Program-made: the position numbers and the translations under genes
The notes under the pieces: model-generated
What the model was told of the DNA's origin: nothing
Database searches by the model: none
Seen by the model: only the letters and a program-made list of their open reading frames with translations
Assembly: GCA_041600715.1 (NCBI GenBank)
Contig: JBFIJM010000002.1
Span: 5,770 to 69,769, forward strand
DNA length: 64,000 bases
Direction of reading: 5' to 3'
From: Candidatus Saccharimonadales bacterium
Lineage (GTDB): Bacteria; Patescibacteriota; Saccharimonadia; Saccharimonadales; 2-12-FULL-41-12
Shown: positions 1 through 64,000 of the stretch, piece by piece
How the letters are laid out: each line of letters opens with the position of its first letter
Position numbering within the stretch: the stretch's first letter is position 1

Positions 1-1298
1 CAAACGCAGTAAACAACTTTAGACCTTCTTCCGGGCCAAATTACAGAGCATTTGTGATAGGAGGCAAGACCATATTCCAAGCCCCGTCATCCTCTGGATC
101 AACACCGAATGGTGATGTTGTAAATTTAACATTTGGATTGCCTGGGTCGCAAACATGGACAGAGCAAGATGTTTCAGGAGGTTCTTTCGGAGGAGAGCTA
201 CTTAGCCAAGTTCATGGCTTAAGATATTGGCTAAACCCTACTACATCAGCACTTCCAGGTGACTTAACAGGAGCAACAGAGATCACTGACTTTATTGTTT
301 TTAGAGGAAATCAAGGAGGAAACTTTGAGCAAAGCCAAACAATAGCATCAGCATCAGTCAACCCACAAAGGAAAGACAGATTTTCGGTGTTAAAATTAGG
401 AGCAGGAGCAAACGTAGAACTTGACGTAATATCAGGAGACTTTGCTAAGAACGACATAATGATCCTGATGAACGACAGTGCCTTTACAATAAAAGTAAAT
501 GACCTCTCTATAAACTCAGGAAACATCATGCTAGACCCTGTAGGGTTCTCAATGCTTAATGATGACTACATCCTAACACTAATTTATACAGTTGACGATG
601 TGAATGGATTGGTTTGGAAGGAGCTATGGAGAACTCCTCAGACTGTAGCAGTAGACTCTATAACAAACATAGAAATAGCTCCAACAGCAGTAAGTACTAC
701 CGAACTAAAGGATAATGCCGTTACAAACATTAAGATGGCAGACAACTCTGTAGATACACTAGAGATAGTTAATGATGCGGTAACTACTGATAAGATCCTA
801 GATGCTAATGTCACAACAGCTAAAATAGCAGATTTAAACGTCACAACAGACAAGATGGCTTTAGTTTCTGTGGACTCTACCATACTAGCAGACAACGCAG
901 TAACCACAGACAAGATAGTAGATGACGCTGTTACAGTGGATAAGCTAGGAGGTACTTTAACAAGAGGATTCTTCACGTTCTCAGTATCATGGGAATCAGC
1001 AACAGAGCTAGGACAAGTTAAGGCAGCCATACCATTTGATATGACTGTGGTTGAGGTTGTTGTTTCGGTAGCAAACACTATTGAGGCAACAGACACAGCA
1101 ACACTAATTTTAAAAGACCAATCATTAGCTTCTATGGGGCAATTCGATATTTCTGGAGGAGTTACAATAGGAAACGACTTCACACTTATTCCTGCTGTAA
1201 ACAACACCTTTGTTGCAGGAGAAGCAATGACATTTGAAACCCTAAAGACTACCGTTGGAGGTAGGGCTGAAGTAACTGTTATTTATGACTTAGTATAA
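1..1298 (+). CDS. tail fibre-like protein (5' end probably upstream of the window)
   Basis: ORF-track entry 54..1298 starts at GTG, but the same frame is open back to nt 3. Carries about nine tandem 10-aa repeats (x-x-D-x-A-V-T-T-D-K-I). First of three consecutive fibre-like genes. Confidence 0.6.
   Translation, partial: NAVNNFRPSSGPNYRAFVIGGKTIFQAPSSSGSTPNGDVVNLTFGLPGSQTWTEQDVSGGSFGGELLSQVHGLRYWLNPTTSALPGDLTGATEITDFIVFRGNQGGNFEQSQTIASASVNPQRKDRFSVLKLGAGANVELDVISGDFAKNDIMILMNDSAFTIKVNDLSINSGNIMLDPVGFSMLNDDYILTLIYTVDDVNGLVWKELWRTPQTVAVDSITNIEIAPTAVSTTELKDNAVTNIKMADNSVDTLEIVNDAVTTDKILDANVTTAKIADLNVTTDKMALVSVDSTILADNAVTTDKIVDDAVTVDKLGGTLTRGFFTFSVSWESATELGQVKAAIPFDMTVVEVVVSVANTIEATDTATLILKDQSLASMGQFDISGGVTIGNDFTLIPAVNNTFVAGEAMTFETLKTTVGGRAEVTVIYDLV
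655..950 (+). repeat. tandem 30-nt / 10-aa coding repeats (..AVTTDKI..)
   Basis: Protein reads NAVTNIKMADNSVDTLEIVNDAVTTDKILDANVTTAKIADLNVTTDKMALVSVDSTILADNAVTTDKIVDDAVTVDKL, a period of 10 residues. Confidence 0.7.
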
Positions 1299-3043
1299 TG
1301 GCTATTAAAAGATACCCAAATACAACTAGGATAGCCATCAAAAATGTAGGGGATCAAATCTCCATACAGATTGACGGCTCTCTTTCTTTTTATTACCCTC
1401 AATTTCTTGATGTTTTTTCAGACGAAAGTTCTTTTGTCACCATAACAAATCAAGGGGAGGATATAATACAGGCTCCTACAGTATGTTTTACTGAGCCCTC
1501 TGGTGTTTCGGTGGAAGAGCTACTACCTTTGATTAAGTGTGTGTTTCAGGTTGTACCCGTATTAGAGATAAATCTTAATGAGCTACAAGCCATACAAGGA
1601 GCAAACGCTCCTTCATCAGGGAATGTGTTTGCTACGATAGACGACTTGATTGCTGATGACCAAACAGCAGCAGAGGTTCCTTTTACTCCGGACGGAGACA
1701 TCACAGCAACAGACACTCAGGCAGCCGTAGTGGAGGTAAGGGATGATACAGATACCAAACTAGCATTAAAAGAAGATTCAGCCAATAAAGGTGTTGCCAA
1801 TGGATACGCTTCATTAGATGGGTCAGGAACAATCCCATTAAGTGAGATTCCAGCAGGAATAGCAGGAGGATTAACCTGGAAAGGTCTTTGGAACGCATCT
1901 ACAAACACACCTGCACTAGCAAGTGGAGTAGGAACAAATGGAGATACCTACGAAGTGTCTGTAGCAGGAGCCACTAACCTTGATGGAATTACTGATTGGG
2001 AGATTGGAGATTTAGCCGTATTTAATGGGGCTGACTCTACTTGGGAGAAGATTGACAATACCGACAAGGTAACTTCGGTGTTTGGAAGAGATGGAGTGGT
2101 TGTAGCAGTTTCAGGAGACTATACAGCAGCTCAAGTAACAAATGCCTTTGATAAGACAGCAGACGATACTGATGACATCACAGAAGGAGCTACCAATAAA
2201 TTCAACCAAACACACACGGGAGACGTTACAGGAGCTACAACCCTAACCATTGGGCCTTTAAAAGTGACCAATGATATGTTGGCAGGGAGTATTGATAACT
2301 CCAAGTTATTGACAGACCCATTAGCAAGAGCAAACCACACAGGGACTCAATTAGCCTCTACAATATCTGACTTTGCTGATACAGTAAGGAACACCATACT
2401 AACAGGTATTTCCTTTGCTTCAACAGCAACAATTACAGCCGCAGATTCGGTGTTAACTGCTTTTGGGAAACTACAGGCCCAGGTTACACTGAATAATGCA
2501 AAGGTGACTAACGCTACACACACAGGAGAGGTTACAGGAGCTACAGCATTAACAGTAGATAAAACAGCAATATCAAACAAAACATTAGTTGACGTTGATC
2601 CATTAGACCACTTTATAATTGGAGATGCTTCTGATACTGACAACCTAAAGAAGGTTCAGGCAGGAGACTTCCTTACGGGAAGCGGAACAATACTCGCTAC
2701 AATTACCGGTATCGACGCAACAGCAGTGGGAGACACAAACCTATACACTGTTCCAGCAGGCAAGGAGACCGTTGTTAGATTTGTGATTATAAGGCTACAA
2801 GCAATTTCAGGAGGCGGTGCAGTACCGAAAGTTGCTATAGGAACAAACGCAACAAGTTATGACAACATCGTGGCCCAACAGTCTTTAACCGGATTAACAG
2901 CTATAGATAATGCCTTCACTTTCGCTGTACAGGGTGTTTTTAAGGTGGCTCAGGCTGCTGAGATAATAAAATTGAGGGTTAACCCTGCTTCTGCAAGGAC
3001 AACCTACACAATAGATGTTGATTTAATTGGATACACTATATAG
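1298..3043 (+). CDS. tail fibre protein
   Basis: 581-aa ORF whose start abuts the previous stop. Has GYASLDGSGTIPLSEIP and two THTG(D/E)VTGAT-LT motifs of the kind seen in phage fibre proteins. Confidence 0.7.
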   Translation: MAIKRYPNTTRIAIKNVGDQISIQIDGSLSFYYPQFLDVFSDESSFVTITNQGEDIIQAPTVCFTEPSGVSVEELLPLIKCVFQVVPVLEINLNELQAIQGANAPSSGNVFATIDDLIADDQTAAEVPFTPDGDITATDTQAAVVEVRDDTDTKLALKEDSANKGVANGYASLDGSGTIPLSEIPAGIAGGLTWKGLWNASTNTPALASGVGTNGDTYEVSVAGATNLDGITDWEIGDLAVFNGADSTWEKIDNTDKVTSVFGRDGVVVAVSGDYTAAQVTNAFDKTADDTDDITEGATNKFNQTHTGDVTGATTLTIGPLKVTNDMLAGSIDNSKLLTDPLARANHTGTQLASTISDFADTVRNTILTGISFASTATITAADSVLTAFGKLQAQVTLNNAKVTNATHTGEVTGATALTVDKTAISNKTLVDVDPLDHFIIGDASDTDNLKKVQAGDFLTGSGTILATITGIDATAVGDTNLYTVPAGKETVVRFVIIRLQAISGGGAVPKVAIGTNATSYDNIVAQQSLTGLTAIDNAFTFAVQGVFKVAQAAEIIKLRVNPASARTTYTIDVDLIGYTI

Positions 3044-3045
3044 TT

Positions 3046-4431
3046 ATGGCAGAAAAAGTAAAATGTCAAGATAGCACAACGGGAAAAACCTTTTGGTCAG
3101 ACCAAGATTTAGATGTAATCATATCTGGGGATCCTGCTGTTGCCGCAAACACTTCAAAGGTAACAAACGCTACACACACAGGAGATGTGACGGGAGATAC
3201 AGCCCTAACGATAGCAAATAACGCAGTAACAAACACTAAAGCTGCTGACATGGCAGCTAATACGGTTAAAGTTAGAAATGTTGGGACAACAGGAAACCCA
3301 TCAGACTTACCAATGAGTCCTAGCACATTCTTGGCAAGACTGTCTTCAGGTAATATTGTTTCAGCTAATTCTGCTCAAGCCACAGACTTAATGGATCTAT
3401 TTACAGATTCACTTAAGGGATTAGCTCCTGCAAGTGGGGGTGGGACAGATAATTTCTTAAGAGCAGACGGAGTATGGGCTTCACCACCAGGAGGAGGAGC
3501 AGGAACAGGATCCCTGCCTGTTGCCCAAGCAATAAAAACAACATCACAAGGATTGACAATAACATCAACCAATATAGTATTTGATACTACTGAGGTTGAG
3601 AATGACCCTGCTGTACTTGACCATGACGCTGCAAATAAGGAGAGGATTTACTTAAATGATGTAGGATACTACTGGGGAACATTGGGTGGGGCATTAACAT
3701 CTACAGACAATGCAGATCAAACAGCCACATTTGAATTGTATAAAAATGATTCAACACTTCTATCTTCATTTAGTTTTACAGTTGACAAGCAATCGTCAGA
3801 GGTTTTTAGTAGAACCTTTGTTATACCTCCTTTAGTGGCAGGAGATTATTTAAACATTAAGATTAAAGTATCGAGTGGAACTTCTGTGACATTAAATTCT
3901 CATTGTAGAACCCAGATATTCAAAATGAATGGCTCTAAGGGTGATACAGGAGCTACGGGTGCAGGCTCAAATGTCATTACCCAGAAAGACGATGTTACAG
4001 TAGGAACAGTAATGGGAACCCTTAATTTTGAGGGAAATATGTCTCTTACTGACGAGGGTGGAAACAAAGTCACAATAACAAAAGGAGAGGCACAATCAAT
4101 TACGGGTGCAGCAACCTTATCAGCTACATCTTGGGCTATTGAGCGTAGATTTATGTTTGCAGGAACATCTAAGGTAGGCGCAATAACAAAAATATTTTTA
4201 AACTGTTGGAGAACAGCAGGAACAGGAACATTTGATTTAAGAATAGTTAATGCTGAGAACGCACAAGTTATATGTACAGCTACTTTACAAAGCAGTACTG
4301 ATGATGCAAATATTATTGATATGGGAACAATATCAAACCTACCAACAACAAGAACTATTTTTGAAGTTCAAGGACAAGTAAGTAGCGGAACAACAGTTGC
4401 CTTTTTAGGTGCAATATATTTTGAGAAATGA
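3046..4431 (+). CDS. tail fibre / receptor-binding protein
   Basis: 461-aa ORF with NATHTGDVTGDTALTI, FLRADGVWASPPGG and a short collagen-like GSKGDTGATGAGS stretch. Confidence 0.65.
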   Translation: MAEKVKCQDSTTGKTFWSDQDLDVIISGDPAVAANTSKVTNATHTGDVTGDTALTIANNAVTNTKAADMAANTVKVRNVGTTGNPSDLPMSPSTFLARLSSGNIVSANSAQATDLMDLFTDSLKGLAPASGGGTDNFLRADGVWASPPGGGAGTGSLPVAQAIKTTSQGLTITSTNIVFDTTEVENDPAVLDHDAANKERIYLNDVGYYWGTLGGALTSTDNADQTATFELYKNDSTLLSSFSFTVDKQSSEVFSRTFVIPPLVAGDYLNIKIKVSSGTSVTLNSHCRTQIFKMNGSKGDTGATGAGSNVITQKDDVTVGTVMGTLNFEGNMSLTDEGGNKVTITKGEAQSITGAATLSATSWAIERRFMFAGTSKVGAITKIFLNCWRTAGTGTFDLRIVNAENAQVICTATLQSSTDDANIIDMGTISNLPTTRTIFEVQGQVSSGTTVAFLGAIYFEK

Positions 4432-4949
4432 TGAATAAGTATAAAATATGGTGCGTAACTGACCAAAAGTGGGAAGAAGTCATATCTTCAACCACGCCTA
4501 CAGAATGTCCTATTGATTCACTTCATACAGTAGATTCTAATAGCGCAGTTATAATTGAAAAAGAAATCAAGAAACTTGATGGATCTCCTGAAAACTTAAC
4601 TCTTGATGAGTATAAGTCTATGAAGTATGGAGACATTGACAGAAAGACAGGAGAGCTTATTAGCCAAGGGTTTACCTATCTTTCAAATCAATTCAGCCTA
4701 TCATCAACGGCACAACACAATCTTAATGGCTTAGAAATTAGCAAGGACTTGCTAACATACCCTGTTGAATATAATACAATAGATGATACAGGTGTCTATC
4801 AAGTGGTTGACGCTACCGATATGCACAATATGTATTTAGCAGCTTTAACTGCAAAGAAAGGACACTTAGATAGTGGGTCTGCATTAAAATCACAAGTAAG
4901 GGTATCTACAGATAAAGCAGGAGTTGATGCAGTAATAGACAATAGATAA
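4428..4949 (+). CDS. hypothetical protein (fibre assembly/chaperone role possible from position only)
   Basis: 173-aa ORF with ATGA overlap to the upstream fibre gene. No motif recognised. Confidence 0.55.
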   Translation: MMNKYKIWCVTDQKWEEVISSTTPTECPIDSLHTVDSNSAVIIEKEIKKLDGSPENLTLDEYKSMKYGDIDRKTGELISQGFTYLSNQFSLSSTAQHNLNGLEISKDLLTYPVEYNTIDDTGVYQVVDATDMHNMYLAALTAKKGHLDSGSALKSQVRVSTDKAGVDAVIDNR

Positions 4950-5218
4950 TGGAAACTAATGGATGTGGAGGCAAGGGAAGCTGGATAAAAGTACCTAACT
5001 TTATCTTTGAAGCTTCTTGCAACAAGCATGACATTGGATACGGAATAGGAGGGGATGAGGCAAGGAGATTTGAATGTGACGCTAAATTTTTAGTAATGAT
5101 GTTGAAGGATACATATAGAGTGCCAGACAGGATATTAAGGTTTTATTATCAGTGGTGGGCATTTACATACTTTTTCGGTGTTAGAATAGGAGGTAAAAAA
5201 TATTTCAATTATGATTGA
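4949..5218 (+). CDS. small phospholipase A2-like protein
   Basis: 89 aa. GCGGKG, SCNKHDIGY and FECDAKF mirror the CGxGG calcium loop, the CxxHDxxY catalytic dyad and the CxCD motifs of secreted PLA2. Confidence 0.5.
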   Translation: METNGCGGKGSWIKVPNFIFEASCNKHDIGYGIGGDEARRFECDAKFLVMMLKDTYRVPDRILRFYYQWWAFTYFFGVRIGGKKYFNYD

Positions 5219-5921
5219 CGTAAACGAACTTAAAATATTCATTGACTTTGTTGCCAACAAAGAGCAATCAGGTACAGCTTATTCTATAGATCAGCTCAAT
5301 ATCGCCTTCCAAGCAGCTAACATTGACTTGTTTAAGTTGAGGTATGGACTTCCTGAAGAGTATGCCCCTGGGATGCCTCTTCCTAGAATGTCTTATGAGG
5401 TAACACAGAAAATTAAAGATGACTTAAGGTCAGTAAAAGAGAAGGTAATCATTCCTGTTGATAGTTTCGGTATTATGACATTACCGAATGATTACGTGCA
5501 TAAAACAGCAATAGAATATGTTAAGGTTACTAATGACCCGGACTGTGATGTTCCGGAAGTATTATACAAGTCGGTTGAGATCATCGACGATGACAAGTGG
5601 AGCGAGAGACTATCGAACACCATCAAGAAACCGACACTTGATTTTCCAGTCTGCAACTTTTTAAAGGACAGCATTAGGTTTATGCCTAAGAGCCTCAGAG
5701 AGGTCGAATTAAGCTATCTGAGAGTCCCAAACAAGCCTGTATGGGGATATGTGTTCCAAAGTGGAATTGAGGTGTACAGCCCAATTAATAGCGTTCAGTT
5801 TGAATGGAATGAGATATTGTTCACAGATGTTGCAAAACTTGTATTGAATTATCTATCTATTAACTTGAAAGATGTCGAACTTTACGAGGCTATGGCTGAG
5901 TATAAAGCAAAAGGAATATAA
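5211..5921 (+). CDS. hypothetical virion/tail protein
   Basis: 236-aa ORF overlapping the previous gene by 8 nt, inside the structural block. Confidence 0.65.
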   Translation: MIDVNELKIFIDFVANKEQSGTAYSIDQLNIAFQAANIDLFKLRYGLPEEYAPGMPLPRMSYEVTQKIKDDLRSVKEKVIIPVDSFGIMTLPNDYVHKTAIEYVKVTNDPDCDVPEVLYKSVEIIDDDKWSERLSNTIKKPTLDFPVCNFLKDSIRFMPKSLREVELSYLRVPNKPVWGYVFQSGIEVYSPINSVQFEWNEILFTDVAKLVLNYLSINLKDVELYEAMAEYKAKGI

Positions 5922-5924
5922 CAG

Positions 5925-6551
5925 ATGGCACTTACTAAAAAAGAAATATCAGAGTTCGTTAGAGATATAATGTCTGGTGGAGACCCCACTAGGGAGGGTA
6001 AGTTCCATGACACAATTATTTGGAAAGCTGCCGACATTGTGTTGGGAGGACTTATCCAAGAGGCTATGTGGAAGGATCAGCAGAGTAATGGGTACGAGCT
6101 TAATGGAAGCTTCCTGTCTACTGTTTCCGAGAAGGTAATGTTGGATGAGGAGAGAGGAGAGAAGTACAGTAAATTGCCACATTCGGTAATATCCCTAAAG
6201 GAGAACAGAGGTCTTCACAGGGTATCTGAGGTTGGTAACATAGACAATGCTTTTACACAGACACCTAATGGTGGGCATGATGTGTTTTCAATACTTGATG
6301 CACACTACCTTAATAGCCATACAGAGTTCTATCAGGAGGGAAATAAGATATACTACCGAAACATCGGGTCAACTGTTGAGAAGGTCTTAATCAAAGCAGT
6401 ATTCTCTATAACAGGATTGGATCCTGATGCACCAGTAGCTATTCCTTCTTCATTGGAGGATATGTTTATTGAGAGAATCACCGAGAGACTGAGGATTCAG
6501 CAGATAACTCCTGAAGACAAGAGTAATGACCAAAACCCTAATGTGAGATGA
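5925..6551 (+). CDS. hypothetical virion/tail protein
   Basis: 208-aa ORF, tightly packed on the same strand. Confidence 0.65.
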   Translation: MALTKKEISEFVRDIMSGGDPTREGKFHDTIIWKAADIVLGGLIQEAMWKDQQSNGYELNGSFLSTVSEKVMLDEERGEKYSKLPHSVISLKENRGLHRVSEVGNIDNAFTQTPNGGHDVFSILDAHYLNSHTEFYQEGNKIYYRNIGSTVEKVLIKAVFSITGLDPDAPVAIPSSLEDMFIERITERLRIQQITPEDKSNDQNPNVR

Positions 6552-7327
6552 GCCAAGATACAAACGGAATAGTAAACCTAGACTACGTTGTGAACCTTGT
6601 TCTAATGGACTTGGACGACTACTCTATGACTAAATACAAGAAGTTCCTACAGTATACCATAATGGGATACCAAGACCTCAACCTGTACACAATGCAGAAT
6701 GTTAAAGTGGCCTACCTTCCTGTGAAAGCAAATAAAACCGTAGACCTACCTATTGATTTTGTAGAATACACAAAGATCGGATATGACTCAGGAGGAAGTG
6801 TTGCTGTGTTAGGTCACAACGAAAACCTAATGCTACCAAGGCTTACTGATGATTGTGGGAACACAACCAATGAGAATGAAGGGGGATGCGAGGCTGACAG
6901 CCTAATCTTCCCGAACTATGGATACTACTTTGCTCCTCACTACCGAAATGGTCAGTTTGTAGGAGAATTGTACTCTGGTATTGGAGATGGTCAAACAGAC
7001 GGTCAGTACAGAGTTGATTTAGACAGAAGGCAAATAGCCTTTAATAGCGACCTAGCAGCGACCACTATTATCCTAGAGTACAAATCGTCAGGGGTAGGTG
7101 GAGATGGTTCTACTAACATCCCTAGACAATGCGTAGAGGCACTAAGGTCATACGTACATTGGCAAAGAAAAAGACATAACGACAAAACAGCAAGAAACGA
7201 AAAGATTGCGCTTCAGCAAGAATACTATATCGAGTTTGAAAAATTAAGAGACCTTGAGTTTTCATTTACTTATAATGAGTATCTTGACAGCAGAAGAAGA
7301 ACATACAGCTCTATACCTAAACGATAA
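6548..7327 (+). CDS. hypothetical virion/tail protein
   Basis: 259-aa ORF with a 4-nt overlap to the previous gene. Confidence 0.65.
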   Translation: MSQDTNGIVNLDYVVNLVLMDLDDYSMTKYKKFLQYTIMGYQDLNLYTMQNVKVAYLPVKANKTVDLPIDFVEYTKIGYDSGGSVAVLGHNENLMLPRLTDDCGNTTNENEGGCEADSLIFPNYGYYFAPHYRNGQFVGELYSGIGDGQTDGQYRVDLDRRQIAFNSDLAATTIILEYKSSGVGGDGSTNIPRQCVEALRSYVHWQRKRHNDKTARNEKIALQQEYYIEFEKLRDLEFSFTYNEYLDSRRRTYSSIPKR

Positions 7328-7332
7328 TACCT

Positions 7333-10300
7333 ATGCCACAGTATTTAGAAGACAAAATACCTAACAATGGAATGAATCGTGACGATGAAAATCGTTTAGT
7401 AGAAAAGAATGAATTTCGATTTGCATTAAATCTACGAGGAGGTTCTTCAGATGATGACAACATTGGGACTATTGAAAACGTAAAAGGAACAACTGAAGTA
7501 ACCTTTGACCTTCCAAAAGGAAACAATAAAGTCATTGGATCTCATGGAGACCAAACAACCAACTCCAATTTCTTCTTCCTATTTAACAGCTTAGGTAATC
7601 ACACCATCTACAGATACTTCCCTGACACAAGAGAGATAAGAATACTCTCTAGGGATAGTCGGTGGAACTTTTCTGAATACGACCTTATTAACGACATAAA
7701 TGTTATTGATGGGGAGCTTCTATACTTTAGAGACATAGAGAACCCACCAAGGAAGATAAACATCAACAAGGCTGATAATGACAACCCTGACACTAGACAG
7801 GTGTTCCATTGGTACTTAGGGGATGACTATTTGGATGGAGAGACTACGCTAGACCTAGTGTTTACTGTTCAACCGGAAAGATATTCAACTGCCCAGGTTC
7901 CTCAGATCACAGAGACATTTACAGTATTAACTCCTGCTCCTGATGAAGGAAAGCCTGAGATTGCTAGAGACCTTACTGAGCAAATAAACAATGGGGTAGC
8001 TAATGGCTCTATAGCTTTAGACATAGAAGCTGAGTCGTGTGGGGAATTTGTTATAATCACAACAACTAGCCCTGACTATTACACTATCACAGCTTTGAAG
8101 GGAGGGTTCAACACTGTAATGGTAGTCCCTCAAAACCACTACATAGGATACGCTGAGAGAACTATTGATGTTATTAAGCATCCTCCTCATTGTGAGCTAA
8201 AGGCTCAAATCAAGACTGACGAGAAGTTTAATCGAAACTACCTATCAAGAAAGGTGTTTCAGTTTGCAGCTAGATATATTTATGATGACGACGAGAAGTC
8301 AACAGTTGACCCTTACTCTATCCATATATTCAATGACAGTCAATGTCTTCAGTTCTCAACACCTACACTGAACAACTATATTGAGATTGACCTTTCGGTG
8401 TTCCCTGAACTTCTTGAACCACTTGAGCTTCAGACTATTAGACAGATAGAGTTGTTTGTCCGTATAGGAGAGCTTGGAAATTGGAAGTCAATAACCACGT
8501 TAGAGCAGTATCAGTTTGTAGATACTGCTAACCAGCATTATGACTTTTACAACAACGGAAGGTACAACCCTGTAGATCAAGCAGACTTTGTTCGTCCTTT
8601 TGATTTGGTTCCAATTAGGACTAAGAATATGGAGATTGCCAAGAACAGACAGTTTTTCGGTAATAACTTAGAGGGGTATGATAATGTTTGTACTGATGCT
8701 AAATTAGACATAGATTACGATGATGTTGAGGCTAGGATAAAACCTCCTACATACACCATAAAAGGAAGGATAGATATTAGAGCTGCGTTTAATGGTGGGT
8801 TCTCTGGGGCATTAAAAGACCATCAGCCAATATGGAAGGATAATATTGGTGGAGATGATGGGCCAGTAACAAACCCTACAGTTTGGGGAGGCATTGATAA
8901 TAAGCCATTCAAGGACTTTGATATGGAGGATATAGCCGCAAAGACAGGTCAAATACTTCCTCTGGGTGGATTTGTTGTTTATTTAGCTGGCACAGACTAC
9001 TATGGAATTTCTAAGCAGAAAACAGGTTATTCAGGACTATCTGATGTTGGACAGGATGACAACGGGGTGTTTGTGGGTAGCGGTGGTAGTTACGTGGATC
9101 ATGTTCGGGAATACATAATTGAAGAAGGGACATACGGAGAGCTTTTTAGTACGTTTGAAATATCGAATGTTCCTGATGGATGGTACTACTTAAGGGTTGC
9201 CTCTCACCAAACGGTACAAGGAGATTTGGATAGCGGAGAAAGAGGGTATCAAAGAACAAGCACAAACGCCTTTCAATTTGTAAATCCAAACTTTCTTAGT
9301 GGAGGGTTTACATATATAGAGGAGGCAGGGTCAAGGAATGAGATATTGGTTCATGTTTCAGCAGGAAACATATCAAACCTACAAAACATAGGGATAAGCA
9401 TAATGGATCTTAGTTATGCAAACAAATTGGGAAGCACCAAGATATTGTCTGGGTATGTTGTTGATAGCGACATAACAGGGAGCATAAGTACTTACTCTGA
9501 AGCAATAGCCGACACAAGGATTTCAAGAGCCCTAGTAACATTTGACAAGTCAGCAGCGACACACCACCATTTCAATACTGTTGTAGGTGGTCAGCCGATT
9601 CCTTCTGACCCAATAAATGATTGGGCTTATGACTATTGGCTTCAAGAACAGGAGCCTGGCGCAGCGACAGAGACAGATACTAGGACTGATGGAACAATAA
9701 CCGACCATAATGGATTTTTCTTTTTTGCTTCATCACAATCAATGTTCAAATTTCCGTTCATTTCAGATGGAAAGTTAAGTATTGAGAACATAAGACCTGC
9801 AAACGACCCTTCCTCAATAGGTCAGTACAATGGGGTTCTTTATTCTCAGCAAGGAGGAACAAACAGCATAAAAGAGAACAGTTTTGCCGTTGTAGCAAGT
9901 AGAGCCCCAGCAGGAGCAAGCAACCTGAATAGAACTAAGGTCACTGGTGTAATAGAGGATCAAAACTCTTTAGGAATACCTAAAGCATCAATCATATCAA
10001 GTAGAACTGCTACTCATGAAACAGATTCAACTGGAGAGTTTGAGTTCTTCCATTACGGAATACTTGACCGTTCAGGAGTCATTGGAGGAGCAGGAGTTTC
10101 AGGTGCTTCAGGTGCTTTTAAAACTCTCCTATTCCCTTCTCAGTCAGCAGGAACCTGTAGTGCTAGTTTCTCAGATAGCGAAATCTACAACTTCAACTTT
10201 GACTACCCTAACTGGTATGTAAACAACTTCTCTCCTGATTTAACTCAAGGGTTTAGTGCTCTAGTGAACTCTGCTCCATTAACATTGGATATTGCAAAGT

Positions 10301-12642
10301 TTATAGGAGACTCATCAGGAATGAAGACTATTAACGCCTTCAAGAGAGGTTTTGATGGGCAGTTGGGTATTATCTACTACGACAGAGGAATGAGGAGTGG
10401 ATCTGTTAACACCGAAGAAAAGCTAAAGATGCACATCCCATTTTATTCTGAAAAGGATGAAGACGGAAACCCATCTCCTCCAGGTGTTCCTGTTGTGTCA
10501 TGGGAGGTTAGACATAGACCACCATCTTGGGCTACTCATTGGCAGTGGGCTAGAACTAGGAATTTAACCGTTGGTAATTACCTTCAGTGGGCGACTGATG
10601 AAGTCACATACACCTTAGATGATGGGGTCACTCCATCTACCTTCCAATCAGGAAGCAGGGTGGTTTTGGGAGTATCCAACATAGCAACATTAAGAAATAA
10701 ATTCCCAAGCCTTGACTACGAATTAGGTCTTGATGACCCTGGAATGAGAGTTAGGTTTATTAAAAGGTATGACGGGCAAAGATACACCGAGTATCTTGAC
10801 TACCCACTACTAGAGAACTCTTCTCTTGGGCTTGTTATAGAGAAAGACTTTGCTCAGGGAGAGATAAAGGCAGGAACTCTTTTTGAGGTTTACAATGAGT
10901 TGCTAGACATTGAGGAAGAGATTTATTATGAGTTTGGAGAATGTTTCGAGGTAAAGCAAAATGTTTCAGGAATAAAATATCATGCAGGGCTGGCTCAAGA
11001 TCAAAACCCATTACTTCCGGCTTCAATACCAGCCACAGGAACCTTTAGGACGGGTGATGCCTACTATAGGCTAAGAAGTATGCCAAGAGCATTGGTTAAT
11101 GAGATTTCTTATATTGATGATGATGCAGTGTCAGACTTTTACCGTTCAGAGGTAGAGTCTATTGGACGAGCTAACGGGATAAATCCTGATGCCGCACAAT
11201 TATGGAAGCCTAATCAAATTAGACATAGTGGGAAGTATATTCCTGATTCTAAGGTGAACAACCTGAGTCAGTTCATATCTGACAGATTCCAACCACTACC
11301 TATAGAGTTTGGAGCTATTAATAAGCTACAGTTGGCTGCAAATGTTCTTATGTCAATACATGAGTTCAGATGGGTGTCCAACTATATCGAGGAAGCTATT
11401 GTTAGAAAGCAAGCAGGAGACGATGATATTGTGGCTACAACCTCTGTATTTGGTTCATTCAGAGCAGCAAAGCAAATAACGGGTACGGTGAACCAAGAGT
11501 CTGTAAAAGAGTACAGGGGAGCTATATGGGCATTTGACCTCAACAAAGGAGAGGTTTATCGTTGGGCTGCTGACGGCCTAACAGCCATATCTCAGTACAA
11601 GATGATTAATTACTTCTCCGACAAGTCTGAAGAAATACTGAGAAACAAGGATCTTGGAGAAAAGCCGTTTAGAGCTATCGGTGTTTACAACTCAAGACAT
11701 GATGAGTACATCCTTTCATTTGGAGAGATAGCTAAGAAGCCAACCGAAGATGTCCCTGTCGCACCACCACTACCTGAGTTTAGGTTTGCGCTTGATGTGA
11801 ACAACTCAGAGATAATTGAGGAGGCTTCAGACAACGCTCTATACACTATAAACGGAAGCAAGGAGTCAGGAAGCGTCTTCATACTTGATGAGGCTACAGC
11901 TCCAAACCTAAAGGGAGTGCAGATAGATAATCAGATAGGATCTGAAGGAGACCTTCTTGTTAAGGTTAAGAGGTTAGACGGAAGTATCGAGGAGGTTGTT
12001 AGACTAGAAGAGGGCCAGGGTATTGCAGACTTCAATATTCAAACAAGAAAGTTTAACCCTAAACCAAGAACTAACGATGCTCAGACTGTTCCGGCTCCCC
12101 AAGGGCAGATTCTTGTCTCAGGAGAGACTGTTGCCTTTAGTGAGAGGATTAACAAGTGGACTACGTTCTACTCGTTTAGACCTGAGATGTTCGGTATTAT
12201 AAGTTTAGAGATGATAGGATTCTCTGAAGGGAGATTATGGATACATAACGACAACGTAATAAGAAACAACTTCTACGGTGTTCAGTACCCTTCTCAGATA
12301 GAAGCCCTATTCAATCAAGAGCCTGGACAGGTGAAAGTATTTGAAGCTGTAGGTATTGAGAGCTACCATCCATGGCACGTACCATCAATGAAGACTCCTA
12401 ATGGAATGGAGACTCAAATGGTAGCAGGAAGGTTTGTTAGAAGAGAGGATAGCTACTTCTCTCCTGTTATGCGAGATATTAATACACCGAACTTTGGGAA
12501 TCAATTTAACGAGGCGATCCTTAATGGAAGGCAGCTAAGAGATAGAACAGCTACGGTATTGTTTCAGAATGATGAGACAGGAGAGGTTGTGCTATTCGCA
12601 TACAGCATGAAGAGCACCTTATCACCAAGACATCAAAAATGA
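7333..12642 (+). CDS. very large structural protein (1769 aa), function unknown (tail tube/nozzle analogue possible from position)
   Basis: Uninterrupted 5.3-kb ORF in the structural block. No enzymatic motif recognised. Confidence 0.8.
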   Translation: MPQYLEDKIPNNGMNRDDENRLVEKNEFRFALNLRGGSSDDDNIGTIENVKGTTEVTFDLPKGNNKVIGSHGDQTTNSNFFFLFNSLGNHTIYRYFPDTREIRILSRDSRWNFSEYDLINDINVIDGELLYFRDIENPPRKININKADNDNPDTRQVFHWYLGDDYLDGETTLDLVFTVQPERYSTAQVPQITETFTVLTPAPDEGKPEIARDLTEQINNGVANGSIALDIEAESCGEFVIITTTSPDYYTITALKGGFNTVMVVPQNHYIGYAERTIDVIKHPPHCELKAQIKTDEKFNRNYLSRKVFQFAARYIYDDDEKSTVDPYSIHIFNDSQCLQFSTPTLNNYIEIDLSVFPELLEPLELQTIRQIELFVRIGELGNWKSITTLEQYQFVDTANQHYDFYNNGRYNPVDQADFVRPFDLVPIRTKNMEIAKNRQFFGNNLEGYDNVCTDAKLDIDYDDVEARIKPPTYTIKGRIDIRAAFNGGFSGALKDHQPIWKDNIGGDDGPVTNPTVWGGIDNKPFKDFDMEDIAAKTGQILPLGGFVVYLAGTDYYGISKQKTGYSGLSDVGQDDNGVFVGSGGSYVDHVREYIIEEGTYGELFSTFEISNVPDGWYYLRVASHQTVQGDLDSGERGYQRTSTNAFQFVNPNFLSGGFTYIEEAGSRNEILVHVSAGNISNLQNIGISIMDLSYANKLGSTKILSGYVVDSDITGSISTYSEAIADTRISRALVTFDKSAATHHHFNTVVGGQPIPSDPINDWAYDYWLQEQEPGAATETDTRTDGTITDHNGFFFFASSQSMFKFPFISDGKLSIENIRPANDPSSIGQYNGVLYSQQGGTNSIKENSFAVVASRAPAGASNLNRTKVTGVIEDQNSLGIPKASIISSRTATHETDSTGEFEFFHYGILDRSGVIGGAGVSGASGAFKTLLFPSQSAGTCSASFSDSEIYNFNFDYPNWYVNNFSPDLTQGFSALVNSAPLTLDIAKFIGDSSGMKTINAFKRGFDGQLGIIYYDRGMRSGSVNTEEKLKMHIPFYSEKDEDGNPSPPGVPVVSWEVRHRPPSWATHWQWARTRNLTVGNYLQWATDEVTYTLDDGVTPSTFQSGSRVVLGVSNIATLRNKFPSLDYELGLDDPGMRVRFIKRYDGQRYTEYLDYPLLENSSLGLVIEKDFAQGEIKAGTLFEVYNELLDIEEEIYYEFGECFEVKQNVSGIKYHAGLAQDQNPLLPASIPATGTFRTGDAYYRLRSMPRALVNEISYIDDDAVSDFYRSEVESIGRANGINPDAAQLWKPNQIRHSGKYIPDSKVNNLSQFISDRFQPLPIEFGAINKLQLAANVLMSIHEFRWVSNYIEEAIVRKQAGDDDIVATTSVFGSFRAAKQITGTVNQESVKEYRGAIWAFDLNKGEVYRWAADGLTAISQYKMINYFSDKSEEILRNKDLGEKPFRAIGVYNSRHDEYILSFGEIAKKPTEDVPVAPPLPEFRFALDVNNSEIIEEASDNALYTINGSKESGSVFILDEATAPNLKGVQIDNQIGSEGDLLVKVKRLDGSIEEVVRLEEGQGIADFNIQTRKFNPKPRTNDAQTVPAPQGQILVSGETVAFSERINKWTTFYSFRPEMFGIISLEMIGFSEGRLWIHNDNVIRNNFYGVQYPSQIEALFNQEPGQVKVFEAVGIESYHPWHVPSMKTPNGMETQMVAGRFVRREDSYFSPVMRDINTPNFGNQFNEAILNGRQLRDRTATVLFQNDETGEVVLFAYSMKSTLSPRHQK

Positions 12643-12941
12643 CAACATACATCTACTACATAATGACGGTAATAGGGATAGGGTACTTCGTTACCCTGTC
12701 AGACCTAATGAAGCCTTTTAGAATGGCTGTGTCCGAATTTAATCAAGACTTAGAGTTCCCCTTTAAGTGGATCGTCGATAAGTTTGATGGAGTGGTAAAC
12801 TGTATCTATTGCTGCTCTTTTTGGGTAGGATTAGGAGTTTACGTTGGCATCTATGAAGTTCTCAACATACATACGGTGTTCAGTGCTTTTTCGGTATTAG
12901 GTGTAATCTATGTGGTCAAGAATATCTTTCCTAAGCATTAA
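12639..12941 (+). CDS. small integral membrane protein (DUF1360-like CxxC-W motif)
   Basis: 100 aa, three hydrophobic segments, NCIYCCSFWVGLG motif. 4-nt overlap with the 1769-aa gene. Confidence 0.6.
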   Translation: MTTYIYYIMTVIGIGYFVTLSDLMKPFRMAVSEFNQDLEFPFKWIVDKFDGVVNCIYCCSFWVGLGVYVGIYEVLNIHTVFSAFSVLGVIYVVKNIFPKH

Positions 12942-12946
12942 TTTTT

Positions 12947-12954
12947 TATATTTG
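12947..12954 (+). promoter_or_regulatory. candidate Bacteroidota-type -7 box TATATTTG
   Basis: Exact TAnnTTTG in the 31-nt gap, 18 nt before the ATG at 12973. The motif is short and common by chance. Confidence 0.25.
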
Positions 12955-12972
12955 TATAATTAACTCCGCTAT

Positions 12973-13491
12973 ATGCCTATAATTGAAATAGATAAAGAAT
13001 TAGAAGTCATACAACCCTCAGAAATGAGAGATATGATAATGGACTTCGAGGATGTTCTTAAGGGTGTTGATGGGGCTGTAATCGGAGATTCGGCAGTATG
13101 TCCATTAGAACATTCGTTCTCAGATGGCATTTACGTAAGACAAATAACTATTCCAAAGGGGATGCTTATCGTTGGGAAGATCCACAAGCACGAACACCCT
13201 AACTTCCTATTAAAGGGAGAGGTTGTTGTTGTGACAGAGGAAGGAGGAGAGGAAAACTTATCTGCTCCATGCTCTATGATTTCTAAGGCAGGGACAAAGA
13301 GAGCTTTGTATGCTAAGACGGAATTAGTTTGGACTACCATTCACCACAACCCCACAAACACTCAGGACTTAGAGGAGTTGGAGAAGATTGTTATTGCCGA
13401 TAGCTTTGAGGACTACGAGAAGTTTTTAGAAAGCAAGAAGGGTGTAACACAAAAGATAAAGAATTTACTAATTAAAACATTGAGCAAATGA
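12973..13491 (+). CDS. cupin-like beta-barrel protein
   Basis: 172 aa. GKIHKHEHPNFLLKGEVVVVTEEG resembles cupin His-containing motifs. Confidence 0.5.
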   Translation: MPIIEIDKELEVIQPSEMRDMIMDFEDVLKGVDGAVIGDSAVCPLEHSFSDGIYVRQITIPKGMLIVGKIHKHEHPNFLLKGEVVVVTEEGGEENLSAPCSMISKAGTKRALYAKTELVWTTIHHNPTNTQDLEELEKIVIADSFEDYEKFLESKKGVTQKIKNLLIKTLSK

Positions 13492-14168
13492 GTTGGGTAA
13501 CAGTGGCGGTTGGCGTAGGCACAGCGGCTTATGGCGTATATCAATCGCAGAGCGCAAAAAAAGAAGCTAAAAAAGAAAAGGCTAGGGCTGATATTGAAGG
13601 TAAAGCTACTCAGGCAGAGATTGATGCGTCCATGAAAGAAAGAATGGGTAGAGTCAGACAGAGAGAGATGACGAGTATGCCAGGCCAAGAGCTTATGGAG
13701 CAAAAGATTGGAGCCTCTACAGCTAGTGGGTTAACCGCATATAAAGAAATGGGTAATCAGGCGAACTTCCAAAACATGATACAGCAAAGTATTAGACAGC
13801 AAAACCAACAGTATGCTGATATTGGAATTAAAGCTGCTCAATATAAATTAGACAGGTCTTTAGATGTTGATGAGGCATTAATGGATAAAGCAGGAATGAC
13901 TGCTAGAAGACAAGCAATGGAGCAACAAAGAAGTGATGCTGAGATGGCACGACTAAGAGAGAGACAACAAGCAGGAGAGCAAAACATTGCAGGAGGAGCG
14001 CAACTAGGGGCTCAGGGTGCTTTTGGAGCAGCAGGATCAGGTGGAGAAGGCGGTAGAGTTAAAGGAGAAGGAGCTGCTAGGAGAAAGGAAAAAAGAGAGT
14101 TAAAGGGATTTAGAAACGCTGAAGATGAGTACGGTAAGCAATATCTAGGACAAGGATACGGAAGTTAA
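13488..14168 (+). CDS. putative internal virion protein (gp14-like by position)
   Basis: 226 aa with an N-terminal hydrophobic helix, a Q/R/E-rich coiled region and a Gly-rich tail. First of three genes of increasing size. Confidence 0.55.
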   Translation: MSWVTVAVGVGTAAYGVYQSQSAKKEAKKEKARADIEGKATQAEIDASMKERMGRVRQREMTSMPGQELMEQKIGASTASGLTAYKEMGNQANFQNMIQQSIRQQNQQYADIGIKAAQYKLDRSLDVDEALMDKAGMTARRQAMEQQRSDAEMARLRERQQAGEQNIAGGAQLGAQGAFGAAGSGGEGGRVKGEGAARRKEKRELKGFRNAEDEYGKQYLGQGYGS

Positions 14169-14182
14169 TAAATTTAGAATAG

Positions 14183-15751
14183 ATGGCATTAGAAGATCAA
14201 TACGGAGCAAGAGGATTAGGAAGGACATCAGCAATGGTTGTTGACCTTTCGCCTACTTATGCCTTTTTGAAACAAAACCGAGAGGAAACTAGGAAGAAAA
14301 ATGCTGAGAGACAGGCAAAGAGGGCTGTAAAACAAGCGGCAGTAGGCTCATTGTTAGATGACCTAAAAGCAGGAGGAAGGCAAAAACATATCCAACATTT
14401 TCAGGACGAGAAGAAGCATATTACAGATTTTTATTACCAAGGACTTCAGGAGGGTGGAACTGATTTTTTTATAGATAACCCAAAAAAAGCTCAGGAATTA
14501 AGGGATATGGTCAGTAAGTATGAGTCTGACATGAAGTGGTCTGAGGGTTCCGCAAAAGAGGTTGAAGCAATGCTGGAGAGATCTCACAAATCTCCATCAG
14601 AGGTCAACATGGAGTCTGTTAAGGAGTTTAAGAATTGGTATGACTCCGATTTTGAGACGCAAAGAACAACTGGAATGAAATACATAGAGGATGCTGAGAA
14701 GAATCTAACAGACCTTGTTACTACTAACTTAAAGGATGAAATAGAGGGTCAGATAGCCGCAATCTCCACCCCAACAAAGAAAGACCCTATCACAGGTGAG
14801 TACGCCCAAATAACAACAAAGGGAGCAACTGACAAGAGCCTTATGGCTATAGCTGATAGAGTTGTCTCAAATGAGTCTTCAGAAGTTGGTCAGAAAGCAT
14901 TAAAGGATGCTATGTCGGAAATTAATCAAGATCTTATTCCTCAATATTTGTCTGATGAAAATGGAGAGCAGGTGGTAAATCCTGAGTTCTTAAGTGCGGC
15001 TAAAGAAATAGCTGTCAGAAATGTTTTTGATATAAACAAGCAAATAGCAGGAAAATCTGATTATACTAAAGCCCTGCGTGGAGGAACTACAGGAGGAACA
15101 ACAAAAGGAGTTCCCTCAGCAACAGCAGTTCAAGATAAAGATAGGGGATGGGTCACAGGGGTTGGTGGAACATCAAACGAACACGCAGCTTCGTCGGGAA
15201 CTGCTCATGGACAGAAAGTTATACAGATAAAACACCCTATAATCGTCAATCCTGATGGATCATACGAAAGGGTTCCCCCAGGAACGGAGGGAGCTATCGA
15301 GGCTTATAGTTGGATTGATAAGTCTGGAAACTTGGTCAAGGCATCAGATGTTTCAGAGGATAAAAAATTCAAAACCCATCCCGTTAAGACTCAGGTTGGA
15401 ATAACAGATGGTGAGGTTGTTAAATTAGACAAGGCTCCTGAATATTATTACGACGACTCAGGTAAAAAGAAATCAATACCAGACCCAAATGTTGTTGAGG
15501 ATGCCAGAATAGTTGAATACAAAAAAGTTGACGTTAATGAGGATAGTAAGGGTAATCTGATATTTGAGGACGACAAAAGATACAATAAAGACAATAAGGT
15601 GGAGATTGAAGTCGTAACAGTAAAGACTAAGGCTGGGACTTATAACTTTCCTTATACGGATGACTTGAAAGAAAGCTTCTCTGAAACTGACGCTTTAATT
15701 AAAGAGAAGGGAGGCGGTAAATCAACCAAACAATCAATACCAGGGTTTTAA
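14183..15751 (+). CDS. putative internal virion protein (gp15-like by position)
   Basis: 522-aa ORF lying between the 226-aa and 2563-aa genes. Confidence 0.55.
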   Translation: MALEDQYGARGLGRTSAMVVDLSPTYAFLKQNREETRKKNAERQAKRAVKQAAVGSLLDDLKAGGRQKHIQHFQDEKKHITDFYYQGLQEGGTDFFIDNPKKAQELRDMVSKYESDMKWSEGSAKEVEAMLERSHKSPSEVNMESVKEFKNWYDSDFETQRTTGMKYIEDAEKNLTDLVTTNLKDEIEGQIAAISTPTKKDPITGEYAQITTKGATDKSLMAIADRVVSNESSEVGQKALKDAMSEINQDLIPQYLSDENGEQVVNPEFLSAAKEIAVRNVFDINKQIAGKSDYTKALRGGTTGGTTKGVPSATAVQDKDRGWVTGVGGTSNEHAASSGTAHGQKVIQIKHPIIVNPDGSYERVPPGTEGAIEAYSWIDKSGNLVKASDVSEDKKFKTHPVKTQVGITDGEVVKLDKAPEYYYDDSGKKKSIPDPNVVEDARIVEYKKVDVNEDSKGNLIFEDDKRYNKDNKVEIEVVTVKTKAGTYNFPYTDDLKESFSETDALIKEKGGGKSTKQSIPGF

Positions 15752-15762
15752 TTATAGAGGTT

Positions 15763-18700
15763 ATGGCTACAGACAGCAAGACAAGATTGTTATACGATGC
15801 AGTTTCTAAGGATTATGATTTAGGAACATTTGAGGAGTTTGAGGCAAAACTACAGTCTCCTGATAAAAGGCAGGCTTTCTTTGATGGGGTTGGTGCTAGA
15901 TATAACCTTGGGTCATTTGAAGAATTTGAATCCAAGGTAAAAAAAAAAGAAGAAACTCAACCAAGAGATTTTTCAGCTCTTGCAGAAGGTATTGGGAGAG
16001 GTGTCGAAGCTCGTTCAAAAGCTATTCAAGAAGAACAAAAGGAAGTCCCACAAGAAGCCCAGCCTTTTCCAGAGCTTAGTGAAGAGAGAGACCTATCAAC
16101 TCCTGCTGCAAAACCTTCAAGGAGTATGTCTGGACTTGATTCACCTATTGAGGAAGTTGTCGAGGCTCCGGGTGAAGATTTACTTCCAACAGAAGTAGCA
16201 CTACCGTCAGAAAGCACATCAGTACAAGCCCCAATAATCCCTGAAGAACAAGCATTAGAAGGTGCAGACCCATTATTCATGGGGGGTGAGATGCTACGAA
16301 AGAAAGAAGAGGATATTGTTTCTAAGAGACAACAGAAGCTAAGAGAGGAGACGTTCAAAAGAACTATGAATATTGAGGGTCGAAGAGGATTCCCGATAGA
16401 AGAGGGCGACATCCCTAAGACTCAAGAGGAGCTTGACATCCTTAGTGGAGCAGCCAAGAACTACGAGATACTAATAACATCCAAACTAGAGGAGCACGTT
16501 CCTGAAGATTTAAAGTTAAAGGCTGCTTATGTTGAGAGAGAAAGAGAAATTATTAATCAAATAAAATCAGGAGAACTAAGTAAGGAAGATTCTACTAAGG
16601 CTAGGGCAAAACTTATTGAGATAAATAAGCAGTTGTTGTCGAGCGACAACAATAAGAAGCTGTTTAATCCTGTTACAGGAGAAACAGTGGATCAAGATAA
16701 GGCTCCTGTAGAAGCCATTGAGTATGATGGTATGGTTAAGAATCTTGTTGAGAACAAGTATTCAGACATAGAGGACGCATATCAAGCATCAGAAAAGGCT
16801 ATACACAAGTATGATTACTATGACGAGGAATTAGACAAGCCTTCTGGATACCTAAACTTAACATACAGAGACTTATCTGACCCTATAAAGAGAGCATCTC
16901 TACTAGCTAGTAATCAGTTCGTTGACGAGCAGATACTAGATAAATCCAAATTATTAAAGGAGAGATGGATAGACTCTAAGGCTAATGTAGAGGCTATTTC
17001 AAGAGCTATTATGGTGAATGAAGACCCATCTCAGATTGAGAGAGGTTTCGGTGGTGGAGCAGGATTTACTGAGAGCGTAGAGAAGGGGTTTATGGAAGCC
17101 ATTGATATGGGTGAGCAAGTAACGTCTACTGAAGGAGACTTTGCTACTCGGTTTGTCGGTGTTGTAAGAGATGCAGGAAAGGATAAGATTCTTACTAAGG
17201 CTCAAGTAGCTAACACCGAACAAGCGTTTGCTGAAAAATTAGGGTACGGAGTAGGAGCTTCTATTCCTATTATGGCAGAGATAGCAGTGACTACTGCCTT
17301 AACAGAAGGTATTGCTACTGAGGCTGTTGTAGCTAAAAACATAAAGAAAATCAAGGATGCTTTCGGAACATCTAAGGCAGGAAAGCTATTTGGGAACACT
17401 ATAGAGCAAGGAGTAAAAGGATATGCTTCTTTTGCCCCTACATCAGAGACAGGAGCCACAGGAGTTGGTGAGGGTGTTGCCCAGGGGGTGATGGATACCT
17501 TTCTACCTGAGAAGTTGATTGGAGGAAAGTACGGAAAGCTCCTTAACTACATAATAAGAACCGTTGGTGGGGGTACAGGGGAGACCATACAAGAGGTTTC
17601 AGGACAATACTTTGATGCACTAGCTGAAAACGGATATGATGCAAGAGGAGCGTTCTATGACGCTTTTGGAAGAACCCCTGAAGAGAGATGGGAGAACCTT
17701 GCGTTGATAGGGACCACATCATTAATGTTCTCGGGTGTATTCAATTCTGCCCGATTGGTTATGACTAAGGATGCCCTAGAGGAGGAGATTGAAAATGGTA
17801 ATATTCCGGAAGAAGATATTCCTGCTGCTCAGGAGATCATTAATACCATGGAGGAGAAGATTGATAGTGAAGAAGCTGCTGACACTCCAAAGGTTGCTCC
17901 TGTTGTTGAGGAGGAGGATGTTGCTGAGGAAGTAGCTCCTACCGAGGAGATACAGGGAGTTGTAGATGAGATTAAAGAGATTGATGCCAAGCTAGATGAG
18001 TCTAAGGGTGTGATGAAGAGTATTTTCCGTTCCACAAAGAAGGAGAAAGAACTTGAGGAATTATACAGTAAGAGACGTAAACTAGATGATAGGCTGTGGA
18101 AGGAGTTTGGTGAGGTCGCAACAAGTGAAGATTTTGATGAGGTTGACCGTTTAGCATTAGAGCTTGAAGAAGGAAAGGAGTCGGGTAAATGGTCTGAAAA
18201 AGAGATTGAACAGAAAAATAAAGAGTTATGGGATAAACGATACGAGCTTAGGGATTCGGTATTAGAAAGAACCATTAAGGAGAAAAAATCCGAACCTAAA
18301 GCAGAAGCACCAAAAAAGAAACCAACTAAAAAAACCAAAGAAGATGCCGTTCAAGAGCGAAAAACAGAGGAGGTTCCTGTACAGCCAGAAGCCCGAGTTG
18401 GCGAAGCAGTGGAGCCAGGAAGAAAAGTACAAGAAGAGGAAGTCGAACCTGTCAAAGAAAAAGAAGCCGAAGAAGCCAGAGGTGTGGTCGAGCCTGGTGA
18501 GGTCAAGGATATAGAAAGAAGAAGAAAAGACAGTTTGCATATTGTAACACAAGCAGACTTAGATAGAGGAGAAGATGTAGGAATTACAGAGAAGGATGGT
18601 CTATTTAGAGGAGACTATTATAGTAGTGCTGATGAGTATGGTAATGTACGAATAGCAAGTGTTATTGGTACTTTAAAAGAAGTACAAGATCATCTTAATG

Positions 18701-21700
18701 CTGAATATGATGCAGAATTAGCTTCTTTGGAATCTAGTGAAGTCAAGGGGAAACCAAAAGTTGAGGCTCCGAAAAAAGAAGCACCAAAGAAAGAGACAAA
18801 AGCCCCAAAAGCAGACCTTAAGAAGGTTGAAGAGGTAGAAGAGCCATCTAAGGCTCCTGCTAAGGAGTTTACAGTACAGGAGATCACTAAGGCTCCAAAG
18901 AAGATTGAAGGAAAATCTGCTTATGAATTTGAGGACACCGAAGGGAAGAGATATATTGTAGGTATTACTAGGGGAAATAAGAAGGTGTGGGTTGTATCTA
19001 GCAATGAGGATGGCTCTCTTCCTGACCCTGGAACACATAGAAGTGCTAAGGCTGCTGAAAAGTGGATGAAGGACAATGTAGGTAAGCCATTAAAAGAAGC
19101 TGCGCCTAAGAAAGAGGTTAAGAAGCCAATAAAACCTATTAAGATAAGTGAGGTATCTCCAGAGCCTAAAAAACCTGTAAAGGTTAAGCCTACGGAGCCT
19201 ACAAAACCTGCCAAAGAACAAAGTGTAGAGGCTCAGGAAATCTCAAATGAACTTTCGGCATTAAAAGATGAACACGCCAAACTTCTTGATGAAGGAAGAA
19301 AAGGTGGTGCTAATATAATCCTTAGTAAAAACCTTGCCAAAAAAGAGGCAGAAATAAAAAAGGCAGAGAAAGCTCTTAAGACTCAACTTACTAAGGATGC
19401 TAAAGCTGCCAAGAAAACAGCAGAAGCTCCAAAGAAAGAAGCTCCTAAGAAAGATTTACCACAAAAGATAGAAGATGAGGTGGCTCAGATTAAAAAAGAT
19501 AGAGCAGCCAAGGAAATAAAAGCGAAAGAAGAAAGGGAGGCAAGGAAAGAGGCTCAAAAGAAAAAGGCTGAGAAAAAAGAAGCTCCAACCAAGAGCTTGG
19601 TTGATGAAGTGAATAGGGTTGAGTCGGAGATTGAGTCTTATACGGCTGATATAGAGGATAAGCAAAATGAAATAAAAACAGAAAGAGAGAATTTAAAGGA
19701 TGAGCTTAAGACATTAAAAGACAAGAAGGATAAGATCAAGAAGTCCAAAATGTCTAAGGCTAAAAAAGAAGAGGCTCTTGAGGATGTTGATGCGGAGATA
19801 CAAGACCTAAAAGACGATACTGCTGACTTAATCGAAGTTTACAAGGATGAAGTGAAAGAGGCAAAATCAGAAATAACAAAGCTAAACAAGGAGAAAGGAA
19901 AGGTTGAGGCTGAAGTATCTAAGGCTTTAGAGGAGGCTAAGTCTGATAGCGAAAAGGTAGGAGATTTAATAGCTGAGGCTGAAAAGGAAGAGAAGGCTGA
20001 GAAAGCTGAGGTCGCCAAGAAGAAGACCCTAAAGAAGCCAGTAAAAGATACCAAGGAGTCTTTAATGGAGGATTTATCAAACATTGACCCTAGTGAAGCT
20101 CCATTTACTCTTTTTGCTAGAGCAAAAGGATTAGGTATAACTGATGATCCTGAATTTTCAAAAGCATATATAGAAAAAGCCAAAGCACATAGCAAGTATT
20201 CAGCAGAACAAAAATCTAAGGTGGACGAGGAAGAGGATGCTATATATGAGGATATAGAGGAAGGTGAGTTTGGTTTTGAAGAGGAGGATTTTGGGGAGTT
20301 ATTTGAAGGTGAAGACCCTTCTACACCAGAAGGGAAGGATTCAATCAAGAAGATGTTGGATGACTTAGATAATGACCTTAGAGATTTCGGAGAAGGAACA
20401 TTAGGGATGAATATGCCAGTCGTTGTTGCTAGGGCTATTGTGAAAGCAATGAAGGCAGCAGTAAGCACTGCAACCTCAATACTTGACATAATAAATGCAG
20501 GTATTAAACAAATGAAGACTACATCTTGGTATAAGAAGGCGAGCCCAAAAAATAAGGCTGCTGCCGTAGCAAACGTAGCTACTAATATAGGAGTAGCGAT
20601 AGATGAGACTAGACAAGTTAAAATACCGAACCCCCTCAATAAGTCTAAGCCTATTGTAATGACTATTCCTGAGTCCCTAGATGGGATGATTGATGCTTTC
20701 AACCAAAGGATAGTAGATAAGTTCTATGACATTAGGAAGGCTCAAAGATCTGTAGAGAAAAGAAAGGGAAGCGTATCTGATAAAGCTAACTTTGACAAGG
20801 CTGAAGTTCTTCTTCATGGTAAGGCATCTAATGACTTGAAAATATTTGAAGGAAAGGTTGAGAAGTTGGCTAAGGACATGGCTAAGAGAAATGTTAGTCA
20901 ACAAGAGTTGTCTGATTATATGTATGCTCGACACGCACAAGAAAGAAATGAATACATAAGAGACAATATTGACCCAAAGAATCATTCAGGATCGGGTATG
21001 ACAACTAGCGAAGCTAATGCTATCCTTAACTCACTATCACCTGAGCAGATAACAAACCTCGATGCCTTAGCTGACCAGGTATATGGATTTGCAGAGGACA
21101 CTAGGAATAATATGGTTAAGTTTGGTCTTTGGAGTGAGAAAAACGCAGACAACTTAAGGGGTCTGTACAATAATTACGTTCCTTTAATGGGATTCGATGC
21201 TGATGAAAGTTTCGGTAATGAATACATAGATTTAGGTCAGGCCTTATCTGTAAAAGGGAAAGAAGGGATGAGGGCTACTGGTAGAACAACAAAAGCTGCA
21301 AATGTAATTGCAAACATTATATCTCAGCACTCTAACAGTATAATTAGAGGAAGGAAGAATGAGGCCATGCAATCTTTACTATTCCTTGTTAAGGACAACA
21401 AAGAAATAGGTCATGTTATCCATCCTAAGATAAACCTAGACACCAAGAAAGGATTCAATTCTAAGGGAGAGCTTACGGATATTCCAATTAGACCAGAGCA
21501 GAATAAGAACTATGTTGGAGTTAAGATTGGTGGCCAGCAGTTTTATATAAAGTTCAAGAATGATAGAATGGCAAAGGTTGTTAACGCTGCCAACATAGAG
21601 AAGACAAACATCATCAATAAAACCGTTGGTAGATTCAATAGATTCCTTAGCTCCACAATGACCTCTTATAACCCTGAGTTCGTTCTTACAAACTTCTCTA

Positions 21701-23454
21701 GGGATATTCAGGCGGCAATGATTAATATGCTCTCTGAGTCTGACATAGCGAAAGATTCAGTTCAAGGAAAGAAGTTGATTGCTGACACATTAAAAAATGT
21801 AATGCCAGCTATGGGGTCTATCCTTAAGAGTGAGGTAGGCAAAAAGTCTAATAACCCCGAAATGGAGCAGTACTATGAGGAGTTTAAGGCAGATGGAGCT
21901 AAGACTGGGTGGTATCATGCAAAAGATTCTTCAGGTGTAGCTAAAGATATTCAAAACATAATAGCCCTACAAGAAGCAGGAACCTTCTCGCCAAGGCAAG
22001 CTGCAAAAGCCTGGAAGTCTACAAAGAATTTTGTCGAGGGAGTAAATACTGCTGTTGAGAACGCAGTTAGGCTCTCCACATACGTAAGTGCCAGGAAAAA
22101 TGGAGTAAGCAGGTCTGATGCGGCAGTTCTAGCTAAAGAGCTTACCGTAAACTTTAACAGAAGTGGAGAGTGGGGAACCGTAATGAACTCAATGTACTTA
22201 TTCTTTAACGCATCTGTTCAGGGTACTGCTAGGTTCGCAAAGGCAATGCTTACTCTGAAGAAAACAGTTAATGCTGATGGAGACACAGAGTACGGGCTGA
22301 ACAGGGGTCAGAAATTAGCAGGGGCTATGGTAGCCTTTTCCTCAATGCAAACATTAATAAACCAGGCTATATCTGATGATGATGAGGATGGGGAGTCTTT
22401 CTACAGTAAGATTCCTGACTATGAGAAGGAGAGAAATATGATTATAATGAATCCTAATGGTAGAGACTATTTTAAAATTCCGCTGCCTTATGGGTTCAAC
22501 ATTTTTAGTAACGCAGGAACTATGCTTACCGAGGTGTCAACAGGAGAGAGAGAGGTTGGTGATGGAACTCTATTTATGATAGGATCAATAATAAACTCAT
22601 TTGTTCCAGTTTCATTCTCTAGCAGTAATGATTGGGACAAGAAAGTTGTAAAAGGAGTTACACCGACTGTTATGAAGCCATTCATTGAGCTTGCCGCTAA
22701 TGAAGATTATTTCGGTAGTACAATATATAATGAGAATTTACCTTTCGGTGCTAAGAAACCTCAATCCTCTATAGGAAGGAGGTCAACGTGGAGTGGGTAT
22801 AAAGACTTAGCAGAATTTTTAAATGAAGCTACAGGAGGAAACGAATATGTAAGTGGAAAGATAGATATTAACCCTGATAAAATAGCTCACATCTTCAAGT
22901 TTATGTCTGGTGGTACAGGTAAGTTTGTAGGTAGAACAGTATCTAGTGCTGGGGTTGTTTTCGACAAAGCAAGAGGAATACCTTCTGAGCTTGAGATGAG
23001 AAAGGTTCCTTTCGCTAGGGTTGTATATGGAGAGCCTAGCAAGTATGTGGATCAGACTAGTTATTATGACCGAAGAGATGAGATTGGTCAGATAGCGGAA
23101 GAGTACAAAAACGCAACCTTCCAAGAAAAGAAAGACCCTAAATTTAAGGGGGTCAAGAACCTAGCAAACCTAATAAAGGTTACAGACAAGAAGCTGAAGA
23201 GTTTAAGGGCTAAAACAGACGCAGCTAATAACATGGAAGACCCTATAAAAAGAGCTATGACTCTTAATGATATAGAGAAAAAGGAGAAGACGACATATTC
23301 CAATTTCAATAGAGAGTATAATAAGTATTCTGAGAAAGAGAAAGTTAAGACTGTTTTCGCACCAAAAAGAGGGGGAAAATCATCAGGAGGTGGAAAAACA
23401 AAGTCTTCTGGGTATGGTTCAAGTAAAGATTTTAAATCCTCAAAAGGGTTTTAA
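15763..23454 (+). CDS. giant virion protein (2563 aa), putative ejection/internal (gp16-like or polyvalent) protein
   Basis: 7.7-kb uninterrupted ORF. Has a duplicated N-terminal Y-x-LG-x-FEEFE-x-K motif and about 600 aa of K/E/A/P low complexity (APKKEAPKK). The C-terminal ~1100 aa are of normal composition. Confidence 0.8.
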   Translation: MATDSKTRLLYDAVSKDYDLGTFEEFEAKLQSPDKRQAFFDGVGARYNLGSFEEFESKVKKKEETQPRDFSALAEGIGRGVEARSKAIQEEQKEVPQEAQPFPELSEERDLSTPAAKPSRSMSGLDSPIEEVVEAPGEDLLPTEVALPSESTSVQAPIIPEEQALEGADPLFMGGEMLRKKEEDIVSKRQQKLREETFKRTMNIEGRRGFPIEEGDIPKTQEELDILSGAAKNYEILITSKLEEHVPEDLKLKAAYVEREREIINQIKSGELSKEDSTKARAKLIEINKQLLSSDNNKKLFNPVTGETVDQDKAPVEAIEYDGMVKNLVENKYSDIEDAYQASEKAIHKYDYYDEELDKPSGYLNLTYRDLSDPIKRASLLASNQFVDEQILDKSKLLKERWIDSKANVEAISRAIMVNEDPSQIERGFGGGAGFTESVEKGFMEAIDMGEQVTSTEGDFATRFVGVVRDAGKDKILTKAQVANTEQAFAEKLGYGVGASIPIMAEIAVTTALTEGIATEAVVAKNIKKIKDAFGTSKAGKLFGNTIEQGVKGYASFAPTSETGATGVGEGVAQGVMDTFLPEKLIGGKYGKLLNYIIRTVGGGTGETIQEVSGQYFDALAENGYDARGAFYDAFGRTPEERWENLALIGTTSLMFSGVFNSARLVMTKDALEEEIENGNIPEEDIPAAQEIINTMEEKIDSEEAADTPKVAPVVEEEDVAEEVAPTEEIQGVVDEIKEIDAKLDESKGVMKSIFRSTKKEKELEELYSKRRKLDDRLWKEFGEVATSEDFDEVDRLALELEEGKESGKWSEKEIEQKNKELWDKRYELRDSVLERTIKEKKSEPKAEAPKKKPTKKTKEDAVQERKTEEVPVQPEARVGEAVEPGRKVQEEEVEPVKEKEAEEARGVVEPGEVKDIERRRKDSLHIVTQADLDRGEDVGITEKDGLFRGDYYSSADEYGNVRIASVIGTLKEVQDHLNAEYDAELASLESSEVKGKPKVEAPKKEAPKKETKAPKADLKKVEEVEEPSKAPAKEFTVQEITKAPKKIEGKSAYEFEDTEGKRYIVGITRGNKKVWVVSSNEDGSLPDPGTHRSAKAAEKWMKDNVGKPLKEAAPKKEVKKPIKPIKISEVSPEPKKPVKVKPTEPTKPAKEQSVEAQEISNELSALKDEHAKLLDEGRKGGANIILSKNLAKKEAEIKKAEKALKTQLTKDAKAAKKTAEAPKKEAPKKDLPQKIEDEVAQIKKDRAAKEIKAKEEREARKEAQKKKAEKKEAPTKSLVDEVNRVESEIESYTADIEDKQNEIKTERENLKDELKTLKDKKDKIKKSKMSKAKKEEALEDVDAEIQDLKDDTADLIEVYKDEVKEAKSEITKLNKEKGKVEAEVSKALEEAKSDSEKVGDLIAEAEKEEKAEKAEVAKKKTLKKPVKDTKESLMEDLSNIDPSEAPFTLFARAKGLGITDDPEFSKAYIEKAKAHSKYSAEQKSKVDEEEDAIYEDIEEGEFGFEEEDFGELFEGEDPSTPEGKDSIKKMLDDLDNDLRDFGEGTLGMNMPVVVARAIVKAMKAAVSTATSILDIINAGIKQMKTTSWYKKASPKNKAAAVANVATNIGVAIDETRQVKIPNPLNKSKPIVMTIPESLDGMIDAFNQRIVDKFYDIRKAQRSVEKRKGSVSDKANFDKAEVLLHGKASNDLKIFEGKVEKLAKDMAKRNVSQQELSDYMYARHAQERNEYIRDNIDPKNHSGSGMTTSEANAILNSLSPEQITNLDALADQVYGFAEDTRNNMVKFGLWSEKNADNLRGLYNNYVPLMGFDADESFGNEYIDLGQALSVKGKEGMRATGRTTKAANVIANIISQHSNSIIRGRKNEAMQSLLFLVKDNKEIGHVIHPKINLDTKKGFNSKGELTDIPIRPEQNKNYVGVKIGGQQFYIKFKNDRMAKVVNAANIEKTNIINKTVGRFNRFLSSTMTSYNPEFVLTNFSRDIQAAMINMLSESDIAKDSVQGKKLIADTLKNVMPAMGSILKSEVGKKSNNPEMEQYYEEFKADGAKTGWYHAKDSSGVAKDIQNIIALQEAGTFSPRQAAKAWKSTKNFVEGVNTAVENAVRLSTYVSARKNGVSRSDAAVLAKELTVNFNRSGEWGTVMNSMYLFFNASVQGTARFAKAMLTLKKTVNADGDTEYGLNRGQKLAGAMVAFSSMQTLINQAISDDDEDGESFYSKIPDYEKERNMIIMNPNGRDYFKIPLPYGFNIFSNAGTMLTEVSTGEREVGDGTLFMIGSIINSFVPVSFSSSNDWDKKVVKGVTPTVMKPFIELAANEDYFGSTIYNENLPFGAKKPQSSIGRRSTWSGYKDLAEFLNEATGGNEYVSGKIDINPDKIAHIFKFMSGGTGKFVGRTVSSAGVVFDKARGIPSELEMRKVPFARVVYGEPSKYVDQTSYYDRRDEIGQIAEEYKNATFQEKKDPKFKGVKNLANLIKVTDKKLKSLRAKTDAANNMEDPIKRAMTLNDIEKKEKTTYSNFNREYNKYSEKEKVKTVFAPKRGGKSSGGGKTKSSGYGSSKDFKSSKGF

Positions 23455-23504
23455 CTAAAAACATAAGAATAATTGTATTATCTTTGAATTAAAATAAAGA
23501 AATT

Positions 23505-23867
23505 ATGGCACTAGAATTAGTAACAAACACAACAGGAAAAAGAAGTGAGCAAGAGTCTCTTGAGATAATAGCTGGAGCTCAAGCAGTAAGGCTTGTTCAG
23601 GCAGGAGAAACATTTGTAGGAAGCATTAAAGCTGTAGTACCGAATGTTGCCTCAACAATCACTGCTATTCTTGCTGATGATGGAAATGGCACAGATGTAG
23701 TTGGAGCAGGAGCAGGAGAGTTAAACATTTCAGCAATGACGCTTGGAGCAGGAGCTTACATCATTCCAAACAGATATAAGATTTCAAAAAGCTTTACATC
23801 TGTGACTTGTGGAGCAGGAAGCCTTTGGGTATACTACAACAACACAATAGATAACATCGGACTATAA
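23505..23867 (+). CDS. hypothetical structural protein
   Basis: 120-aa ORF after a 50-nt gap. Its stop overlaps the next start (TAATG). Confidence 0.6.
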   Translation: MALELVTNTTGKRSEQESLEIIAGAQAVRLVQAGETFVGSIKAVVPNVASTITAILADDGNGTDVVGAGAGELNISAMTLGAGAYIIPNRYKISKSFTSVTCGAGSLWVYYNNTIDNIGL

Positions 23868-24628
23868 TGGGTATTAGAAGACCAAAAATAGGGTTAGGGT
23901 TAGGGATCTCGGGTAGAACTGAGATTGCTCCTTTACCAGTATTTGATCCGCTTACCCTTTCCCCCTATATGTGGAACAGAGCTGATAGCGTCACTAAGGA
24001 TGCTTCGGACTACATTAGTGCGTTTGATGACTTAGCTGGCAATGGAAACTTCTTAAGACAAACCGTAGCCAACGAACAACCTCAACAACAAATAAGTGTA
24101 CCGGGATTCCCGGCAGACATTCCTGGGGCTAAATTTGATGGTATTGATGACGATGTGTTTTCAACTAATGTACTATTATCTGCCCAAACAAAATGGGAGA
24201 TATATACGGTGTGGAGAACTGACCTAGACACGACAGATTTATGGAGGATTAATGCTAGTAATCAATGGAGAGCCTACAGGCAAGCAAATCAACAAAAAGC
24301 TAGAATTAGGAATGGTGTTGGGTCATTTGCAAACTACGTATTATCAAACGCAGTAACACCTGGAAATTTAGTTCTTAGAGATGCCATTACCAATGACGGT
24401 ATTACTGATGGGGTATCACATAGAGATAATTTAGATACAGAGAAATTTGTTCCAGTAGCTGGATTCTTTTCTAATTTCGGAGGGAATATGGATATAGGAA
24501 ACACGGGTGCTGTTGGAACTAGGTTTGATGGATGGTTTATGGAGATGTTATTATTTCACAGACACCTAACCCCTGACGAGAGAAACAACTTAAATAGTTA
24601 CTTCAGTTCAAGATACGCAACATTCTAA
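23867..24628 (+). CDS. LamG/concanavalin-A-like lectin-fold protein
   Basis: 253 aa. FDGIDDDVFS and FDGWFMEMLLFHRHLTPDERNNL resemble the Laminin_G_3 signature ends. Confidence 0.5.
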   Translation: MGIRRPKIGLGLGISGRTEIAPLPVFDPLTLSPYMWNRADSVTKDASDYISAFDDLAGNGNFLRQTVANEQPQQQISVPGFPADIPGAKFDGIDDDVFSTNVLLSAQTKWEIYTVWRTDLDTTDLWRINASNQWRAYRQANQQKARIRNGVGSFANYVLSNAVTPGNLVLRDAITNDGITDGVSHRDNLDTEKFVPVAGFFSNFGGNMDIGNTGAVGTRFDGWFMEMLLFHRHLTPDERNNLNSYFSSRYATF

Positions 24629-24885
24629 TGGCACATATAGCAAACATATACACAAACACCGACCAACCTACGGTTGAAGCTTTAAACACTAGGCTATGGG
24701 ACTTGTTATGCTTAGACCCAACTCATTCATCCACGACTTATTCAATAATTCGTGAGAACGCACCGCTTTACGGCATTGTAATAGATGCTGAGGTTGCAGG
24801 AGATTTAACTCCCGATGAAAACTTAAACGTAATACAGGTTCCATCCGACGATCCGGGGTGGTTCCCAGAAGAGCCGGAGGAATAA
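24628..24885 (+). CDS. hypothetical protein
   Basis: 85-aa ORF with TAATG overlap to the previous gene. Confidence 0.55.
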   Translation: MAHIANIYTNTDQPTVEALNTRLWDLLCLDPTHSSTTYSIIRENAPLYGIVIDAEVAGDLTPDENLNVIQVPSDDPGWFPEEPEE

Positions 24886-24887
24886 AA

Positions 24888-25334
24888 ATGCAAAGACTAA
24901 CTAGCATATCGTCATTTATCACCGAAGATGTATTCGGATGGATTGTTTTCTTAATAGGAGCTCTCCTAGCCTTTGTAGCACCAATAAACAACCTACTACT
25001 CTTTACAGGGTTTGCAATAGTCCTTGATGTGTTTACGGGCGTATGGGCATCAAGAAGCAGGGGGGAAACCTTCAACTCAAAGAAGTTATCAAGATCATGG
25101 GCAAAGATGGTTCTATACCCAGGGGGAATCATATTCTCCTTTTGGGCAGAGAAATTAGCTCCGGAGATACCCTTTGTCAAAGGAGCCACCTACCTACTTA
25201 TCGCAATCGAAGGCAAGAGCCTAGAGGAGAACTTCAGCGACATACTAGGATTCTCAATGATGAAGTACATCAGGGTATTCATAACTAGAGGAAGAAAAGG
25301 ATTACTAGAGGAACTTAACAATAAAGAAAAATGA
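24888..25334 (+). CDS. holin (phage_holin_4_1-like)
   Basis: I prefer the ATG at 24888, 2 nt after the upstream stop, over the ORF-track start at 24858. Has 3-4 TM segments and VLDVFTGVWASRSRGETFNSKKL, a typical holin family 4 core. Lies two genes upstream of the endolysin. Confidence 0.65.
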   Translation: MQRLTSISSFITEDVFGWIVFLIGALLAFVAPINNLLLFTGFAIVLDVFTGVWASRSRGETFNSKKLSRSWAKMVLYPGGIIFSFWAEKLAPEIPFVKGATYLLIAIEGKSLEENFSDILGFSMMKYIRVFITRGRKGLLEELNNKEK

Positions 25335-25636
25335 AAGAAAATCTACTACTGCTAGGGAAAATTGCAGGGGCAGCTATGGCTCTAATATCCATTTGTGCCT
25401 TCTTTGGCAAGCCATTCCTTGAGGATTATGTTCACGAACAGATAGACCTTAAGTTTGAGGCTGTTAAAGCTGAAGCTGAGGCCAATAAGAGGCCAAGTTT
25501 CCGTAGTCTATTAAGCAAGTCAATGAAGGTTGATGAGGATGAGGTTCACGTAAGGATCGGTGATATGTATAAACAGGAGGGAGACATTAAGAAAGAAATC
25601 AAATACTACCACCCATCCACACTACTAGATAACTAA
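25331..25636 (+). CDS. membrane-anchored lysis-cassette protein
   Basis: 101 aa with a single N-terminal TM, lying between holin and endolysin. Confidence 0.55.
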   Translation: MKENLLLLGKIAGAAMALISICAFFGKPFLEDYVHEQIDLKFEAVKAEAEANKRPSFRSLLSKSMKVDEDEVHVRIGDMYKQEGDIKKEIKYYHPSTLLDN

Positions 25637-25638
25637 TT

Positions 25639-26097
25639 ATGAAAATATCAGCACACTTATCATTAAAAGAAGTAATCAAGTCTAACACTGCTACAAGGCA
25701 TGGAATAGATAATACCCCAACAGATGAGCACCTAGCTAATCTTAAAGCGGTAGCAGAGAACGTATTTGAACCCCTTAGAGAATGGCATGGAAAGCCAATA
25801 GGTATCAGCTCTGGATACAGGTCTAAGGCTCTTAATACTGCCATCAAGGGAAGCAAAACCAGTCAGCATTGTTTTGGTCAGGCGCTTGATATTGATGCTG
25901 ATATGTTCAACAATGGTATAACCAATGCTGACATCTTTAATTGGATCAAAGATAACCTTGAGTGGGATCAAATGATATGGGAATTTGGTACAGATGATGA
26001 ACCTAATTGGGTTCACGTATCCTTTGTTACCGACAGACCAAACAGAAAGAAACTAACTAGAGCCTGGAAAGGTGGAAAATACACTAACTACGAATAG
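25639..26097 (+). CDS. endolysin, peptidase M15 (zinc D-Ala-D-Ala / L-Ala-D-Glu peptidase family)
   Basis: SGYRSKALNTAIKGSKTSQHCFGQALDID matches the SGYR...S.H..G.A.D core of Peptidase_M15_3. Confidence 0.8.
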   Translation: MKISAHLSLKEVIKSNTATRHGIDNTPTDEHLANLKAVAENVFEPLREWHGKPIGISSGYRSKALNTAIKGSKTSQHCFGQALDIDADMFNNGITNADIFNWIKDNLEWDQMIWEFGTDDEPNWVHVSFVTDRPNRKKLTRAWKGGKYTNYE

Positions 26098-26098
26098 T

Positions 26099-26347
26099 AT
26101 GGCAAATTTCAAGTTTTTCAAAGACCAATTAAGAGAAGAGACAGAAGGTAAATACTCCTCAAAGAAAGTATGGGGAGCAATTGTTATGGCCTTAGTATCT
26201 ATAAGCTACATCCTTGATGGAATGTCCTTCTATAATATTGACTCAACACTATTCAACTCATTCCTTATTGCCGGAACTACCCTGCTAGGATTAAGAGCTG
26301 TCTCAAAGGTGTTCACTAAAGGAGGCTCAGATGTTAAAGAAAATTAG
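26099..26347 (+). CDS. small membrane protein (second holin/antiholin candidate)
   Basis: The ATG at 26099 follows the endolysin stop by 1 nt; the ORF-track start at 26072 would overlap it. Two TM segments. Confidence 0.5.
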   Translation: MANFKFFKDQLREETEGKYSSKKVWGAIVMALVSISYILDGMSFYNIDSTLFNSFLIAGTTLLGLRAVSKVFTKGGSDVKEN

Positions 26348-26618
26348 AATAGAGCACATCTTTATCGTATTGCTAGTCATCCTGGTGGTGAATAGCTTTA
26401 TCGGTGTATTCAAAGGCAATGGAATGTCGGAAGAGGAGCACCAATACAAGATGAAGATCCATGATCTCATGCAAGAAAGGGATGAAGCCTTAAGCAAGAA
26501 CGATTCGTTACAGAATAAAATCAAAACTTTTAAGAATGAGAAATCTAAAATTGATAGTATTACTGACGGCTATGATGACAATCAGGTTGACAGCTTTTAC
26601 ACAAACTTCTTCAAGTGA
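26331..26618 (+). CDS. i-spanin-like protein
   Basis: 95 aa with an N-terminal TM followed by a charged coiled-coil. Lies downstream of the endolysin. Confidence 0.5.
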   Translation: MLKKIRIEHIFIVLLVILVVNSFIGVFKGNGMSEEEHQYKMKIHDLMQERDEALSKNDSLQNKIKTFKNEKSKIDSITDGYDDNQVDSFYTNFFK

Positions 26619-26907
26619 TAGTGTAAAGTGCTTCACCTATGAGCAAGCCAGACAGATAGCCAAGGCAATCAAGCATGGTGAGATATGCGATAGCATAAGC
26701 CAGAACCAAGCCCTTCAGATATTCAACTTCATAGAGGTTGTCAAGAAGGATAACGCAATCATACTACTCAACAAAGACCGTATTTCGGAGTTAGAGAAAG
26801 ACCTTAAAATAACAAACACTAAACTCAAGATCAGCAAGAAGCTAACAATGTTTGGAATACCTATCGCCTTTGGTGGAGGATTTCTTGTAGGCATCTTGTT
26901 AAAGTGA
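26536..26907 (+). CDS. spanin-like protein with N-terminal signal and C-terminal TM
   Basis: 123 aa, overlapping the previous gene by 83 nt in another frame. Has a signal-like N-terminus and a C-terminal TM (FGIPIAFGGGFLVGILL). No canonical lipobox. Confidence 0.45.
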   Translation: MRNLKLIVLLTAMMTIRLTAFTQTSSSDSVKCFTYEQARQIAKAIKHGEICDSISQNQALQIFNFIEVVKKDNAIILLNKDRISELEKDLKITNTKLKISKKLTMFGIPIAFGGGFLVGILLK

Positions 26908-26961
26908 GGGTATTAATACCTATATTTACAAAAACATTTATAAACCATAAAACTATACAAA

Positions 26962-27423
26962 ATGGCACAATCTTTTGAAGTAACAGAAAAGGTAGTAAAC
27001 GGTAAGACACACCAAACTGCTATCGTAAAATCATATAACACATCTTTCGTAGAAACAGCAACAGCCGTTGACGCTTCTGGAGCTGATGACACCCTAGTAT
27101 TCCTAGCAGGAAGAGCAACTAAAGACCTTAGAAGAGTAGACGAAGACTACGCAGCAGTTGTAGCAGCAATGAACGCAGCTTCAGCAGGATATGACAAATC
27201 AGGAGTTTCCCTTACAGTGAAAGCTGCCCCAGGAGATACAGTAGAAAACACTACTCCATACGCTCAGATGTTTGCTAAGTCTGACGTTGTTGAGTTCTTT
27301 GCTAATCCTAATGACGCAGCTGACTCTTTCGTTATAACTCAAACAGGAGCTAACAACCAAGAGAGATCAGTATGGTTAGTGGATGACCTTTATTCTGCAA
27401 TCAAGACAGATTTCAATCTATAA
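26962..27423 (+). CDS. hypothetical structural protein
   Basis: 153-aa ORF after a 54-nt AT-rich gap. Confidence 0.6.
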   Translation: MAQSFEVTEKVVNGKTHQTAIVKSYNTSFVETATAVDASGADDTLVFLAGRATKDLRRVDEDYAAVVAAMNAASAGYDKSGVSLTVKAAPGDTVENTTPYAQMFAKSDVVEFFANPNDAADSFVITQTGANNQERSVWLVDDLYSAIKTDFNL

Positions 27424-27447
27424 TACCGAACTATTAAATTTCAAATT

Positions 27448-27651
27448 ATGAGCTGGACACATTGTATGCAAGACAAAATAGTAAGCCATTACGGTGAAGC
27501 TGTTAAAAGTTGTACTGACGGAATTACCCATGGAAATTGGGAAGAGATTCTTGAATGTATGGTAACTGTATTAGGAATTGCAGACCCAGAAGTATGGATC
27601 CCTGAGCAAATTGTTTTGTTCGGTGAATGGTCTATTGAGTGCGCTCTTTAA
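27448..27651 (+). CDS. hypothetical protein
   Basis: 67-aa ORF on the same strand, tightly packed. Confidence 0.5.
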   Translation: MSWTHCMQDKIVSHYGEAVKSCTDGITHGNWEEILECMVTVLGIADPEVWIPEQIVLFGEWSIECAL

Positions 27652-27663
27652 AAATAAACAATC

Positions 27664-29493
27664 ATGGCAATATTAGTATCATTAAACGTAGAGAAAAATA
27701 ATTCAGGAACATTAAGTGCTCCTAGAACAACTCTTTACGGAATACCTTTTATTACTTTAGTTAGGGCAAACGGAGCAGGATCAACTCTTATTGTTAAGGG
27801 TTTAAATGGTCCAGAAGAGGTTATTGTATCTCAGTCCTACGCTTCTGTTGACGCTTTAATTAACGCAGGATATTTAGATTTCTCTATTCCTTTAACCGTT
27901 AATTCGGTAGTAGGAATACCTAGAGACACCTACCCATACGCCATATCATTAAGAGCTTCTAATATCGTTGAAGTTTATGCTAACCCACAAAACGCAAGTG
28001 AGTCGGTTGTAACATACAGAGACGAGGAGAGCCCTAATGACAGGCTTTACATTGTAAATGAAGACCTAGCCGCAATATCAGCACTTCTTCCTGTAATAAG
28101 CACAGGAGATGGTAATGGTATCTATACATCGTCAGGATCTTTACCTGCTCCAACCGTAGTCACAATGGCTACTAATAACATGAGATTTGATTCTTCAGGA
28201 CAATCAGGACTGTTTTCTATTGACGCTGTAAATGACAGGGTTGGTATTGGAACAGAATCACCTGGATACTCTCTTCAAGTTGAGTCAGGAGACTTCTTTG
28301 TGAAGTCCGGTGTTGTTGGTATTAACGAATCACCAGATTCCACAACAAACTTAAGAGTAACCTCTGATGGAGGAACTACTACTGCTGTGAGAGCTGACCT
28401 TTCTTATTTAGGAACAGGAACATACAGTGGGTTTACCGCAAGGAGAGTACCTAATTACGCTGGAGCCACAAGTACGGTTTTCGGTGTTAACTCCTTAATG
28501 CAGGGAACTGCTGATGCAGGAGCACACAAGGTTTACGGTGGTAGCTTTAGAGCAGAAAGTGTAGCAGGTGTAGGAACTATTGATAACATTGGGATCAGAG
28601 TTACAGCATTGAATGGTACAACCAACTACGCTCTTCAACTACAAGATGGAACAGAAGGAGCAGGAAAGGTATTAACCTCTGATGCAACAGGAAGAACTCA
28701 ATGGGCAAACCCAGCGGCTTCTGAAACCCTAAGTGCTACACTAACCGCAGGAGACACTACTGCTGACGGTCAAACTTTCAATTCCTTGAATGGTAGTGGG
28801 CAACTAGACTTAAGATACGGTGGAACGAATAATCAGGTAGCCTTATCAAATGATGCTGGAGGATTCTCAAATGAAATACTTTATTTGTCCGACAACTTTG
28901 TTGAACTTTCAAGTTATGGAAGTGCAACTTCAAGCGTAAATTTTTATACGGATAATAACCGTATTGAAATGACCGAAAGCAATGACCAGATTATTCTTCG
29001 TACTGGTGGAAGTGCTGCTGAATTTAAAATATCCCCTATCCATTACGGTGGTGGTGCGAATGGAGTATCAGTTATCGGAACACAATCAACGAACCCAATT
29101 AATGCAATTTCCTTTTATACTGGCAATAATACGGCTGGAGCTATTTCAACAGCAAATCAAGATGTTTATCCGACATTGGTTTCTGCAAGGAACTCAACTG
29201 TTAATACAGGATTAGACAATGTTGCTGTTGTTGGTGCTACAGGAATTACCGCAAAAGTGTCAAACGCTTTATATACGAGTCAGTTGAGGATGCAAGATTC
29301 TATCACGACAAATGATGGGATTTTCACTTCAGGAATATTAACTGCTGATAGAACTTATAGCTTTCCTGATGCAGATATGGACTTCAGCACAGCAATCACC
29401 GAAACATTGAACTTTGGTGGTGGTGGATCAGGAGATGTTGCTACATTAACGATAACCAACGGGATTGTAACAGCAAGAACTTTAGTACCGTAA
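27664..29493 (+). CDS. tail fibre/spike-like protein
   Basis: 609 aa, Gly/Ser/Thr/Asn-rich with beta-rich composition like the fibre genes at 1-4.4 kb. Confidence 0.55.
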   Translation: MAILVSLNVEKNNSGTLSAPRTTLYGIPFITLVRANGAGSTLIVKGLNGPEEVIVSQSYASVDALINAGYLDFSIPLTVNSVVGIPRDTYPYAISLRASNIVEVYANPQNASESVVTYRDEESPNDRLYIVNEDLAAISALLPVISTGDGNGIYTSSGSLPAPTVVTMATNNMRFDSSGQSGLFSIDAVNDRVGIGTESPGYSLQVESGDFFVKSGVVGINESPDSTTNLRVTSDGGTTTAVRADLSYLGTGTYSGFTARRVPNYAGATSTVFGVNSLMQGTADAGAHKVYGGSFRAESVAGVGTIDNIGIRVTALNGTTNYALQLQDGTEGAGKVLTSDATGRTQWANPAASETLSATLTAGDTTADGQTFNSLNGSGQLDLRYGGTNNQVALSNDAGGFSNEILYLSDNFVELSSYGSATSSVNFYTDNNRIEMTESNDQIILRTGGSAAEFKISPIHYGGGANGVSVIGTQSTNPINAISFYTGNNTAGAISTANQDVYPTLVSARNSTVNTGLDNVAVVGATGITAKVSNALYTSQLRMQDSITTNDGIFTSGILTADRTYSFPDADMDFSTAITETLNFGGGGSGDVATLTITNGIVTARTLVP

Positions 29494-29512
29494 CCAATAA
29501 AACCTAATAATT

Positions 29513-29686
29513 ATGACTAAAAAGGCAGAGGAAACACCAGACGTTAAGAAAATTCCATTAATTCGCTTAACGATTGACCAAAAGATTGCAAACTTAAGGG
29601 CGCAACTAGAAGAAGCATCTAAAATTCAGATGCAATGTATAGGAGCGATAGCAGTCTTAGAAGAGATGAAAGCAGAGCAAGAATAA
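29513..29686 (+). CDS. small coiled-coil protein (57 aa, below the ORF-track cut-off)
   Basis: My translation is MTKKAEETPDVKKIPLIRLTIDQKIANLRAQLEEASKIQMQCIGAIAVLEEMKAEQE*. Starts 20 nt after the previous stop and is followed by a terminator. Confidence 0.45.
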   Translation: MTKKAEETPDVKKIPLIRLTIDQKIANLRAQLEEASKIQMQCIGAIAVLEEMKAEQE

Positions 29687-29710
29687 GCAACTTTTTCCCC
29701 TCTATATCCA

Positions 29711-29750
29711 GAAGAAACCTCAGCAGAAATGTTGGGGTTTCTTTGCTTAT
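29711..29750 (+). terminator. intrinsic terminator closing the late block
   Basis: GAAGAAACC (29711-19) pairs with GGTTTCTTT (29736-44), followed by a T-rich tail. Confidence 0.55.
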
Positions 29751-29797
29751 ATCAAACCCAATGTGTAATTTTAAAAAATATTTAAAGATTCACATTA

Positions 29798-30211
29798 ATG
29801 GCTAAAATAGACAAGGTAAAGCTCAAGAAGGACATCCACCGAAAGTTCGGTAGTCTAGTCAATTTCAGCAAAATCACAGACACAAAATATAGTGACCTAC
29901 TACGGATATTAAACACATCAGAGTTTACTGGTGAGGAGATAACGGATGTCCATCGAAAATATATCGAGTTTGATATTGATGAGGGGATAGAGGGGTTTAT
30001 AGATGATAGTGACAGGGAGAGCGTAAGGATTTGTGTTGCTGTTCATTTCAAGAGCACCACAGCGTTCTGTGAGGAGCATCCTGAGTATGATGAGGTCTAC
30101 ATAAGTAATGTGGTCACAGGAAGGCTTAAAAGAGTTACAACAAAATACGGAGGACTAATTGATTTACTAAAACGAAAATACAACTATGACAAATTTGCTT
30201 TACAAGTATAG
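29798..30211 (+). CDS. hypothetical protein
   Basis: 137-aa ORF, first gene after the terminator. Confidence 0.6.
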   Translation: MAKIDKVKLKKDIHRKFGSLVNFSKITDTKYSDLLRILNTSEFTGEEITDVHRKYIEFDIDEGIEGFIDDSDRESVRICVAVHFKSTTAFCEEHPEYDEVYISNVVTGRLKRVTTKYGGLIDLLKRKYNYDKFALQV

Positions 30212-30782
30212 TAAGAGAACCCGAGGATGGAGAGTTAAATTCCTAATGGGAAAGGATGACAAACCTATTGAGGGGAAGGTTATGATAATCAATGGTATGG
30301 GAGCTGAGTATCTCATAGAGGTTGAGAAGGATACCCCGGAGGATATGGTTGGTCATCACCTAGAGGATCTTGTGACTAAGTTCTTAAAGGATGTGGAGGA
30401 GAAGGACATAATGTATGTGAGCAGAGAGACGTTAATGTTTATGGTGTTTGCCCAGGTTATAAGGGCTCAGTCCCAATGCTTTGTAAGCTACCTGACTAAG
30501 GATAAGAAGCATGACCTACAGATGTTCAACAACCACGTAGATAAGATGGTGAGGTCATTAGAGTCTAACTATACAGAACTGATAGGAGGAGATCAAATAG
30601 AAAAGTTCTCAGAGGTTATGGGAGATGTTGTGTTTGATGTGTTCTTGAAGTTTAAGGAGATGGCAGAGGTGGGTAAGCTAGATGAGTTTCGTAATTATGT
30701 GACAGCCTTTAACACCGAACCTTCGGTAGTGAAGATGAAGGCCACAAACGAGATGAAGCCTATTAAAGTCAAAAAGAAATGA
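30186..30782 (+). CDS. hypothetical protein
   Basis: 198-aa ORF overlapping the previous gene by 26 nt. Confidence 0.55.
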   Translation: MTNLLYKYSKRTRGWRVKFLMGKDDKPIEGKVMIINGMGAEYLIEVEKDTPEDMVGHHLEDLVTKFLKDVEEKDIMYVSRETLMFMVFAQVIRAQSQCFVSYLTKDKKHDLQMFNNHVDKMVRSLESNYTELIGGDQIEKFSEVMGDVVFDVFLKFKEMAEVGKLDEFRNYVTAFNTEPSVVKMKATNEMKPIKVKKK

Positions 30783-31162
30783 TAGAGGTTATAGTTCCTA
30801 TTTACTTTAAGTCAACCAAGAAGAAGACCGTAATGCTTGGGCTTAATTGGTACAGGAACGCTCACTACGCAGTACTTGATAAGGCTAAGAAATTTATCCT
30901 TTCGGTAGTAGAGGACTCTATTGAAGGAGATCCAATACTTGAGGGGAAGATACACGCCCACTATAAGATATACCTGAAAAGGAAAGGGTCAGACGGAGGA
31001 AATGTAAGGTCTGTCGCAGAGAAATTTGCTTTGGATGCTATACAGAAATCGGGATACATCGTAGATGACCATGCAGAAATAATTACTTCAGACTCTTCGG
31101 AGTACTTCTTTGATAAAGAGTTCCCTAGAGCTGAGATAACCTTAACTAGAAAAGATGGCTAA
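30779..31162 (+). CDS. RusA-like Holliday junction resolvase
   Basis: 127 aa. DGGNVRSVAEKFALDAIQKSGYIVDDHAEI resembles the RusA D-x-D-N...K...D-a-L...DD core. Confidence 0.5.
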   Translation: MIEVIVPIYFKSTKKKTVMLGLNWYRNAHYAVLDKAKKFILSVVEDSIEGDPILEGKIHAHYKIYLKRKGSDGGNVRSVAEKFALDAIQKSGYIVDDHAEIITSDSSEYFFDKEFPRAEITLTRKDG

Positions 31163-31511
31163 ACTATGTGATGCAGAGAGTTGCTATAATCCACGATGGG
31201 GGAAGGGATACTGTAAGAACCACCAACACCTCCGAACAGACAAGAAACAGAAAGTAATAAGCCCTCTGTCAGCGAAGAAAGCTGAGGAGCTGGCTATGTA
31301 TCGTCCTAGAAGGGATAAGTACCTGAAGGAGAATACTGTATGTGAGGTTAGGGAGTGTAGTAAGCCCTCAACCCATATCCATCATAAGAATGGGCGCATA
31401 GGTAAGATGCTGTACGATGTGAACTACTTTATGGCTGTGTGTAATGGGTGTCACCCTCAGAAGATTCATGAGAATCCGGAATGGGCCAGGGAGCAGGGAT
31501 ACCTAATCTAA
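31155..31511 (+). CDS. HNH / NinG-like nuclease
   Basis: 118 aa with CxxxxxxxxxxC-xxH at the N-terminus. THIHHKNGR...N...CNGCHPQKIH is an HNH-type zinc-finger motif. Confidence 0.55.
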   Translation: MAKLCDAESCYNPRWGKGYCKNHQHLRTDKKQKVISPLSAKKAEELAMYRPRRDKYLKENTVCEVRECSKPSTHIHHKNGRIGKMLYDVNYFMAVCNGCHPQKIHENPEWAREQGYLI

Positions 31512-31768
31512 GACTTTTTCTTTCTACCACCTTCACCTCTTCTACCCATATTGGTAGCTGCAAGAACCATAGCGTCTACTGCATGGTCATATTGAAGTCC
31601 TTTGGAGGCTGGGCTACATCCATTTTTTTTCTTGTAGGCAGCAACCTTAGCATTAGACTCAGACCTTTTCTTGATTTGCTCAGGGCGAGCGTTAATCTTC
31701 TTGTCCACCTTAGCCTTCTTGTCTCTGGCCTTTTTGTGTGTTCTGTAATATTCGGTTGATGCTCCCAT
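31508..31768 (-). CDS. small basic protein
   Basis: 86 aa, Lys/Arg-rich. Preferred over the hydrophobic mirror ORF 31481..31759(+). Convergent with the HNH gene. Confidence 0.5.
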   Translation of the reverse strand: MGASTEYYRTHKKARDKKAKVDKKINARPEQIKKRSESNAKVAAYKKKNGCSPASKGLQYDHAVDAMVLAATNMGRRGEGGRKKKS

Positions 31769-31782
31769 AAATCAAAGGTAAT

Positions 31783-31811
31783 AAAAAAAGGGGAGCGTTA
31801 TACGACTCCCC
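31783..31811 (-). terminator. intrinsic terminator for leftward transcripts (possibly bidirectional)
   Basis: GGGGAG (31790-95) pairs with CTCCCC (31806-11). On the minus strand the stem is followed by TTTTTTT. Confidence 0.6.
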
Positions 31812-31884
31812 TTAAAAATCAAAGGTTAATTATTTTGCGAAAAATAACTGTAAAACTTGATATAGAAAGAACGCTTATAACTGC

Positions 31885-32763
31885 TTAAATATACATAGAA
31901 TCTTCGAGCTCTTGCAAGTATTCCCTAGATAATATTGCAATTTTCTCCATCTTCTTATCAATCTCTGCATCGAAGTAGGTTATCTTCTCCACGATTCTTT
32001 CCTTTCCAGGTATCTCTACAAAGGATTGAAACATATCAATAGTCTTCTCATCGGAGTCGGCATTGACCACAACATCGTTCTCTACTAGCATCTCAAGGAA
32101 GTACTTCTCCTCATAGCAGTAGTACTTAATGATCTCTACCTTCCTCCAATCAGGGATAACCTCTCCACCCCACTTCCATAGCTCTCCATATAGGGTTCTT
32201 CCTATCTCCTTGGGTAGCATACTAAGGGCAATGGCTGAGGTAGTCCACTCCTTCTTGTTCCATAGTCTCATGTAGACTCTGTTCTGATACTCGTAGATGG
32301 TCTTCAGTGGCTCTTCAGGATCAGGCAAGGTGTCAAGAGACCAAGACACTTTGGTGTCATATCCTTCAACGATGTCACACTCCCCGGTGAAGTACTCGTC
32401 TTCTCTTCTCTCCTTGTTGTTGGTGAACACCGTATCATGGTGTAGGGATAGCCAATCTATCGCTTCCTCCTCCAGCTCTATACCTTTAGTCAGGTACTTG
32501 GAGTTAATCTCTCTACGCCTCTTAAACTTGACCTCTCTACGAAGTTTCCGTAGTATAGTCTTGGCTCCTGTAGATAGGGTTACTGAGTCTCTCTTGTTGA
32601 TAAGGTCTTCAAGGGTCTCTGCTTGCTTCTCTGTCAGCTTCTCCTTAGCTTGGAGTGTAGCTATCATCTCCTTCTGCTTGTCTGTAATATCTTTGGCTCC
32701 TGCCATTAGATCACCGAAACCTGATGCTCGGAATTTGTAGGTACTAAAGTCGTATTTTTCCAT
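31885..32763 (-). CDS. PD-(D/E)XK exonuclease (YqaJ/lambda-Exo-like)
   Basis: 292 aa. KGIELEEEAIDWL and TGECDIVEGYDTKVS fit the G..E..A and D...(D/E)xK motifs. Adjacent to a putative annealase. Confidence 0.5.
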   Translation of the reverse strand: MEKYDFSTYKFRASGFGDLMAGAKDITDKQKEMIATLQAKEKLTEKQAETLEDLINKRDSVTLSTGAKTILRKLRREVKFKRRREINSKYLTKGIELEEEAIDWLSLHHDTVFTNNKERREDEYFTGECDIVEGYDTKVSWSLDTLPDPEEPLKTIYEYQNRVYMRLWNKKEWTTSAIALSMLPKEIGRTLYGELWKWGGEVIPDWRKVEIIKYYCYEEKYFLEMLVENDVVVNADSDEKTIDMFQSFVEIPGKERIVEKITYFDAEIDKKMEKIAILSREYLQELEDSMYI

Positions 32764-32765
32764 AT

Positions 32766-33485
32766 CTATTTCTTTTTTTCTTTCATAGTTAATTCATAGT
32801 GTTTTTTAGAATATGCGTTATTAACTTCTCCATCAAGGAATCCAATGCAGTCATCTGAAATCTTCTGAAGCGAAGCCACTGTCTTCTTGGAGGCTATCAT
32901 CTTAAGTAGTCGTTGCTTCATGTGAGCCTTAGCCTTATCCTCTTCTGGAACCTCTTGCTTCTTCTCGAAGTGGTCTCTCATAATGTCAGCGTAGTCATCT
33001 GTCTCAGCTCTGAATATCTGTCCAATCTTCTTAGATGCGTTCAGGATAGCAAAAGACTCTGCTCCTGGGACATTTCGGTGGTTCCACTTAAAAGGCCCGG
33101 AGGCAGGAATCAAGGGTACTGAGGCTGTCCCTGAGTACGTCTCTCTAGTCTTCAGTATAGGATGAGTCACTACAATATTCACAAAGTAGATAAGCTGTCC
33201 CTCAATGTATAGAGGAGCGAATGGTTGCTCTATACCGTAAGAGTCGTAGATAGCTAGGAGCATTTGCTCTACTACCTGTAGGGGGATGTATTTATTACCG
33301 AACTGTTGGTTGGTCTTTATGAGTTTCGGTGGTGGCTGTTGGTTCAGGATCCGCTTAAAATCCAATAATTCATGCTCCTCTTGGTCTTTCTTTGACCGGT
33401 ATGCGTTTTTGTGTTTGGGTCTCTTCTGTGTGAGTCGAGACACCTCTGACACCACATCCTTGAATAGGTCTAATTGTTCATTCAT
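32766..33485 (-). CDS. putative single-strand annealing protein (Rad52/Sak-like)
   Basis: 239 aa. The call rests mainly on being directly upstream of the exonuclease, plus a weak NKYIPLQVVEQMLLAIYDSYG resemblance to Rad52-type N-terminal motifs. Confidence 0.35.
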   Translation of the reverse strand: MNEQLDLFKDVVSEVSRLTQKRPKHKNAYRSKKDQEEHELLDFKRILNQQPPPKLIKTNQQFGNKYIPLQVVEQMLLAIYDSYGIEQPFAPLYIEGQLIYFVNIVVTHPILKTRETYSGTASVPLIPASGPFKWNHRNVPGAESFAILNASKKIGQIFRAETDDYADIMRDHFEKKQEVPEEDKAKAHMKQRLLKMIASKKTVASLQKISDDCIGFLDGEVNNAYSKKHYELTMKEKKK

Positions 33486-33750
33486 ATTTTAGGTTTTAAA
33501 TAATCTCTCTGTCCGTTACCATTGGATAAAGCTCAACTGACATAAGGTAATTAATCCCCATTACAGTTTGTACAACTCTAAATGCGTAGAAGCAATCCCA
33601 TCCGATAAACAACAACCTTGGAAGGTTACATCATTTTACCGCCACCCTTATTAATTGCCTATGAAATCCTAAGACCATTACAATATTAGATTTTGGTGAT
33701 GCCGTTTATCTTCAAGCAGAGAGATTAAAATTATAATTTGAGTACGTAAT

Positions 33751-35340
33751 CTATTTACGCTCCTCTATTTCGGTGATAATACAGTTGCCCATAAGTATCA
33801 TACTAGCTACTGAGGAAGCATTATTTAATGCCGAAATCTCAACCTTAGCTGTATCTAGGATGCCACGTTCAATCATATCACAGTACTCTCTCTTGTTGAG
33901 GTCGTATCCTGACCCCTCTTCCCAATTAAGCACTCCATCAAGGATTACTTCACTAGGGAGCCCTGCGTTCTTCATTATCTGCTTTAATGGAGCATACAAG
34001 GCTTCTCTAACAATATCAATTCCTGATTGCTCACCTTTAGTCTTACCCTTCATCTTGTTCAACACCTTAGAGGCGTGAACTAGAGAGGAACCTCCCCCAG
34101 GAACAACCCCCATCTCAAGGGCAGATCGTGTAGCTGCAATAGCATCTTCAATTAAATCTTTCTTTTCTGCTACCTCACTTTCGGTAGCACCACCAACGTA
34201 GTACACTGCGATACCACCATCTATGTTGGCTAGTCTATTCTCTACCATCTCTTTAGCGTGAGGGTCTGACATCTCTTCAAGCATTAGCTTCACAGCCTTT
34301 ACTCTAGCGTTAATCAACTCCTTGTCTCCTCTACCACCGATAAAGGTTGTTGAGTGCCTGTTGATAACCACCTTATCAGCTTCTCCTAGCATCTCTAGGG
34401 TGCAGGACTCAAGATCAGTACCAACGGTCTCGCTGACCACTGTACCACCTGTAATTAGGGCTACATCTTCTAGCTCATCTCTCATGGAGCCTCCGTATCC
34501 TGGTGCATGAATACACGCCAAGGGAAGGTTAGCTTTGACCTTATTCTGAATGATAGTGGCAAGAGCCTCATTGTTAACGTCCTTAGCTATAATCAGTACT
34601 CCTCTTCCAGCTTTAGTTGCCTCTTCAAGGATATTGATTAGTGGAGCGATACCTGAGATTTGCTCATCATATAGTAGGATGTATGGGTTGGTTAGTACGC
34701 ACTCCATCTTCTCTGAGTTTGTAATGAAGTAGGGGGATAAGAATCCTCTATCAATCTTCATCCCTTCAACCACATCAATGTATGAGTCCATAGACTTGGA
34801 TTCGCTTACGGTTACTACACCATTCTCTTTTACCTTTTTGATGGCTCCTGCAATGTTCTTTCCTATCTCTGAGTTGTTGTTGGCTGAGATGGTGGCTACC
34901 TGCTCAATCATATTTGATTTTCGGTCTACCTTAACAGCCATTTTGTCGATAGCTTTGGTCACTTTAGCGACAGCAGCTTCAATACCTCTCTTGATGTCGG
35001 TACGGCTACTGCCTGACTCAATCATATTAACCCCCTTCTGAACAAGCTCTCTTGTTATCACACAATAGGTAGTTGTACCATCACCAGCTTCTTCTGCTGT
35101 CTTCTTGGCTCCTTCGATTAGTAGTTGAGCCCCTTGGTTCTCTTGAGCATCCTCTAGGATTACTCTACGTATTGAGTAGTACCCATCCTTAGTAACCTTT
35201 GGTGATCCATAGGGTTGTTGGATGATGGTATAGTTACCTTGTTGACCCATTGTCTCAGCTGCTACATTAGCTACTACCGAAACTCCGGATACAGATTTCT
35301 TTCTTGCTTCTGATTCAAATATTACCTTAGTCTTTATCAT
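33751..35340 (-). CDS. groL: chaperonin GroEL (Cpn60)
   Basis: 529 aa. PKVTKDG, ENQGAQLL and AGDGTTT match GroEL equatorial-domain signatures along the full length. There is no C-terminal GGM tail. Confidence 0.9.
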   Translation of the reverse strand: MIKTKVIFESEARKKSVSGVSVVANVAAETMGQQGNYTIIQQPYGSPKVTKDGYYSIRRVILEDAQENQGAQLLIEGAKKTAEEAGDGTTTYCVITRELVQKGVNMIESGSSRTDIKRGIEAAVAKVTKAIDKMAVKVDRKSNMIEQVATISANNNSEIGKNIAGAIKKVKENGVVTVSESKSMDSYIDVVEGMKIDRGFLSPYFITNSEKMECVLTNPYILLYDEQISGIAPLINILEEATKAGRGVLIIAKDVNNEALATIIQNKVKANLPLACIHAPGYGGSMRDELEDVALITGGTVVSETVGTDLESCTLEMLGEADKVVINRHSTTFIGGRGDKELINARVKAVKLMLEEMSDPHAKEMVENRLANIDGGIAVYYVGGATESEVAEKKDLIEDAIAATRSALEMGVVPGGGSSLVHASKVLNKMKGKTKGEQSGIDIVREALYAPLKQIMKNAGLPSEVILDGVLNWEEGSGYDLNKREYCDMIERGILDTAKVEISALNNASSVASMILMGNCIITEIEERK

Positions 35341-35597
35341 TTCTTTCTAATTACAGCCAATATGTTAGGCTCGTTAAACATTTTTAATCCACCAGGAAAA
35401 TCTGTCCCTGAGTGCTTACCATAAAATACTCTATCTCCTTCATCAAGGGTTGATGTTGGCCCAGAAGAAACCACAACCCCCTGCTGTGGCATCTCTTGGG
35501 CGGTCTTCGGTATTATAAGTCCTCCGGAGGTTTTGGTATCCTTATCATCAGGCTTTACCAATACCCTATCGCTTAATGGTTCAATTATTTCACTCAT
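35337..35597 (-). CDS. groS: co-chaperonin GroES (Cpn10)
   Basis: 86 aa. PLSDRVLVKP...SGGLIIP...QQGVVVSSGP...EGDRVFYGKHSGT...ILAVI is a canonical Cpn10 pattern. 4-nt overlap with groL. Confidence 0.85.
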   Translation of the reverse strand: MSEIIEPLSDRVLVKPDDKDTKTSGGLIIPKTAQEMPQQGVVVSSGPTSTLDEGDRVFYGKHSGTDFPGGLKMFNEPNILAVIRKK

Positions 35598-35968
35598 ACT
35601 GCTCGTTTTAACATTGTTTTATATTCCCTTATTGCTTTTGTAAGCTCAGGCACTCTTGATCTTGTTGATTTTATTTCGTCTAGGTGAATGACTCCTTTCT
35701 TGGTGATGATGTACTTTGTGTCCTTGTTGATTGGCATATAGTCATCCTCATCGTAGTGTGTTGTTGTTCTTTCGTGGAATGAGCAATCTCTTACACTTAC
35801 TACGTGTCTAGCCCTCATGTAGTCAAGTAGCTCAAAGTAATCCTTGTTCCCTATTTGTAGGGTTGCCATAACGGTGGGCTTATTGTATTTCCTGTATAAG
35901 GTTTCAAACATGAAAACCTTTTCATTCCACTCTTTCTCTTTGAATCCTATTGGTGCTGTCTGCTTCAT
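35594..35968 (-). CDS. hypothetical protein
   Basis: 124-aa ORF with a 4-nt overlap to groS. Confidence 0.6.
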   Translation of the reverse strand: MKQTAPIGFKEKEWNEKVFMFETLYRKYNKPTVMATLQIGNKDYFELLDYMRARHVVSVRDCSFHERTTTHYDEDDYMPINKDTKYIITKKGVIHLDEIKSTRSRVPELTKAIREYKTMLKRAV

Positions 35969-35980
35969 ATCTTAGGTTTT

Positions 35981-36023
35981 AAAAAGCAGTGGGGAGAGGG
36001 TCAACTCGATTATTCCCCACTGC
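35981..36023 (-). terminator. intrinsic terminator downstream of the SSB gene
   Basis: Perfect 10-bp stem: GCAGTGGGGA (35986-95) pairs with TCCCCACTGC (36014-23). It is followed on the minus strand by TTTTT. Confidence 0.65.
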
Positions 36024-36030
36024 TCATTGA

Positions 36031-36741
36031 TTAAAAGGGTAGGTCATCCATCCCGTTTGTTTCAGGAGCTTTTTTTGCAGCTTGCTCTTCAGCGTACTGC
36101 TGCTCCATAGCTAGGATGTCCTCTTCTGAGGATGGTGTTGGGGTTTCTATGGCTCCAATACCTTTAGCCCATTGCTCAAAGTGTTTTGCAAGGAAGTTGG
36201 TTTGCTTGTCGCTGTTCCATTTCTTCTTACCTGCTACCTCAGTAACTTCCCATTCAGGCATACTACCTGGGTTGTCTTTGGTCCATTTGTAAGGAACCTT
36301 GTCTCCATCCCATCCCTTGTTCTTTTGGTATATGGTAACTCCTGTTTGTTTCTTTCCGTCACTTTCAAAGCTGTATGGTCTGATTGTCACCTCAAGTTCA
36401 GGATCAATGTTCGGTGTTCTAAGCATTACTGAACGACCATAGCTAGACTCTAATGGTATCTGCACAGTAAAGGCTTCATCTCCATCTACGAGTTCTAGTA
36501 CTAATTTACTACCGAAATCCCCTGATGTGTCAATAGAGGCTTCTCTTATGAACCCATCTACAGACTCGTAGTATCTTTCGATAACGGTCTTGACTAGGTT
36601 TCCTTGTTTGTCTTTGATTTCTCTTGCGATTGTTACTTGTTGTCCACCTACTTCGTGGTGTTCCTTGTAACGTCTTGCTAGTTGCCCACCTACGATATTG
36701 AGGTAAGTCTTTGATGTGTGGTTTGAGTCATTTAGTCCCAT
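36031..36741 (-). CDS. single-stranded DNA-binding protein (T7 gp2.5-like size and tail)
   Basis: 236 aa, ending in the acidic/aromatic tail ...ETNGMDDLPF. Has its own upstream gap and terminator, and sits beside the helicase. Confidence 0.6.
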   Translation of the reverse strand: MGLNDSNHTSKTYLNIVGGQLARRYKEHHEVGGQQVTIAREIKDKQGNLVKTVIERYYESVDGFIREASIDTSGDFGSKLVLELVDGDEAFTVQIPLESSYGRSVMLRTPNIDPELEVTIRPYSFESDGKKQTGVTIYQKNKGWDGDKVPYKWTKDNPGSMPEWEVTEVAGKKKWNSDKQTNFLAKHFEQWAKGIGAIETPTPSSEEDILAMEQQYAEEQAAKKAPETNGMDDLPF

Positions 36742-36789
36742 GTTGTTTTTGGTTTTAGTTGTTTATAATAATTGTTGTTTTTAACGAGG

Positions 36790-36797
36790 TCAAATAT
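36790..36797 (-). promoter_or_regulatory. candidate -7 box TATATTTG for the SSB gene
   Basis: The plus strand reads CAAATATA in the 87-nt gap, 49 nt upstream of the ATG at 36741. Confidence 0.3.
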
Positions 36798-36828
36798 ATT
36801 AAATAATTTTTAATATTCTATTCTTTGT

Positions 36829-37059
36829 TCAGGAATTTATTTGTCTTAGTTTCTCTACCTCTTTCCTGAGATCCCTGTTCTCTGATGATACCCTTGTGTA
36901 GGCATTTTCCAGGTTCCTAAGTACATTCTTGGAGTGATTGAAGGCATCCATCTTCTTAAGGAGCCTATTGTCATCTGTTTGTGAAAACTCATACTTAATC
37001 AGCTCAAGCTGTGAATACAGGAAGAGGTGTGCTTTGTTTATTTCTAGTAGTATATCCAT
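36829..37059 (-). CDS. hypothetical coiled-coil protein
   Basis: 76-aa ORF ending 2 nt from the helicase gene. Confidence 0.55.
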   Translation of the reverse strand: MDILLEINKAHLFLYSQLELIKYEFSQTDDNRLLKKMDAFNHSKNVLRNLENAYTRVSSENRDLRKEVEKLRQINS

Positions 37060-37061
37060 AG

Positions 37062-38006
37062 TTAGTAGGGTAAATCGTCTTTGTCTGAGTATAAATCATC
37101 AACCTCAGCATCAAAGTCATTGTTCAATTCTAGGGGAGGTAGCTCTAAATCGTTTTTAACGGTGTTATTAAGAGGGTTCTCCCCATTTATGGTAAATCCT
37201 AGCCCGGAGTTAAAATCGAGCATTACAGGGCTGTTTATGTCGCTTACAGAGCCTCCTGTCTCTGTGTCTTTCACCTTCCTCGAAAAAAGTAGCGTTTTAT
37301 ATTGCATCAGAGGATGTCCTACGAGCCTATGTATTGTCCAAAATCCATCACAACGGTTCCCGAAAGGTTGTCCACCTTCGCTACTACTCTTGGACGGGGG
37401 GAAGGGGTATCCCTCGAACTCATGTCCTGCTGGGTACGTCCTCCTGGCTGACTCACTGACTACGTGGGTGTTTACGTACAGGCTCTTCTTCGTCCTGTTG
37501 CAGAAGTCTCTTGATTCGTTTAGGAAGTCGTAGTTGGCAGCGTGTGTGTACTCTCTATTCATTCCGGTATACGGATCAACAAGGCATCCGTTGTAGTCTC
37601 CATCTTCAAATATCTTGAATAGTTCTGTTGATTTGTAGAAGTCGTTCTTTACGAATGTGAACCATCCCTCTATCATTAGCTCATACCTGAACACCTCTCC
37701 AAGGGTCAGTTCGTTTAGTCTCTTGCCTGTCATCCACTGAATCATCTGTCTGACGAGCTGCCCAGGTTGGTTCTCTCCTGAGTAGATGATCCATTTCAGG
37801 TTGTGCTTGTACGATAGGCAGAGGTAGTACCAGAGAACTGTAACAGTCTTCCCAACATTGTCAAGCCCATTGATGATGGTTAGTTCTGACTGCTTGAAGC
37901 GTATAGCGTTATCAATTTCGGAGATACCTATCCCTTTTCCCATGGAGATTTTACCTTCGTGATATTCCTGTAGGTATTTCGATACCTCTTCTTTGTTCAC
38001 TATCAT
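37062..38006 (-). CDS. RecA/DnaB-fold replicative helicase-like ATPase
   Basis: 314 aa. Walker A-like INGLDNVGKTV, DnaB C-terminal-domain-like layout, and an acidic C-terminal tail ...DDLYSDKDDLPY. Confidence 0.6.
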   Translation of the reverse strand: MIVNKEEVSKYLQEYHEGKISMGKGIGISEIDNAIRFKQSELTIINGLDNVGKTVTVLWYYLCLSYKHNLKWIIYSGENQPGQLVRQMIQWMTGKRLNELTLGEVFRYELMIEGWFTFVKNDFYKSTELFKIFEDGDYNGCLVDPYTGMNREYTHAANYDFLNESRDFCNRTKKSLYVNTHVVSESARRTYPAGHEFEGYPFPPSKSSSEGGQPFGNRCDGFWTIHRLVGHPLMQYKTLLFSRKVKDTETGGSVSDINSPVMLDFNSGLGFTINGENPLNNTVKNDLELPPLELNNDFDAEVDDLYSDKDDLPY

Positions 38007-38662
38007 GATTTTCCAGAGAGTTTTTCAGCTAAGGTCAGTTCCCTTTTGCCTTCCATGTTTAAATATTTATTGAAGTTGTCCACCCGGAGCACATGGCTCG
38101 GTAGCTGTTGATTGTTTTCTTTAGGCCAAGGACTGTCGAGCATATTGTTGATAGCTAATATGAAATCTTCTCGCTCGTAGCTTTTGCGTAATTGCTTGAG
38201 ATTGTTTCTATCAGTTTTTGATAGGGTCTTAATTGCCGACCGACCGCCCCTCGCTTTTTTTAGTTCGTTAAATAAATTTAGAAAATTAGTTTCTAAGCTA
38301 TTAGTGTATTCTACTTTCCCTTTCCCTTTCCCTTCTACTTGTAGGCTAGGGGTATCAGACCCCCCTTGCCTACCCCCTTGCCTACCCCCTTCGGTAGGGG
38401 GTGTACAAGCCTGAGTATCAGATAGTTTGTTTCCTGTCTTATCTTCATAACCTTTAACTTGCGTGTCAATACTATGTTGCTGACTTATCCAAGCGAACTT
38501 AGCCATACCTTTTAGGTTATCTGGGTCAATTCCTAAGAATTGTTTATTCAGTAGAGCGTCTAAAAAAGCTAGTCGATCCTTATCGTTTTCTAGCTCATTA
38601 TAGACATCCCAATAACTCCTAAAGAAGTTGAAGCCCTTACGTTTGGTATTTTTCATAGACAT
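38003..38662 (-). CDS. replisome-organiser-like protein
   Basis: 219 aa. The N-terminus FNFFRSYWDVYNEL..DRLAFLDALL resembles phage replisome organiser N-terminal domains. Has a GGRQGGRQGG linker and a 4-nt overlap with the helicase. Confidence 0.4.
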   Translation of the reverse strand: MSMKNTKRKGFNFFRSYWDVYNELENDKDRLAFLDALLNKQFLGIDPDNLKGMAKFAWISQQHSIDTQVKGYEDKTGNKLSDTQACTPPTEGGRQGGRQGGSDTPSLQVEGKGKGKVEYTNSLETNFLNLFNELKKARGGRSAIKTLSKTDRNNLKQLRKSYEREDFILAINNMLDSPWPKENNQQLPSHVLRVDNFNKYLNMEGKRELTLAEKLSGKS

Positions 38663-38815
38663 AACTTATGCACGTTATAAGCGTCCATAGCGAGGGTGTT
38701 CGTGCAACACAACCAATAAAGGAGTATCCACCCTCTCTAGGACTTATATTTAAAAACTGATTTCTGATTTCATATTGATTATGTTACACGATACCACAAA
38801 CATACAAAATTAATT

Positions 38816-39622
38816 TTAGATTAACTCAGGGAAGGATTCATTTTCTTTATTCCATCTAAGGAACTGAACCTTCTCTCCTTTCCTGTATGCGTTCCAGGCT
38901 TTAAAGATTATAGCCTTTTTCTCAGTAGCAGGTAGAGATGCCTTACTCATCTTATCTTGCATCAGCTTATTCCTGAGAGCTATTATTGGGCTACCTTCTT
39001 CAAGGCCAAGACCTGTACAGACCTTTCTCCAAAAATCTTCAGAGGCTACCACATCTCTTTCAGCCATAAGGTATTTGTATCCTGCAATCACTGAAAGCGA
39101 CAGGATCTTTTGGAAGGATAGGTATAGATTATTGCTATCTGCGACTAACTGTTCAATATCCTTGTGTTCATTGAAGTAGTTTATCAAATCAGTGTTAGAA
39201 GGCTTTACCCTCCCCTTTAGTCCTCCCCTAGTTGAGTTTCTACCATTATGGTGCAGAAGGATTATCTTAGTGGCGGCAGCACAGGAGTTTGGGTTCTTAA
39301 CACCATTGATAGAGAACACATCTCCACCTGACCTGTTCTTACCTGTATCCATCACTGCGAAGGCTTCTGAGTTTATTCCTGTTACTACAAGGAACTTCTG
39401 GGTGCTATCCGACTCAACTATAGCGGTTAGTCGGTGTTGACCATCTAAAAGCCCTCCGGCCTCTGAGAACCTAATAGGCTGTCCATCGAATGTCCAATTA
39501 CCAATCATCATTTCTTTTGCTAAGAAGTTAGCATGAGCTTTAGATAGCTTTCTGTTGCTTACATTTCTCTTTAACATATCCATTGCAACTTTTGGGGTAA
39601 TGTCTCTTATTTCTGTTTTCAT
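38816..39622 (-). CDS. ParB/sulfiredoxin-fold protein with DGQHR motif
   Basis: 268 aa. GGLLDGQHRLTAI is the ParB-nuclease/DGQHR signature. Confidence 0.6.
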   Translation of the reverse strand: MKTEIRDITPKVAMDMLKRNVSNRKLSKAHANFLAKEMMIGNWTFDGQPIRFSEAGGLLDGQHRLTAIVESDSTQKFLVVTGINSEAFAVMDTGKNRSGGDVFSINGVKNPNSCAAATKIILLHHNGRNSTRGGLKGRVKPSNTDLINYFNEHKDIEQLVADSNNLYLSFQKILSLSVIAGYKYLMAERDVVASEDFWRKVCTGLGLEEGSPIIALRNKLMQDKMSKASLPATEKKAIIFKAWNAYRKGEKVQFLRWNKENESFPELI

Positions 39623-39640
39623 AATTATTAATTTAGGTTA

Positions 39641-39802
39641 CTATTTGAATTTATCTTCTAGGTACTCAATTAAATACTTAGCATAGGATACATTGAAAGC
39701 CCTACCGTTAAAAGAAAAGGTTTCTGATCCATTCTTTTTTGCTGATTCGTACATCTTCTTAAAAGAGTCAAAATCTCCTTTTGTAAAACTTATCTCATCC
39801 AT
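39641..39802 (-). CDS. small hypothetical protein (53 aa, below cut-off)
   Basis: My translation is MDEISFTKGDFDSFKKMYESAKKNGSETFSFNGRAFNVSYAKYLIEYLEDKFK*. It fills the gap exactly; the upstream stop is 2 nt away. Confidence 0.45.
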   Translation of the reverse strand: MDEISFTKGDFDSFKKMYESAKKNGSETFSFNGRAFNVSYAKYLIEYLEDKFK

Positions 39803-39804
39803 AG

Positions 39805-40206
39805 CTATATAATTTTAATTAGTTCTTCTTTTAGTTCTACCGAAAGTTGGTCTTGAAACCTGTTATACAGGCTTTTAGCAGCTTTCTTCATTTTCACTAT
39901 CTTAACTTTCTCTCGGTTTCTTTCCTGTATAAATACAGCAGGCTCATAATGATACACAGAGAAGGTTCTTATCTTTCCGCTAGGATCAACTAAATCCCTA
40001 GTTCCGTGTTTATAGATTACACCTAAATCCTCTAGCCCAGACAGCCTGGCGACGATTGTAGACACAGCCATTGTGAAGTGGGATTTTAAATTAGGTATTA
40101 CTACTCCTTGGCTGTTTTTGATATAATCCAAGATGTATGCGGCATCTGTTTCCATTTGGCCTGAATCTACTTGCCTGTTCAGGGTTATTATTTGTGCTTG
40201 ACTCAT
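39805..40206 (-). CDS. winged-helix (MarR-like) DNA-binding protein
   Basis: 133 aa. HFTMAVSTIVARLSGLEDLGVIYKHG fits a wHTH recognition helix plus wing. Confidence 0.5.
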   Translation of the reverse strand: MSQAQIITLNRQVDSGQMETDAAYILDYIKNSQGVVIPNLKSHFTMAVSTIVARLSGLEDLGVIYKHGTRDLVDPSGKIRTFSVYHYEPAVFIQERNREKVKIVKMKKAAKSLYNRFQDQLSVELKEELIKII

Positions 40207-40207
40207 G

Positions 40208-40537
40208 TTATACTAGATTAGGTTCAACAATAATTCGCTCAATACCCTCTTTTATAAGGGGCATCGTAGCCAACATTTCGGTGGTCTCATTTTTAAAGTC
40301 ATGAGGAACCAGCTTTCTAAAAGATCCTGCCCAATAACATTCTCTATCTCCATCACTTCCTTTAACAGAAATCTCAACGAAGTATAGGTACTCTCTACCG
40401 TTAAACATCTTTGACCCGAGAACAGTCAGGATGTCTCCTTTCTTTGGGTCGAATGGGCTTGGTTCATCACTCAATAAGAACGCATCACTGAAACCATTTT
40501 CTTCAATGCACTCCACTTTGTCTCCTTGTTTCATCAT
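40208..40537 (-). CDS. hypothetical protein
   Basis: 109-aa ORF ending 1 nt from its neighbour. Confidence 0.6.
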   Translation of the reverse strand: MMKQGDKVECIEENGFSDAFLLSDEPSPFDPKKGDILTVLGSKMFNGREYLYFVEISVKGSDGDRECYWAGSFRKLVPHDFKNETTEMLATMPLIKEGIERIIVEPNLV

Positions 40538-40555
40538 AATATATAATTTAGGGGG

Positions 40556-40684
40556 TTAATATTCATCTTTTCTTTCATCTTCATAAAGGTCTGTCACCTC
40601 TTCCATACGGCAGATGGAGCAGAGACCTCCTTTTTCTATCTCATACTCTCCACATCTCTCACATAACTCACTATCATCGTCCAT
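40556..40684 (-). CDS. 42-aa zinc-ribbon mini-protein (below cut-off)
   Basis: My translation is MDDDSELCERCGEYEIEKGGLCSICRMEEVTDLYEDERKDEY*, carrying CxxC...CxxC. Has TAATG overlap with the upstream small gene. Confidence 0.4.
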   Translation of the reverse strand: MDDDSELCERCGEYEIEKGGLCSICRMEEVTDLYEDERKDEY

Positions 40685-40851
40685 TACTTAGCTTTTAATG
40701 CGTTATCAATTATTGCTACCCATAGGGTGTACCTACCAGAGTCTATCATTTGGTCTCTAAGGGTGTTGAGAGTTATCTCTAGGCAGTCTTCTCTGGTCAT
40801 CTGAGGCTCTACTGCCGAACTTTCGGTGTTGTCATTTTCTTTATCTTTCAT
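40684..40851 (-). CDS. 55-aa hypothetical protein (below cut-off)
   Basis: My translation is MKDKENDNTESSAVEPQMTREDCLEITLNTLRDQMIDSGRYTLWVAIIDNALKAK*. Starts 2 nt after the upstream stop. Confidence 0.4.
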   Translation of the reverse strand: MKDKENDNTESSAVEPQMTREDCLEITLNTLRDQMIDSGRYTLWVAIIDNALKAK

Positions 40852-40853
40852 AT

Positions 40854-41129
40854 CTAATCGTATTTAGTTACTAATTCCATATACACTGTGTCTTGCTGTA
40901 GGTACTTCTGATCTTTGTCGCACATATTGTTCATCATGATGATGGTAATGGCGCATTGATCCCAGTACTTTTGTGTTGACACCGAAACCTCGTCCTCTAG
41001 TTTTTCATTAGATTTCTCTAGGTCTTGTATCCTATGTGACATTTCGGTGTTACTGTATCCTACCCCTCCAAGTACAATGACCAGAAGCATAAACAAGAAG
41101 ATTACTAGTTCGTATTGGTGGTTTTTCAT
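40854..41129 (-). CDS. small membrane protein
   Basis: 91 aa with an N-terminal TM (LVIFLFMLLVIVLGGVGY). Confidence 0.55.
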   Translation of the reverse strand: MKNHQYELVIFLFMLLVIVLGGVGYSNTEMSHRIQDLEKSNEKLEDEVSVSTQKYWDQCAITIIMMNNMCDKDQKYLQQDTVYMELVTKYD

Positions 41130-41138
41130 AATTATATT

Positions 41139-41405
41139 TTATAAGTCCATTGGTCTACACCATCGCTCAAATTTGTAGCTAGGTATTTCATCTTCTGTCT
41201 TTTCGTATCCATCACGCCTGTATGCTTTCATGGTAACATCATCAACCCACTGAATCTGGCTCTCTCCATCAACCTCTATCCAAGCCCACCTCTTGTTGCA
41301 TATAGGTTTGGGTTCAGGTATTGGGTCTATGCCAAATAAGAATCTTTCTTCTTGAGCCTTATATTCTTCAAACCTCTTTTTTTCTTCTTTACTTATCCAA
41401 TTCAT
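41139..41405 (-). CDS. hypothetical protein
   Basis: 88-aa ORF. Confidence 0.55.
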   Translation of the reverse strand: MNWISKEEKKRFEEYKAQEERFLFGIDPIPEPKPICNKRWAWIEVDGESQIQWVDDVTMKAYRRDGYEKTEDEIPSYKFERWCRPMDL

Positions 41406-41569
41406 CTCTTTCGTTTTAGTCTTATTAGGTCACACTTCTTACACCTCCTATAGTCTGGTAGGTGAGGTATCCTCTTAAATCTGTGCTTGCAGTTGTTTTT
41501 GGGGATCCCGTTGTAGGTATTTTCTTCTACGCCAGGCGTTACTATTATGAATATCTCTCGTTTCTGCAT
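41402..41569 (-). CDS. 55-aa basic protein (below cut-off)
   Basis: My translation is MQKREIFIIVTPGVEENTYNGIPKNNCKHRFKRIPHLPDYRRCKKCDLIRLKRKR*. ATGA overlap with the next gene. Confidence 0.4.
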   Translation of the reverse strand: MQKREIFIIVTPGVEENTYNGIPKNNCKHRFKRIPHLPDYRRCKKCDLIRLKRKR

Positions 41570-41626
41570 ACTTATTATTACTAGGTTGTAGCAAAAATAC
41601 TAAAAAATATTTAAAGTTTTACATTT

Positions 41627-41920
41627 TTAGAAAGAAATATTTCCGGGGAGCTTAATCTCATCCATGTACTGTTGAGGTTTCATGTGCCTTAGCTCATGCT
41701 CAAGACGCAGATTTAAGCATCCTAATTCTGATAGTGAGTCGTTATAGGCTTGAATATCTTTCAGGTCGAAGTTGCTCTGAATCATGAACTCTCTTGCATG
41801 GGCAAGCTTGGTGCTGGTATCTTCTATCTGCTGTCGCAGTAGCTTAATCTTAGATTTTCTACCAAAGTATGCCACTTTAATATGATTTATGAACGACCAC
41901 AACCGCATTGACCTTGACAT
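41627..41920 (-). CDS. hypothetical protein (start uncertain)
   Basis: 97-aa ORF overlapping the upstream gene by 44 nt. An in-frame GTG at 41875, 1 nt after that gene's stop, is an alternative start. Confidence 0.5.
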   Translation of the reverse strand: MSRSMRLWSFINHIKVAYFGRKSKIKLLRQQIEDTSTKLAHAREFMIQSNFDLKDIQAYNDSLSELGCLNLRLEHELRHMKPQQYMDEIKLPGNISF

Positions 41921-42188
41921 TGTAGAAGAATTTGTTTGAGTGGTCAGTGAAATTTTCTCCTAGCCCTATGTCGGACTTGAGCATTTCGTATTGATCTTCT
42001 GGAACATTCTGTATTTCGATTACGAACTTGTCCTGGGGGAAGCGTTCAGAGAAGGATGATAGTTCGGTAGTAATAGCGTAGAAGTCATTATACTTGTTCA
42101 GCTCTTCTCTATACAGTGGCATTATACTTTTTATTACTCCGTTCTCTCGGCTCACAACTCTTTGTCTTTCAAATTGATAGATCAACAT
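41877..42188 (-). CDS. hypothetical protein
   Basis: 103-aa ORF. Confidence 0.55.
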   Translation of the reverse strand: MLIYQFERQRVVSRENGVIKSIMPLYREELNKYNDFYAITTELSSFSERFPQDKFVIEIQNVPEDQYEMLKSDIGLGENFTDHSNKFFYNVKVNAVVVVHKSY

Positions 42189-42192
42189 CTTG

Positions 42193-42405
42193 CTAATATA
42201 AGGAATTAATCAATAGGAGCTGAATAAATTCTTTCAACAACCTTAGCTCGTTATCGTAATCCCCCTGAACAAGACTATCTCCATCAACATCCTTTTGGGT
42301 GATGTAGCCTTCTTCTGGTATAATCTTGTTGTGCTTCCACTTGATAAGATCTGACTCAATCAAGATGAATGTATCGTTCTCTGTTACTGTGATGTTTCTC
42401 TGCAT
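42193..42405 (-). CDS. hypothetical protein
   Basis: 70-aa ORF. Confidence 0.5.
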   Translation of the reverse strand: MQRNITVTENDTFILIESDLIKWKHNKIIPEEGYITQKDVDGDSLVQGDYDNELRLLKEFIQLLLINSLY

Positions 42406-42415
42406 GGCGTTTGGT

Positions 42416-42634
42416 TTAGTGTTTATAATACTTGTTTACAATTCTTTCAGACTCTTCTTGGTGTTTTGAGTAATCGCTAAAAAAGTTATCATTGTAACTC
42501 TCTCCATAAGAAGCGACAAACCCACGAACCAACTCTTTAAAGGTTTTAGCATTTAGCTTTTCACCTCCACGAAATAAGTGCTGCATAACTGCCGCCTGTG
42601 CTGTGTCTTCCGTTATCTTCACTAATAATCTCAT
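42416..42634 (-). CDS. hypothetical protein
   Basis: 72-aa ORF. Confidence 0.5.
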   Translation of the reverse strand: MRLLVKITEDTAQAAVMQHLFRGGEKLNAKTFKELVRGFVASYGESYNDNFFSDYSKHQEESERIVNKYYKH

Positions 42635-42640
42635 AATTTA

Positions 42641-43900
42641 TTATTTTAGGTTTAACTTACTGATTATTGCTGACAGCACCTCTCTCGTAATGCTGTTTCC
42701 GGCCTGTTTGTAGGCCTGGGTGTCGCTGACAGGTATCTTGAACGTGTCAGGGAAGCCTTGTAGTCTGAAGCACTCCCTTGGGGTGAGCCTTCGGATTCTG
42801 CTTTCAGCCCTAATAACAGGCTGTCCACTTCCATCTTCCCTTGCTCTAGCAGGTATGGTGGGGGCTGTACCGTCAGCTATCTTCCTAAATCCCTCTCCAT
42901 CCTTATGTGTTCTCCACGTACCGCTTTCGATAACTCCCTGCTCACATCCAGTATCTAATGTTTGAGCGATACCCTTACCAACCCTTCCTCTACGAGTAGT
43001 TGATGCTAGGACACTGAAGTTAAGGCTGTCTCCTTCCTTCATCTCGTCATACCCCTTAGAGTTGTTGGTTTTAATCTTCACAAGGTCGTCAGCACCACCA
43101 CCACCGAACTTCAAGGCACTCATGTTGTCCTTTTCAGGATCATGAAACTTAGCTCCAAAGCCATTTCCTTTAGCCTTATTTCGCTCATCATACTCAACCA
43201 ACCTATTAACCACCTCCTCTTTTAGGAAGTAATTATCTCCAGGGGAGTCCTCTAAGACATCTTTTAGCTTAGTTGTTAATGGAACCTCTTGAGGCCAAGA
43301 GAAAGTGTTGTCAGCGTCATCTCTGATGCCCACAATGAATACTCTTTCCCTATTTTGGGGAATACCGAAGTTTTTAGTGTTGAGCACCCGATAATAAATA
43401 TGATAGTGTACAGCTTCCTCTATTGGGAAGATGATAGGGTTTCCATTGACTGACTTACCACCAAGGTAGTTGAGCCATGTCTGAAATGTCTTACCCACCT
43501 GGGATGAGTCCTTGCTATCCCTGTCGTGAGACAATAACCCCTTGACATTCTCAAAGATAAAGAAGCGTGGGTTGTTTTCCTTTATGAACTCATATGAGTT
43601 ATAGAACAATATACCCCTACCACTTTCGTCTTCAGTTCCCTTCCTATTCCCTGCCATACTAAACGCTTGGCATGGTGGAGAGGTCATGTAGATGTCTAAT
43701 GGTTCCGATGGGATCTCCCTATCGTATACGTTCTCCGGGTAGTACTTAGGCTCTCCATAGTTGGCTATGTATGTTTGCCTGGCGTACTTATCCATATCAC
43801 AAGAGAACTCTGTCTCATAACCTATGCCTGACAGCATTAATGCTTGGTCAAAGGCTCCAACTCCTGAGAAGTCTGATCCTACTTTGATTTTCTTTTCCAT
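42641..43900 (-). CDS. DNA (cytosine-5)-methyltransferase
   Basis: All core motifs are present: I FSGVGAF, IV SPPCQAFS, VI ENVKGL, VIII QNRERVFIVG, IX RRLTPRECFRLQGFPD and X GNSI. Confidence 0.9.
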   Translation of the reverse strand: MEKKIKVGSDFSGVGAFDQALMLSGIGYETEFSCDMDKYARQTYIANYGEPKYYPENVYDREIPSEPLDIYMTSPPCQAFSMAGNRKGTEDESGRGILFYNSYEFIKENNPRFFIFENVKGLLSHDRDSKDSSQVGKTFQTWLNYLGGKSVNGNPIIFPIEEAVHYHIYYRVLNTKNFGIPQNRERVFIVGIRDDADNTFSWPQEVPLTTKLKDVLEDSPGDNYFLKEEVVNRLVEYDERNKAKGNGFGAKFHDPEKDNMSALKFGGGGADDLVKIKTNNSKGYDEMKEGDSLNFSVLASTTRRGRVGKGIAQTLDTGCEQGVIESGTWRTHKDGEGFRKIADGTAPTIPARAREDGSGQPVIRAESRIRRLTPRECFRLQGFPDTFKIPVSDTQAYKQAGNSITREVLSAIISKLNLK

Positions 43901-43927
43901 AGTTTCGGTATTAAATTTTCAATAAAG

Positions 43928-44044
43928 TTAACTATTACATTTTACTTCTATGAGAAGGACTATGAACGCAATTATCACAGTGATATTAAACACCCTTCTA
44001 AATACAGCCCATAGCCATTCTATCCATCTCTTTAGATCACTCAT
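43928..44044 (-). CDS. 38-aa membrane mini-protein (below cut-off)
   Basis: My translation is MSDLKRWIEWLWAVFRRVFNITVIIAFIVLLIEVKCNS*. Its start overlaps the upstream stop (ATGAGTGA). Confidence 0.3.
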   Translation of the reverse strand: MSDLKRWIEWLWAVFRRVFNITVIIAFIVLLIEVKCNS

Positions 44045-44585
44045 CGTCTAATTTTTTATATGAATCCATTCGTTCAATCTTATCCAGGTACTTGAACAGT
44101 TTGCCCTGCGTCTCTGTGTCTACATCCTCCATGTTCGCTCTAATCCTCTCGAATTGGTTGATGATTAACCAACCTCGCACCTTATCGAGTAGCATTTGCT
44201 CGAACTCATCTCGGTCTAGCCCTAGTGCTTCCTTGTCCTTCCATCGGACTACAATAAAGCCCTTGATGTTCGGTGTTGCACGAAGGCTTACCCTGTATCT
44301 TTCAAACCGATGTAGCCTGGGGTATATCTTCTTAATACCGAAATAGTTCTCAAGTTGTGTGATACTGTCAAAGAACCTTGTGATGTCGTAGCTGTGCGGA
44401 TCAATGATTGCATACCGGTTTCCTATCTTCCTACCAGCATTGCTCTTCACATTACGCATAGCTCTCTTACGTTGCTTTGCACGTTTCTTATTCAGGATTT
44501 TCTGTTCGTTCCTACGCCTGAACTTCTCTAAGCTAGAGAAACCGTAGTCATCCTCATCTAGGAGGGCATCGTGTCGTCTTATCAT
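44037..44585 (-). CDS. hypothetical basic protein (start trimmed)
   Basis: The ORF track gives 44037..44672, but its first 29 codons read through the conserved intergenic element. I prefer the Met at 44585 (MIRRHDALL...). Confidence 0.55.
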   Translation of the reverse strand: MIRRHDALLDEDDYGFSSLEKFRRRNEQKILNKKRAKQRKRAMRNVKSNAGRKIGNRYAIIDPHSYDITRFFDSITQLENYFGIKKIYPRLHRFERYRVSLRATPNIKGFIVVRWKDKEALGLDRDEFEQMLLDKVRGWLIINQFERIRANMEDVDTETQGKLFKYLDKIERMDSYKKLDDE

Positions 44586-44637
44586 TTGTTTAAAATTTAG
44601 GTTAATAATTAATTGATAGTGATTGTTCGGTGTTAAA
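44586..44637 (-). promoter_or_regulatory. conserved leftward intergenic element, copy A
   Basis: Gene-sense sequence is TTAACACCGAACAATCACTATCAATTAATTATTAACCTAAATTTTAAACAA-ATG. Confidence 0.55.
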
Positions 44638-44997
44638 TTAATTTTGTTCTTCCAACCATTTGTAGTGGTCATCTATTATTTTCCTGTCAGGTTTTTTATA
44701 CCAAAATAGAAACTCAATAAGTATTTTACACAACATTTGTTGTCGTGTATGGTAATCAAACCATTGAAATGTAACCCTAAACTTTTGGTATTTATGTTCC
44801 ATTTTCCAGTGATTTCTACCAAGCTCCAAATAGACCCCTGTTTCTTGTTCTATTATTTCAGCTATATTCATTAGCTCTGAGTAAGACTCATGATACTTAA
44901 CGCCATCCCTTTCATCCTCAAGGAACTCCTTTATTACCTGAATCCCCTCAGTTGACGGACTAAAATGATCTTTTTTTGTTGTCTTTAATTTTTTCAT
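44638..44997 (-). CDS. hypothetical protein
   Basis: 119-aa ORF. Confidence 0.6.
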   Translation of the reverse strand: MKKLKTTKKDHFSPSTEGIQVIKEFLEDERDGVKYHESYSELMNIAEIIEQETGVYLELGRNHWKMEHKYQKFRVTFQWFDYHTRQQMLCKILIEFLFWYKKPDRKIIDDHYKWLEEQN

Positions 44998-45002
44998 GTC
45001 TC

Positions 45003-45257
45003 TTATTTTACTTTAATGAATATATCAGTACTTGTTTTATTCCAGTCAACCCTAGCTAGGTTGCCTTTCTGTAGGGCTAAGTACTCTTTAGCCACTACTG
45101 GGTCAATCTTTTCGTTCTTAGCATAACGGACTCCTGTTATCAGCGTAAATGTTTCCACACCATTGGTATCCATAACGGATTTTATTGCCGTTGATCCCAT
45201 TCCGTTTGTTTTGGCGACTGCCATTTCTTGCTCTAATTGTTTTAATGTGTCAATCAT
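45003..45257 (-). CDS. hypothetical protein (start trimmed)
   Basis: The ORF track gives 45003..45314. Its N-terminal 19 codons are read-through of the repeat element, so I prefer the Met at 45257 (MIDTLKQ...). Confidence 0.55.
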   Translation of the reverse strand: MIDTLKQLEQEMAVAKTNGMGSTAIKSVMDTNGVETFTLITGVRYAKNEKIDPVVAKEYLALQKGNLARVDWNKTSTDIFIKVK

Positions 45258-45307
45258 GATTTTAAAATTTAGGTTAATAATTAATTGATAGTGATTGTTC
45301 GGTGTTA
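45258..45307 (-). promoter_or_regulatory. conserved leftward intergenic element, copy B
   Basis: Gene-sense sequence is TTAACACCGAACAATCACTATCAATTAATTATTAACCTAAATTTTAAAATC-ATG, nearly identical to copy A. Confidence 0.55.
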
Positions 45308-45679
45308 ACAACAATTACAGTCATCTATATCTTTTCCATTACGACATAGAGTACCATCTAATAAATCCTCCTTATTTTCGTTATACCACTTAATAAATTC
45401 TACTACTACCCTGTATAGGTCTCCAATATTACTGAATGACCTAATTGGTATCTTGTCATCAAGAATGGAATCATTATCCATCCATCCACCTACCACATCA
45501 ATACATTTGTGATAAACAGGCATTAACCAATCCCAAGAGGTGTCAAATAGTAAATCATCAAATGTATTATCTTTTGTGTAGGATAGCTTTAAATTTCCCT
45601 CATTGTCATACCATCCTATCGGGGTGTTTTGCATCCCCATAAATTCTGCTATTAGCTTATTGTTTTCTGTTGTTTTCAT
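45305..45679 (-). CDS. hypothetical protein (start trimmed)
   Basis: The ORF track gives 45305..45736. The Met at 45679 (MKTTENNKLIAEFMG...) is preceded by AAGGAGGA at 6-nt spacing and avoids a 41-nt overlap. Confidence 0.6.
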   Translation of the reverse strand: MKTTENNKLIAEFMGMQNTPIGWYDNEGNLKLSYTKDNTFDDLLFDTSWDWLMPVYHKCIDVVGGWMDNDSILDDKIPIRSFSNIGDLYRVVVEFIKWYNENKEDLLDGTLCRNGKDIDDCNCC

Positions 45680-45695
45680 AATTAGTCCTCCTTGT

Positions 45696-45932
45696 TTATG
45701 TTGTGTAAATAACTGTATCAATACCTTTCTTCTCATCTACAAAGAAAGCTGCACCCCCATCATTCCCTTCATCATCTTTCTGAAGCACCATAAAACTGCC
45801 GTCATCAAAGATTATTGCCAATGGATTACTGTGCCACCCCATATCTTCCATTTCTTCAGACGTAAGGTATCTTGTCTCCTTAATAGTTTTTCCTACTAAG
45901 AGTTCTGACATTTTCTTATCATGTTTACTCAT
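45696..45932 (-). CDS. hypothetical protein
   Basis: 78-aa ORF. Confidence 0.55.
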   Translation of the reverse strand: MSKHDKKMSELLVGKTIKETRYLTSEEMEDMGWHSNPLAIIFDDGSFMVLQKDDEGNDGGAAFFVDEKKGIDTVIYTT

Positions 45933-45956
45933 ATTCTAATGCCTGTTTCCAGGTCT

Positions 45957-46358
45957 TTAATGGTTATTATTAGTGATAGTGTTTATTCGGTCTATTTGCT
46001 GATCCATTATCATTGATGCCCTTTCCTCTCTTGTTAAGCGTTTAATCTTCCCCTCAAGCTGTTTAATCTTCCTCTTTAGGTTAATAACCGTAATCGACTT
46101 AGGGTCTTCCATATACTTCCGACCATCAGCAGTCACCTTAAACTTAGCCCCCCTACCGTCTTTAAATAGTAGTTCATCTGCCTCCCACCTAGCTATATTG
46201 ATTGAGTAGTAGCCCTGGCGATACACAAAGTCCCTATGGAGATTGCCTTGGGCTACCCATATAAACAACTGCACCTGCTTTCTGGTTGCTCCACCTCTAG
46301 TCTTAGCGATCCTGCGAAAGACATAACGCTGAATATTATTTACTCGTTCCATCATCAT
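45957..46358 (-). CDS. hypothetical protein
   Basis: 133-aa basic ORF. Confidence 0.55.
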   Translation of the reverse strand: MMMERVNNIQRYVFRRIAKTRGGATRKQVQLFIWVAQGNLHRDFVYRQGYYSINIARWEADELLFKDGRGAKFKVTADGRKYMEDPKSITVINLKRKIKQLEGKIKRLTREERASMIMDQQIDRINTITNNNH

Positions 46359-46608
46359 TGGATTTAGTTAAAAACTCCTCAGCTATACTCTGAGATATTT
46401 GGTGGATGTCTAACCCTAAATCGGAACACTCCCTCTTTAATTCATCTCTCTCGGAGCACAACTCCTTGGACACTCTGCCTCCCACATAATCTGAGGTTTC
46501 ATGTACACAGTCCGACAGGAAGTATATTCCGGTTATTTCTATTAGGTTTCGGAAGAACTCTTCTGTTCTTCTCATTGTTTCGACAATTTCTTTCGCTGTT
46601 ATTTTCAT
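46336..46608 (-). CDS. hypothetical protein
   Basis: 90-aa ORF. Confidence 0.55.
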   Translation of the reverse strand: MKITAKEIVETMRRTEEFFRNLIEITGIYFLSDCVHETSDYVGGRVSKELCSERDELKRECSDLGLDIHQISQSIAEEFLTKSNDDGTSK

Positions 46609-46658
46609 GACTTTAAATTTAGTACCGAAAGTTCGGTGTTAATAATAATTGATAGTGA
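46609..46658 (-). promoter_or_regulatory. conserved leftward intergenic element, copy C (shuffled module order)
   Basis: Gene-sense sequence is AATCACTATCAATTATTATTAACACCGAACTTTCGGTACTAAATTTAAAGTC-ATG. It contains an ACCGAA/TTCGGT palindrome. Confidence 0.5.
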
Positions 46659-47225
46659 TTACTTACCTGTCATCTTAAGATACTTAAAGATGTACCCTAA
46701 TGCGAGAGACACTCCTTCCTCAACACTTATGTAGTCATAAGTCCTAAGTGAGGCAGAACTACTTAGCCCGCTATTTCTGTCTGAATTAGTCCACCCCATA
46801 TCTTTTAGGTAGGTTCTCTTAAACCCACCCTCTAACACAAATAGAGACAGAGCCCTTCCTCTGGACTCATACCCAATATTAGACTCTATTAACAAGAAGG
46901 TATGACCTCTAAACACAAAGGTCTTTTCATTGGGAAGTATATCTTTGACTTCCACTACTGGTTCAGCTACTAACTCAAGGAAGTCCTCAACATCAATATC
47001 CTGAAATGATTGTACGGTTTTTTTAGGTTGCTTACCTTTACCTTTAAGGACTGATAGTGAAATACTTTCTCCGTCTATAATTACTGATATTTGTGTTTCG
47101 TCATCCACATCAAAATTGAAGTGTCCAACACCGAACTCTTTAAGTAGTTCGTCATCAATATTCCCATAGGTCTTTTCGGCTAATGTAGCCATTGCTGATA
47201 CTCTTTTTGGCAAACTTGTTCTCAT
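46659..47225 (-). CDS. hypothetical protein
   Basis: 188-aa ORF. Confidence 0.6.
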   Translation of the reverse strand: MRTSLPKRVSAMATLAEKTYGNIDDELLKEFGVGHFNFDVDDETQISVIIDGESISLSVLKGKGKQPKKTVQSFQDIDVEDFLELVAEPVVEVKDILPNEKTFVFRGHTFLLIESNIGYESRGRALSLFVLEGGFKRTYLKDMGWTNSDRNSGLSSSASLRTYDYISVEEGVSLALGYIFKYLKMTGK

Positions 47226-47252
47226 GATAATATATTTTAGGTTAATAATTAA
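47226..47252 (-). promoter_or_regulatory. conserved leftward element, copy D (proximal half only)
   Basis: Gene-sense sequence is AATTAATTATTAACCTAAAATATATTATC-ATG. Confidence 0.45.
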
Positions 47253-48443
47253 TTACGCACTCTTTTGATTTCTTAATCTTTCTAATGACAATTCAACATA
47301 CTCTTCAATAGTCATGTCGAGGTCTTCAGCAGCACTAGACAACCTGTCTAATGACTCCTCTTGTTCGGACTTAGGATCATCATCATCTAAGTCCAACCCC
47401 ATGTCATCATAGAAGTCTACAGCGTCATCTACTGTAGCTGGGCCATAGGAGTCACAATTAAAGCAGTAGTTTTTTTCAGTTAGTTCATCAAGCAGCACCT
47501 CCCTACTACTACAATGCACACAATAATCTAGTGACACCGGAACATCATCCTCTTCAGTTGTTTCGATAGATGATAGTGGTGTTACCCTTCCAGGGTTCCA
47601 ATCCCAATCCCAATAGCTACTATGACCTGTTCTTCCTGAATAACCGCTATAGCCTCCGTATGGTGTTCGTGCAACCTTTCTATCTTCATCAGGCACTAGC
47701 CACATCTGTCCTGCCATAGCCTCAAATATTTCCAAGACAAACTCTAACGTCTCATCCACCTCACTGATTACAATGAACTCATTGTCAGAGTGTGGATCAT
47801 AGTACCCACATGACATATTCGCAACACACACCCCAAGTCCGTTGGTTACTAGCTGACACACATCAGTTAGTCCACCACTTGTTTCAGCCCTACTCCATTT
47901 GTCTAGTATTGCTGAGATGCCATGGCTGAACTCACTTGAGAACAGCTTGGTTCCGTATATCTCATTAACGAAATCCTTGTATCCTTTCCTGTCGCATTGC
48001 AGGGCGAACTCTACATCTTTAAAGAAGGACATATCTGCATCTGCACTACCGACACATCCGACCTCCTCATCTCTAAAGAAAGCTGCTTTACATACATCAA
48101 CCTCCTTGAGTATCTGTAGTGCCACAAACACACCGACCTTATCATCCCCTCCAATTCCAACTCGCTCCATAGTATCCCCATCTATTGAGAATAGTCTATC
48201 GCCAGAGTTGAACAGCAGGAAGTTATTAACAAGGTCGTGAACTGTGTCTGTGTGAGCAACAATACATGGGTAGCTTTCTGCCTCCCCTTTAGTGACGTAG
48301 ATGTTCTGCTTATCATTCACAACAGTTACCCCTTCGATCTGGGATAGCTCATTGAGAATAAAGGCAGTCATCTGCTCAGTTTTATACGATGTCGTTTGTA
48401 TGCACATCGTTTTGCATAGGTCTTTATATCTACTTTTATTCAT
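47253..48443 (-). CDS. M20/M42-type metallopeptidase-like protein with C-terminal zinc ribbon and acidic tail
   Basis: 396 aa. AHTDTV, GGDDKVG and RDEEVGCVGS fit the metal-ligand motifs of peptidase clan MH. Also has CVHC...CFNC near the C-terminus. Confidence 0.55.
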   Translation of the reverse strand: MNKSRYKDLCKTMCIQTTSYKTEQMTAFILNELSQIEGVTVVNDKQNIYVTKGEAESYPCIVAHTDTVHDLVNNFLLFNSGDRLFSIDGDTMERVGIGGDDKVGVFVALQILKEVDVCKAAFFRDEEVGCVGSADADMSFFKDVEFALQCDRKGYKDFVNEIYGTKLFSSEFSHGISAILDKWSRAETSGGLTDVCQLVTNGLGVCVANMSCGYYDPHSDNEFIVISEVDETLEFVLEIFEAMAGQMWLVPDEDRKVARTPYGGYSGYSGRTGHSSYWDWDWNPGRVTPLSSIETTEEDDVPVSLDYCVHCSSREVLLDELTEKNYCFNCDSYGPATVDDAVDFYDDMGLDLDDDDPKSEQEESLDRLSSAAEDLDMTIEEYVELSLERLRNQKSA

Positions 48444-48497
48444 AGTTATTTATTTTATTGATTTATAATTAATTGATAGTGAATGTTCGGTGTTATG
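48444..48497 (-). promoter_or_regulatory. conserved leftward intergenic element, copy E
   Basis: Gene-sense sequence is ATAACACCGAACATTCACTATCAATTAATTATAAATCAATAAAATAAATAACT-ATG. Confidence 0.5.
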
Positions 48498-49776
48498 CGG
48501 CAGCGGCATCATCTTCATCAGAAGGTAGCACCCAATTTCCATCGTCATTCATCTCATACCCTTCAGCTTCATAAGCAGCAGCAACATGGCCTTCGTGAAC
48601 GTCCATGCCTAACTCTTCAAGATAAATTAAATCAACCTCTCCGTTATAGTAGTCTGTTCCGTCATATCCACAGGTAACAATGTCATCACATAGAACATAG
48701 CCTCCGTATGAAGCTACATAGACAACATCATCATTATGAGAACTTGTCCATTGTCCATTAGGCAATTGAACAGCATCTTCACTCAAGATAGACACATCGT
48801 TAACGTCATCATACGTACATTCATCTTGGTGAGCCCAATCATCACGACACTCTAGGTAGTTCATATCGTCAACATGGAATCTATCACCCCTAACACAGCA
48901 CTCACGATAATCTTCACCACCCTGTCTACCTCCTCCTGTTTCGTTACAGACATACTCATGAGATGAATTACAATCGTTGCTCGTAGTTCCTTCTGACATA
49001 TACTTGAAGGTATCCATGTAAGGCCAATGGTCATGCTCTGTGTTTAGTGAGAATGTAAGCCTCTCAGTAAAACGGTCTCCACCAGGATTCACCCAATCAA
49101 CATCGTCATCGTATGATTGTCTATACTTACGGTTAAGACCGTTATCCTTAGCATAGTTTATGAACTTCTCTACAGTTGCGTTTGTCCCGTAGATTCTATC
49201 CATCCACACACCATCCCACAGCAAGGCTCGACCTAATAGTTTTCCTCCCTTGACTAGGATAACCATTTGGACTAGCTGAGGGTTCTTTACGTACACATCG
49301 AAGCACTCAGGGATGTTGTGCCTCATGCAAGAATTTGATAGTGTATCGGTGTTATCAGCGTACCTTGATCCGTTGTACCAGTAGGCGATGTCGTCACCCT
49401 TAACGATACTAAACTCCCCATCGGACACTTCTGCCTTAAGGAAGTTAACTAGGTTTTCGAGGTCTGCATCTATGTACTCAAACCGAGGCACTTGCTCTGT
49501 AAGAACCTTCTTTAAGACCTTTCCATATTTACCTTCTTGCCGGTTTTCCCTGCTCCAAGATTCATTTCCATCGTCGGCCTCGCTCACAATGGTTTGTTTT
49601 TTTGGTGGACAGAATGTCATCACCTTATCCTTTCTGATAGTGATGTTTCTCAAACTGTCCTCATGATACTCGTATTTAGCGAGTCGCGTCAACATCTTAG
49701 CTACTTTATTGTCTGTTTTCGACAATATCTCATAAAAGCTAGTGGACACTAATTTCAATTTAGTTGCTCTCTGCAT
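48493..49776 (-). CDS. hypothetical protein, acidic Asp/Cys/Tyr-rich C-terminal half
   Basis: 427-aa ORF. No family recognised. Confidence 0.65.
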   Translation of the reverse strand: MQRATKLKLVSTSFYEILSKTDNKVAKMLTRLAKYEYHEDSLRNITIRKDKVMTFCPPKKQTIVSEADDGNESWSRENRQEGKYGKVLKKVLTEQVPRFEYIDADLENLVNFLKAEVSDGEFSIVKGDDIAYWYNGSRYADNTDTLSNSCMRHNIPECFDVYVKNPQLVQMVILVKGGKLLGRALLWDGVWMDRIYGTNATVEKFINYAKDNGLNRKYRQSYDDDVDWVNPGGDRFTERLTFSLNTEHDHWPYMDTFKYMSEGTTSNDCNSSHEYVCNETGGGRQGGEDYRECCVRGDRFHVDDMNYLECRDDWAHQDECTYDDVNDVSILSEDAVQLPNGQWTSSHNDDVVYVASYGGYVLCDDIVTCGYDGTDYYNGEVDLIYLEELGMDVHEGHVAAAYEAEGYEMNDDGNWVLPSDEDDAAAA

Positions 49777-49826
49777 TTTAATTGATTTTGGTTAGTAATT
49801 GATTGATAACTGATTTTCGGTGTTAA
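49777..49826 (-). promoter_or_regulatory. conserved leftward intergenic element, copy F
   Basis: Gene-sense sequence is TTAACACCGAAAATCAGTTATCAATCAATTACTAACCAAAATCAATTAAA-ATG. Confidence 0.5.
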
Positions 49827-49987
49827 GACTTCCTGTCTATACCCATTGGTATAAACGATATAAGAACAAACGACACCACACCAAAGAAAAATGCTATAGG
49901 CATTAGTCCCAGGTGTTCTGCTGTTATTGATAGGATTATACTCAGCACTATGCAAACTACACAGACTGTTGTTTCTGATTTTTTCAT
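49823..49987 (-). CDS. 54-aa two-TM membrane protein (below cut-off)
   Basis: My codon-by-codon translation is MKKSETTVCVVCIVLSIILSITAEHLGLMPIAFFFGVVSFVLISFIPMGIDRKS*. Preferred over ORF-track 49755..49955, which reads through the repeat element. Confidence 0.5.
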   Translation of the reverse strand: MKKSETTVCVVCIVLSIILSITAEHLGLMPIAFFFGVVSFVLISFIPMGIDRKS

Positions 49988-50040
49988 TACTTTAGGTTTT
50001 GGTTAATAATTGATTTTCGTGAATAATATGAGCGTGATTA
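49988..50040 (-). promoter_or_regulatory. conserved leftward element, copy G (AATCACGCTCAT variant)
   Basis: Gene-sense sequence is TTAATCACGCTCATATTATTCACGAAAATCAATTATTAACCAAAACCTAAAGTA-ATG. Confidence 0.45.
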
Positions 50041-50595
50041 ACCTTCTAGGTCTTTATTGCTCCTAATGACTTTGTTTCTAATCCTGGTGATGATGTATCC
50101 ATCACTTAAAGAGGTAGACTCTCCATAACTTAGTAATGACATTTTATCTATAACTTCTTCTATCTCCGAAAACATCAGGCCTCCTCCATACCCCTTCATA
50201 TCTGCTATCGTAAAATTAATTGGTGTCATTTCTCCGAACTCATCCAATAAAGTGAACTGCTTGTCTTCCATAGTTTTAATGAAATCCTCCTCCATTTGGA
50301 TGTACATCTTCTTGATTTCGATTGTTTTCTCTAGCACATAGTTGAAGTCGTGCTCTTCAATGTTGTTGTATGAGTGGGCTGTATCAAACCCTAAGACAAT
50401 ATAATCTCCAATATCTTTATTGTAGGTACATTCTTCCCCACATTTGTCCGACATATCTTGGTCGTATTGACTAATTAAGTTAGCAACCCTTGAGTCTTTA
50501 GGTATCATAACATACCCACAACCCCAACCAGTTTTGGCTGTATTTATCCATTCTCTGTCGTACCCAACAAGGTACATTTGAAATTCTTTTTTCAT
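50038..50595 (-). CDS. hypothetical protein
   Basis: 185-aa ORF. Confidence 0.6.
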   Translation of the reverse strand: MKKEFQMYLVGYDREWINTAKTGWGCGYVMIPKDSRVANLISQYDQDMSDKCGEECTYNKDIGDYIVLGFDTAHSYNNIEEHDFNYVLEKTIEIKKMYIQMEEDFIKTMEDKQFTLLDEFGEMTPINFTIADMKGYGGGLMFSEIEEVIDKMSLLSYGESTSLSDGYIITRIRNKVIRSNKDLEG

Positions 50596-50655
50596 GATAT
50601 ATAATTTAGGTTAATACTTTCGGTGTTAAAAGGTGATAGTGATTTTTCGGTGTTA
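50596..50655 (-). promoter_or_regulatory. conserved leftward element, copy H (distal box duplicated)
   Basis: Gene-sense sequence is GTAACACCGAAAAATCACTATCACCTTTTAACACCGAAAGTATTAACCTAAATTATATATC-ATG. Confidence 0.5.
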
Positions 50656-51123
50656 CTTCTTATCGAAGTTCCAAGTGTACCCCATTTGACCAAGGAAGTA
50701 GTATGTCTCTCCGAATAGTTCTTCTGCATGGGCATGGTGGGTAAACAGTTCACCACATGAGTTCTCAATAATAGTGAGCGTACCATCCTTAAAAGTTAGT
50801 GTCTGCCCTTCATCCTCTCCCCAATCATAAGTTAGCTCCTTACAGAGGCTCTCAATGTGCTTCTCGTGGATGTATGGCATAGCCCATCCGTTCCATCTCT
50901 CATTCTTATTGATGACGGCATCGTATTTCTCTCCGTCATCGAAGTATGCTACGCCCTGGACGTATACCTGTGGCACGAAGTCCACCTCGGTTACTGATAC
51001 TGCATCAAACTTCTCTATTGTGAACCCGGTTCCACCTAATAGGTAGCCTCTATCGTTCTTGGTAGCGTATTGTTTGTTACCGTCTTTCCGTAGTACTTCG
51101 TACCATTGTGTTTTGTTGCTCAT
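50653..51123 (-). CDS. hypothetical protein
   Basis: 156-aa ORF. Confidence 0.6.
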   Translation of the reverse strand: MSNKTQWYEVLRKDGNKQYATKNDRGYLLGGTGFTIEKFDAVSVTEVDFVPQVYVQGVAYFDDGEKYDAVINKNERWNGWAMPYIHEKHIESLCKELTYDWGEDEGQTLTFKDGTLTIIENSCGELFTHHAHAEELFGETYYFLGQMGYTWNFDKK

Positions 51124-51286
51124 ATCTATAATTTTTGGGATTAATACTGATTTTCGGTGTTGCCTTACTGTCCTGAAATGAGCGTGATTGCTTGTCGTAT
51201 CTTGCCTTAGCAGTACGATAGAACTCAGCGTAGTATTCCTGGTAGGTCGGCCTGTGATCTATGAATAGGTCTAGTTGTCTACTCAT
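51077..51286 (-). CDS. hypothetical protein (3' end uncertain)
   Basis: 69-aa ORF. Its last ~20 codons read through element copy I and overlap the next gene by 47 nt. Confidence 0.4.
   Translation of the reverse strand: MSRQLDLFIDHRPTYQEYYAEFYRTAKARYDKQSRSFQDSKATPKISINPKNYRYEQQNTMVRSTTERR
51124..51190 (-). promoter_or_regulatory. conserved leftward element, copy I
   Basis: Gene-sense sequence is AATCACGCTCATTTCAGGACAGTAAGGCAACACCGAAAATCAGTATTAATCCCAAAAATTATAGAT-ATG. Confidence 0.45.
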
Positions 51287-51521
51287 GACCTATCTCCCAT
51301 TGGTATATGTCTAGCACATCCTTAGCGGATAGCTTGTCGAACTGCATATCGAATAGCTTCACATACGTTAGCTTATCAATCCTGCTTAGACTTCTAAACC
51401 AATCGTTAGCTACGCATAGCTCTAGGTGTCTATCCATCTCGGCCTTCACCTTGTCTTTGGTCTCTTGAGTGACCATCTCGCCTACCTTGTCAAAGGCCCA
51501 GCCTATTTTTCGTTTGCTCAT
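51279..51521 (-). CDS. hypothetical protein
   Basis: 80-aa ORF. Confidence 0.55.
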   Translation of the reverse strand: MSKRKIGWAFDKVGEMVTQETKDKVKAEMDRHLELCVANDWFRSLSRIDKLTYVKLFDMQFDKLSAKDVLDIYQWEIGHE

Positions 51522-51535
51522 GACATTTCGGTGTT
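51522..51535 (-). promoter_or_regulatory. short form of the leftward element
   Basis: Gene-sense sequence is TTAACACCGAAATGTC-ATG; the TAA is the upstream stop codon. Confidence 0.4.
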
Positions 51536-51773
51536 AATTATTAGTAAAATAGAACTCAGACAGTATGTACCCTACCTCACAAGTCTTAACCTGCTCAGTA
51601 TAGTCTATACCATCCCCATTCCTTTCTATTTCTTGTCTTAGCTTGCCTGTTGAGGCTATAACGTGTAGCTCCCATTCCAACTGATTTAACTTCTCCAGTA
51701 GGTATTGGTATGCTAGTTCAGCTACGAACGCATAAAGCTGCTCAAGGCTGATTGATGCTCTAGGTTCTTTCAT
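51534..51773 (-). CDS. hypothetical protein
   Basis: 79-aa ORF. Confidence 0.55.
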   Translation of the reverse strand: MKEPRASISLEQLYAFVAELAYQYLLEKLNQLEWELHVIASTGKLRQEIERNGDGIDYTEQVKTCEVGYILSEFYFTNN

Positions 51774-51775
51774 AG

Positions 51776-51949
51776 CTATCGGATTACTCTTATTCTTCGT
51801 TTACGAACTAATATCCCATTGATGAACTTCCCAATGATGTCGTACTGTCCTTTGCCATCGTGTTCGGTGTCAATGATTCTGTACTCAGGGATACATTTAA
51901 CTTCATGTTCCTTTTGTGGCGCGTTGCCTCTCTGCTTTGGCTTTTTCAT
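51776..51949 (-). CDS. 57-aa basic protein (below cut-off)
   Basis: My translation is MKKPKQRGNAPQKEHEVKCIPEYRIIDTEHDGKGQYDIIGKFINGILVRKRRIRVIR*. Its stop lies 2 nt before the next ATG. Confidence 0.45.
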   Translation of the reverse strand: MKKPKQRGNAPQKEHEVKCIPEYRIIDTEHDGKGQYDIIGKFINGILVRKRRIRVIR

Positions 51950-52228
51950 TTTTAGATTGCCTGTTTCCAGGGCTTATTGGTTTGCCAGTTGGATGGGTAT
52001 TGCTCCCACTTACGCAGTCGTTCTGCTCCAACCGGTTTAGGTACTCTATTCTATTACCTTTTCATAACTCACCTCCTTTTTTTCCTACGCCCATTATGAG
52101 CGTGATTAACATTCCCTACTACTTGCTACAAGAGCAGGATGAACCGTGACTCACTGCGTTACATACTATGCACACAGGCATTGACACGGCTATTCTAATT
52201 GGTTCCCTCATGATTTCCGGTTTTATGG

Positions 52229-52414
52229 CTACATAGCCGTTAGTATTACTCTTAACTTTAATTCATTTGCGAATCGCTCCGCTGCTACCAGGCAGTACGA
52301 GGCTTTCTCATTGTCCCCTTCAAAGAAAGCGTCTGAAGCCTTCTCATTGAAAAATTGTACTCGTTCTACTAGCTCGTGGAACGATAACTCATTCATGTCT
52401 TCGTATGCTTTCAT
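52229..52414 (-). CDS. hypothetical protein
   Basis: 61-aa acidic helical ORF. Confidence 0.5.
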   Translation of the reverse strand: MKAYEDMNELSFHELVERVQFFNEKASDAFFEGDNEKASYCLVAAERFANELKLRVILTAM

Positions 52415-52440
52415 AACATTTCGGTGTTAATTAATAATTG
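52415..52440 (-). promoter_or_regulatory. short form of the leftward element
   Basis: Gene-sense sequence is CAATTATTAATTAACACCGAAATGTT-ATG. Confidence 0.4.
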
Positions 52441-52493
52441 TCCACTAATAGGGCATTGATCCCTCTGGTTAGTCATTCTAAACTAGTGGATAT

Positions 52494-52531
52494 AAAAAAA
52501 GGCCACAACTATTAAGTCGTGACCTTTTTTC
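52494..52531 (-). terminator. intrinsic terminator after gene 52543..53019 (A-run/T-run on both sides, possibly bidirectional)
   Basis: AGGCCAC (52500-06) pairs with GTGACCT (52519-25) with one mismatch. It is flanked by A7 and T6 runs. Confidence 0.5.
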
Positions 52532-52542
52532 TGATTGTGCTA

Positions 52543-53019
52543 CTACTTACCTAAATCAGCTTTCTTGTCCATCGCCTTTTGTTGTTTCTCAGCTTTGATG
52601 GCTCTCGCAGTGTTCAGGTCGTTCTTTTTCAGGATTTCGTTGCACATCAGTGCCACCTGATGAACGCTAACAAACGGCAAGTCCTTGTACTTGCTTTCGT
52701 CCTTGTGTAGGCACAGACTTTTGAAGCTGATTGCCTCCATTTGTTTCGGTGTTAAGACCTTCTTAGCTTGTGACACGTACCTTTTGAACGCTTGTGATAT
52801 TGTTACCGCGTCTAGGTGTACTAATCTACTTGCCTCTAATAGTCGGTCGTAGCTTCCTGCCTCCGCCTTATTGAAGTTCGCACTCTTCTCTGCTTTTAGC
52901 AAGATAGCCTTGCTTACCTTTGGTATTGCTACCTTTTTTGGCTCAGCCTTAGCCTTAGCCTTTTCTTGTGGTTTGGTAGCCTTGCTACTCTTCGCCACAC
53001 TCTTTCCAATTTTTGTCAT
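52543..53019 (-). CDS. Lys/Ala-rich N-terminus protein, first leftward early gene
   Basis: 158 aa. The N-terminal 45 aa are KAK-rich (histone-like composition). The gene stands alone between the long leader region and a terminator. Confidence 0.6.
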   Translation of the reverse strand: MTKIGKSVAKSSKATKPQEKAKAKAEPKKVAIPKVSKAILLKAEKSANFNKAEAGSYDRLLEASRLVHLDAVTISQAFKRYVSQAKKVLTPKQMEAISFKSLCLHKDESKYKDLPFVSVHQVALMCNEILKKNDLNTARAIKAEKQQKAMDKKADLGK

Positions 53020-54228
53020 TGGTTGCTCGTGCCTATTTCTAGGGCTTTATTGGTTAGCCAAAACCTCGGGGTTCGCTCCCGTCCAGACGGATCTGGGCCA
53101 AGTCTACTTGGAGGTTTCGGTATTAATAACTGATTGAATCTCAGGTTCTCTCATTCACCACAGTTAAGGGCATCACCTTGCATTTATTAGTCGGATGTAT
53201 TTTATTCGTCCGACGGAGGTACTTCTAATTTCCCTCCACACATTCGCATTTATTGTATTACACCCTAGACTCTCTCTAGGTTGCCGAATAGCCTTCGACT
53301 GCTATTCGTTCCCCTGTATCGGGGCGGAAGGCGCATCTTTTTACGCTATCTGATTTATAGTGCAGTTTTCACCGTTCAGAACCTCGTAGGGTATACTAGG
53401 GCATAAACCCACACCTATTAATGACATTTAACACTTTTCAAACGCAACCCCTCAAAGAAGGTAAAACAAAATTCAGTTTTAAGGTATAGAGCGCTTTTCC
53501 GTCGAATTTTTAATGTGGTACGGTTCCCACGGGTTTTTTACGCCTAATCTCGCTATGTCCCCACCTTACTAGTACTGTGCCTTTCAACTCTGTAGTGGCA
53601 TCTGCCTGATGACTCGCATCGTTTACTACTCAAGGCACTATATGTTTGTGCGGTTAATCAATTCGTGATGTGTTGTTGAATTGATAGTTCAAATGTATGA
53701 AAACTTATATGTATTTTCCAAGCACAAAATTTAAATCAGGTGTAAAGAATTGATTATCAGATAATTAAACTTGATATATAGCACTGGATTTAACCATAGA
53801 AAAGTTGTAATTAGGGGTAGAAACTAGGGAAATTCGAGGGGTTTATACACACAAAGCAACCCCATAAAAGGGGATATATAAGACAAGGGGCAAACAACCC
53901 CACCAACGCACACAATAATAGGTAACACATTCATTTACAGCACTTTAGTATAAAAGAATTGTCATATAATTAGAATTATGTTAAATAGAAGGGGCTAAAA
54001 ATATAGCTAATCCAGGTAAAGGATCACACGAGGTAACATAGGCTAACTCGCTGAAAAACAATCCCTTAAAAAATCGGGGGGTGGGGTAAAAAGAACGGAT
54101 TTCGTATCCCGTAGTCGCGCCCCCGGTTGTATAATATTACCCACCCCCCACATCTGCGTGAAAAAAAGGTGGCAAAAAGCTTGTTTTTATGAAAAGTAAA
54201 GTGTTACATTTGTACACTCATCACGACG
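53020..54228. other. 1.2-kb ORF-free, hairpin-rich divergent control region (candidate ncRNA/leader/origin)
   Basis: Apart from the 3' end of ORF 52871..53137(+), which I reject, no ORF-track entry of 60 aa or more lies here on either strand. Visibly richer in G/C runs than the flanks, with multiple stems (see findings). Confidence 0.55.
54205..54212 (+). promoter_or_regulatory. candidate -7 box TACATTTG for rightward early genes
   Basis: Exact TAnnTTTG 17 nt upstream of the ATG at 54229, with a TTG about 24 nt further upstream. Confidence 0.3.
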
Positions 54229-54471
54229 ATGGAGACAAACAATTGTGTTATTATGGGTATAAAAGAGCAAATATTGGATGAAATAGCGTTAAAGAAGCGT
54301 GTTCGGGGGTCCGGTGTTAATTTAAAGGCTATAGCTAAGGATACTGGTTTGAGTTATAACGGGTTGTTGAAGTGGCGTAACGAGCCTGAGAGGAGTATAG
54401 GTGATAAGAGCCTGGATAAGATAGCCAAGGCGTTGGGAAAGCGTATAATATTGATAAATCGGGATATATGA
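54229..54471 (+). CDS. Cro/XRE-type helix-turn-helix regulator
   Basis: 80 aa. LKAIAKDTGLSYNGLLKWRN...LDKIAKALG is a typical XRE HTH pattern. First rightward gene after the control region. Confidence 0.6.
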   Translation: METNNCVIMGIKEQILDEIALKKRVRGSGVNLKAIAKDTGLSYNGLLKWRNEPERSIGDKSLDKIAKALGKRIILINRDI

Positions 54472-54866
54472 GTGATTATGTAAAGGGCCAGGAGGATTTG
54501 ATAAAGCATATCAAGGATGGTATGGTTGACATTGTGAACACTACGACTGGATCAGCGATGTATGAGTCAATAATGGAGTTTTTGATGGCGTTGGAGCCTA
54601 TTGATGATTGGACTTTGTTTAAGACGGGCGAAGGTGAGGATGAGTCTAATCATTTGGAGTTGGATAGGGGTACTTATGAGTACTTGCGAGGGAGAGTTGC
54701 CGAAATAGTGGAGGAGTATGAGGAGGGGGGTATTATGTTGGTTACTGATAATGATCCTGAGAACATGAATATTCATGCCTGGGAATTTGCCTCGAAGAAG
54801 GGGTGGGAGTTCTCACTGATGATTGGAAAAAAGACTAAATGGAAGACATTCACCCCTAAAAACTAA
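54468..54866 (+). CDS. hypothetical acidic protein
   Basis: 132-aa ORF ending in ...FTPKN, encoded by the junction motif. Confidence 0.6.
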   Translation: MSDYVKGQEDLIKHIKDGMVDIVNTTTGSAMYESIMEFLMALEPIDDWTLFKTGEGEDESNHLELDRGTYEYLRGRVAEIVEEYEEGGIMLVTDNDPENMNIHAWEFASKKGWEFSLMIGKKTKWKTFTPKN

Positions 54867-54871
54867 ACAAG

Positions 54872-54979
54872 ATGATTGAAATATTAAGAGGAAGTATTTT
54901 TTTACAGATATTATTATTTGCGGTAATTTGTCCTGCTCTTATGGCTTATTGTGTGTATAAATCAAAACCTAAAAACTAA
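54872..54979 (+). CDS. 35-aa membrane mini-protein (below cut-off)
   Basis: My translation is MIEILRGSIFLQILLFAVICPALMAYCVYKSKPKN*. Bounded by junction motifs. Confidence 0.4.
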   Translation: MIEILRGSIFLQILLFAVICPALMAYCVYKSKPKN

Positions 54980-54983
54980 ACAG

Positions 54984-55094
54984 ATGGAAAATACAATTTT
55001 AATACTGCCGATTTTATGTATTTCTTGGAACGATGTAAACGAAAAAGAATTAACAATAGGATGGCTAACTTTTACTTGTACAATAAAATTTTAA
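54984..55094 (+). CDS. 36-aa mini-protein (below cut-off)
   Basis: My translation is MENTILILPILCISWNDVNEKELTIGWLTFTCTIKF*. Bounded by junction motifs. Confidence 0.35.
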   Translation: MENTILILPILCISWNDVNEKELTIGWLTFTCTIKF

Positions 55095-55112
55095 CCCCTA
55101 AAAACTAAACAG

Positions 55113-55328
55113 ATGGAAGAAACATTAGAGGATTTAAAGAGGGAGTATATGAAAGAAATATATATAGCAAATATTAAAATCCAAGCCCTCACCAAAGAGA
55201 ACGAAGAACTGAGGGAGGCAAGTAAGACGCTTTTAAGTTTATGCGACCTTGAGGACAATAGCGGTAGATTGGTTCATAAGGAGGCAGATAAAGAGATTTT
55301 AAGAAAACTTTTAACCCCTAAAAACTAA
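55113..55328 (+). CDS. KENEEL-motif mini-protein, paralogue 1
   Basis: 71 aa with ALTKENEELR and the C-terminus LLTPKN. Confidence 0.55.
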   Translation: MEETLEDLKREYMKEIYIANIKIQALTKENEELREASKTLLSLCDLEDNSGRLVHKEADKEILRKLLTPKN

Positions 55329-55332
55329 ACAG

Positions 55333-55587
55333 ATGGAAAGACCAAAAGACGAAGATTTTAGAAACAACGAAAGCGGAACAATCACATATTTATTTGCTCT
55401 TGAAAAATATTGTGATGCCCTAACCAAAGAGAACGAAGAGTTGAGGAAGGATAAGAAGAAAAACTCTGAACTTTGGTTGGAGGAAACAGAGCTAACCGAC
55501 CAACTAAAAGTAAGGGTTAAGGAGTTGGAGTGGGAGAACGATAAGCTAATAAAGATAACTAACAAACTTTTAACCCCTAAAAACTAA
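55333..55587 (+). CDS. KENEEL-motif mini-protein, paralogue 2
   Basis: 84 aa with ALTKENEELR and the C-terminus LLTPKN. Confidence 0.55.
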   Translation: MERPKDEDFRNNESGTITYLFALEKYCDALTKENEELRKDKKKNSELWLEETELTDQLKVRVKELEWENDKLIKITNKLLTPKN

Positions 55588-55591
55588 ACAG

Positions 55592-55843
55592 ATGACACCA
55601 GAAAGAATAGAAGAGATACAAAAAACAACATCCTACCCAAATAGTGTAAGCGTTCAACAAGCATTGTTAACCGTATGGAATGAATGTGAGCAACCCCTCG
55701 CCAAAGAGAACGAAGAGCTGAAAAACCCCTGCTGTTGCAATTGTGGCAGTCATAATGTTGTGTGGTACGCTTTACAACAAGAGTTTCAGTGTACCGATTG
55801 TGATAATGAATGGGAATTAGGTGACTTGAAAATTAACCCCTAA
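55592..55843 (+). CDS. KENEEL-motif mini-protein, paralogue 3 (with Cys4 zinc-ribbon)
   Basis: 83 aa with PLAKENEELK followed by CCCNCG...CTDC. Confidence 0.55.
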   Translation: MTPERIEEIQKTTSYPNSVSVQQALLTVWNECEQPLAKENEELKNPCCCNCGSHNVVWYALQQEFQCTDCDNEWELGDLKINP

Positions 55844-55853
55844 AAACTAAACA

Positions 55854-55964
55854 ATGATTGAGGTAATAATATTCTGGATCTCGCTTAATGCCTTTTTTAT
55901 AGGTATATTGTACTGTATTAAGTACAGGTGGGACAGACAGGAAGATAAAAAGAGGAGGGAGTAA
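55854..55964 (+). CDS. 36-aa membrane mini-protein (below cut-off)
   Basis: My translation is MIEVIIFWISLNAFFIGILYCIKYRWDRQEDKKRRE*. Its MIE- start resembles the 54872 gene, and it has TAATG overlap with the next gene. Confidence 0.4.
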   Translation: MIEVIIFWISLNAFFIGILYCIKYRWDRQEDKKRRE

Positions 55965-56395
55965 TGGACTTGTCCCTGGTCTCTACATACCACAACCTGT
56001 TTTACCTTGTCAAGAGGGAGAAGGAGCTGTTCGTTAAGGCTAATAACCTGAAGAAGTTCGACAGGGTGCAGTACCTACTGTGGATGAACTATATTATTGA
56101 GAGGAGAGGCCACTGCTATGATGCTGATATAGCCTATTTGAAGAAGACTAAGATCAATAAGCTCCCTATGTTAAGTGTTAGGAGGATGCTTTATGTTATG
56201 AAGGGAGAGAAGCTAGTAGATTATGTTAGGTCAGAGAAGCTGCACCCGGTTCTTAAGCGACGATATATTATCACCGAACAAGGGTATCGAATCCTAGACA
56301 ACTACACCTCCCTGTTTACTAAGGCCGAGAGAGACATAAGCTATTTATTGAAAAAAGTACACACCGATGCCGATAAGTTGATAGAAAAAGACTAA
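55964..56395 (+). CDS. winged-helix DNA-binding protein (PadR/MarR-like)
   Basis: 143 aa. RRMLYVMKGEKLVDYVRSEK...RRYIITEQGYRIL fits a wHTH wing pattern. Confidence 0.45.
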   Translation: MDLSLVSTYHNLFYLVKREKELFVKANNLKKFDRVQYLLWMNYIIERRGHCYDADIAYLKKTKINKLPMLSVRRMLYVMKGEKLVDYVRSEKLHPVLKRRYIITEQGYRILDNYTSLFTKAERDISYLLKKVHTDADKLIEKD

Positions 56396-56450
56396 ATTTG
56401 GAGACTTAGTAATGACTCTCTGCAACTTTGTTCATTATTATTTTAGGTTA

Positions 56451-56482
56451 AGGCTCCTGGGTATATCTCGGGAGCTTTTTTA
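56451..56482 (+). terminator. intrinsic terminator
   Basis: GCTCCTG (56453-59) pairs with CGGGAGC (56469-75), followed by TTTTTT. Confidence 0.6.
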
Positions 56483-56525
56483 TATTAAATAATTTCCTAT
56501 CCTTGGTGAAACAAAACAAACCACC

Positions 56526-56903
56526 ATGAAAGGAACAACATACGCAGCTACTACTGTTGCTAAAAATAAAAAGCCTAAGAAGAAGAGTTTCACCACAAAG
56601 ACCTCTAGAGGTAATATTAATGTCACATCCTCAAAAGACCCCGAATATAAACAGGGTAAAAAACATATAAAAGAGGATCAAAGACTAAGTGACGCATCAG
56701 GAAAGATACTAGAGTCTTATGCCAATAGAAACTCTTCCCCAAGAACAAGTATGTGGACAGGGAAAACAACCCAAGGGACATCTGTTCAAACAGCTAGAAA
56801 AAAGCTGGCTAAATCTGAGTTAGAAAGGAGAAAGAAAGTAAAAGAAGGGAATAGTGGAAAAAGAATATCCGGAAAAGAATCTGTCGGTGGAAACATGAGA
56901 TAA
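56526..56903 (+). CDS. basic Lys/Ser/Thr-rich protein
   Basis: 125-aa ORF between two terminators. Confidence 0.55.
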   Translation: MKGTTYAATTVAKNKKPKKKSFTTKTSRGNINVTSSKDPEYKQGKKHIKEDQRLSDASGKILESYANRNSSPRTSMWTGKTTQGTSVQTARKKLAKSELERRKKVKEGNSGKRISGKESVGGNMR

Positions 56904-56988
56904 TCATAACAACATAAGGATTTTTTTATATCTTTACCCCGAGCTTAATTTATTTTTCCATTTGTTAACTCAAGTCTTTTCCAACGAA

Positions 56989-57018
56989 CCCTCTGATTTT
57001 CAGGGGGTTTGCCTTTTT
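56989..57018 (+). terminator. intrinsic terminator
   Basis: CCCTCTG (56989-95) pairs with CAGGGGG (57001-07, one G-U pair), followed by TTTGCCTTTTT. Confidence 0.5.
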
Positions 57019-57108
57019 ATAGAAGTAAAACATTAAAAATTATTTAAGATTCTTGTAACATTAATTCGGATCCTGCGTTATAGTAAGTGAACCATAAAAT
57101 AATAAACC

Positions 57109-57573
57109 ATGAAAAAAGTTGCAGTAGTATTAGTAGGAATCTTATTAGCATTAACCACCCAGGCACAGTGCTTTGATAGATATTTTTCACCAAAAGAGTA
57201 TAAAGAAGTGTATGAGGAGCGATTTGATAAAGTAGGGTCAATACTATATCGGAAGTACTTAAGCACAAAGGGAGATACAGTCACCCTAAATTATGTTGAA
57301 GAGCACTCGTTCTCTGATAGGGAGTACTTCTTGAGGTATGAGGATGAGGCTATTGAGGTGTTTGGTCATTATTTCTTTAGTGAAGACTGTAGCTTCACAG
57401 TTGGAAAAGGGGACGATGAGTCTGAAATTTATGTTAGAACATACCACATGGAGGTTTCTGATGATTTTTTAGTGAGAGAGGTAATTGTAAAGTCAGATTA
57501 CGCAGACTTTCACAACCTACACAGCGTAACAATTAAAAAAATGGAAGGATACACCCATAGCTATATTTTCTAA
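57109..57573 (+). CDS. secreted/periplasmic protein with N-terminal signal peptide
   Basis: 154 aa. MKKVAVVLVGILLALTTQAQC is signal-peptide-like. The gene stands alone. Confidence 0.6.
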   Translation: MKKVAVVLVGILLALTTQAQCFDRYFSPKEYKEVYEERFDKVGSILYRKYLSTKGDTVTLNYVEEHSFSDREYFLRYEDEAIEVFGHYFFSEDCSFTVGKGDDESEIYVRTYHMEVSDDFLVREVIVKSDYADFHNLHSVTIKKMEGYTHSYIF

Positions 57574-57585
57574 TCAAAAAAGTTG

Positions 57586-57593
57586 TATATTTG
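57586..57593 (+). promoter_or_regulatory. candidate -7 box TATATTTG
   Basis: Exact TAnnTTTG in the 48-nt gap, 28 nt before the ATG at 57622. Confidence 0.25.
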
Positions 57594-57621
57594 TCAGTAT
57601 AAACTTTAAAAAGAAAAAACT

Positions 57622-57879
57622 ATGGCTTACGAAATGAGAGCTGCCGCTATTAACGCTGGCCCAGGCGACAAAAAAAAGAAGAAGAAAAGAGTTTCCGGAT
57701 ACAAAGAGAAATCTGGAGAAATTCACAAAACAAAAGAAGGTTTTTACAAGTCTAAAGCTGACAAAGAAAAAACTGACAGAAAGGTTTTTAAAACTGCTGA
57801 TGGAAAGATTCATTCTACTATGGCAGAGTACAATGCTCACAAGGCTAAACTTAGAAAGTCAGGGGAATACTACAAGTAG
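57622..57879 (+). CDS. small basic protein
   Basis: 85 aa, Lys-rich. Confidence 0.55.
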   Translation: MAYEMRAAAINAGPGDKKKKKKRVSGYKEKSGEIHKTKEGFYKSKADKEKTDRKVFKTADGKIHSTMAEYNAHKAKLRKSGEYYK

Positions 57880-57910
57880 ACCATTACTCACATAATCCAA
57901 GATCATTACT

Positions 57911-58591
57911 ATGATAGAAAGGATTCCGAAGAGTTATGTGTTGGTTGAGGTAGATTCCTTATTCCAAGACAAAATTCTTTTCCAAGACGGTAGAGAGCTA
58001 CACATAGACCCTACCTACGAACCAGAGAAACACCACCAAACTTCAGGCATAGTTCATACTGTGCCTGATTCTTTGCATTTTGACCTTAAGGACATGGAGT
58101 TCTCTATGGAGTACGATGTCCCTATTGAACTCAAAAAGGGAGACAAAGTATTCTTCCACTACCTACAGATCTCAGACGCTATAAAAAATAAGATGCTTCT
58201 TACCATAGAGGGTAAGCTGCATATCTTTGTTAGATACGACAGCTGCTTTTGTGCATTGAGAGAAGATGAGATGGTTATGCTTAATGGGTGGATGCTACTT
58301 GAACCTTTCGGTACTACCGAAGAACTGACCTCCAACGTAATTGACACTAAGCTACCCTTCCATAGGAGGAAACCACACCCCTTAAAAGGCGAAATAACCT
58401 CTATTGGAACCCCTGTAAAACAGTACTTATGGAACAAACATGAGTCAGATAAAAATATTAATGTATCTTTGGGTGACAAAGTTATGTTTCTACCCCACAG
58501 TGACATACCCCTAGAATACGGTTTACACCAGAAGTTAGATAAGGTTTACTACAGGGTACAACGTAAGGATTTATTAAACAAAATTTTATAA
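57911..58591 (+). CDS. possible tandem GroES-like (double Cpn10 fold) protein
   Basis: 226 aa with two halves that each follow a Cpn10-like order. First half: YVLVEV...SGIVHTVP...KKGDKVFFHY...IFVRYDSCFCAL. Second half: WMLLEP...KGEITSIGTP...SLGDKVMFLPH...YYRVQRKDLL. Confidence 0.35.
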   Translation: MIERIPKSYVLVEVDSLFQDKILFQDGRELHIDPTYEPEKHHQTSGIVHTVPDSLHFDLKDMEFSMEYDVPIELKKGDKVFFHYLQISDAIKNKMLLTIEGKLHIFVRYDSCFCALREDEMVMLNGWMLLEPFGTTEELTSNVIDTKLPFHRRKPHPLKGEITSIGTPVKQYLWNKHESDKNINVSLGDKVMFLPHSDIPLEYGLHQKLDKVYYRVQRKDLLNKIL

Positions 58592-58592
58592 A

Positions 58593-58943
58593 ATGAAAAA
58601 TTTTATCGTTTACTCGAAAAAAAACGAAGACAGCGTAAAGAAAGTCGCTAACTTCAAAGCACAACACCCTAAGACAGTATTCATTGATGTTGATGACAAA
58701 AAAGCTATAGCTGAGGCTGAAGCAGGTATTAATGTTGGAAACAGAGTTACTTACCTTGACGCTCCTAAAGCAGCTAAAAAACCAGTAGCTAAGAAGGCTG
58801 AAACCAAGAAGGCTCCTGCCAAGAAAGCTCCTGCTAAAAAGGCTCCTGCTAAAAAGGCTCCTGCTAAGAAGGTAGCTAAGAAAGCACCTGCTAAGAAGAA
58901 AGCCCCGGCTAAGAAGAAAACGACTACCAAAAAGAAGAAGTAG
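58593..58943 (+). CDS. histone H1-like / AKKAP-repeat DNA-binding protein
   Basis: 116 aa. The C-terminal half is KKAPAKKAPAKKAPAKKAPAKKVAKKAPAKKKAPAKKK. Confidence 0.6.
   Translation: MKNFIVYSKKNEDSVKKVANFKAQHPKTVFIDVDDKKAIAEAEAGINVGNRVTYLDAPKAAKKPVAKKAETKKAPAKKAPAKKAPAKKAPAKKVAKKAPAKKKAPAKKKTTTKKKK
58806..58915 (+). repeat. tandem 15-nt coding repeat (AAGGCTCCTGCTAAA, giving KAPAK)
   Basis: Four near-identical units are followed by degenerate ones. Confidence 0.7.
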
Positions 58944-58997
58944 TCTTAGTAACATCTGCTAAAGAGGACATCCTCTGTGAGCAGCAAAACAATTTAG

Positions 58998-59636
58998 ATG
59001 GCACACTTTAAAAGCCAAGACTTTAAAGACATCCTATATCCTGTCCACACCCTCAAGCGAGGGGTGGACATTTTTAGTGCCTTCCCCAAGCTCCAAGATT
59101 TTGAGGAGTTCAAAGTACCCCTGTCAGCATCCATACCAATACACAAGGTATTCAAGTATATCGTTTATGCCTACGACCAACGGTCTCCATTCTTTATTCA
59201 AATAGAAGACCTAAGGGAAAGGAAAATACTAGCCATGCAGGAGGCCGGGTTTGAACCTACACATAAAAAAGGGTTTAGTGATGCTGTTAGAATGATCCTG
59301 AACTGTGAACACAAGAAGGTTAACTCAATGATAATTCGGTATTGCAGGTTCCAAGGAAAGGACTTCACCAACCTAATATCATCACAGGAGGCTTTCTATC
59401 AGATCAACCTACAGCTGCTATCCAACATCCAGAGTGATGATGATGACGCTATTAAGTTCTCACAGGACAAGGCGAAGCTGGATGAATTAGCAACAAAACA
59501 CGCAGAGAGGCTAAATGAAAAGGCAAGGAAGTTCTTGTCCCAAGAAACAGCCGAAGGACTACACGAAGACCTATGGAAGTTAGCAGAGGACGAAGCAGCC
59601 AATATTAAGCTAACTCCTGAAGACTATGCCGATTAA
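58998..59636 (+). CDS. putative small terminase subunit (position only)
   Basis: 212-aa ORF overlapping the large terminase start by 11 nt. Confidence 0.3.
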   Translation: MAHFKSQDFKDILYPVHTLKRGVDIFSAFPKLQDFEEFKVPLSASIPIHKVFKYIVYAYDQRSPFFIQIEDLRERKILAMQEAGFEPTHKKGFSDAVRMILNCEHKKVNSMIIRYCRFQGKDFTNLISSQEAFYQINLQLLSNIQSDDDDAIKFSQDKAKLDELATKHAERLNEKARKFLSQETAEGLHEDLWKLAEDEAANIKLTPEDYAD

Positions 59637-61692
59637 ATACAAGAAGGCTGATAAGTCTATCATATTCAACGAAGATCCTGACCTAAAAGAGATAGAGGTT
59701 ATGCTACCGAAACCTCCCCCTGAAGAGGAAATTGTCGGATACGGCCTACCGCATAAGGAGCAGAAATTCAAAAGACCATTTGTACCTAGAAAACTTTTTG
59801 ACCTAGACAAGGATAAGAAGGTGTCCATGTTCGATAAAGCCACCATACTTAAAGACGACCATGAGTATTACAAAGAGGAAATAGAGTTCATCAATAAGGA
59901 ATGGGATAGAAGGATCAATGGTGTTTGGTACTACATAAACGGAAAGCCAACATACATACCTGGAGGATACTACTTCTACCTGACCGCATGGTACTTGGAA
60001 AGGGGATACCCCGACTACAGGGAGAGAGACAGGAAGTTCTTTATCTTCTCTGAGTTTGTTGAGAATGACTCATCATGTTTCGGTTTTATATACCCCAAGC
60101 ATCGTAGAGAGGGAGCTACAACTAAAGCTGCTTGCTGGAACTACGAATACATATCACGAAGAAGGAGAGTTAGAGGAGGTATACAGTCAATGACCGACAG
60201 CCATGCAGAGCTAGTGTTCCAGAAGCACGTTGTATCAGGTTGGAGGAAGCTTCCTTTTTGGTATAGACCTGTGTTTGAGGGGAGTACCAACCCAAAATCA
60301 GAACTTAGTTTAAATGCCCCGGCCCTAAGAATCACAAGATCCAATATGGGTACTGATGAAATGGAAGACCTACAGAGCACCCTTGACTTCATGTCTTCTA
60401 CCGAAGGAGCTTATGATGGGTCTAGGCTAGAGAGATACCATGGGGATGAGGTAGGGAAGACAAAATCTGTGAATGTATACAAGAGACACCTCGTTGTTCG
60501 CCAATGTCTCTCAGAGCTAGACAAGATTATTGGGAAAGCCATATACACCTCAACAGCAGGAGAGATGACCAAAGGTGGTGGAGAGCAGTTTAAGAAGCTG
60601 ATTGAAGCGTCTGACTATTACGACAGGGATGCCAACGGAAGAACTACATCAGGGCTATACGTACTATTCATTCCAGCTGACGAGGGTTTTATTGTTGATG
60701 AGTTCGGTAATTCCAAGAAGGATGAGTCAAGACAGTACTTGCTTAATGAGAGGAAGAAGGCATTAGAGGATGAGGATTTTGACAAGCTGAATGAGTCCAC
60801 CAGGCAGTTCCCCTTGAGATTAAGGGATTGCTTCAGGAACGCAAGTGATAGTGACAACTTCAACATGAAGGTTATACAGGATCAACTAGACAAGTTCCAA
60901 TTCGGTAATAATGAAGTAACGACAGGAGACTTTATTTGGGAGAATGGTATAAAGGATAGTAGGGTTATATTTGAACCGAGAGAGAACGGTAAGTTTAAGG
61001 TTTCATACCTATTCGAGAACCCACAGGAATCAAACAGGTCGTTAAACATAGAAGGAGTTAAGGTTCCTGCAAACGACAAGAAGTTTATAGCAGGAGGGGA
61101 TACATTCAAGTTTACTACCGTAAAAGGAGGAAAGAAGTCTGATGGGGGTGGAGCTGTGTTTATGAAGAGAGACCACTCCATTGATAAGGATGAAGACCCA
61201 ATAGAGGAATGGAAGACGCATAGGTTTGTATGTACCTACCTTCACAGGCCAAAGACTAAAGACGAGTACTGTGAGGATATGCTACTAATGTCTATTTACT
61301 ATGGATGTAAGATGTGTCCTGAGATTAACGTACCTGCAATTATGGATCACTTCAATAGAAGAGGATACCAAGGATACCTTCACTACGTACTAGATAAGAA
61401 GACAGGGAGGTACAAGAAGAACCCTGGGTATAACACCGGAACATCAGAACGAGAATCAATATTTCGGTCGTACCAAGCATTTATCGAGAAGCATGGACAT
61501 AGATGCGTACATGACGACCTACTAACCCAATTACTAGAAATAGGAGAAGATATGGGTGACTACGATTTATTTGTAGCAGGAGGAATGTGCTTAATAGGAA
61601 TGGAGGACGAAAACAGCTTCTACTATGGGGAAAATGAAAACGAACAAGATGGAGACCATATAGATAATTTTTTCCGCACAAGGACTTATTAA
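59626..61692 (+). CDS. terL: terminase large subunit
   Basis: 688 aa. The N-terminal ATPase-like region has PKHRREGATTK and HGDEVGK. The C-terminal RNaseH-like nuclease pattern has IAGGDTF, CPEINV and VHDDLL. Lies immediately upstream of the portal gene. Confidence 0.7.
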   Translation: MPIKYKKADKSIIFNEDPDLKEIEVMLPKPPPEEEIVGYGLPHKEQKFKRPFVPRKLFDLDKDKKVSMFDKATILKDDHEYYKEEIEFINKEWDRRINGVWYYINGKPTYIPGGYYFYLTAWYLERGYPDYRERDRKFFIFSEFVENDSSCFGFIYPKHRREGATTKAACWNYEYISRRRRVRGGIQSMTDSHAELVFQKHVVSGWRKLPFWYRPVFEGSTNPKSELSLNAPALRITRSNMGTDEMEDLQSTLDFMSSTEGAYDGSRLERYHGDEVGKTKSVNVYKRHLVVRQCLSELDKIIGKAIYTSTAGEMTKGGGEQFKKLIEASDYYDRDANGRTTSGLYVLFIPADEGFIVDEFGNSKKDESRQYLLNERKKALEDEDFDKLNESTRQFPLRLRDCFRNASDSDNFNMKVIQDQLDKFQFGNNEVTTGDFIWENGIKDSRVIFEPRENGKFKVSYLFENPQESNRSLNIEGVKVPANDKKFIAGGDTFKFTTVKGGKKSDGGGAVFMKRDHSIDKDEDPIEEWKTHRFVCTYLHRPKTKDEYCEDMLLMSIYYGCKMCPEINVPAIMDHFNRRGYQGYLHYVLDKKTGRYKKNPGYNTGTSERESIFRSYQAFIEKHGHRCVHDDLLTQLLEIGEDMGDYDLFVAGGMCLIGMEDENSFYYGENENEQDGDHIDNFFRTRTY

Positions 61693-61753
61693 TCAGCAAT
61701 CTAAAATCTAAACATATTTTTTTATACCTTTGGTAAAATATTAAATTCCGAGT

Positions 61754-64000
61754 ATGTTCCAACAGTTATTTACAGAACAAGAGTACAGACTTCCTTCTGA
61801 CGACATAGACCCAGCATTAAAAAATCAATCAGATTACTGCTTAAAATGGGCTAAAGGTGTTTATCAACTACACGTTAAAGACCAAGGAGGTATTAGATAC
61901 ACAAAGCTACAAGATATTGACCTTAACAGGCAATATGCTGAAGGTAGACAGCCAGTAGAGAAGTACCTAGACATCCTTTGCCCTAAAAATGCTAAAGGAG
62001 AAAGAAAGAGCTACTTAGATATATCTACAGACATCCTTTCTATAATACCGAAATTCCGTAGTATAGTAATCGGAAAGTTCATTCAAATGGAACATGACAT
62101 CACAGCCAACGCTGTTGATGAGAACTCAGGAACAGAAAGACAAAACATGAAGTATCGTCTTTGGGCTAAATCAAAGGTTCAAGAACTCCTGAAGCCTATT
62201 GACGAGATAATGAAAATCTCAGACGACCCTAATGATGTAAAAGAAATACTCCCAAGAACAGTAGAGGAGCTAGAGATGCTACAAAGCATTGGAGCCTTTA
62301 AGCTGAAGTGGGAAGCAGGGATGGAGAAGTTACTGAAGGATGCCTTCTATATCAGTAAATGGGACGACACCAAGGTAAAGCTATATGAGGACATCTTTGA
62401 CTTAGGGATATGTGCCACTAGAGACTACACAGATAAGGTCACAGGAAAAGCGAAAGCTAGATATGTTGACATCAAGAGGTTGATTGTGCGACACTCCAAC
62501 GACCACCATTACACAAACATTGACTATGCAGGGGAAATCTTAGATTTAACACCAAATCAAATTAGGGTAGATGCAGGAGAAGACATTCCGGCAGAGCAGT
62601 TGAATGAGATTATCCGAATGTACAACGACAGTAACCACCTAGATTTTGCTTTCAATGAGAGCATCAATGAGCTTTACGAGCAACATGGGAACCTAGACGT
62701 TAAAGTTCTTGATCTTACTTGGAAAACTATTGACACAATAAAAGGAGAATGGAAGACTGACTCAAGAGGACACAGAAGATTCTACAACAAGCCATTTGAC
62801 TATGTACAGAAAAAGTCTAACAACCGAGAAGTATTGGTTGGTAAAAAACAGATGGTATACAAGTGTAAGTGGATAGTAGGCTCAAACTACGTATATGATT
62901 TCGGTGTTGAAGAAGACATCATCAGAAAAGACCTTAAGACGGCAGAGCTACCATTTAGCATCCATAGAGTATCAAGGAAGTCTATGCTAGACTCTATCAT
63001 ACCTTTAGAGGACAACCTACAATTAGCGTGGCTTAAGTTTCAAAACTCATTAGCTAAGGCCGCCCCAGGTGGTATCGCTGTAGATGTAGGAGCCCTAAAG
63101 AACATCACCAATGGAAAGAATAAGCTAGAGCCACTACAATTACTTGAGATTAGAAGGCAAACAGGGGATTTACTCTTTAAGTCCACCACTCACCACAGCC
63201 AAGTAATCAACCCAAATGCAGGAAGACCTATTATCGACCTACCAGGGGGAGCAGGATCAGAGCTTGATGAACATATCAAGGTTATGGACTTCAATATTGG
63301 GATGATACGTCAGATTACAGGTATTAATGAGTTGATGGATGCAACAGCACCAGCTCCTAATACATTAGTTGGTACTGCCGAAATCGCACAACAAGGAACA
63401 AACAACACTCTATTTAACATCTATAATTCATATAGAAACGTAAAAGAGAATACAGCTAGTAACCTTTCTTTAAGGATTCAGAACATCATAAAGTATGTTG
63501 ACTACAAGCCTTATGACCCTGTGGTTGGAAATGCTATGGCAAATGTATTCAAGCAAGGAAGCCAAGTAGCACACTCAAGCTACGGTATTAAGCTACAGTT
63601 AAGACCACAGGAAGCCGACAGGAGATCTCTTCTTGAGAAGGCTACATTTGCTTTCCAACAGGAGAAACTATCCATGTCCGACTATATGTACCTAGAGCAA
63701 GAAGTTAAGTACGGAAGTATTAAGATGGCTAGAATCTATATGATGTATAGAGAAGACCTATACAATCAACAGAAACAAGCTGAAGCTCAAGCTAACGTGG
63801 AAGCTCAATCTCAAGCAATACAGCAACAACAACAGCAAGCTGCTCAAATGAGAATGGAGGAAAACGCCCAACTATCTCAGAACAACATTAATGAGATGGC
63901 TGCAAGGAAAGACCTTGACGTAGAGGAGTATGGAGCCAAACATGAGATGAAAAAGGATCAGGATAATAACCAATCCGAAAATAAAGTGAAAGAAAATTTA
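61754..64000 (+). CDS. portal (head-to-tail connector) protein, 3' end beyond the window
   Basis: Absent from the ORF track because no stop falls in the window. I translated 749 codons from the ATG at 61754 with no stop (MFQQLFTEQEYRL...GINELMDATAP...QQQQQAAQMRMEEN...). The call rests on size and position after terL. Confidence 0.65.
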   Translation, partial: MFQQLFTEQEYRLPSDDIDPALKNQSDYCLKWAKGVYQLHVKDQGGIRYTKLQDIDLNRQYAEGRQPVEKYLDILCPKNAKGERKSYLDISTDILSIIPKFRSIVIGKFIQMEHDITANAVDENSGTERQNMKYRLWAKSKVQELLKPIDEIMKISDDPNDVKEILPRTVEELEMLQSIGAFKLKWEAGMEKLLKDAFYISKWDDTKVKLYEDIFDLGICATRDYTDKVTGKAKARYVDIKRLIVRHSNDHHYTNIDYAGEILDLTPNQIRVDAGEDIPAEQLNEIIRMYNDSNHLDFAFNESINELYEQHGNLDVKVLDLTWKTIDTIKGEWKTDSRGHRRFYNKPFDYVQKKSNNREVLVGKKQMVYKCKWIVGSNYVYDFGVEEDIIRKDLKTAELPFSIHRVSRKSMLDSIIPLEDNLQLAWLKFQNSLAKAAPGGIAVDVGALKNITNGKNKLEPLQLLEIRRQTGDLLFKSTTHHSQVINPNAGRPIIDLPGGAGSELDEHIKVMDFNIGMIRQITGINELMDATAPAPNTLVGTAEIAQQGTNNTLFNIYNSYRNVKENTASNLSLRIQNIIKYVDYKPYDPVVGNAMANVFKQGSQVAHSSYGIKLQLRPQEADRRSLLEKATFAFQQEKLSMSDYMYLEQEVKYGSIKMARIYMMYREDLYNQQKQAEAQANVEAQSQAIQQQQQQAAQMRMEENAQLSQNNINEMAARKDLDVEEYGAKHEMKKDQDNNQSENKVKENL

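Follow-up and report, generated by a model that had tools for sequence, protein, structure and literature searches.

What is the ~50-nt element that recurs in front of the small early genes of this Flavobacteriia-type phage? The sequence-only reading placed it, in gene sense (minus strand), before at least eleven consecutive leftward genes and took it for a phage-specific control system that provides each gene with its own copy. In the window, which is the whole 64-kb stretch of DNA that was analysed, the repeats are genuine, lie at the coordinates given below and exceed chance by far. The element consists of three separable signals, the distal box Y (TAACACCGAA; general form T-A-[A/C]-[C/T]-ACCGAA), the middle box X (CACTATCA) and the proximal box Z (AACCTAAA), which differ in distribution and probably in mechanism and do not constitute one element. 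The earlier interpretation is thereby partly supported: conservation of the boxes in related phages favors a function, but a single 50-nt element per gene does not hold. We tentatively favor an early-gene expression cassette in which Y would be an operator/stoperator-like site, X a phage-lineage transcription or processing signal and Z a translation leader.

Architecture of the repeated element

All eleven copies are seen in gene sense on the minus strand, also in the table of upstream regions, and repeat-family analysis yielded one family of six 56-nt copies (D1) and two families of minimal forms (D5 and D7). Copies A (44586-44637) and B (45258-45307) share the layout Y-X-Z and are 95% identical over 56 nt, despite preceding unrelated genes; one reading frame of both gives TPNNHYQLIINLNFK, the shared peptide noticed previously. 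Y, X and Z occupy 44626-44635 (TAACACCGAA), 44614-44621 (CACTATCA) and 44596-44605 (TTAACCTAAA) in copy A, with the ATG at 44583-44585, and 45298-45307, 45286-45293 and 45268-45277 in copy B. In copy B, the TAA of Y doubles as the stop codon of the preceding gene, which also applies to copies E, F, H and J. Copy E (48444-48495; Y 48486-48495, X 48474-48481, AT-rich leader) precedes an M42-like peptidase gene, and copy F (49777-49825; Y 49816-49825), in which X is degenerate (CAGTTATCA) and the proximal box Z-like, precedes a conserved 427-aa gene. The distal box is duplicated, as described earlier, in copy H (50596-50655), whose layout is Y-X-Y-Z (50646-50655, 50634-50641, 50619-50628 and 50605-50614). 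The shuffled order and the ACCGAA/TTCGGT palindrome of copy C (46609-46658) are likewise observed: stop codon, T and X (46650-46657) come first and are followed after 8 nt by the palindromic Y doublet TAACACCGAA-CT-TTCGGTACTA (46620-46641), a leader and the ATG. This layout occurs three times in the relative L015, with the palindromic doublet in two of the three.

The copies are not uniform, contrary to the initial description. Copy D (47226-47252) has Z alone (TTAACCTAAA, 47236-47245), and copy G (49988-50039) combines a Z-like box with the sister box AATCACGCTCAT (50028-50039; TAA-T-CAC...) right behind the stop codon. Copy I (51124-51189) contains the sister box (51178-51189), a Y variant (CAACACCGAA, 51153-51162) and a degenerate X; the third exact sister box is located at 52096-52107. 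Copies J (51522-51536; TAACACCGAAATGTC-ATG) and K (52415-52429; TAACACCGAAATGTT-ATG), the minimal forms before the starts at 51521 and 52414, have the distal box alone. No ORF adjoins copy K upstream, and a terminator-like hairpin that carries a T-run (about 52495-52525) precedes it by ~70 nt. Nor are the element-bearing genes consecutive, given that ~9 element-free genes are interspersed in 44.0-53.0 kb, with overlapping starts, a GCCUG-GAAA-CAGGC hairpin leader or an SD-like leader. An additional X box (AAACACTATCA, 45975-45982, minus strand), absent from the earlier list, is found in the last codons of the gene at 45957-46358 and is followed by a hairpin leader (45940-45957) and the next ATG.

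The boxes match neither the Bacteroidota TTTG/TAnnTTTG promoter nor an SD site, and in the bacterial DNA sampled they are no generic feature. Among 185,579 genomes, 21-mer matches did not rise above chance, ~30 kb of a marine Bacteroidota chromosome contained no strict Y site and essentially no X, and neither of these two boxes was enriched in the limited samples of bacterial DNA, which included small Bacteroidota samples. In related phage genomes, the boxes are conserved, which argues for function.

The proximal box resembles a translation-initiation signal

The proximal box had also been noted before other starts, and across both strands AACC(N0-3)TAA precedes 19 starts; in 13 of these genes, a gap of 10-11 nt separates it from the ATG. 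Six Z-type leaders ((T)TTAACCCCTAAAAACTAAACAG-ATG) precede small rightward paralogous genes (54848-55854, plus strand). Genome-wide, TTAACCTAAA is not enriched (12 versus 9.2 expected), but right ahead of start codons the enrichment is strong, with CCTAAA in 13 of 81 upstream 30-mers (0.9 expected). Because of the fixed distance of Z from the ATG, its adenines fall at -13 to -11, and a profile of the 81 start regions gives A frequencies of 0.60-0.70 at -13 to -11, 0.57 at -6 and 0.54 at -3. The initiation signature of F. johnsoniae consists of A at -14 to -11, -6 and -3, with bS1 as the proposed reader (PMC6847099). That the adenine positions of Z represent this known Bacteroidota signature is well supported, and Z is the only one of the three boxes with a well-supported role. 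The element leaders are G-poor and unstructured, with a folding energy of 0 kcal/mol in 6 of the 11 copies and no negative z-scores of note. However, the Z consensus (AACC-TAAA) is longer and sharper than the loose A-tract of the host, and its CC at -16/-15 is an addition to the described host signature. Z thus very probably serves as a translation-initiation region for SD-blind Bacteroidota ribosomes, and the translation signal, one of three roles proposed at the outset, suits the proximal box well.

The distal box is under selection at the DNA level

Y far exceeds the counts expected for the window: the exact 9-mer AACACCGAA occurs 27 times (0.26 expected) and TAACACCGAA with at most one mismatch 52 times (3.1 expected). 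At the same tolerance, ATCACTATCA occurs 20 times (6.2 expected). The general form amounts to 37 strict 10-mers and 95 ACCGAA cores in positions 1-64000, with strongly biased bases at -4 to -1 of the core. The distal box is not specific to early genes but spread over both strands of the genome, and late structural genes contain about half of the strict sites, in either orientation. Away from the early block, both strands are used about equally (20 plus and 23 minus in 1-31.5 kb), with no strand polarity, and the sites are mostly intragenic in all reading phases. Compared with synonymous-codon shuffling, the 24 intragenic strict sites of the window (11 sense and 13 antisense) exceed an expectation of 1.7 (1.1 and 0.6), and the relative L020 has 17 (10 and 7) versus 1.8 (1.55 and 0.21). 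Such an excess indicates selection at the DNA level.

In the early block, Y stands next to X at gene boundaries; its 13 sites are all in gene sense (minus strand), and 10 are intergenic. The variant TAATACCGAA is found on this strand 3 nt before the ATG of a C5 DNA methyltransferase gene (43904-43913; gene 42641-43900) and also in untranslated DNA, at a distance of 97 nt from the first leftward gene, where no ORF lies upstream (53116-53125). Palindromic Y doublets with a 2-nt center are found at 29838, 30714 and 46624, with a degenerate one at 40822, and also in L015, L019 and L020. The first (ACCGAA-AG-TTCGGT, 29838-29851) is within the late-block gene 29798-30211, and the second (TAACACCGAA-CC-TTCGGTAGTGA, 30710-30731) is at the 3' end of the gene 30186-30782. 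Given the use of both strands, the palindromic doublets and the DNA-level selection, an operator array would be the best-fitting of the proposed roles for Y.

The middle box marks gene boundaries

X lies in gene sense at boundaries between genes in the window, in L013, L015, L016, L020, L021 and L001, and in Cellulophaga phage phi40:1, a distant relative with 13 copies of TAAAAACACTATCAAAA. It is anchored shortly behind the upstream stop codon (0-16 nt), and the interval to the following ATG varies freely (0-42 nt). X (AATCACTATCA, with the sister form AATCACGCTCAT) may hence be a lineage-wide gene-boundary signal directly behind the upstream stop codon. Relative to Y, X adopts two geometries, ACCGAA-N4-CACTATCA in the window, L020 and L001, and CACTATCA-N8-TAAY in the window and L015; this fixed spacing suggests that both boxes act jointly on DNA. 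In phi40:1 and MW202828, as little as 0-4 nt separates X from the ATG, leaving no space for a -10-type promoter geometry. A redirected-RNAP promoter, the third of the proposed roles, is possible only for the middle box, and neither an RNAP nor a sigma factor of phage origin was found.

Does X act on RNA instead? The main alternative, which we consider unlikely, assumes one long early transcript from 53.0-54.2 kb, on which X (together with sense Y) would be a site for an endoribonuclease or RNA-binding protein of host or phage that cuts or marks the polycistronic RNA at each gene boundary or represses translation of many early messages. RNase III cuts T7 early RNA at gene boundaries, and T4 RegA and RegB repress the translation of many early messages. 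The sense-only boundary position of X and the unstructured, G-poor leaders suit such a factor, as does the string ACCGAAATGTCATG of the minimal copy J, which abuts the start codon and recurs identically in L015. Hairpins, two of them with T-runs, follow some X boxes in L001, L016 and phi40:1, which speaks against the favored reading; such hairpins could stabilize a new 5' end. Moreover, the element block (41.6-53.0 kb) contains no host-type TAnnTTTG box, although such boxes precede genes elsewhere in the window, and only one clear terminator-like hairpin, as judged by eye. The missing boxes and the hairpin ahead of copy K fit a transcription signal at X as well. However, RNA-level action leaves the both-strand intragenic selection on Y unexplained, the fixed Y-X spacing points to DNA, neither copy K nor the 53116 site has a cistron upstream, and no nuclease or RNA-binding candidate was found.

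Alternative origins of the repeats

It is quite unlikely, in our estimate, that Y is primarily a dispersed double-stranded DNA motif for replication, recombination, protection or packaging, read by a phage or host machine with a logic like that of Chi sites or DNA uptake sequences, and that the early copies are a side use. Y is dense on both strands (approximately one strict site per 1.7 kb and one core per 0.7 kb), and its spacing is near random (CV 0.92). Its inverted pairs and its persistence in L020 and inside conserved genes fit as well, and the TACTACCGAAATC site is identical at the equivalent place of an orthologous gene in three phages despite differing flanks. ACCGAA is also by far the commonest CpG context (95 versus 42 for the next) in a CpG-depleted genome (CpG o/e 0.52). 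A genome tag is, however, hard to reconcile with the lack of strand polarity outside the early block and of Y enrichment in the small Bacteroidota samples, and no phage precedent was found. The strikingly ordered early copies (all sense, at boundaries, of the TAAC variant) point to gene control.

We regard it as very unlikely that the repeats mainly provide recombination homology for shuffling small ORFan genes, with regulation riding along. For seven of the eleven genes preceded by an element, the fetched relatives contain no homologue, and the elements are gained or lost at orthologous junctions. They have no tie to orthologous genes across relatives, which also weighs against the favored cassette. 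The near-identity of copies A and B before unrelated genes fits such shuffling, as does a 21-nt Y-X unit that recurs unchanged in L001/L035, an otherwise unrelated phage. Nevertheless, the cassettes lack a sigma-A-type promoter and have a stem-loop in copy C only, and recombination does not explain why 8-10-nt cores are conserved among phages of 30-60% protein identity.

Finally, Y-X is highly improbable as one roughly 22-nt single-subunit-type promoter for a phage or virion RNAP starting right behind CACTATC: although the contiguous TAA(Y)ACCGAA-N4-CACTATC followed by A is sized like a T7-type promoter and has TAATAC...TCACTAT in common with it, the ATG never overlaps X and can directly follow CACTATC (MW202828 ACACTATC-ATG), and a 2563-aa virion-block protein of no assigned function is encoded, essentially the whole genome (window plus L022) yielded no RNAP match in Pfam, PHROG or PDB and no DFDxD or T7 motifs A/B/C, the modules are shuffled in copy C and L015, and Y occurs on both strands within genes.

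Discussion

The early-gene expression cassette that we favor has its closest counterparts in repeated signals of other phages. Cluster A mycobacteriophages use operators/stoperators of the L5 gp71 type, short asymmetric sites in dozens of copies genome-wide, transcription-oriented in promoter regions and short intergenic gaps; a single phage protein binds them and stops both initiation and elongation (PMC9283540). The early-block Y sites are similarly in gene sense at gene boundaries. In contrast, Y is a 10-mer rather than a 13-mer and also occurs in late genes, in both orientations and as palindromic doublets; neither an L5-like repressor nor evidence of lysogeny was found in this phage. The intragenic late-gene sites are required by no operator or stoperator model.

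In Cluster K mycobacteriophages, the 13-bp SAS/ESAS repeat precedes the start codons of many non-structural genes by 3-7 bp, in a single orientation; in some cases it overlaps the stop codon upstream, and an inverted repeat adjoins half of the copies. The repeat is conserved across subclusters before unrelated genes, absent from the host and of unknown function (PMC3203893). The present boxes share the single orientation, the unrelated non-structural genes and some stop codon overlap. However, SAS has an SD core at the RBS position, whereas Z is an SD-less Bacteroidota A-motif; X and Y have no fixed distance to the ATG, and the sequences are dissimilar. PeSLs of T4-type phages, defined as strong sigma-70-like promoters with terminator stem-loops, are likewise small regulatory cassettes repeated among small, poorly conserved early genes of a plastic region (PMC2839356), and the present cassettes are plausible substrates of such modular shuffling, but they have no host-type promoter and only one has a stem-loop. 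The early block of MW202828 contains 11 copies of a 16-bp palindrome (GTGTCGTTAACGACAC), most of which precede early genes, with arms reaching ACACCGA in 2-5 copies.

Dispersed asymmetric sites are also read by the C1 repressor of phage P1, one regulator with many genome sites, some paired as imperfect palindromes, and Streptomyces phage phiC31 has conserved inverted repeats beside repeated early promoters. Both are temperate phages, and their sites lie near promoters and not within structural genes. As in these systems, phage-specific signals are repeated before many early genes and some Y sites form palindromes; in contrast, Y also occurs within structural genes, and hosts and sequences are unrelated.

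Which protein would read Y? The candidates are an 80-aa Cro/C1-type HTH protein, encoded by the first rightward gene (54229-54471, plus strand) behind a host-type TACATTTG box, a 133-aa winged-helix-like protein (39805-40206, minus strand) with a weak, below-cutoff AlkZ-related Pfam match, and a very basic 158-aa protein (35 K/R, KAKAKA-type N-terminus) encoded by the first leftward gene (52543-53019, minus strand). Between the window and L015, the HTH proteins show hardly any similarity. Conservation of the winged-helix-like protein extends to L019 and L020, two relatives rich in Y; in the Y-poor relative L021, no counterpart was detected in the 21.6-kb locus that was fetched.

We propose that RNAP probably enters the block from the control region at 53.0-54.2 kb, where it would use a host-type promoter. 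Within the block, X would most likely be an internal transcription signal for host RNAP and a phage factor, which is the weakest step of the proposal. Y may be the asymmetric binding site of a phage-encoded sequence-specific DNA-binding protein that occupies single half-sites or binds pairwise to ACCGAA-NN-TTCGGT doublets. As an operator or stoperator-like roadblock, Y could allow the phage to switch the whole early block off, or on, together.

Modular organization and distribution of the early-gene element

The early leftward genes are preceded by combinations of three boxes: a distal box Y (T-A-[A/C]-[C/T]-ACCGAA), a middle box X (CACTATCA) and a proximal box Z of the AACC-TAAA type. All eleven copies listed by the sequence-only reading (44586-52440) exist, and the boxes occur far above chance level. 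However, that reading described a single ~50-nt element in front of consecutive genes, and neither its unity nor its regularity holds. The box content differs from copy to copy, and the eleven carriers alternate with about nine genes of other start types (overlapping starts, a GCCUG-GAAA-CAGGC hairpin leader in three copies, or a Shine-Dalgarno (SD)-like leader). The three modules are separable, and a search of related phage genomes, which the same reading had suggested, shows that each is conserved in relatives. The proposal of a phage-specific system stands in part: the boxes are uncommon in the bacterial DNA sampled, and related phages keep each module.

A generic bacterial feature is rejected for the DNA sampled. 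A 21-mer scan of 185,579 genomes returned seven single matches, below the ~17 estimated by chance, and the Maribacter match reads as coding sequence. X and Y are uncommon in the bacterial DNA sampled, from which the host may differ. As to a Chi- or DUS-type host motif borrowed by the phage, strict Y occurs zero times in ~30 kb of a marine Bacteroidota chromosome and once in 8 kb of Maribacter. Scans of IMG/VR and JGI metagenomes for the Y-X unit yielded one unrelated phage type only (L001/L035).

Phage genome and host-type promoters

The window represents most of a ~70.5-kb phage genome, and an NCBI/Logan record of 70,548 bp carries the exact proteins. The gene content includes GroEL, an exonuclease, a helicase, a C5 DNA methyltransferase and an SU10-type capsid gene. 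The terminase shares 27-33% identity with its counterparts in Flavobacterium 'elemo' and Cellulophaga podophages. No close relative at the DNA level was found in the phage collection, and the nearest GroEL found is 76% identical. Rightward structural and lysis genes occupy 1-31.5 kb, leftward replication and small early genes 31.9-53.0 kb, and a second rightward set extends from 54.2 kb onward. CpG is depleted across the window (observed/expected 0.52) despite the encoded C5 cytosine methyltransferase (42641-43900).

Several genes are preceded by TAnnTTTG, the host-type Bacteroidota -7 box (starts at 12947, 23479, 36791, 38797, 41592, 54205, 57586 and 61725), and one such box points leftward at 53690 (minus strand). 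Because host-type boxes stand before several phage genes, we assign the host to the Bacteroidota. TAnnTTTG is absent from 41.6-53.0 kb, which is exactly the element-rich block. The extended form TTTG-N17-23-TAnnTTTG does not occur in the whole window, and sigma-70-type matches do not exceed shuffle level. A 1.2-kb gene-free stretch (53020-54228), with more G+C and hairpins, separates the divergent early blocks. It contains a Y site at 53116 and -7 boxes facing either way (53641+, 53690-). An Rfam search of this stretch gave no match even at E <= 1; it may serve as a control region or an origin, or encode a non-coding RNA.

Box Y as a genome-wide word

The most over-represented words of the whole window in k-mer statistics constitute one motif, that of box Y. 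Its variants TAACACCGAA, TAATACCGAA and TACTACCGAA occur 18, 10 and 9 times, giving 37 strict 10-mers alongside 95 ACCGAA cores, compared with a 9-mer expectation of ~0.3. ACCGAA/TTCGGT accounts for 95 of the 1338 CpGs in the window, more than twice any other hexamer context in this CpG-poor genome. Beyond the early block, Y is as frequent on one strand as on the other, and the majority of sites are intragenic, in all three codon phases. When synonymous codons were permuted within each gene, with proteins and codon usage kept, the expectation for intragenic strict Y was 1.1 sense and 0.6 antisense sites, whereas 24 are observed (11 sense and 13 antisense). This excess over the synonymous-codon shuffle shows that the word is maintained at the DNA level, and Y is therefore under DNA-level selection on both strands. 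A relative with a 66% identical GroEL (L020, SRR14116359) contains 10 + 7 intragenic sites versus 1.55 + 0.21 after shuffling. One intragenic ACTACCGAAATC is identical and identically placed, in antisense, in one orthologous gene of three phages (window 36507-36516; 4545 in L019, a TARA contig; 8358 in L020), and the flanking codons differ, a hint that this intragenic Y site is conserved at synonymous positions.

Y also forms head-to-head ACCGAA-NN-TTCGGT doublets, whose arms reach up to 12 bp; they are present in the window and in three related contigs, L015 (JGI 3300082555), L019 and L020. An IMG/VR scan for the palindromic doublet produced isolated chance-type matches only, in unrelated contigs.

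Within the early block, all 13 strict sites lie in gene sense on the minus strand; 10 are intergenic, and 11 have the TAAC variant. The stop codon of the upstream gene is often the TAA of Y, and the distance from Y to ATG ranges from 3 to 50 nt. In the more distant relative MW202828, a palindrome, (TC)GGTGTCGTTAACGACAC(CGA), is found 11 times in the early block (43749-49885), mostly preceding early genes and directly after the stop codons of consecutive ones; its arms reach ACACCGA in two to five of the 11 copies. Two of the 11 are followed by AAAAATCAACACTATC-ATG, from which transcripts beginning after CACTATC would be leaderless.

We propose that Y would be bound on double-stranded DNA by a sequence-specific protein, at single half-sites and at pairs. 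By analogy with mycobacteriophage stoperators, the early-block sites would serve as operators or roadblocks. However, the operator or roadblock model leaves the many intragenic late-region sites unexplained. In a rather improbable alternative, Y would be a phage self-tag, a 10-bp word kept by selection, and the early-gene operator role would be secondary. Its density of approximately one site per 1-2 kb on both strands, even within conserved genes, is in line with such a tag. Y would then let a DNA-handling machine, of the phage or hijacked from the host, distinguish phage from host DNA, for example for nuclease sparing, loading of recombination or replication proteins, or favoured packaging, and Y would be a viral counterpart to Chi sites or DNA uptake sequences.

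Box X at gene boundaries

In the window, X lies 1-16 nt past the upstream stop codon and 28-42 nt ahead of the next ATG. Further gene-sense copies mark gene boundaries in L013 (ERZ3422408), L015, L016, L020, L021 and L001, and phi40:1, a cultured Cellulophaga phage of the Pervagoviridae, has 13, as TAAAAACACTATCAAAA. In other phages, X is sometimes located 0-4 nt from ATG or followed by a hairpin, and over all phages its distance to ATG spans 0-42 nt. The sister box AATCACGCTCAT is an X variant with the same TAA-T-CAC placement immediately past the stop codon. The Y-X spacing is constant in two layouts common to several phages, ACCGAA-N4-X and X-N8-TAAY.

What is the function of box X? X may be an internal transcription signal, used by the host RNA polymerase (RNAP) together with a putative phage factor, or it may mark RNA for processing or recognition. 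A transcription signal is favoured by the constant spacing of Y and X and by the fact that the block has no host-type promoters. Anchoring to the stop codon, the free distance to ATG and the hairpins behind X argue for an RNA-level role. Searches of the elements found neither a stable or conserved RNA fold nor an Rfam family.

Other roles for X were considered and rejected. A tRNA promoter is excluded in L013, where the tRNA-like strings behind X are not tRNAs, and in phi40:1, where a terminator separates X from tRNA-Glu. The L013 strings belong to three copies of X followed by AAGCTCCGTTCGTCTAGCGGTG... (2780-2860, 3757-3840 and 6140-6200), two of which carry TAACACGTT ahead of X and ACGYATAAAATAAC behind it; their end part looks like the 5' half of a tRNA, and ARAGORN calls no tRNA. 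At the head of the phi40:1 early block (12170-12235), ACCGAA-N10-TTCGGT comes after an X-like AACACTAT. A tmRNA-like gene that ARAGORN predicts in phi40:1 at 18336-18695 is missing from the listed record annotation there. A 34-nt match in the unrelated Flavobacterium siphophage laban6-1 is not an X box but a gene end plus a Z-type leader.

Box Z and other predicted translation leaders

AACC(N0-3)TAA stands ahead of 19 starts on both strands, with a gap to ATG of 10-11 nt in 13 of the 19. Across 81 start regions, positions -16 to -14 are C/T and nearly G-free, and A prevails at -13 to -10, -6, -4 and -3. The A frequency is 0.60, 0.69, 0.70 and 0.56 at -13 to -10, 0.57 at -6 and 0.54 at -3, and G content is 2-7% at -16 to -12. 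In the published Bacteroidota initiation signature (PMC6847099), A occupies -14 to -11, -6 and -3, and bS1 may make contact with it. Z shows the adenine enrichment that defines such a region (PMC6847099) as well as its second hallmark, little secondary structure and no SD pairing. The leaders are unstructured: the minimum free energy is 0 kcal/mol in 6 of 11, and most z-scores fall between +0.25 and +1.14. In both position and composition, Z matches the initiation signal of the host, and it is a predicted translation leader. A Z-type leader also precedes a structural-block gene of laban6-1, just past the head-maturation protease.

Other start types coexist with Z. A sister leader, TTTAACCCCTAAAAACTAAACAG-ATG, precedes six tandem small rightward genes (54848-55854, plus strand). 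At least three of the six share an internal repeat, GCCCTCACCAAAGAGAACGAAGA..., and the group looks like a locally amplified paralogue family. A third type, AAG(A/C)CCTGGAAACAGGCA, has three minus-strand copies (45940-45957, 51958-51975 and 53030-53047), each with a 5-bp stem, a GAAA tetraloop and ATG 7-10 nt on; one of them stands before the first leftward gene. At 45680-45693 (minus strand), one window gene, whose true start is 45679 rather than 45736, has an SD-like leader, AAGGAGGACTAAT(T)-ATG, which is also placed ahead of six L015 genes (at 5744, 5887, 7767, 11692, 12020 and 12542). A seventh L015 copy, GAGGACTAA at 325, lacks an adjacent ATG. These SD-like leaders are present although ribosomes of the host phylum reportedly ignore SD sequences.

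Candidate trans-acting factors

A cognate single-subunit (T7-type) phage RNAP is rejected on the basis of sequence searches: essentially the whole genome gave no phage RNAP match in Pfam, PHROG or PDB (by sequence) and no catalytic motif. The remaining genome encodes the portal, the SU10-type capsid and other structural proteins. Among ~45 proteins, no sigma factor was detected, and the recognisable transcription factors amount to a single Cro/C1 HTH and a weak winged-helix match. Two giant virion-block proteins, of 2563 aa (15763-23454; LPD38 polyvalent-protein domain) and 1769 aa (7333-12642), have no recognisable domain apart from LPD38 and no PDB relative. The first leftward early gene (52543-53019, minus strand) encodes a very basic 158-aa protein with 35 K/R and a KAKAKAEPKK-type N-terminus, which resembles histone-like or H1-like DNA binders and has no family match. 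Together with the HTH and winged-helix proteins, it is a candidate for the protein that would bind Y.

Comparison with known systems

The closest known systems are L5-type stoperators, the Cluster K SAS/ESAS (PMC3203893) and T4-type PeSLs (PMC2839356), which, like the present cassette, are phage-specific repeats at early-gene boundaries. As in a stoperator or operator array, Y is a short asymmetric site with more than 20 copies genome-wide. However, L5-type stoperators (PMC9283540) sit in promoter regions or in short gaps between genes, in one orientation relative to transcription, and Y behaves in this way only within the early block (13/13 gene-sense), in contrast to 11 sense and 13 antisense intragenic sites elsewhere. 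Unlike PeSLs, the cassette contains neither the defining strong host-sigma-type early promoter nor a terminator stem-loop; only the shuffled copy at 46609-46658 folds, into a 5-bp hairpin (-6 kcal/mol, z -1.4). The SAS/ESAS repeat lies 3-7 bp from the start and includes an SD core, whereas Z lies at 10-11 nt and is SD-less.

Promoters of a crAss-like virion RNAP are rejected, given that the crAss-like paper reports no early motif and that this phage is not crAss-like. The alternative-sigma motifs of F. psychrophilum (sigma-54, TAnnTTGY and ECF CGT) include none like X or Y. The phi38:1 transcriptome paper is silent on promoters and motifs, and a literature sequence search for the 9- and 10-mers returned primers only. 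The boxes themselves appear to be undescribed so far, and the unusual part is the genome-wide intragenic selection of Y on two strands.

Implications for Bacteroidota phages

We tentatively interpret the cassette as a composite of operator, transcription signal and translation leader; this reading competes with RNA-level, self-tag, mobile-cassette and phage-RNAP explanations. Gene-expression signals in Bacteroidota phages are almost uncharted, and standard promoter and ribosome-binding-site finders fail on these phages because their hosts do not respond to SD sequences and rely on an unusual sigma factor. The sharp translation-start consensus AACC-TAAA, fixed at -18 to -11, could make start-codon calls and expression design more reliable for Flavobacteriia and the phages that infect them. 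The function of X is directly testable, since phi40:1, a relative of the model phage phi38:1, is cultured and shares CACTATCA. At least two related phages keep a 10-mer by selection on both strands within genes. Phage regulator sites seldom behave in this way, and the pattern could point to a new kind of genome-wide DNA recognition.

Follow-up and report, generated by a model that had tools for sequence, protein, structure and literature searches.

What is the function of an interval of about 1.2 kb without any evident gene in a phage genome? In the window, which is the whole stretch of 64,000 nucleotides that was analyzed, such an interval is located between positions 53020 and 54228. The ORF list contains no ORF of at least 60 amino acids within these limits on either strand, in agreement with the original prediction. 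The left flank is the gene for p158 (52543-53019, minus strand), and the right flank is a gene for a helix-turn-helix (HTH) protein of the Cro/C1 type (54229-54471, plus strand; Pfam HTH_26/HTH_3). The phage genes include those for GroEL, a terminase, and an SU10-type capsid protein; p158 was without a match in Pfam, PHROG, NCBIfam, or PDB. A large structured noncoding RNA or leader, a replication origin, and an early promoter/operator hub had been suggested. The best explanation, with about even chances of being right, is that a tailed phage of ~70 kb with a Bacteroidota host controls its divergent early transcription from this interval, in conjunction with the use of host XerCD at a dif-like site discussed below.

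The stems listed in the original prediction and both TACATTTG boxes were all found where it had placed them. In contrast, the assumption that the interval is richer in G/C was at most partly confirmed; the GC content of positions 53001-54000 is 0.396 compared to ~0.40 for the whole window. Coding-like GC values (0.36 to 0.51) are confined to 53000-53650, and the block from 53650 to 54050 is AT rich (GC 0.25 to 0.41).

The early promoter/operator hub was supported by two TAnnTTTG boxes at the positions of the divergent promoters of the relatives and by three copies of GAATTGAT around the leftward box. The leftward box, a predicted Bacteroidota-type −7 promoter box TACATTTG (53690-53697, minus strand) assigned by motif match and by the relatives, is the sole minus-strand TAnnTTTG from 45566 to 58484, and the relatives L002, L024, and L010 have an equivalent box ahead of their first leftward gene. 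The predicted rightward −7 box (54205-54212, plus strand) is situated upstream of the Cro/C1-type HTH gene and is aligned with GTTACATTTGTA in L002 and L019. Both predicted boxes display the arrangement of a Bacteroidota sigma-A promoter, a −7 box TAnnTTTG upstream of a gene, albeit this motif by itself is common, with 71 occurrences in 64 kb. The copies of GAATTGAT (53657-53664 on the minus strand, 53678-53685 and 53747-53754 on the plus strand) bracket the leftward promoter and may represent an operator set. Only five copies are present in 64 kb, and three of them are positioned inside 98 bp (53657-53754), compared to ~0.006 expected, for a motif that was picked out post hoc from inspection of the region and of which one pairing is the inverted repeat I22.

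Relatives were searched for in several collections. No close relatives were found in IMG/VR via p158 or the terminase, and the relatives retrieved by an alignment-based IMG/VR scan were only ~33% identical. The cultured-phage collection yielded no DNA match and only terminases with at most 33% identity. Three terminase look-ups (L030-L033) reached no comparable divergent region.

With the start site deduced by means of the −7 box, the leftward early transcript would have a noncoding 5′ leader of ~665 nt (53020-53685, minus strand), which would extend from this site to the p158 ATG at 53019. This leader, for which roughly 650 nt had been proposed originally, is without a counterpart in the relatives, in which the −7 box and the first leftward ATG are separated by only 49 to 74 nt. 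Each of the six frames of the 681-nt leader contains 9 to 18 stop codons, and none was opened by any single stop-codon reassignment. Hidden coding, a pseudogene, or an alternative genetic code was rejected since the stops occur at about random frequency and tblastx against the relatives returned nothing.

Alternatively, the leader (53020-53690) might be a functional structured RNA made from the leftward promoter, as a riboregulator, antiterminator, or processed noncoding RNA. This is quite improbable, albeit the leader is preceded by a good promoter box and followed by the first gene, and one part of it is far more stable than shuffled sequences. The description of the region as hairpin-dense applies to this part only (53180-53380, minus strand), where the z values of 120-nt sliding folds compared to dinucleotide shuffles were between −3.1 and −4.4 for the minus strand and between −1.5 and −4.6 for the plus strand. 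Its minimum free energy structure contains the hairpins GUCGGA/UCCGAC, GGAGG/CCUCC, CCUAG/CUAGG, and CCCC/GGGG, and this part of the leader offers two mutually exclusive helices, GCCUUC/GAAGGC and CGAAUAGC/GCUAUUCG. A cloverleaf-like four-way junction could be folded at the 3′ end of the leader (~53104-53040), and six terminator-like hairpins were counted compared to 1.9 ± 1.5 expected. For the whole 681-nt leader, however, the z values are just −1.8 (minus) and −1.6 (plus), the 120-nt windows starting at 53300-53780 have z values near 0, and about 450 of the 665 nt are no better than shuffles.

Comparison with known RNAs also argues against such a function. Rfam 15, including large phage-associated RNAs, riboswitches, ribozymes, tRNA, and tmRNA, contained no match at the gathering score, none at an E value of ≤1 in the whole window, and none above noise at an E value of ≤10 in the region; ARAGORN found neither tRNA nor tmRNA. 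No similarity to the leader was detected in ~150 related or site-bearing loci. None of the relatives recovered has the leader, so that there is no homologue on which conservation or covariation as an RNA could rest, and their lack had been named in the original prediction as its refutation. The idea of a large structured RNA is not supported in view of the missing Rfam match, the weak global z value, and this absence. Two relatives, L002 and L024, possess a different long noncoding element adjoining the homologous gene, each starting with a twister ribozyme, and that of L002 exhibits a tRNA-like structure at its end. This indicates that long noncoding RNAs are seemingly tolerated or used at this locus. 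Positions 53303-53290 (minus strand) match by eye 12 of the 14 positions at the start of the 5′ untranslated region of L002 and L024 (AGTCGAAAGCAATT), which hints at shared ancestry, but collinear k-mer chains between the leader and these elements were not above shuffled controls. Homology of the leader to the twister-linked elements was rejected since neither BLAST nor the k-mer chains exceeded the shuffles, as was a shared motif that had looked promising, GAAATTAGAAGTAC...GAATAAA, for which an IMG/VR scan gave chance matches in coding sequences alone. Judged from its sequence, the ~665-nt leader is probably an idiosyncratic feature of this genome without the status of a conserved RNA gene.

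The only deeply conserved element of the region is a dif-like site in its AT-rich part, which was absent from the original prediction.

This dif-like Xer core of 28 bp (53959-53986, plus strand) is composed of the XerC arm TTGTCATATAA, the central region TTAGAA, and the XerD arm TTATGTTAAAT. The pattern occurs once in the window with 0 mismatches, and 0 copies are expected by chance. Two 11-bp arms and a 6-bp central region are the layout of the Xer core (PMC5357621), and this canonical 11-6-11 arrangement displays a partial dyad symmetry formed by the inner ATAA and TTAT. The XerD arm (53976-53986) is identical to that of the Escherichia coli dif site at 11 of 11 positions, using the E. coli sequence from PMC3025954. 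In the alignment, the site is nearly invariant across six diverged relatives, in which the neighboring early genes are 53 to 59% identical or unalignable. The sequence suggests that the site is a copy of the arms of the host dif with its own central region, placed between two host-type promoters, and that it may be bound and used by Xer recombinases in a biological role.

The arms were also compared with chromosomal sites. The XerC arm fits TTGTCYTATAA, of which at least 120 genomes, most of them from Bacteroidota, contain a single copy each. The pattern TGTCNTATAA-N6-TTATGTTAAAT likewise yielded one copy per genome in at least 120 genomes, with ~72 of the 80 titles listed being Bacteroidota, and the consensus among the matches listed is ttTGTCcTATAA-TTaATA-TTATGTTAAAT. 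These genomic matches are probably true dif sites. In common with chromosomal dif, the phage site has a length of 28 bp in the 11-6-11 arrangement, a XerD arm with the E. coli sequence, and a XerC arm of the Bacteroidota type, which resembles the chromosomal dif of the host lineage; it differs by its location in a phage promoter region and by the central TTAGAA instead of TTAATA or TTTATA.

The site is not confined to this phage. The pattern TATAATNNNNATTATGTTAAATAG was found in at least 120 IMG/VR viral contigs, compared to ~0.1 expected by chance according to our own estimate. Those listed represent 111 distinct contexts with GC contents of 24 to 61%, and the motif was within an ORF of at least 80 amino acids in 10 of the 120 viral contigs listed. 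The viral XerC arms track the dif types of the host phyla: those of GC-rich contigs match proteobacterial dif arms, and one viral site (L144) is identical at 28 of 28 positions to the published dif of Nitrosomonas europaea. Because the arms follow the host dif types across phyla, interpretations as a promoter, an N4-like hairpin promoter, a protelomerase site, or a packaging end were dropped. The central regions deviate from those of the host. TTAATA or TTTATA is present in 66 of 73 chromosomal sites but in only 1 of 31 viral sites with Bacteroidota-type arms (Fisher P = 2.5e-18; the viral counts are not phylogenetically independent). The viral central regions keep the first, XerC-proximal TTW and diverge in the XerD-proximal half.

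Other repeats are located around the site. A second XerC-arm-like sequence, ATTATCAGATAATTAAACTT (53753-53772, plus strand), is 80% identical to 53958-53977 (family D3) and without a XerD arm. A cluster of GGGG/CCCC runs (53810-53906) includes the repeated GCAACCCC..AAA motif (families D1/D2) and two minus-strand terminator-like hairpins (53901-53887 and 53875-53859); L010 and L024 likewise have comparable G/C-run hairpins to this side of their dif-like sites. In the six-genome alignment A2, conserved columns on the XerD side define a series of clade-conserved boxes (54058-54162, plus strand), which are AACAATCCCTTA (54058-54069), GGGGGGTGGGG (54076-54086), CCCCCG (54121-54126), ATATTACCC (54132-54140), and ATCTGCGTGAAA (54151-54162). 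These boxes are absent from other viral contigs bearing the dif-like site. The long-range G-run/C-run stem of ~13 bp that had been read from the sequence is present in this genome, but its pairing is not kept in the relatives. As a conserved RNA or DNA hairpin it was rejected, with 0 compensatory pairs in the alignment.

Such repeats would also be compatible with a region that is or contains a replication origin, in which AT-rich DNA, short G/C-run repeats, and early transcription open or prime the origin and the dif-like site adjoins it, as cer does near ori in ColE1-type plasmids. The AT-rich block at 53650-54050 and the repeated GCAACCCC..AAA motifs are in line with this, as are the iteron-like GACC/AATCG arrays that several other viral contigs have beside their dif-like site. 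A primase/helicase-like gene is present in the phage without a recognizable polymerase, and it would therefore need an origin served by the host. On the other hand, there are only a few repeats, all of them short, neither an initiator gene nor an array of DnaA boxes was identified, and no feature here is specific to origins. The GC-skew check that had been recommended gave a cumulative minimum at ~53650, which simply tracks the coding-strand switch and provides no independent evidence for an origin, so that this part of the original prediction gained no support and suffered no refutation. An origin at this place is considered quite improbable.

The role proposed for the dif-like site is a recombination between phage copies by the host XerCD, by which multimers are resolved, and this may equally well be right or wrong. 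Two phage copies of the site would synapse, with host XerC bound to the left and host XerD to the right arm, and subsequently recombine, and multimers of circular replicating (or episomal) phage DNA would be converted into monomers, as by the Xer sites on plasmids. The non-host central region would prevent a productive recombination of the phage with the chromosome. An integrase, a resolvase, a partition protein, or a DNA polymerase was not among the ~45 larger ORFs of the window that were compared to Pfam, PHROGs, and NCBIfam. With neither its own recombinase in the window nor a recognizable DNA polymerase, the phage may borrow host functions. Xer recombination in Bacteroidota has not been studied, as stated in PMC3091885.

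Plasmid sites provide the model for this proposal. In cer of ColE1 and psi of pSC101, a nonchromosomal replicon possesses a core that resembles dif except for a central region of its own, and it is converted into monomers by host XerCD, and the phage site is proposed to work similarly. The psi site has ~180 bp of XerC-side accessory sequence bound by PepA with ArcA. In the case of cer, an accessory sequence of ~180 bp on the XerC side is bound by PepA with ArgR (PMC5357621). At the phage site, the XerC-side flank is not conserved among the six relatives, the conserved boxes are on the XerD side, and the hosts are Bacteroidota. The lack of conservation in this flank argues against resolution of multimers, and a lytic phage packaging concatemers has no obvious need for dimer resolution. 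Moreover, a recombinase could be encoded in the 6.5 kb outside the window.

A central region with a kept XerC-proximal and a diverged XerD-proximal half is also the hallmark of an integration of the VGJphi type. The site may alternatively be the attP of an integrase-less temperate IMEX, which inserts at the host dif by XerC-catalyzed exchange like filamentous VGJphi, and a lysogeny switch would then include the neighboring Cro/C1-like gene. The comparison set is composed of VGJphi-type IMEX attP sites, Bacteroidetes microvirus proviruses, gokushoviruses, and dif-type double jelly-roll vibriophages. Like an IMEX attP, the phage has a single double-stranded dif-like site with canonical arms and a repressor-like neighbor; its central TTAGAA keeps the XerC-proximal TTW and is without XerD-side homology to the host TTAATA/TTTATA, which is the layout of VGJphi attP (PMC5357621). 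An integrase was not seen among the ~45 larger window ORFs scanned. A divergent gene and an HTH gene resembling that of a repressor flank the site, as in Vibrio IMEXs (PMC12715192), and integration at dif-like sites has been proposed for Bacteroidetes microviruses (PMC3091885). The ends of contigs may also be considered. The contig of one relative, L009, breaks off 1 nt ahead of the XerC arm, whereas a 99.99% identical contig reads through, which hints at alternative junctions at the dif-like site, and 4 of 35 whole viral contigs begin within 51 nt of the arm, compared to ~0.26 expected. This enrichment of contig ends in other groups also raises a genome terminus or a terminal repeat at the site, but since most contigs of the clade of this phage read through it (the window, L001, L002, L010, L022, and L024), this is kept merely as a minor possibility.

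The genomic surroundings of the site speak against the attP interpretation. No attL/attR pair was found, and all 120 listed terminase homologues are on contigs of at most 78 kb. The DNA adjoining the 120 chromosomal dif sites listed was without a match to the window ORFs and was matched by a single ORF of the other site-bearing viral loci; 1 of these 120 chromosomal loci carries an ORF resembling viral ones. Both results argue against an integrated lifestyle. In L002 and L022, the central region is the host consensus TTAATA, and an integrated copy of these phages would be prone to excision via normal Xer recombination at dif. The known IMEX phages are small, non-tailed, and integrated at dif, whereas this is a tailed phage of ~70 kb, and in the limited sampling neither it nor any of its relatives was seen integrated at a chromosomal dif between two flanking dif-like sites, which weakens the IMEX interpretation. 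It is considered unlikely that the site is an attP. The same low probability is assigned to a wider interpretation, that it is a regular trait of large tailed phages in several bacterial phyla to possess a dif site mimicking that of the host and to use host XerCD without their own recombinase. In its strong form, these phages of ~60 to 70 kb would be integrase-less and temperate with a reversible insertion at the chromosomal dif by XerC-only exchange. The direction of the reaction would then be set by the mismatch in the XerD-side half of the central region, and the IMEX lifestyle would be extended from small non-tailed phages to the Caudoviricetes.

Among tailed phages, a tyrosine-recombinase site is present in Cre/loxP of phage P1, which resolves dimers and can circularize the phage DNA; P1 encodes its own recombinase, whereas host enzymes would serve here. 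Of the mobile elements, plasmids as well as small phages of the filamentous, microvirus, and double jelly-roll kinds are known to carry Xer sites, and a search of a paper library revealed no report of Xer sites on large tailed phages. For the annotation of this interval, a defined 28-bp element replaces a vague label as structured RNA or origin. If the site is functional, widespread tailed phages (at least 120 IMG/VR contigs with GC contents of 24 to 61%) would depend on host XerCD, either for the monomerization of their genomes or for an integrase-free lysogeny, and predictors of prophages or lifestyle that look for an integrase would misclassify such phages. Because the XerC arm follows the host's own dif, it could serve to predict the host phylum of uncultured phages, and the bias of the central region would be a testable rule for the separation of an element from the chromosome or its engagement with it.

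The 1.2-kb interval between positions 53020 and 54228, for which the original prediction had offered a large RNA, a replication origin or an early promoter hub, amounts to an ordinary promoter region, finds no support as a large RNA, and contains a well-supported, apparently under-described element, a dif-like site. It is bounded on the left by p158 (52543-53019, minus strand), the first leftward gene, and on the right by a rightward gene for a Cro/C1-type helix-turn-helix (HTH) protein (54229-54471, plus strand; Pfam HTH_26, E = 2.8e-5). As predicted, the ORF scan gave no ORF of 60 aa or more within the interval. In the leader upstream of p158, stop codons occurred at about the random rate (9 to 18 per frame over 681 nt), no frame was opened by reassigning any single stop codon, and tblastx against relatives gave no match, all of which indicates that the interval is genuinely non-coding. 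The stems described previously and both TACATTTG boxes were all recovered at their positions. The interval was not GC-rich overall (GC 0.396 for 53001-54000); its left part is coding-like in composition and its middle AT-rich.

The window belongs to a tailed phage whose host is a member of the Bacteroidota. Its products include a large terminase, tail and tail-fibre proteins, GroEL (33751-35340, minus strand; PHROG E = 3.4e-139), a protein with a Cpn10-like C-terminus (57911-58591, plus strand), a C5 methylase, a primase/helicase-like protein, an exonuclease, a holin, an M15 peptidase and a virion-type giant protein of 2563 aa, and its promoters follow the Bacteroidota TAnnTTTG pattern. An SU10-type major capsid protein is encoded in relatives and in the phage's own Logan contig L274, and the terminase is 27-33% identical to Flavobacterium and Cellulophaga phage terminases. 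The NCBI contig carrying the phage is 70,548 bp long. No integrase, resolvase, partition protein or DNA polymerase was found among the approximately 45 window ORFs searched. The C-terminal 900 or so residues of the giant protein (15763-23454, plus strand) match PHROG families of 2800- to 3900-aa proteins with no assigned function, besides a weak DarB-like antirestriction match. Small ORFs in series (54468-54866, 55016-55108, 55113-55328 and 55333-55587 within 54468-55587, plus strand) end in a common peptide, ...TPKN, and a KENEEL(R/K) motif recurs in several of them, pointing to tandem paralogues. The phage's Logan assembly is interrupted here, with contig L001 ending at 54959 and L274 starting at about 55926.

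Relatives were obtained via the p158 homologue (L002 and L003, terminase 84% identical), by a metagenome scan with the terminase (L009 to L016) and via terminase homologues (L017 to L024); L001 is identical to the window and reads through the region. An alignment of the six genomes alignable across the divergent region divides the interval into a left part without counterpart and a right part with conserved boxes, the sharply conserved ones being located in 53940-54228. No counterpart of 53020-53690 was found anywhere in the relatives, and the distance from the leftward TAnnTTTG box to the first ATG is 74, 51 and 49 nt in L002, L024 and L010, respectively, versus 670 nt in the window, so that the leader is a lineage-specific stretch. 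This lack of conservation in related genomes speaks against the proposed structured-RNA leader. The searches suggested for a large RNA were likewise empty: Rfam gave no match at gathering thresholds, relaxing to E ≤ 10 within the region yielded noise alone, the whole window was empty at E ≤ 1, and ARAGORN gave no tRNA or tmRNA. The term “hairpin-dense” is apt only in part. The fold of the 681-nt leader had z-scores of −1.8 (minus strand) and −1.6 (plus strand); among 120-nt windows, only 53180-53380 stood out (z of −3.1 to −4.4, minus strand), and those starting at 53300-53780 were near zero. This segment, the sole notable leader structure, comprises four hairpins and a pair of helices that exclude each other, GCCUUC/GAAGGC versus CGAAUAGC/GCUAUUCG. 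Six terminator-like hairpins were observed versus 1.9 ± 1.5 expected. In our view, the leader is a 5′ UTR private to this genome; a role as a regulatory RNA is possible at a low probability. Positions 53303-53290 (minus strand), AGTCGAAGGCTATT and then CGGCAA, match in 12 of 14 positions the AGTCGAAAGCAATT...CGGCAA found immediately after the leftward −7 box of L002 and L024, and may be a relic of the ancestral 5′ UTR start inside the enlarged leader.

L002 and L024 possess a different long non-coding element directly downstream of the gene homologous to p158. Both elements start with a match to the type-P1 twister ribozyme (L002, 10478-10547, plus strand, E = 6.9e-10, 49.8 bits; L024, 2651-2716, minus strand, E = 4e-11, 53.9 bits; neither reaching the Rfam gathering score, 67.2), located directly 3′ of the p158 homologue or its positional equivalent and followed by about 650-700 nt without ORFs. 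In L002, a terminator hairpin (11236-11270) closes the element, with a 90-nt tRNA-like gene just 3′ of it (11284-11373, plus strand), according to ARAGORN an odd tRNA-Lys(ttt) with the anticodon at position 29, and with an Rfam tRNA score below threshold (E = 0.009, 25.5 bits). Rfam found no twister in the window, and the leader had no detectable similarity to these elements. Where the relatives have the ribozyme, just after the p158 stop codon, the window contains a very stable hairpin, AGGUCAC...GUGGCCU (52420-52545, minus strand, z = −6.4), which is bordered by an A-run and a U-run and therefore looks like a terminator in both directions.

The early promoter region is supported by divergent TACATTTG boxes, leftward at 53697-53690 (minus strand) and rightward at 54205-54212 (plus strand), which have equivalents in relatives and are parts of the inverted repeat I6. 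Three of the five window copies of GAATTGAT are within 98 bp around the leftward box, a pattern noticed after the fact, and this cluster may be a candidate operator for the adjacent HTH protein. Clusters analogous to the GGGG/CCCC runs at 53810-53906 occur in L010 and L024. The AT-rich block is a possible replication origin but has no specific support, and the GC-skew minimum follows the switch of the coding strand.

The strongest conserved box in all six aligned genomes is TTGTCnTATAA-N6-TTATGTTAAAT-AG. In the window, it is located at 53959-53986 (plus strand), reads TTGTCATATAA / TTAGAA / TTATGTTAAAT and is unique, with no matches in shuffled sequences even at three mismatches. The right arm is identical in 11 of 11 positions to the XerD arm of Escherichia coli dif, GGTGCGCATAA-TGTATA-TTATGTTAAAT (PMC3025954), and the 28-mer has the 11-6-11 layout and the inner ATAA/TTAT dyad of dif (PMC5357621). 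Judged by its sequence, it is a putative dif-like Xer core site. The core pattern TATAATNNNNATTATGTTAAATAG occurred in at least 120 IMG/VR contigs, with a chance estimate of about 0.1; the matches listed represent 111 distinct contexts and 78 distinct 28-mers with a GC content of 24-61%, and only 10 of 120 are inside an ORF of at least 80 aa, so that the motif is nearly always intergenic. GroEL homologues are encoded a few kilobases from the site in 21 of the 120 loci listed.

The pattern with the phage XerC arm, TGTCNTATAA-N6-TTATGTTAAAT, was present once each in at least 120 species-representative genomes. Among 80 listed genome titles, about 72 belong to Bacteroidota (Hymenobacter, Flavobacteriales, Bacteroidales, Chitinophagales, Sphingobacteriaceae and others), and the consensus is ttTGTCcTATAA-TTaATA-TTATGTTAAAT-agaa. 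From the single copy per genome and the similarity, these sites are evidently the presumptive Bacteroidota chromosomal dif, and since they match the phage-arm pattern, the phage site appears to copy both arms of it. GC-rich viral contigs have the XerC arms AGTGCGTATAA, AGTTCGTATAA or ATTTCGTATAA, which are proteobacterial dif arms; the viral XerC arms track the host phylum. Such tracking across phyla would be explained only by a host-encoded reader of the site. In the IMG/VR contig L144, the site ATTTCGTATAATGTATATTATGTTAAAT is identical in 28 of 28 positions to the published Nitrosomonas europaea dif, and some viral sites are therefore exact host copies, central region included.

Dif-like sites are established on plasmids (cer, psi, pdif), and on small non-tailed phages (CTXphi, VGJphi, TLCphi, Bacteroidetes microvirus proviruses, gokushoviruses and double jelly-roll vibriophages). 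In the literature searched, we found no report of one on a large tailed phage and no paper containing the motif in a relevant context. The 28-mer was not assigned to the cer/psi type because the XerC-side accessory region is absent. Five boxes at 54058-54162, conserved in the window's clade only, are instead found on the XerD side, which sets them apart from the accessory sequences of cer. The predicted G-run/C-run stem exists and is built from two of them, but its pairing register is lost in relatives; their alignment gave no covariation of the predicted pairs, while the runs themselves are kept. We read the five as probable DNA boxes.

The double-stranded attP of VGJphi, which integrates by XerC-only exchange, is described with the same central-region layout as the viral sites treated below (PMC5357621). 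A comparable integration of this phage at dif is rather unlikely: none of the 120 terminase matches listed was on a contig larger than 78 kb, NCBI assemblies included, no window ORF matched the DNA beside the 120 chromosomal sites listed, and only 1 of 952 ORFs from other site-bearing viral loci did so. The 28-mer was not assigned to the IMEX class because integration was sought and not seen. A single one of the 120 genomic sites listed, L214 1559-1586 on an Epilithonimonas hominis contig, lies near a virus-like ORF, about 2.9 kb away and 51% identical to one from IMG/VR, and has an atypical central region, TTTACA; it may represent an element inserted at dif.

The 26.8-kb metagenome contig L009 starts a single nucleotide outside the XerC arm, and the 99.99% identical L010, from another sample, reads through into the leftward genes (L009 1-31 versus L010 4194-4224). 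Of 35 viral loci spanning a whole contig, four have their first nucleotide no more than 51 nt from the XerC arm, with about 0.26 expected. Both observations hint at alternative junctions at the site. In one phage group, five IMG/VR contigs (L045, L065, L082, L139, L147) all start 8-57 nt from their own site. Circularisation through terminally repeated copies is a minor possibility because the site is read through in most contigs of the window's clade.

The central regions TTAATA or TTTATA were found in 66 of 73 chromosomal versus 1 of 31 distinct viral contexts (Fisher p = 2.5e-18; Bacteroidota-type-arm sites under the same pattern constraints, ignoring relatedness, with 13 different central regions involved). 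In the viral ones, TTTGCA, TTACCA, TTAGCA and TTAGAA of the window, the TTW on the XerC side is mostly retained, and the departures are in the half nearer XerD; those of the window's clade are TTAATA (L002, L022), TTAACA, TTTGTA, TAAACA and TTAGAA. Strand exchange requires homology between the central regions of both partners. A private central region would allow recombination of phage with phage and disfavour complete exchange with the chromosome. Such recombination between phage copies, which would resolve multimers of a circular replicative form or of an episomal one, has in our judgement about an even chance of being the use that the phage makes of Xer.

Follow-up and report, generated by a model that had tools for sequence, protein, structure and literature searches.

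Between a gene for a Cro-like helix-turn-helix (HTH) protein and a conserved 143-aa gene, the 64,000-nt stretch of DNA analysed here (the window) holds a row of very small genes joined by copies of one short sequence, which contains the stop codon of one gene and leads directly into the start of the next. The question raised by this locus is why the joints are nearly identical whereas the genes between them are not. An initial annotation had read the array as a single cassette that was tandemly amplified and then diversified, the joint being either a per-gene promoter or a termination-reinitiation signal. Our analysis points to a somewhat different answer, in which the joint is probably a linker with two roles, a coupling start site and a recombination handle, placed between six mostly unrelated early genes in a variable slot of a Bacteroidota phage operon.

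The linkers and the genes that they join

The linker consensus, TAACCCC-TAAAAAC-TAAACAG, consists of three heptads with a TAA at the head of each; as these TAAs are phased, the linker provides a stop in every reading frame, and all three are used. A search with TAACCCCTAAAAACTAAACAG that allowed up to three mismatches returned exactly six matches, all on the plus strand (54850, 54963, 55092, 55312, 55571 and 55834, or 113, 129, 220, 259 and 263 nt from start to start), and 100 shuffles yielded no match at all. All six copies, on the plus strand, contain the 15-mer CCTAAAAACTAAACA without a mismatch, where 0 are expected, and identity extends to at least 27 nt in four of the six, all of which lie within 1.1 kb. 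The copies are 21-31 nt long, lie on the plus strand and are each followed by ATG: J1 (54850-54871, TCACCCCTAAAAACTAAACAAG), J2 (54963-54983, CAAAACCTAAAAACTAAACAG), J3 (55088-55112, TTTTAACCCCTAAAAACTAAACAG), J4 (55305-55332, AAACTTTTAACCCCTAAAAACTAAACAG), J5 (55564-55591, the same as J4 over 31 nt, ATG included) and J6 (55832-55853, ATTAACCCCTAAAAACTAAACA). The closest likeness is among J3-J5, which agree exactly over 30-31 nt. Linker-like matches in the window with no more than two mismatches are all inside 54850-55854 except for one at 61700, and the remaining three-mismatch matches are no more numerous than chance predicts (4.3). The ORFs are intact and both flanks recur in an independent assembly (Logan, SRR29257383), so an assembly artefact was rejected.

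Every linker copy has the stop of one ORF inside it and the next ATG 0-2 nt downstream, and ORFs fill each interval between the copies (joint shuffle probability of the open frames, as a product, 2.7e-13). The first to end in a linker is a 132-aa ORFan (54468-54866) that has only marginal matches among 1.84e9 representative proteins; its last codons, TFTPKN and stop, are inside J1. It is followed, likewise on the plus strand, by g1 (54872-54979, 35 aa), a hydrophobic single-span peptide; g2 (54984-55094, 36 aa); g3 (55113-55328, 71 aa), a predicted coiled coil; g4 (55333-55587, 84 aa), a coiled-coil ORFan for which no homologue other than itself was found in 5.8e9 proteins; g5 (55592-55843, 83 aa), a mosaic; and g6 (55854-55964, 36 aa), again a hydrophobic single-span peptide. 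The MIE-initiated hydrophobic peptides that were reported to flank the array are thus present as g1 and g6. Searches of the mini-proteins against Pfam and PHROGs gave only sub-threshold coiled-coil or zinc-ribbon noise. The initial annotation had each of six copies close one mini-gene and open the next; the six copies and the stop and start at each hold, but the first copy ends the 132-aa gene and not a mini-gene, and the last gene, g6, has no linker at its end, its stop overlapping the start of the 143-aa gene (TAATG).

The stops themselves fall where they had been described. The third TAA of the linker terminates the 132-aa gene, g3 and g4, which all end in TPKN, and g1, which ends in KPKN; g5 (KINP) stops at the second TAA of J6, and g2 (IKF) at the first TAA of J3. 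Because the first, second and third TAAs all serve as stops, in all three frames, it is the nucleic acid and not the peptide that is conserved, as had been claimed. In every junction the distance from the upstream stop to the AUG is 4, 11 or 18 nt.

Gene make-up, the variable slot and exchange in other phages

Under a gene accordion, one mini-gene would have been amplified in tandem and its copies would have diverged, the linker and a shared internal island being the slowest-evolving remnants of the unit. This history would account for the order of start linker, island and end linker common to g3, g4 and g5, and for the close likeness of J3-J5. The island itself, the 16-nt CCAAAGAGAACGAAGA, is exact at 55192, 55424 and 55701, just as first reported, where 0.05 occurrences are expected. 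Its copy in g3 (55185-55227, plus strand, beginning GCCCTCACCAAAGAGAACGAAGAACTGAGG) encodes ALTKENEEL and forms the joint between a variable N-terminal and a C-terminal module; the copy in g4 (55417-55459, plus strand) again contains the exact 16-mer, and the copy in g5 (55694-55720, plus strand) has unrelated sequence on either side. Homology links g3 and g4 in their C-terminal halves (46% over 56 aa, E=1e-5), which also fits amplification, yet this is the sole whole-half relationship among the six genes. The common ground of g5 with g3 and g4 is the 16-nt island only, and g1, g2, g6 and the 132-aa gene have no relatives elsewhere in the array. Whole-length paralogy of the units, a feature of gene accordions, is absent, the DNA outside the islands is essentially unalignable, and patches of 100% identity set in unrelated sequence are more readily explained by patchwise recombination than by uniform divergence.

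The composition of g5 also speaks against a common unit. The gene runs from a 34-aa N-terminal module through a LAKENEEL island to a CxxC...CxxC tail, and the N-module (consensus MTxERIKEIQxxTAYPNSVSVQQALLxVWNECEQ) is widespread and has a history of its own, being attached to different, unrelated tails in at least 90 other phage loci. P0002, the protein most closely related to g5 (on a 59.5-kb NCBI contig), combines the N-module and LTKENEEL with a g4-like tail that is 55% identical to the C-terminal half of g4. In INPHARED the only match was one of 117 nt to Cellulophaga phage phi13:2, at the N-module. A PDB profile search with the module gave no match, and the AlphaFold2 model of g5 is poor (pLDDT 55), with two helices only. 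The 16-nt island may be a second joint of the linker kind, here inside genes, tying variable N-terminal modules to C-terminal modules.

Other Bacteroidota phage contigs have repeated linkers of their own, with cassettes that are 96-100% identical and indels that end exactly at linker copies. Five loci (L082, L083, L084, L087 and L088) have in common a linker-gene-linker block of about 153 nt that is 99-100% identical, whereas the sequence to its left and right is unrelated; the sole stretch shared by L044 and L031 (3980-4222) has linkers at its bounds; and an indel of two cassettes, with its ends at linker copies, distinguishes L070 from L085. In 9 of 77 non-redundant loci the same 16-mer occupies positions -17 to -2 of at least three ORF starts, compared with 0 at a control offset. 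The linker types TTTAACACCAAAGAGA, CTAAACAAACAAGACTA and TTAAAAAGAAATAAGA recur across non-redundant loci from different metagenomes; linkers differ between phage lineages, and the arrays of L026 and L077 mix two types. Since equivalent linkers delimit exchanged cassettes in these phages, recombination-driven shuffling is to be preferred to the accordion, which we consider unlikely. Our literature search, partial in its coverage, turned up no account of stop-start linkers repeated in this way in Bacteroidota phages, which is weak evidence of novelty.

The slot in which the array lies is variable among relatives. Syntenic relatives carry a single gene of 71-76 aa between the Cro-like HTH gene and the 143-aa gene; the order in L118 and L119 is HTH gene, 76-aa gene and 143-aa homologue, and in L114-L117 the upstream genes differ. 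The placement of the array in an early, variable region, just 3′ of a Cro-like HTH gene, is borne out. The initial annotation had also named absence from relatives as a finding that would count against it, and the linker motif is indeed absent from the syntenic loci L114-L119, so it is not a signal conserved throughout the lineage. Cellulophaga phage phi13:2, a cultured relative, has A-rich gene starts, but its first 40 kb contain no linker repeated exactly, so not all of these phages have the trait. Linker searches returned 14 single-copy matches in IMG/VR, all of them ordinary gene starts, and three single matches in the JGI metagenomes, at about chance level; the flanking proteins gave no matches as IMG/VR queries. 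Because no close relative with the window's own linker was found in IMG/VR, the JGI metagenomes or INPHARED, exchange at this linker is argued by analogy with the other lineages, and its copies would have mediated exchange here as their counterparts appear to have done there.

Operon context and the linker as a start region

The array apparently sits within one operon, to judge from the sequence signals around it. A -7 promoter box of the Bacteroidota type (TAnnTTTG) is found just 5′ of the HTH gene (TACATTTG, 54205-54212, plus strand) and is the only such box on the plus strand between 53641 and 56393; it would be the promoter of the rightward operon that holds the array. Its minus-strand counterpart is TACATTTG at 53697, and GTGTTACATTTGTA is conserved in the relative L118. 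The HTH gene (54229-54471, plus strand) is of the Cro/C1 type (Pfam HTH_26, 2.8e-5; PHROG transcriptional regulator); its true start is likely 54253, which would give a product of 72 aa, and its product is 53% identical to the HTH protein of L118. The conserved 143-aa gene (55964-56395, plus strand) bounds the variable slot on the right and has homologues with 55-67% identity (P0013-P0015), and its protein had no Pfam or PHROG match that reached the cut-off. The first intrinsic-terminator-like hairpin 3′ of the array is at 56450-56478 (plus strand, a 12-bp stem and then a T run), and there is no terminator-like site inside the array. Rfam gave no match in 53000-57000.

In principle, the linkers could be sites for a sequence-specific factor, a phage protein acting as a translational repressor or endoribonuclease (compare RegA and RegB of T4) or as a stoperator-like repressor. 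Identity over 15-31 nt is more than a generic start region needs, linkers differ from one phage lineage to another, and the copies are co-oriented in an early operon beside the HTH gene and a 143-aa gene of unrecognised family. However, the divergent promoter region (53020-54230) has no linker-like copy with up to two mismatches, and elsewhere in the 64 kb the match at 61700 is the only one of that grade. The motif is missing in relatives with a 53%-identical HTH protein and a 143-aa protein of 55-67% identity, it contains no inverted repeat or palindrome and is not structured, two linker types are found side by side in some arrays, and in other lineages the copies coincide with recombination breakpoints. 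We regard a factor site as quite unlikely.

Very unlikely, in our judgement, is the proposal that each linker is a phage-specific promoter, one of the two functions that had been suggested for it. A motif repeated ahead of each small early gene would be the expected pattern, and there are precedents in the promoter-early stem-loop (PeSL) cassettes of T4-like phages (PMC2839356) and in the intergenic repeats of halovirus HF2, which were shown to be promoters (PMC8707807). Nevertheless, the linker lacks a TTTG or TAnnTTTG box, and there are 11 sigma-70-like matches in 53000-57200 where shuffles give 11.6, none of them at a linker. The motif is fixed at 0-2 nt from the ATG and overlaps coding sequence on its upstream side, an arrangement without space for a leader, and the sole -7 box is that at 54205, with no terminators between the genes. 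Finally, the copies might be generic AT-rich gene starts that are alike by chance: the gene starts of this phage do generally resemble TAACC..TAAA, and unrelated viral and metagenome contigs have the same 15-20-mer singly ahead of ATGs, about as often as chance predicts. This reading is effectively refuted by the shuffle statistics and by six exact 15-mers in 1.1 kb that recur nowhere else in the window.

The linker has several properties of a translation start region. Its core contains no G and no Shine-Dalgarno sequence. Around the six linkers, 61-nt segments have folding energies of 0 to -3.9 kcal/mol (z +0.5 to +1.9, less stable than shuffles), and the unpaired probability of the 20 nt preceding each ATG is in the 86th-97th percentile of the transcript. 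A is found at -6, -12 and -13 in J2-J5, at -3, -6, -12 and -13 in J1, and at -3 and -12 in J6; four copies have C and not A at -3, which is suboptimal for initiation. Among the window's other 79 genes, A occurs in 58-66% of cases at -13 to -10 and in 52-59% at -6, -4 and -3, a profile that the start determinants of Flavobacterium johnsoniae match (PMC6847099). Being G-poor, unstructured and A-rich upstream of the ATG, the linker thus resembles an ordinary start region without a Shine-Dalgarno sequence. The likeness of its TAACC..TAAA core to the leftward gene starts, pointed out in the initial annotation, is real, but it is a start trait of the whole phage and not specific to the array. On the A-rich start profile of the window the linkers rank 14th-42nd of 85 genes, so selection for a start site is by itself insufficient to account for their exact identity. 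Termination-reinitiation or coupling at the linker is plausible on these grounds, as stops in three frames precede the AUG by 4-18 nt in an unstructured, G-poor leader.

A proposed role and its comparison with known systems

The reading that we prefer, a coupling start site that is also a recombination handle, draws on what the sequences show, namely the anatomy of the array and its place in an operon, the start-region features, a slot that varies among relatives, and linker-bounded exchange in other phage lineages. At the mRNA level, the linker would be a G-poor, unstructured start region of the Bacteroidota, Shine-Dalgarno-independent kind, whose phased TAAs would halt a ribosome of any frame 4-18 nt ahead of the next AUG. 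With a stop in any frame so close to an AUG, the mini-genes could be translated by coupling or reinitiation in one transcript, whatever gene lies upstream; we infer coupling from this arrangement. At the DNA level, the linker would provide short homology for the insertion, deletion, duplication and exchange of cassettes by recombination, and it is because the linker would be that homology that its copies are identical and the intervening genes are not. If confirmed, this double role would explain the turnover of the early ORFan repertoire in Bacteroidota phages, would make exchangeable small genes findable in metagenomes between linker copies, and, for the engineering of Bacteroidota, would provide a short operon linker that works in any frame. 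Taken by itself, the window yields a modest result, a feature that is real and lineage-specific with a function argued by analogy.

More tentatively, and as a possibility that we do not favour over its opposite, Bacteroidota phages may use a few stop-start linkers of about 20 nt as universal plugs for mini-gene exchange. A small gene between two linkers of the same type could drop into any operon with that type and be translated at once without a promoter or Shine-Dalgarno sequence of its own, since the linker would supply the stops and the start. The array in the window would then be a docking rack, each linker type would mark out a community of phages trading peptides for host takeover or anti-defence, and cassettes might travel as excised circles, as shown for PeSLs.

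Several known systems invite comparison. Unlike the attC sites of integron cassettes, the linker has no inverted repeat, and no integrase was recognised among the 30 window ORFs scanned against Pfam, nor any recombinase in the window. Stoperators of the mycobacteriophage L5 type match the operator of the early promoter and are scattered genome-wide. The linker is, as they are, short, asymmetric, in one orientation and near stop and start codons in early transcription units, but no copy lies at promoters and the exact copies are confined to the 1.1-kb array.

Recombination at short conserved linkers as a driver of mosaicism is an old idea, of which clear cases are rare. In lambdoid phages, boundary or linker sequences (Susskind & Botstein 1978 and Clark et al. 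2001, both cited in PMC3029335) were proposed as sites of homologous recombination between modules that are otherwise unrelated, and they are reported to be missing from most mosaic joints of lambdoid phages and mycobacteriophages (PMC3029335). The linker resembles these sequences in being short, conserved and at gene boundaries, and differs in occurring sixfold in tandem order in one genome and in coinciding with the start region. The A-rich, Shine-Dalgarno-independent start regions of Bacteroidia (Baez et al. 2019, PMC6847099) are similar in the lack of a Shine-Dalgarno sequence, the scarcity of structure, the A run at about -13 to -9 and the A at -6, joined in J1 and J6 by A at -3. Those regions follow a loose preference of composition, whereas the linker is an exact repeat of 15-31 nt with phased stops in three frames.

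The best-studied cases, the PeSLs, come from T4-like phages and rely on units of promoter and terminator (Arbiol et al. 2010, PMC2839356; Comeau et al. 2014, PMC4122927). Each PeSL combines an early promoter of the sigma-70 type, a stem-loop terminator and a Shine-Dalgarno sequence, so that each ORFan is its own transcription unit (PMC2839356, PMC4122927). Like a PeSL, the linker is a short repeated motif in a hyperplastic region of small ORFans (g4 and the 132-aa gene) and covers both the stop of one gene and the start of the gene after it; that indels and replacements end at motif copies, as they do for PeSLs, was seen for the linkers of other Bacteroidota phage lineages rather than in the window itself. 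Unlike a PeSL, it measures 21-31 nt, has no promoter box, hairpin or Shine-Dalgarno sequence, lies inside one operon and, if it acts at all, would act at the level of translation. The array suggests a leaner solution for hosts whose ribosomes ignore Shine-Dalgarno sequences, in which an element of about 20 nt could end, start and swap genes.

A repeated stop-start linker in a putative early operon

The repeated motif described in the initial annotation was recovered with TAACCCCTAAAAACTAAACAG, which at up to three mismatches has six matches, all on the plus strand, at 54850, 54963, 55092, 55312, 55571 and 55834 (linker copies J1 to J6), with 27-31 nt in common among J3-J5. The stop-start layout also stood: an ATG lies 0-2 nt after each copy, and the ORF that begins there extends into the next copy. 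These ORFs, g1 to g6, encode 35, 36, 71, 84, 83 and 36 aa, and the joint shuffle probability of their open frames is 2.7e-13. The picture of a chain of mini-genes holds in this layout but not at its ends, where J1 closes a 132-aa gene (54468-54866) rather than a mini-gene and the end of g6 overlaps the next gene (TAATG). Since each of the three heptads of the linker (TAACCCC-TAAAAAC-TAAACAG-ATG) has TAA at its head, there is one stop per reading frame, 18, 11 and 4 nt upstream of the AUG. The third is the stop of the 132-aa gene, g1, g3 and g4, the first that of g2 and the second that of g5; with stops in all three frames used, it is indeed a nucleic acid (DNA or RNA) and not a peptide that is conserved.

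G is absent from the linker core, 61-nt windows at the linkers have stabilities of 0 to -3.9 kcal/mol with shuffles more stable in every case, and the 20 nt upstream of each ATG are predicted to be more accessible than most of the transcript (86th-97th percentile). Shine-Dalgarno sequences are absent from gene starts across the window, where A is found at 58-66% at -13 to -10 and at 52-59% at -6, -4 and -3; this A-rich pattern promotes initiation in Flavobacterium johnsoniae (PMC6847099), and the linker agrees with it in having A at -6, -12 and -13. The linker nevertheless ranks only 14th-42nd of 85 genes on the phage's own start profile and thus represents an ordinary start region multiplied by copying, rather than convergence on an exceptional one. 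Its TAACC..TAAA likeness to the leftward gene starts is real, but is a trait of the whole genome and not specific to the array. At 55950-55966, AGGAGGGAG lies 3 nt upstream of the ATG of the 143-aa gene (55964-56395) and is Shine-Dalgarno-like, which is unusual since the phage's other genes are without one; the repeated linker in the arrays of three other loci (L028, L032, L035), AAAGGAGGTGACAAATG, is likewise Shine-Dalgarno-like.

A Bacteroidota-type -7 box, TACATTTG, at 54205, directly before a Cro-like HTH gene (54229-54471), is the only one on the plus strand near the array, and its mirror lies on the minus strand at 53697. The first terminator-like hairpin (56450-56478) is downstream of the 143-aa gene; none was found inside the array, and an Rfam scan of the array region gave no match. 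We infer a single operon of the HTH gene, the 132-aa gene, g1-g6 and the 143-aa gene. The two boxes (53682-53697 and 54205-54220) form a divergent inverted pair 507 nt apart, and the region flanked by such boxes, 1.1 kb and mostly non-coding, separates the leftward and rightward operons; 32 nt at 53959-53990 are 91% conserved in the relative L118. A further repeat, distinct from the linker, TTAACACCGAA(A/C), is present in at least 14 copies on the minus strand at 43900-53130, 8-45 nt upstream of leftward gene starts (for example at 44636, 45308, 46642, 49826, 50629, 51537, 52430 and 52755), some of them within a ~56-nt element (44581-44636 and 45253-45308 are 95% identical). The distance of this repeat from the ATG varies, which is more suggestive of a promoter or regulator site specific to the phage than of a start region. 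Two elements of related loci, a ~45-nt one ending in GTTCGTATATTGATGTATAAT (L048, 5170-6950; 4-6 copies, a tiny ORF after each) and GTACCTTTGTAT (L081, five copies, including a TAnnTTTG-type -7 box), are probably promoters, a class separate from the stop-start linkers.

Modular proteins and the shared island

Among the array genes, g3 and g4 alone can be aligned, and only over their C-terminal halves (46% over 56 aa); beyond the linkers and the island, no DNA alignment across units was found. The island is the internal 16-mer of g3, g4 and g5, which is exact at 55192, 55424 and 55701 as originally reported. The g5 protein has three parts: a 34-aa N-terminal module (consensus MTxERIKEIQxxTAYPNSVSVQQALLxVWNECEQ; 55592-55693), the island, encoding LAKENEEL, and a CxxC...CxxC tail. 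Searches recovered the module from 84 loci of IMG/VR and from 8 genome contigs, with an unrelated tail every time. Over at least 90 loci of Bacteroidota phages and prophages (L026-L113) it is 60-85% identical; some copies are 43-44-aa proteins made of the module and ~10 residues more. It is predicted as two helices and has no match in Pfam, PHROG or PDB, and its conserved head and hypervariable tail suggest a targeting or docking domain. A relative of g5, P0002, joins a g5-type module via LTKENEEL to a g4-like coiled coil in a single protein. The island is thus a joint between protein modules, and its exact nucleotides amid unrelated sequence indicate patchwise recombination. The island (55185-55210) also has 12 nt (CACCAAAGAGAA) in common with the linker AACCTTTAACACCAAAGAGAAATG of another phage lineage (L082-L097), in the identical TKE reading frame; it may be the relic of a linker at which two cassettes fused, or the match may be a coincidence. 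No meaningful homologues were found for g4 in 5.8e9 proteins or for the 132-aa protein in 1.84e9.

Linkers of other phages and the variable slot

Several loci carrying the module have their own repeated sequence directly upstream of the ATG: CTAAACAAACAAGACTA (five copies each in L070 and L026), AACCTTTAAATCAGAATA (seven in L044), AATTTTAAAAACAAATAAGAT and AATTTAAAAAGAAATAAG (nine in all in L077) and AAACCTTTAACACCAAAGAGA (L082-L088). Among 77 non-redundant loci, the same 16-mer occurs at -17 to -2 of at least three ORF starts in 9 (two of them with low-complexity 16-mers) and of at least two in 22, against 0 and 2 loci for control 16-mers at -70 to -55. Between these linker copies lie unrelated small ORFs, some of them single-span peptides resembling g1 and g6. 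In three comparisons of these other loci, the homology breakpoints fall at linkers. Loci L082, L083, L084, L087 and L088, from four different metagenomes, each carry a linker-gene-linker block of ~153 nt that is 99-100% identical among them and lies between unrelated flanks; L044 and L031 have only 3980-4222 in common, with linkers at 3982 and 4198; and L070 and L085, with flanks 85-93% identical, differ by two cassettes ending in linker copies. One cassette of the linker-bounded array of L026 (4589-4843) encodes an 84-aa HNH endonuclease, which could stimulate local recombination.

Among cultured phages, a DNA match was found only in the relative Cellulophaga phage phi13:2, the first 40 kb of which have no exactly repeated linker; relatives of the g5 module lie on contigs attributed to Flavobacterium, Maribacter and Salegentibacter. 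Through homologues of the 143-aa protein, which are 55-67% identical to it, we reached syntenic contigs about 72% identical downstream. Of these, L118 and L119 have an HTH gene (53% identical), a single 76-aa gene and the homologue of the 143-aa gene, while L114-L117 differ in their upstream genes, which are followed by a 71-aa gene. The linker is absent from all of L114-L119, so conservation of the motif does not extend to relatives, a comparison that the initial annotation had itself proposed, and the array and the 132-aa gene are specific to the lineage of the window phage.

A 226-aa protein with a Cpn10-like domain at its C-terminus (57911-58591, plus strand) is conserved in L114-L119, and a full-length Cpn60/GroEL-type chaperonin (Pfam 5.5e-68) is encoded at 33751-35340 on the minus strand. 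A 15-nt tandem repeat at 58773-58901, inside the ORF 58593-58943, encodes (AKKAP)n, the lysine-rich, histone-H1-like tail of a 116-aa protein. Direct repeats of 38-88 nt (ACACACACAGGAGA.GT.AC.GGAG.TACAG...) at 2210, 2516 and 3172 (region 2210-3235) lie in structural-region ORFs of 581 and 461 aa, which suggests a repeated protein domain common to adjacent genes.

Possible roles of the linker

The best reading, and a reasonably probable one, is that the linker is dual-purpose, coupling stop and start in the mRNA and offering homology for cassette exchange in the DNA. In the mRNA it would supply a stop in any frame and a Shine-Dalgarno-less start region, allowing coupling in one transcript; in the DNA it would be the short homology where cassettes are gained, lost and swapped. 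Because no relative with that linker was found, exchange at the window's own linker is something that we infer; no recognisable recombinase was found in the window phage.

In contigs of this phage from an independent Logan assembly (L018 and L017; sample SRR29257383), the sequence ends at 54959, directly before J2, and resumes at 55926, inside g6, with no record of g3, g4 and g5. J4/J5 is the sole exact repeat of at least 31 nt, and exact repeats do not account for the positions of the break, which could stem from a heterogeneous array across the phage population or simply from low coverage. The accordion favoured initially, a cassette amplified in tandem and diversifying, is unlikely; the array genes are mostly unrelated and mosaic. 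Slightly less probable again is that the linker, whose six copies all contain the 15-mer CCTAAAAACTAAACA without a mismatch, is recognised by a sequence-specific factor of the phage. A promoter for each gene, also suggested at the outset, is a poorer candidate still, and no promoter box or hairpin was found in the linker. Chance likeness can practically be dismissed, with no matches to TAACCCCTAAAAACTAAACAG in any of 100 shuffles at up to three mismatches.

The dual-purpose linker is functionally like the promoter-early stem-loops (PeSLs; PMC2839356) and the boundary sequences that have been put forward for lambdoid phages. The defining features of a PeSL, however, are a promoter and a stem-loop, and the window linker has neither; it is therefore a variant of the PeSL and not a member of that class.
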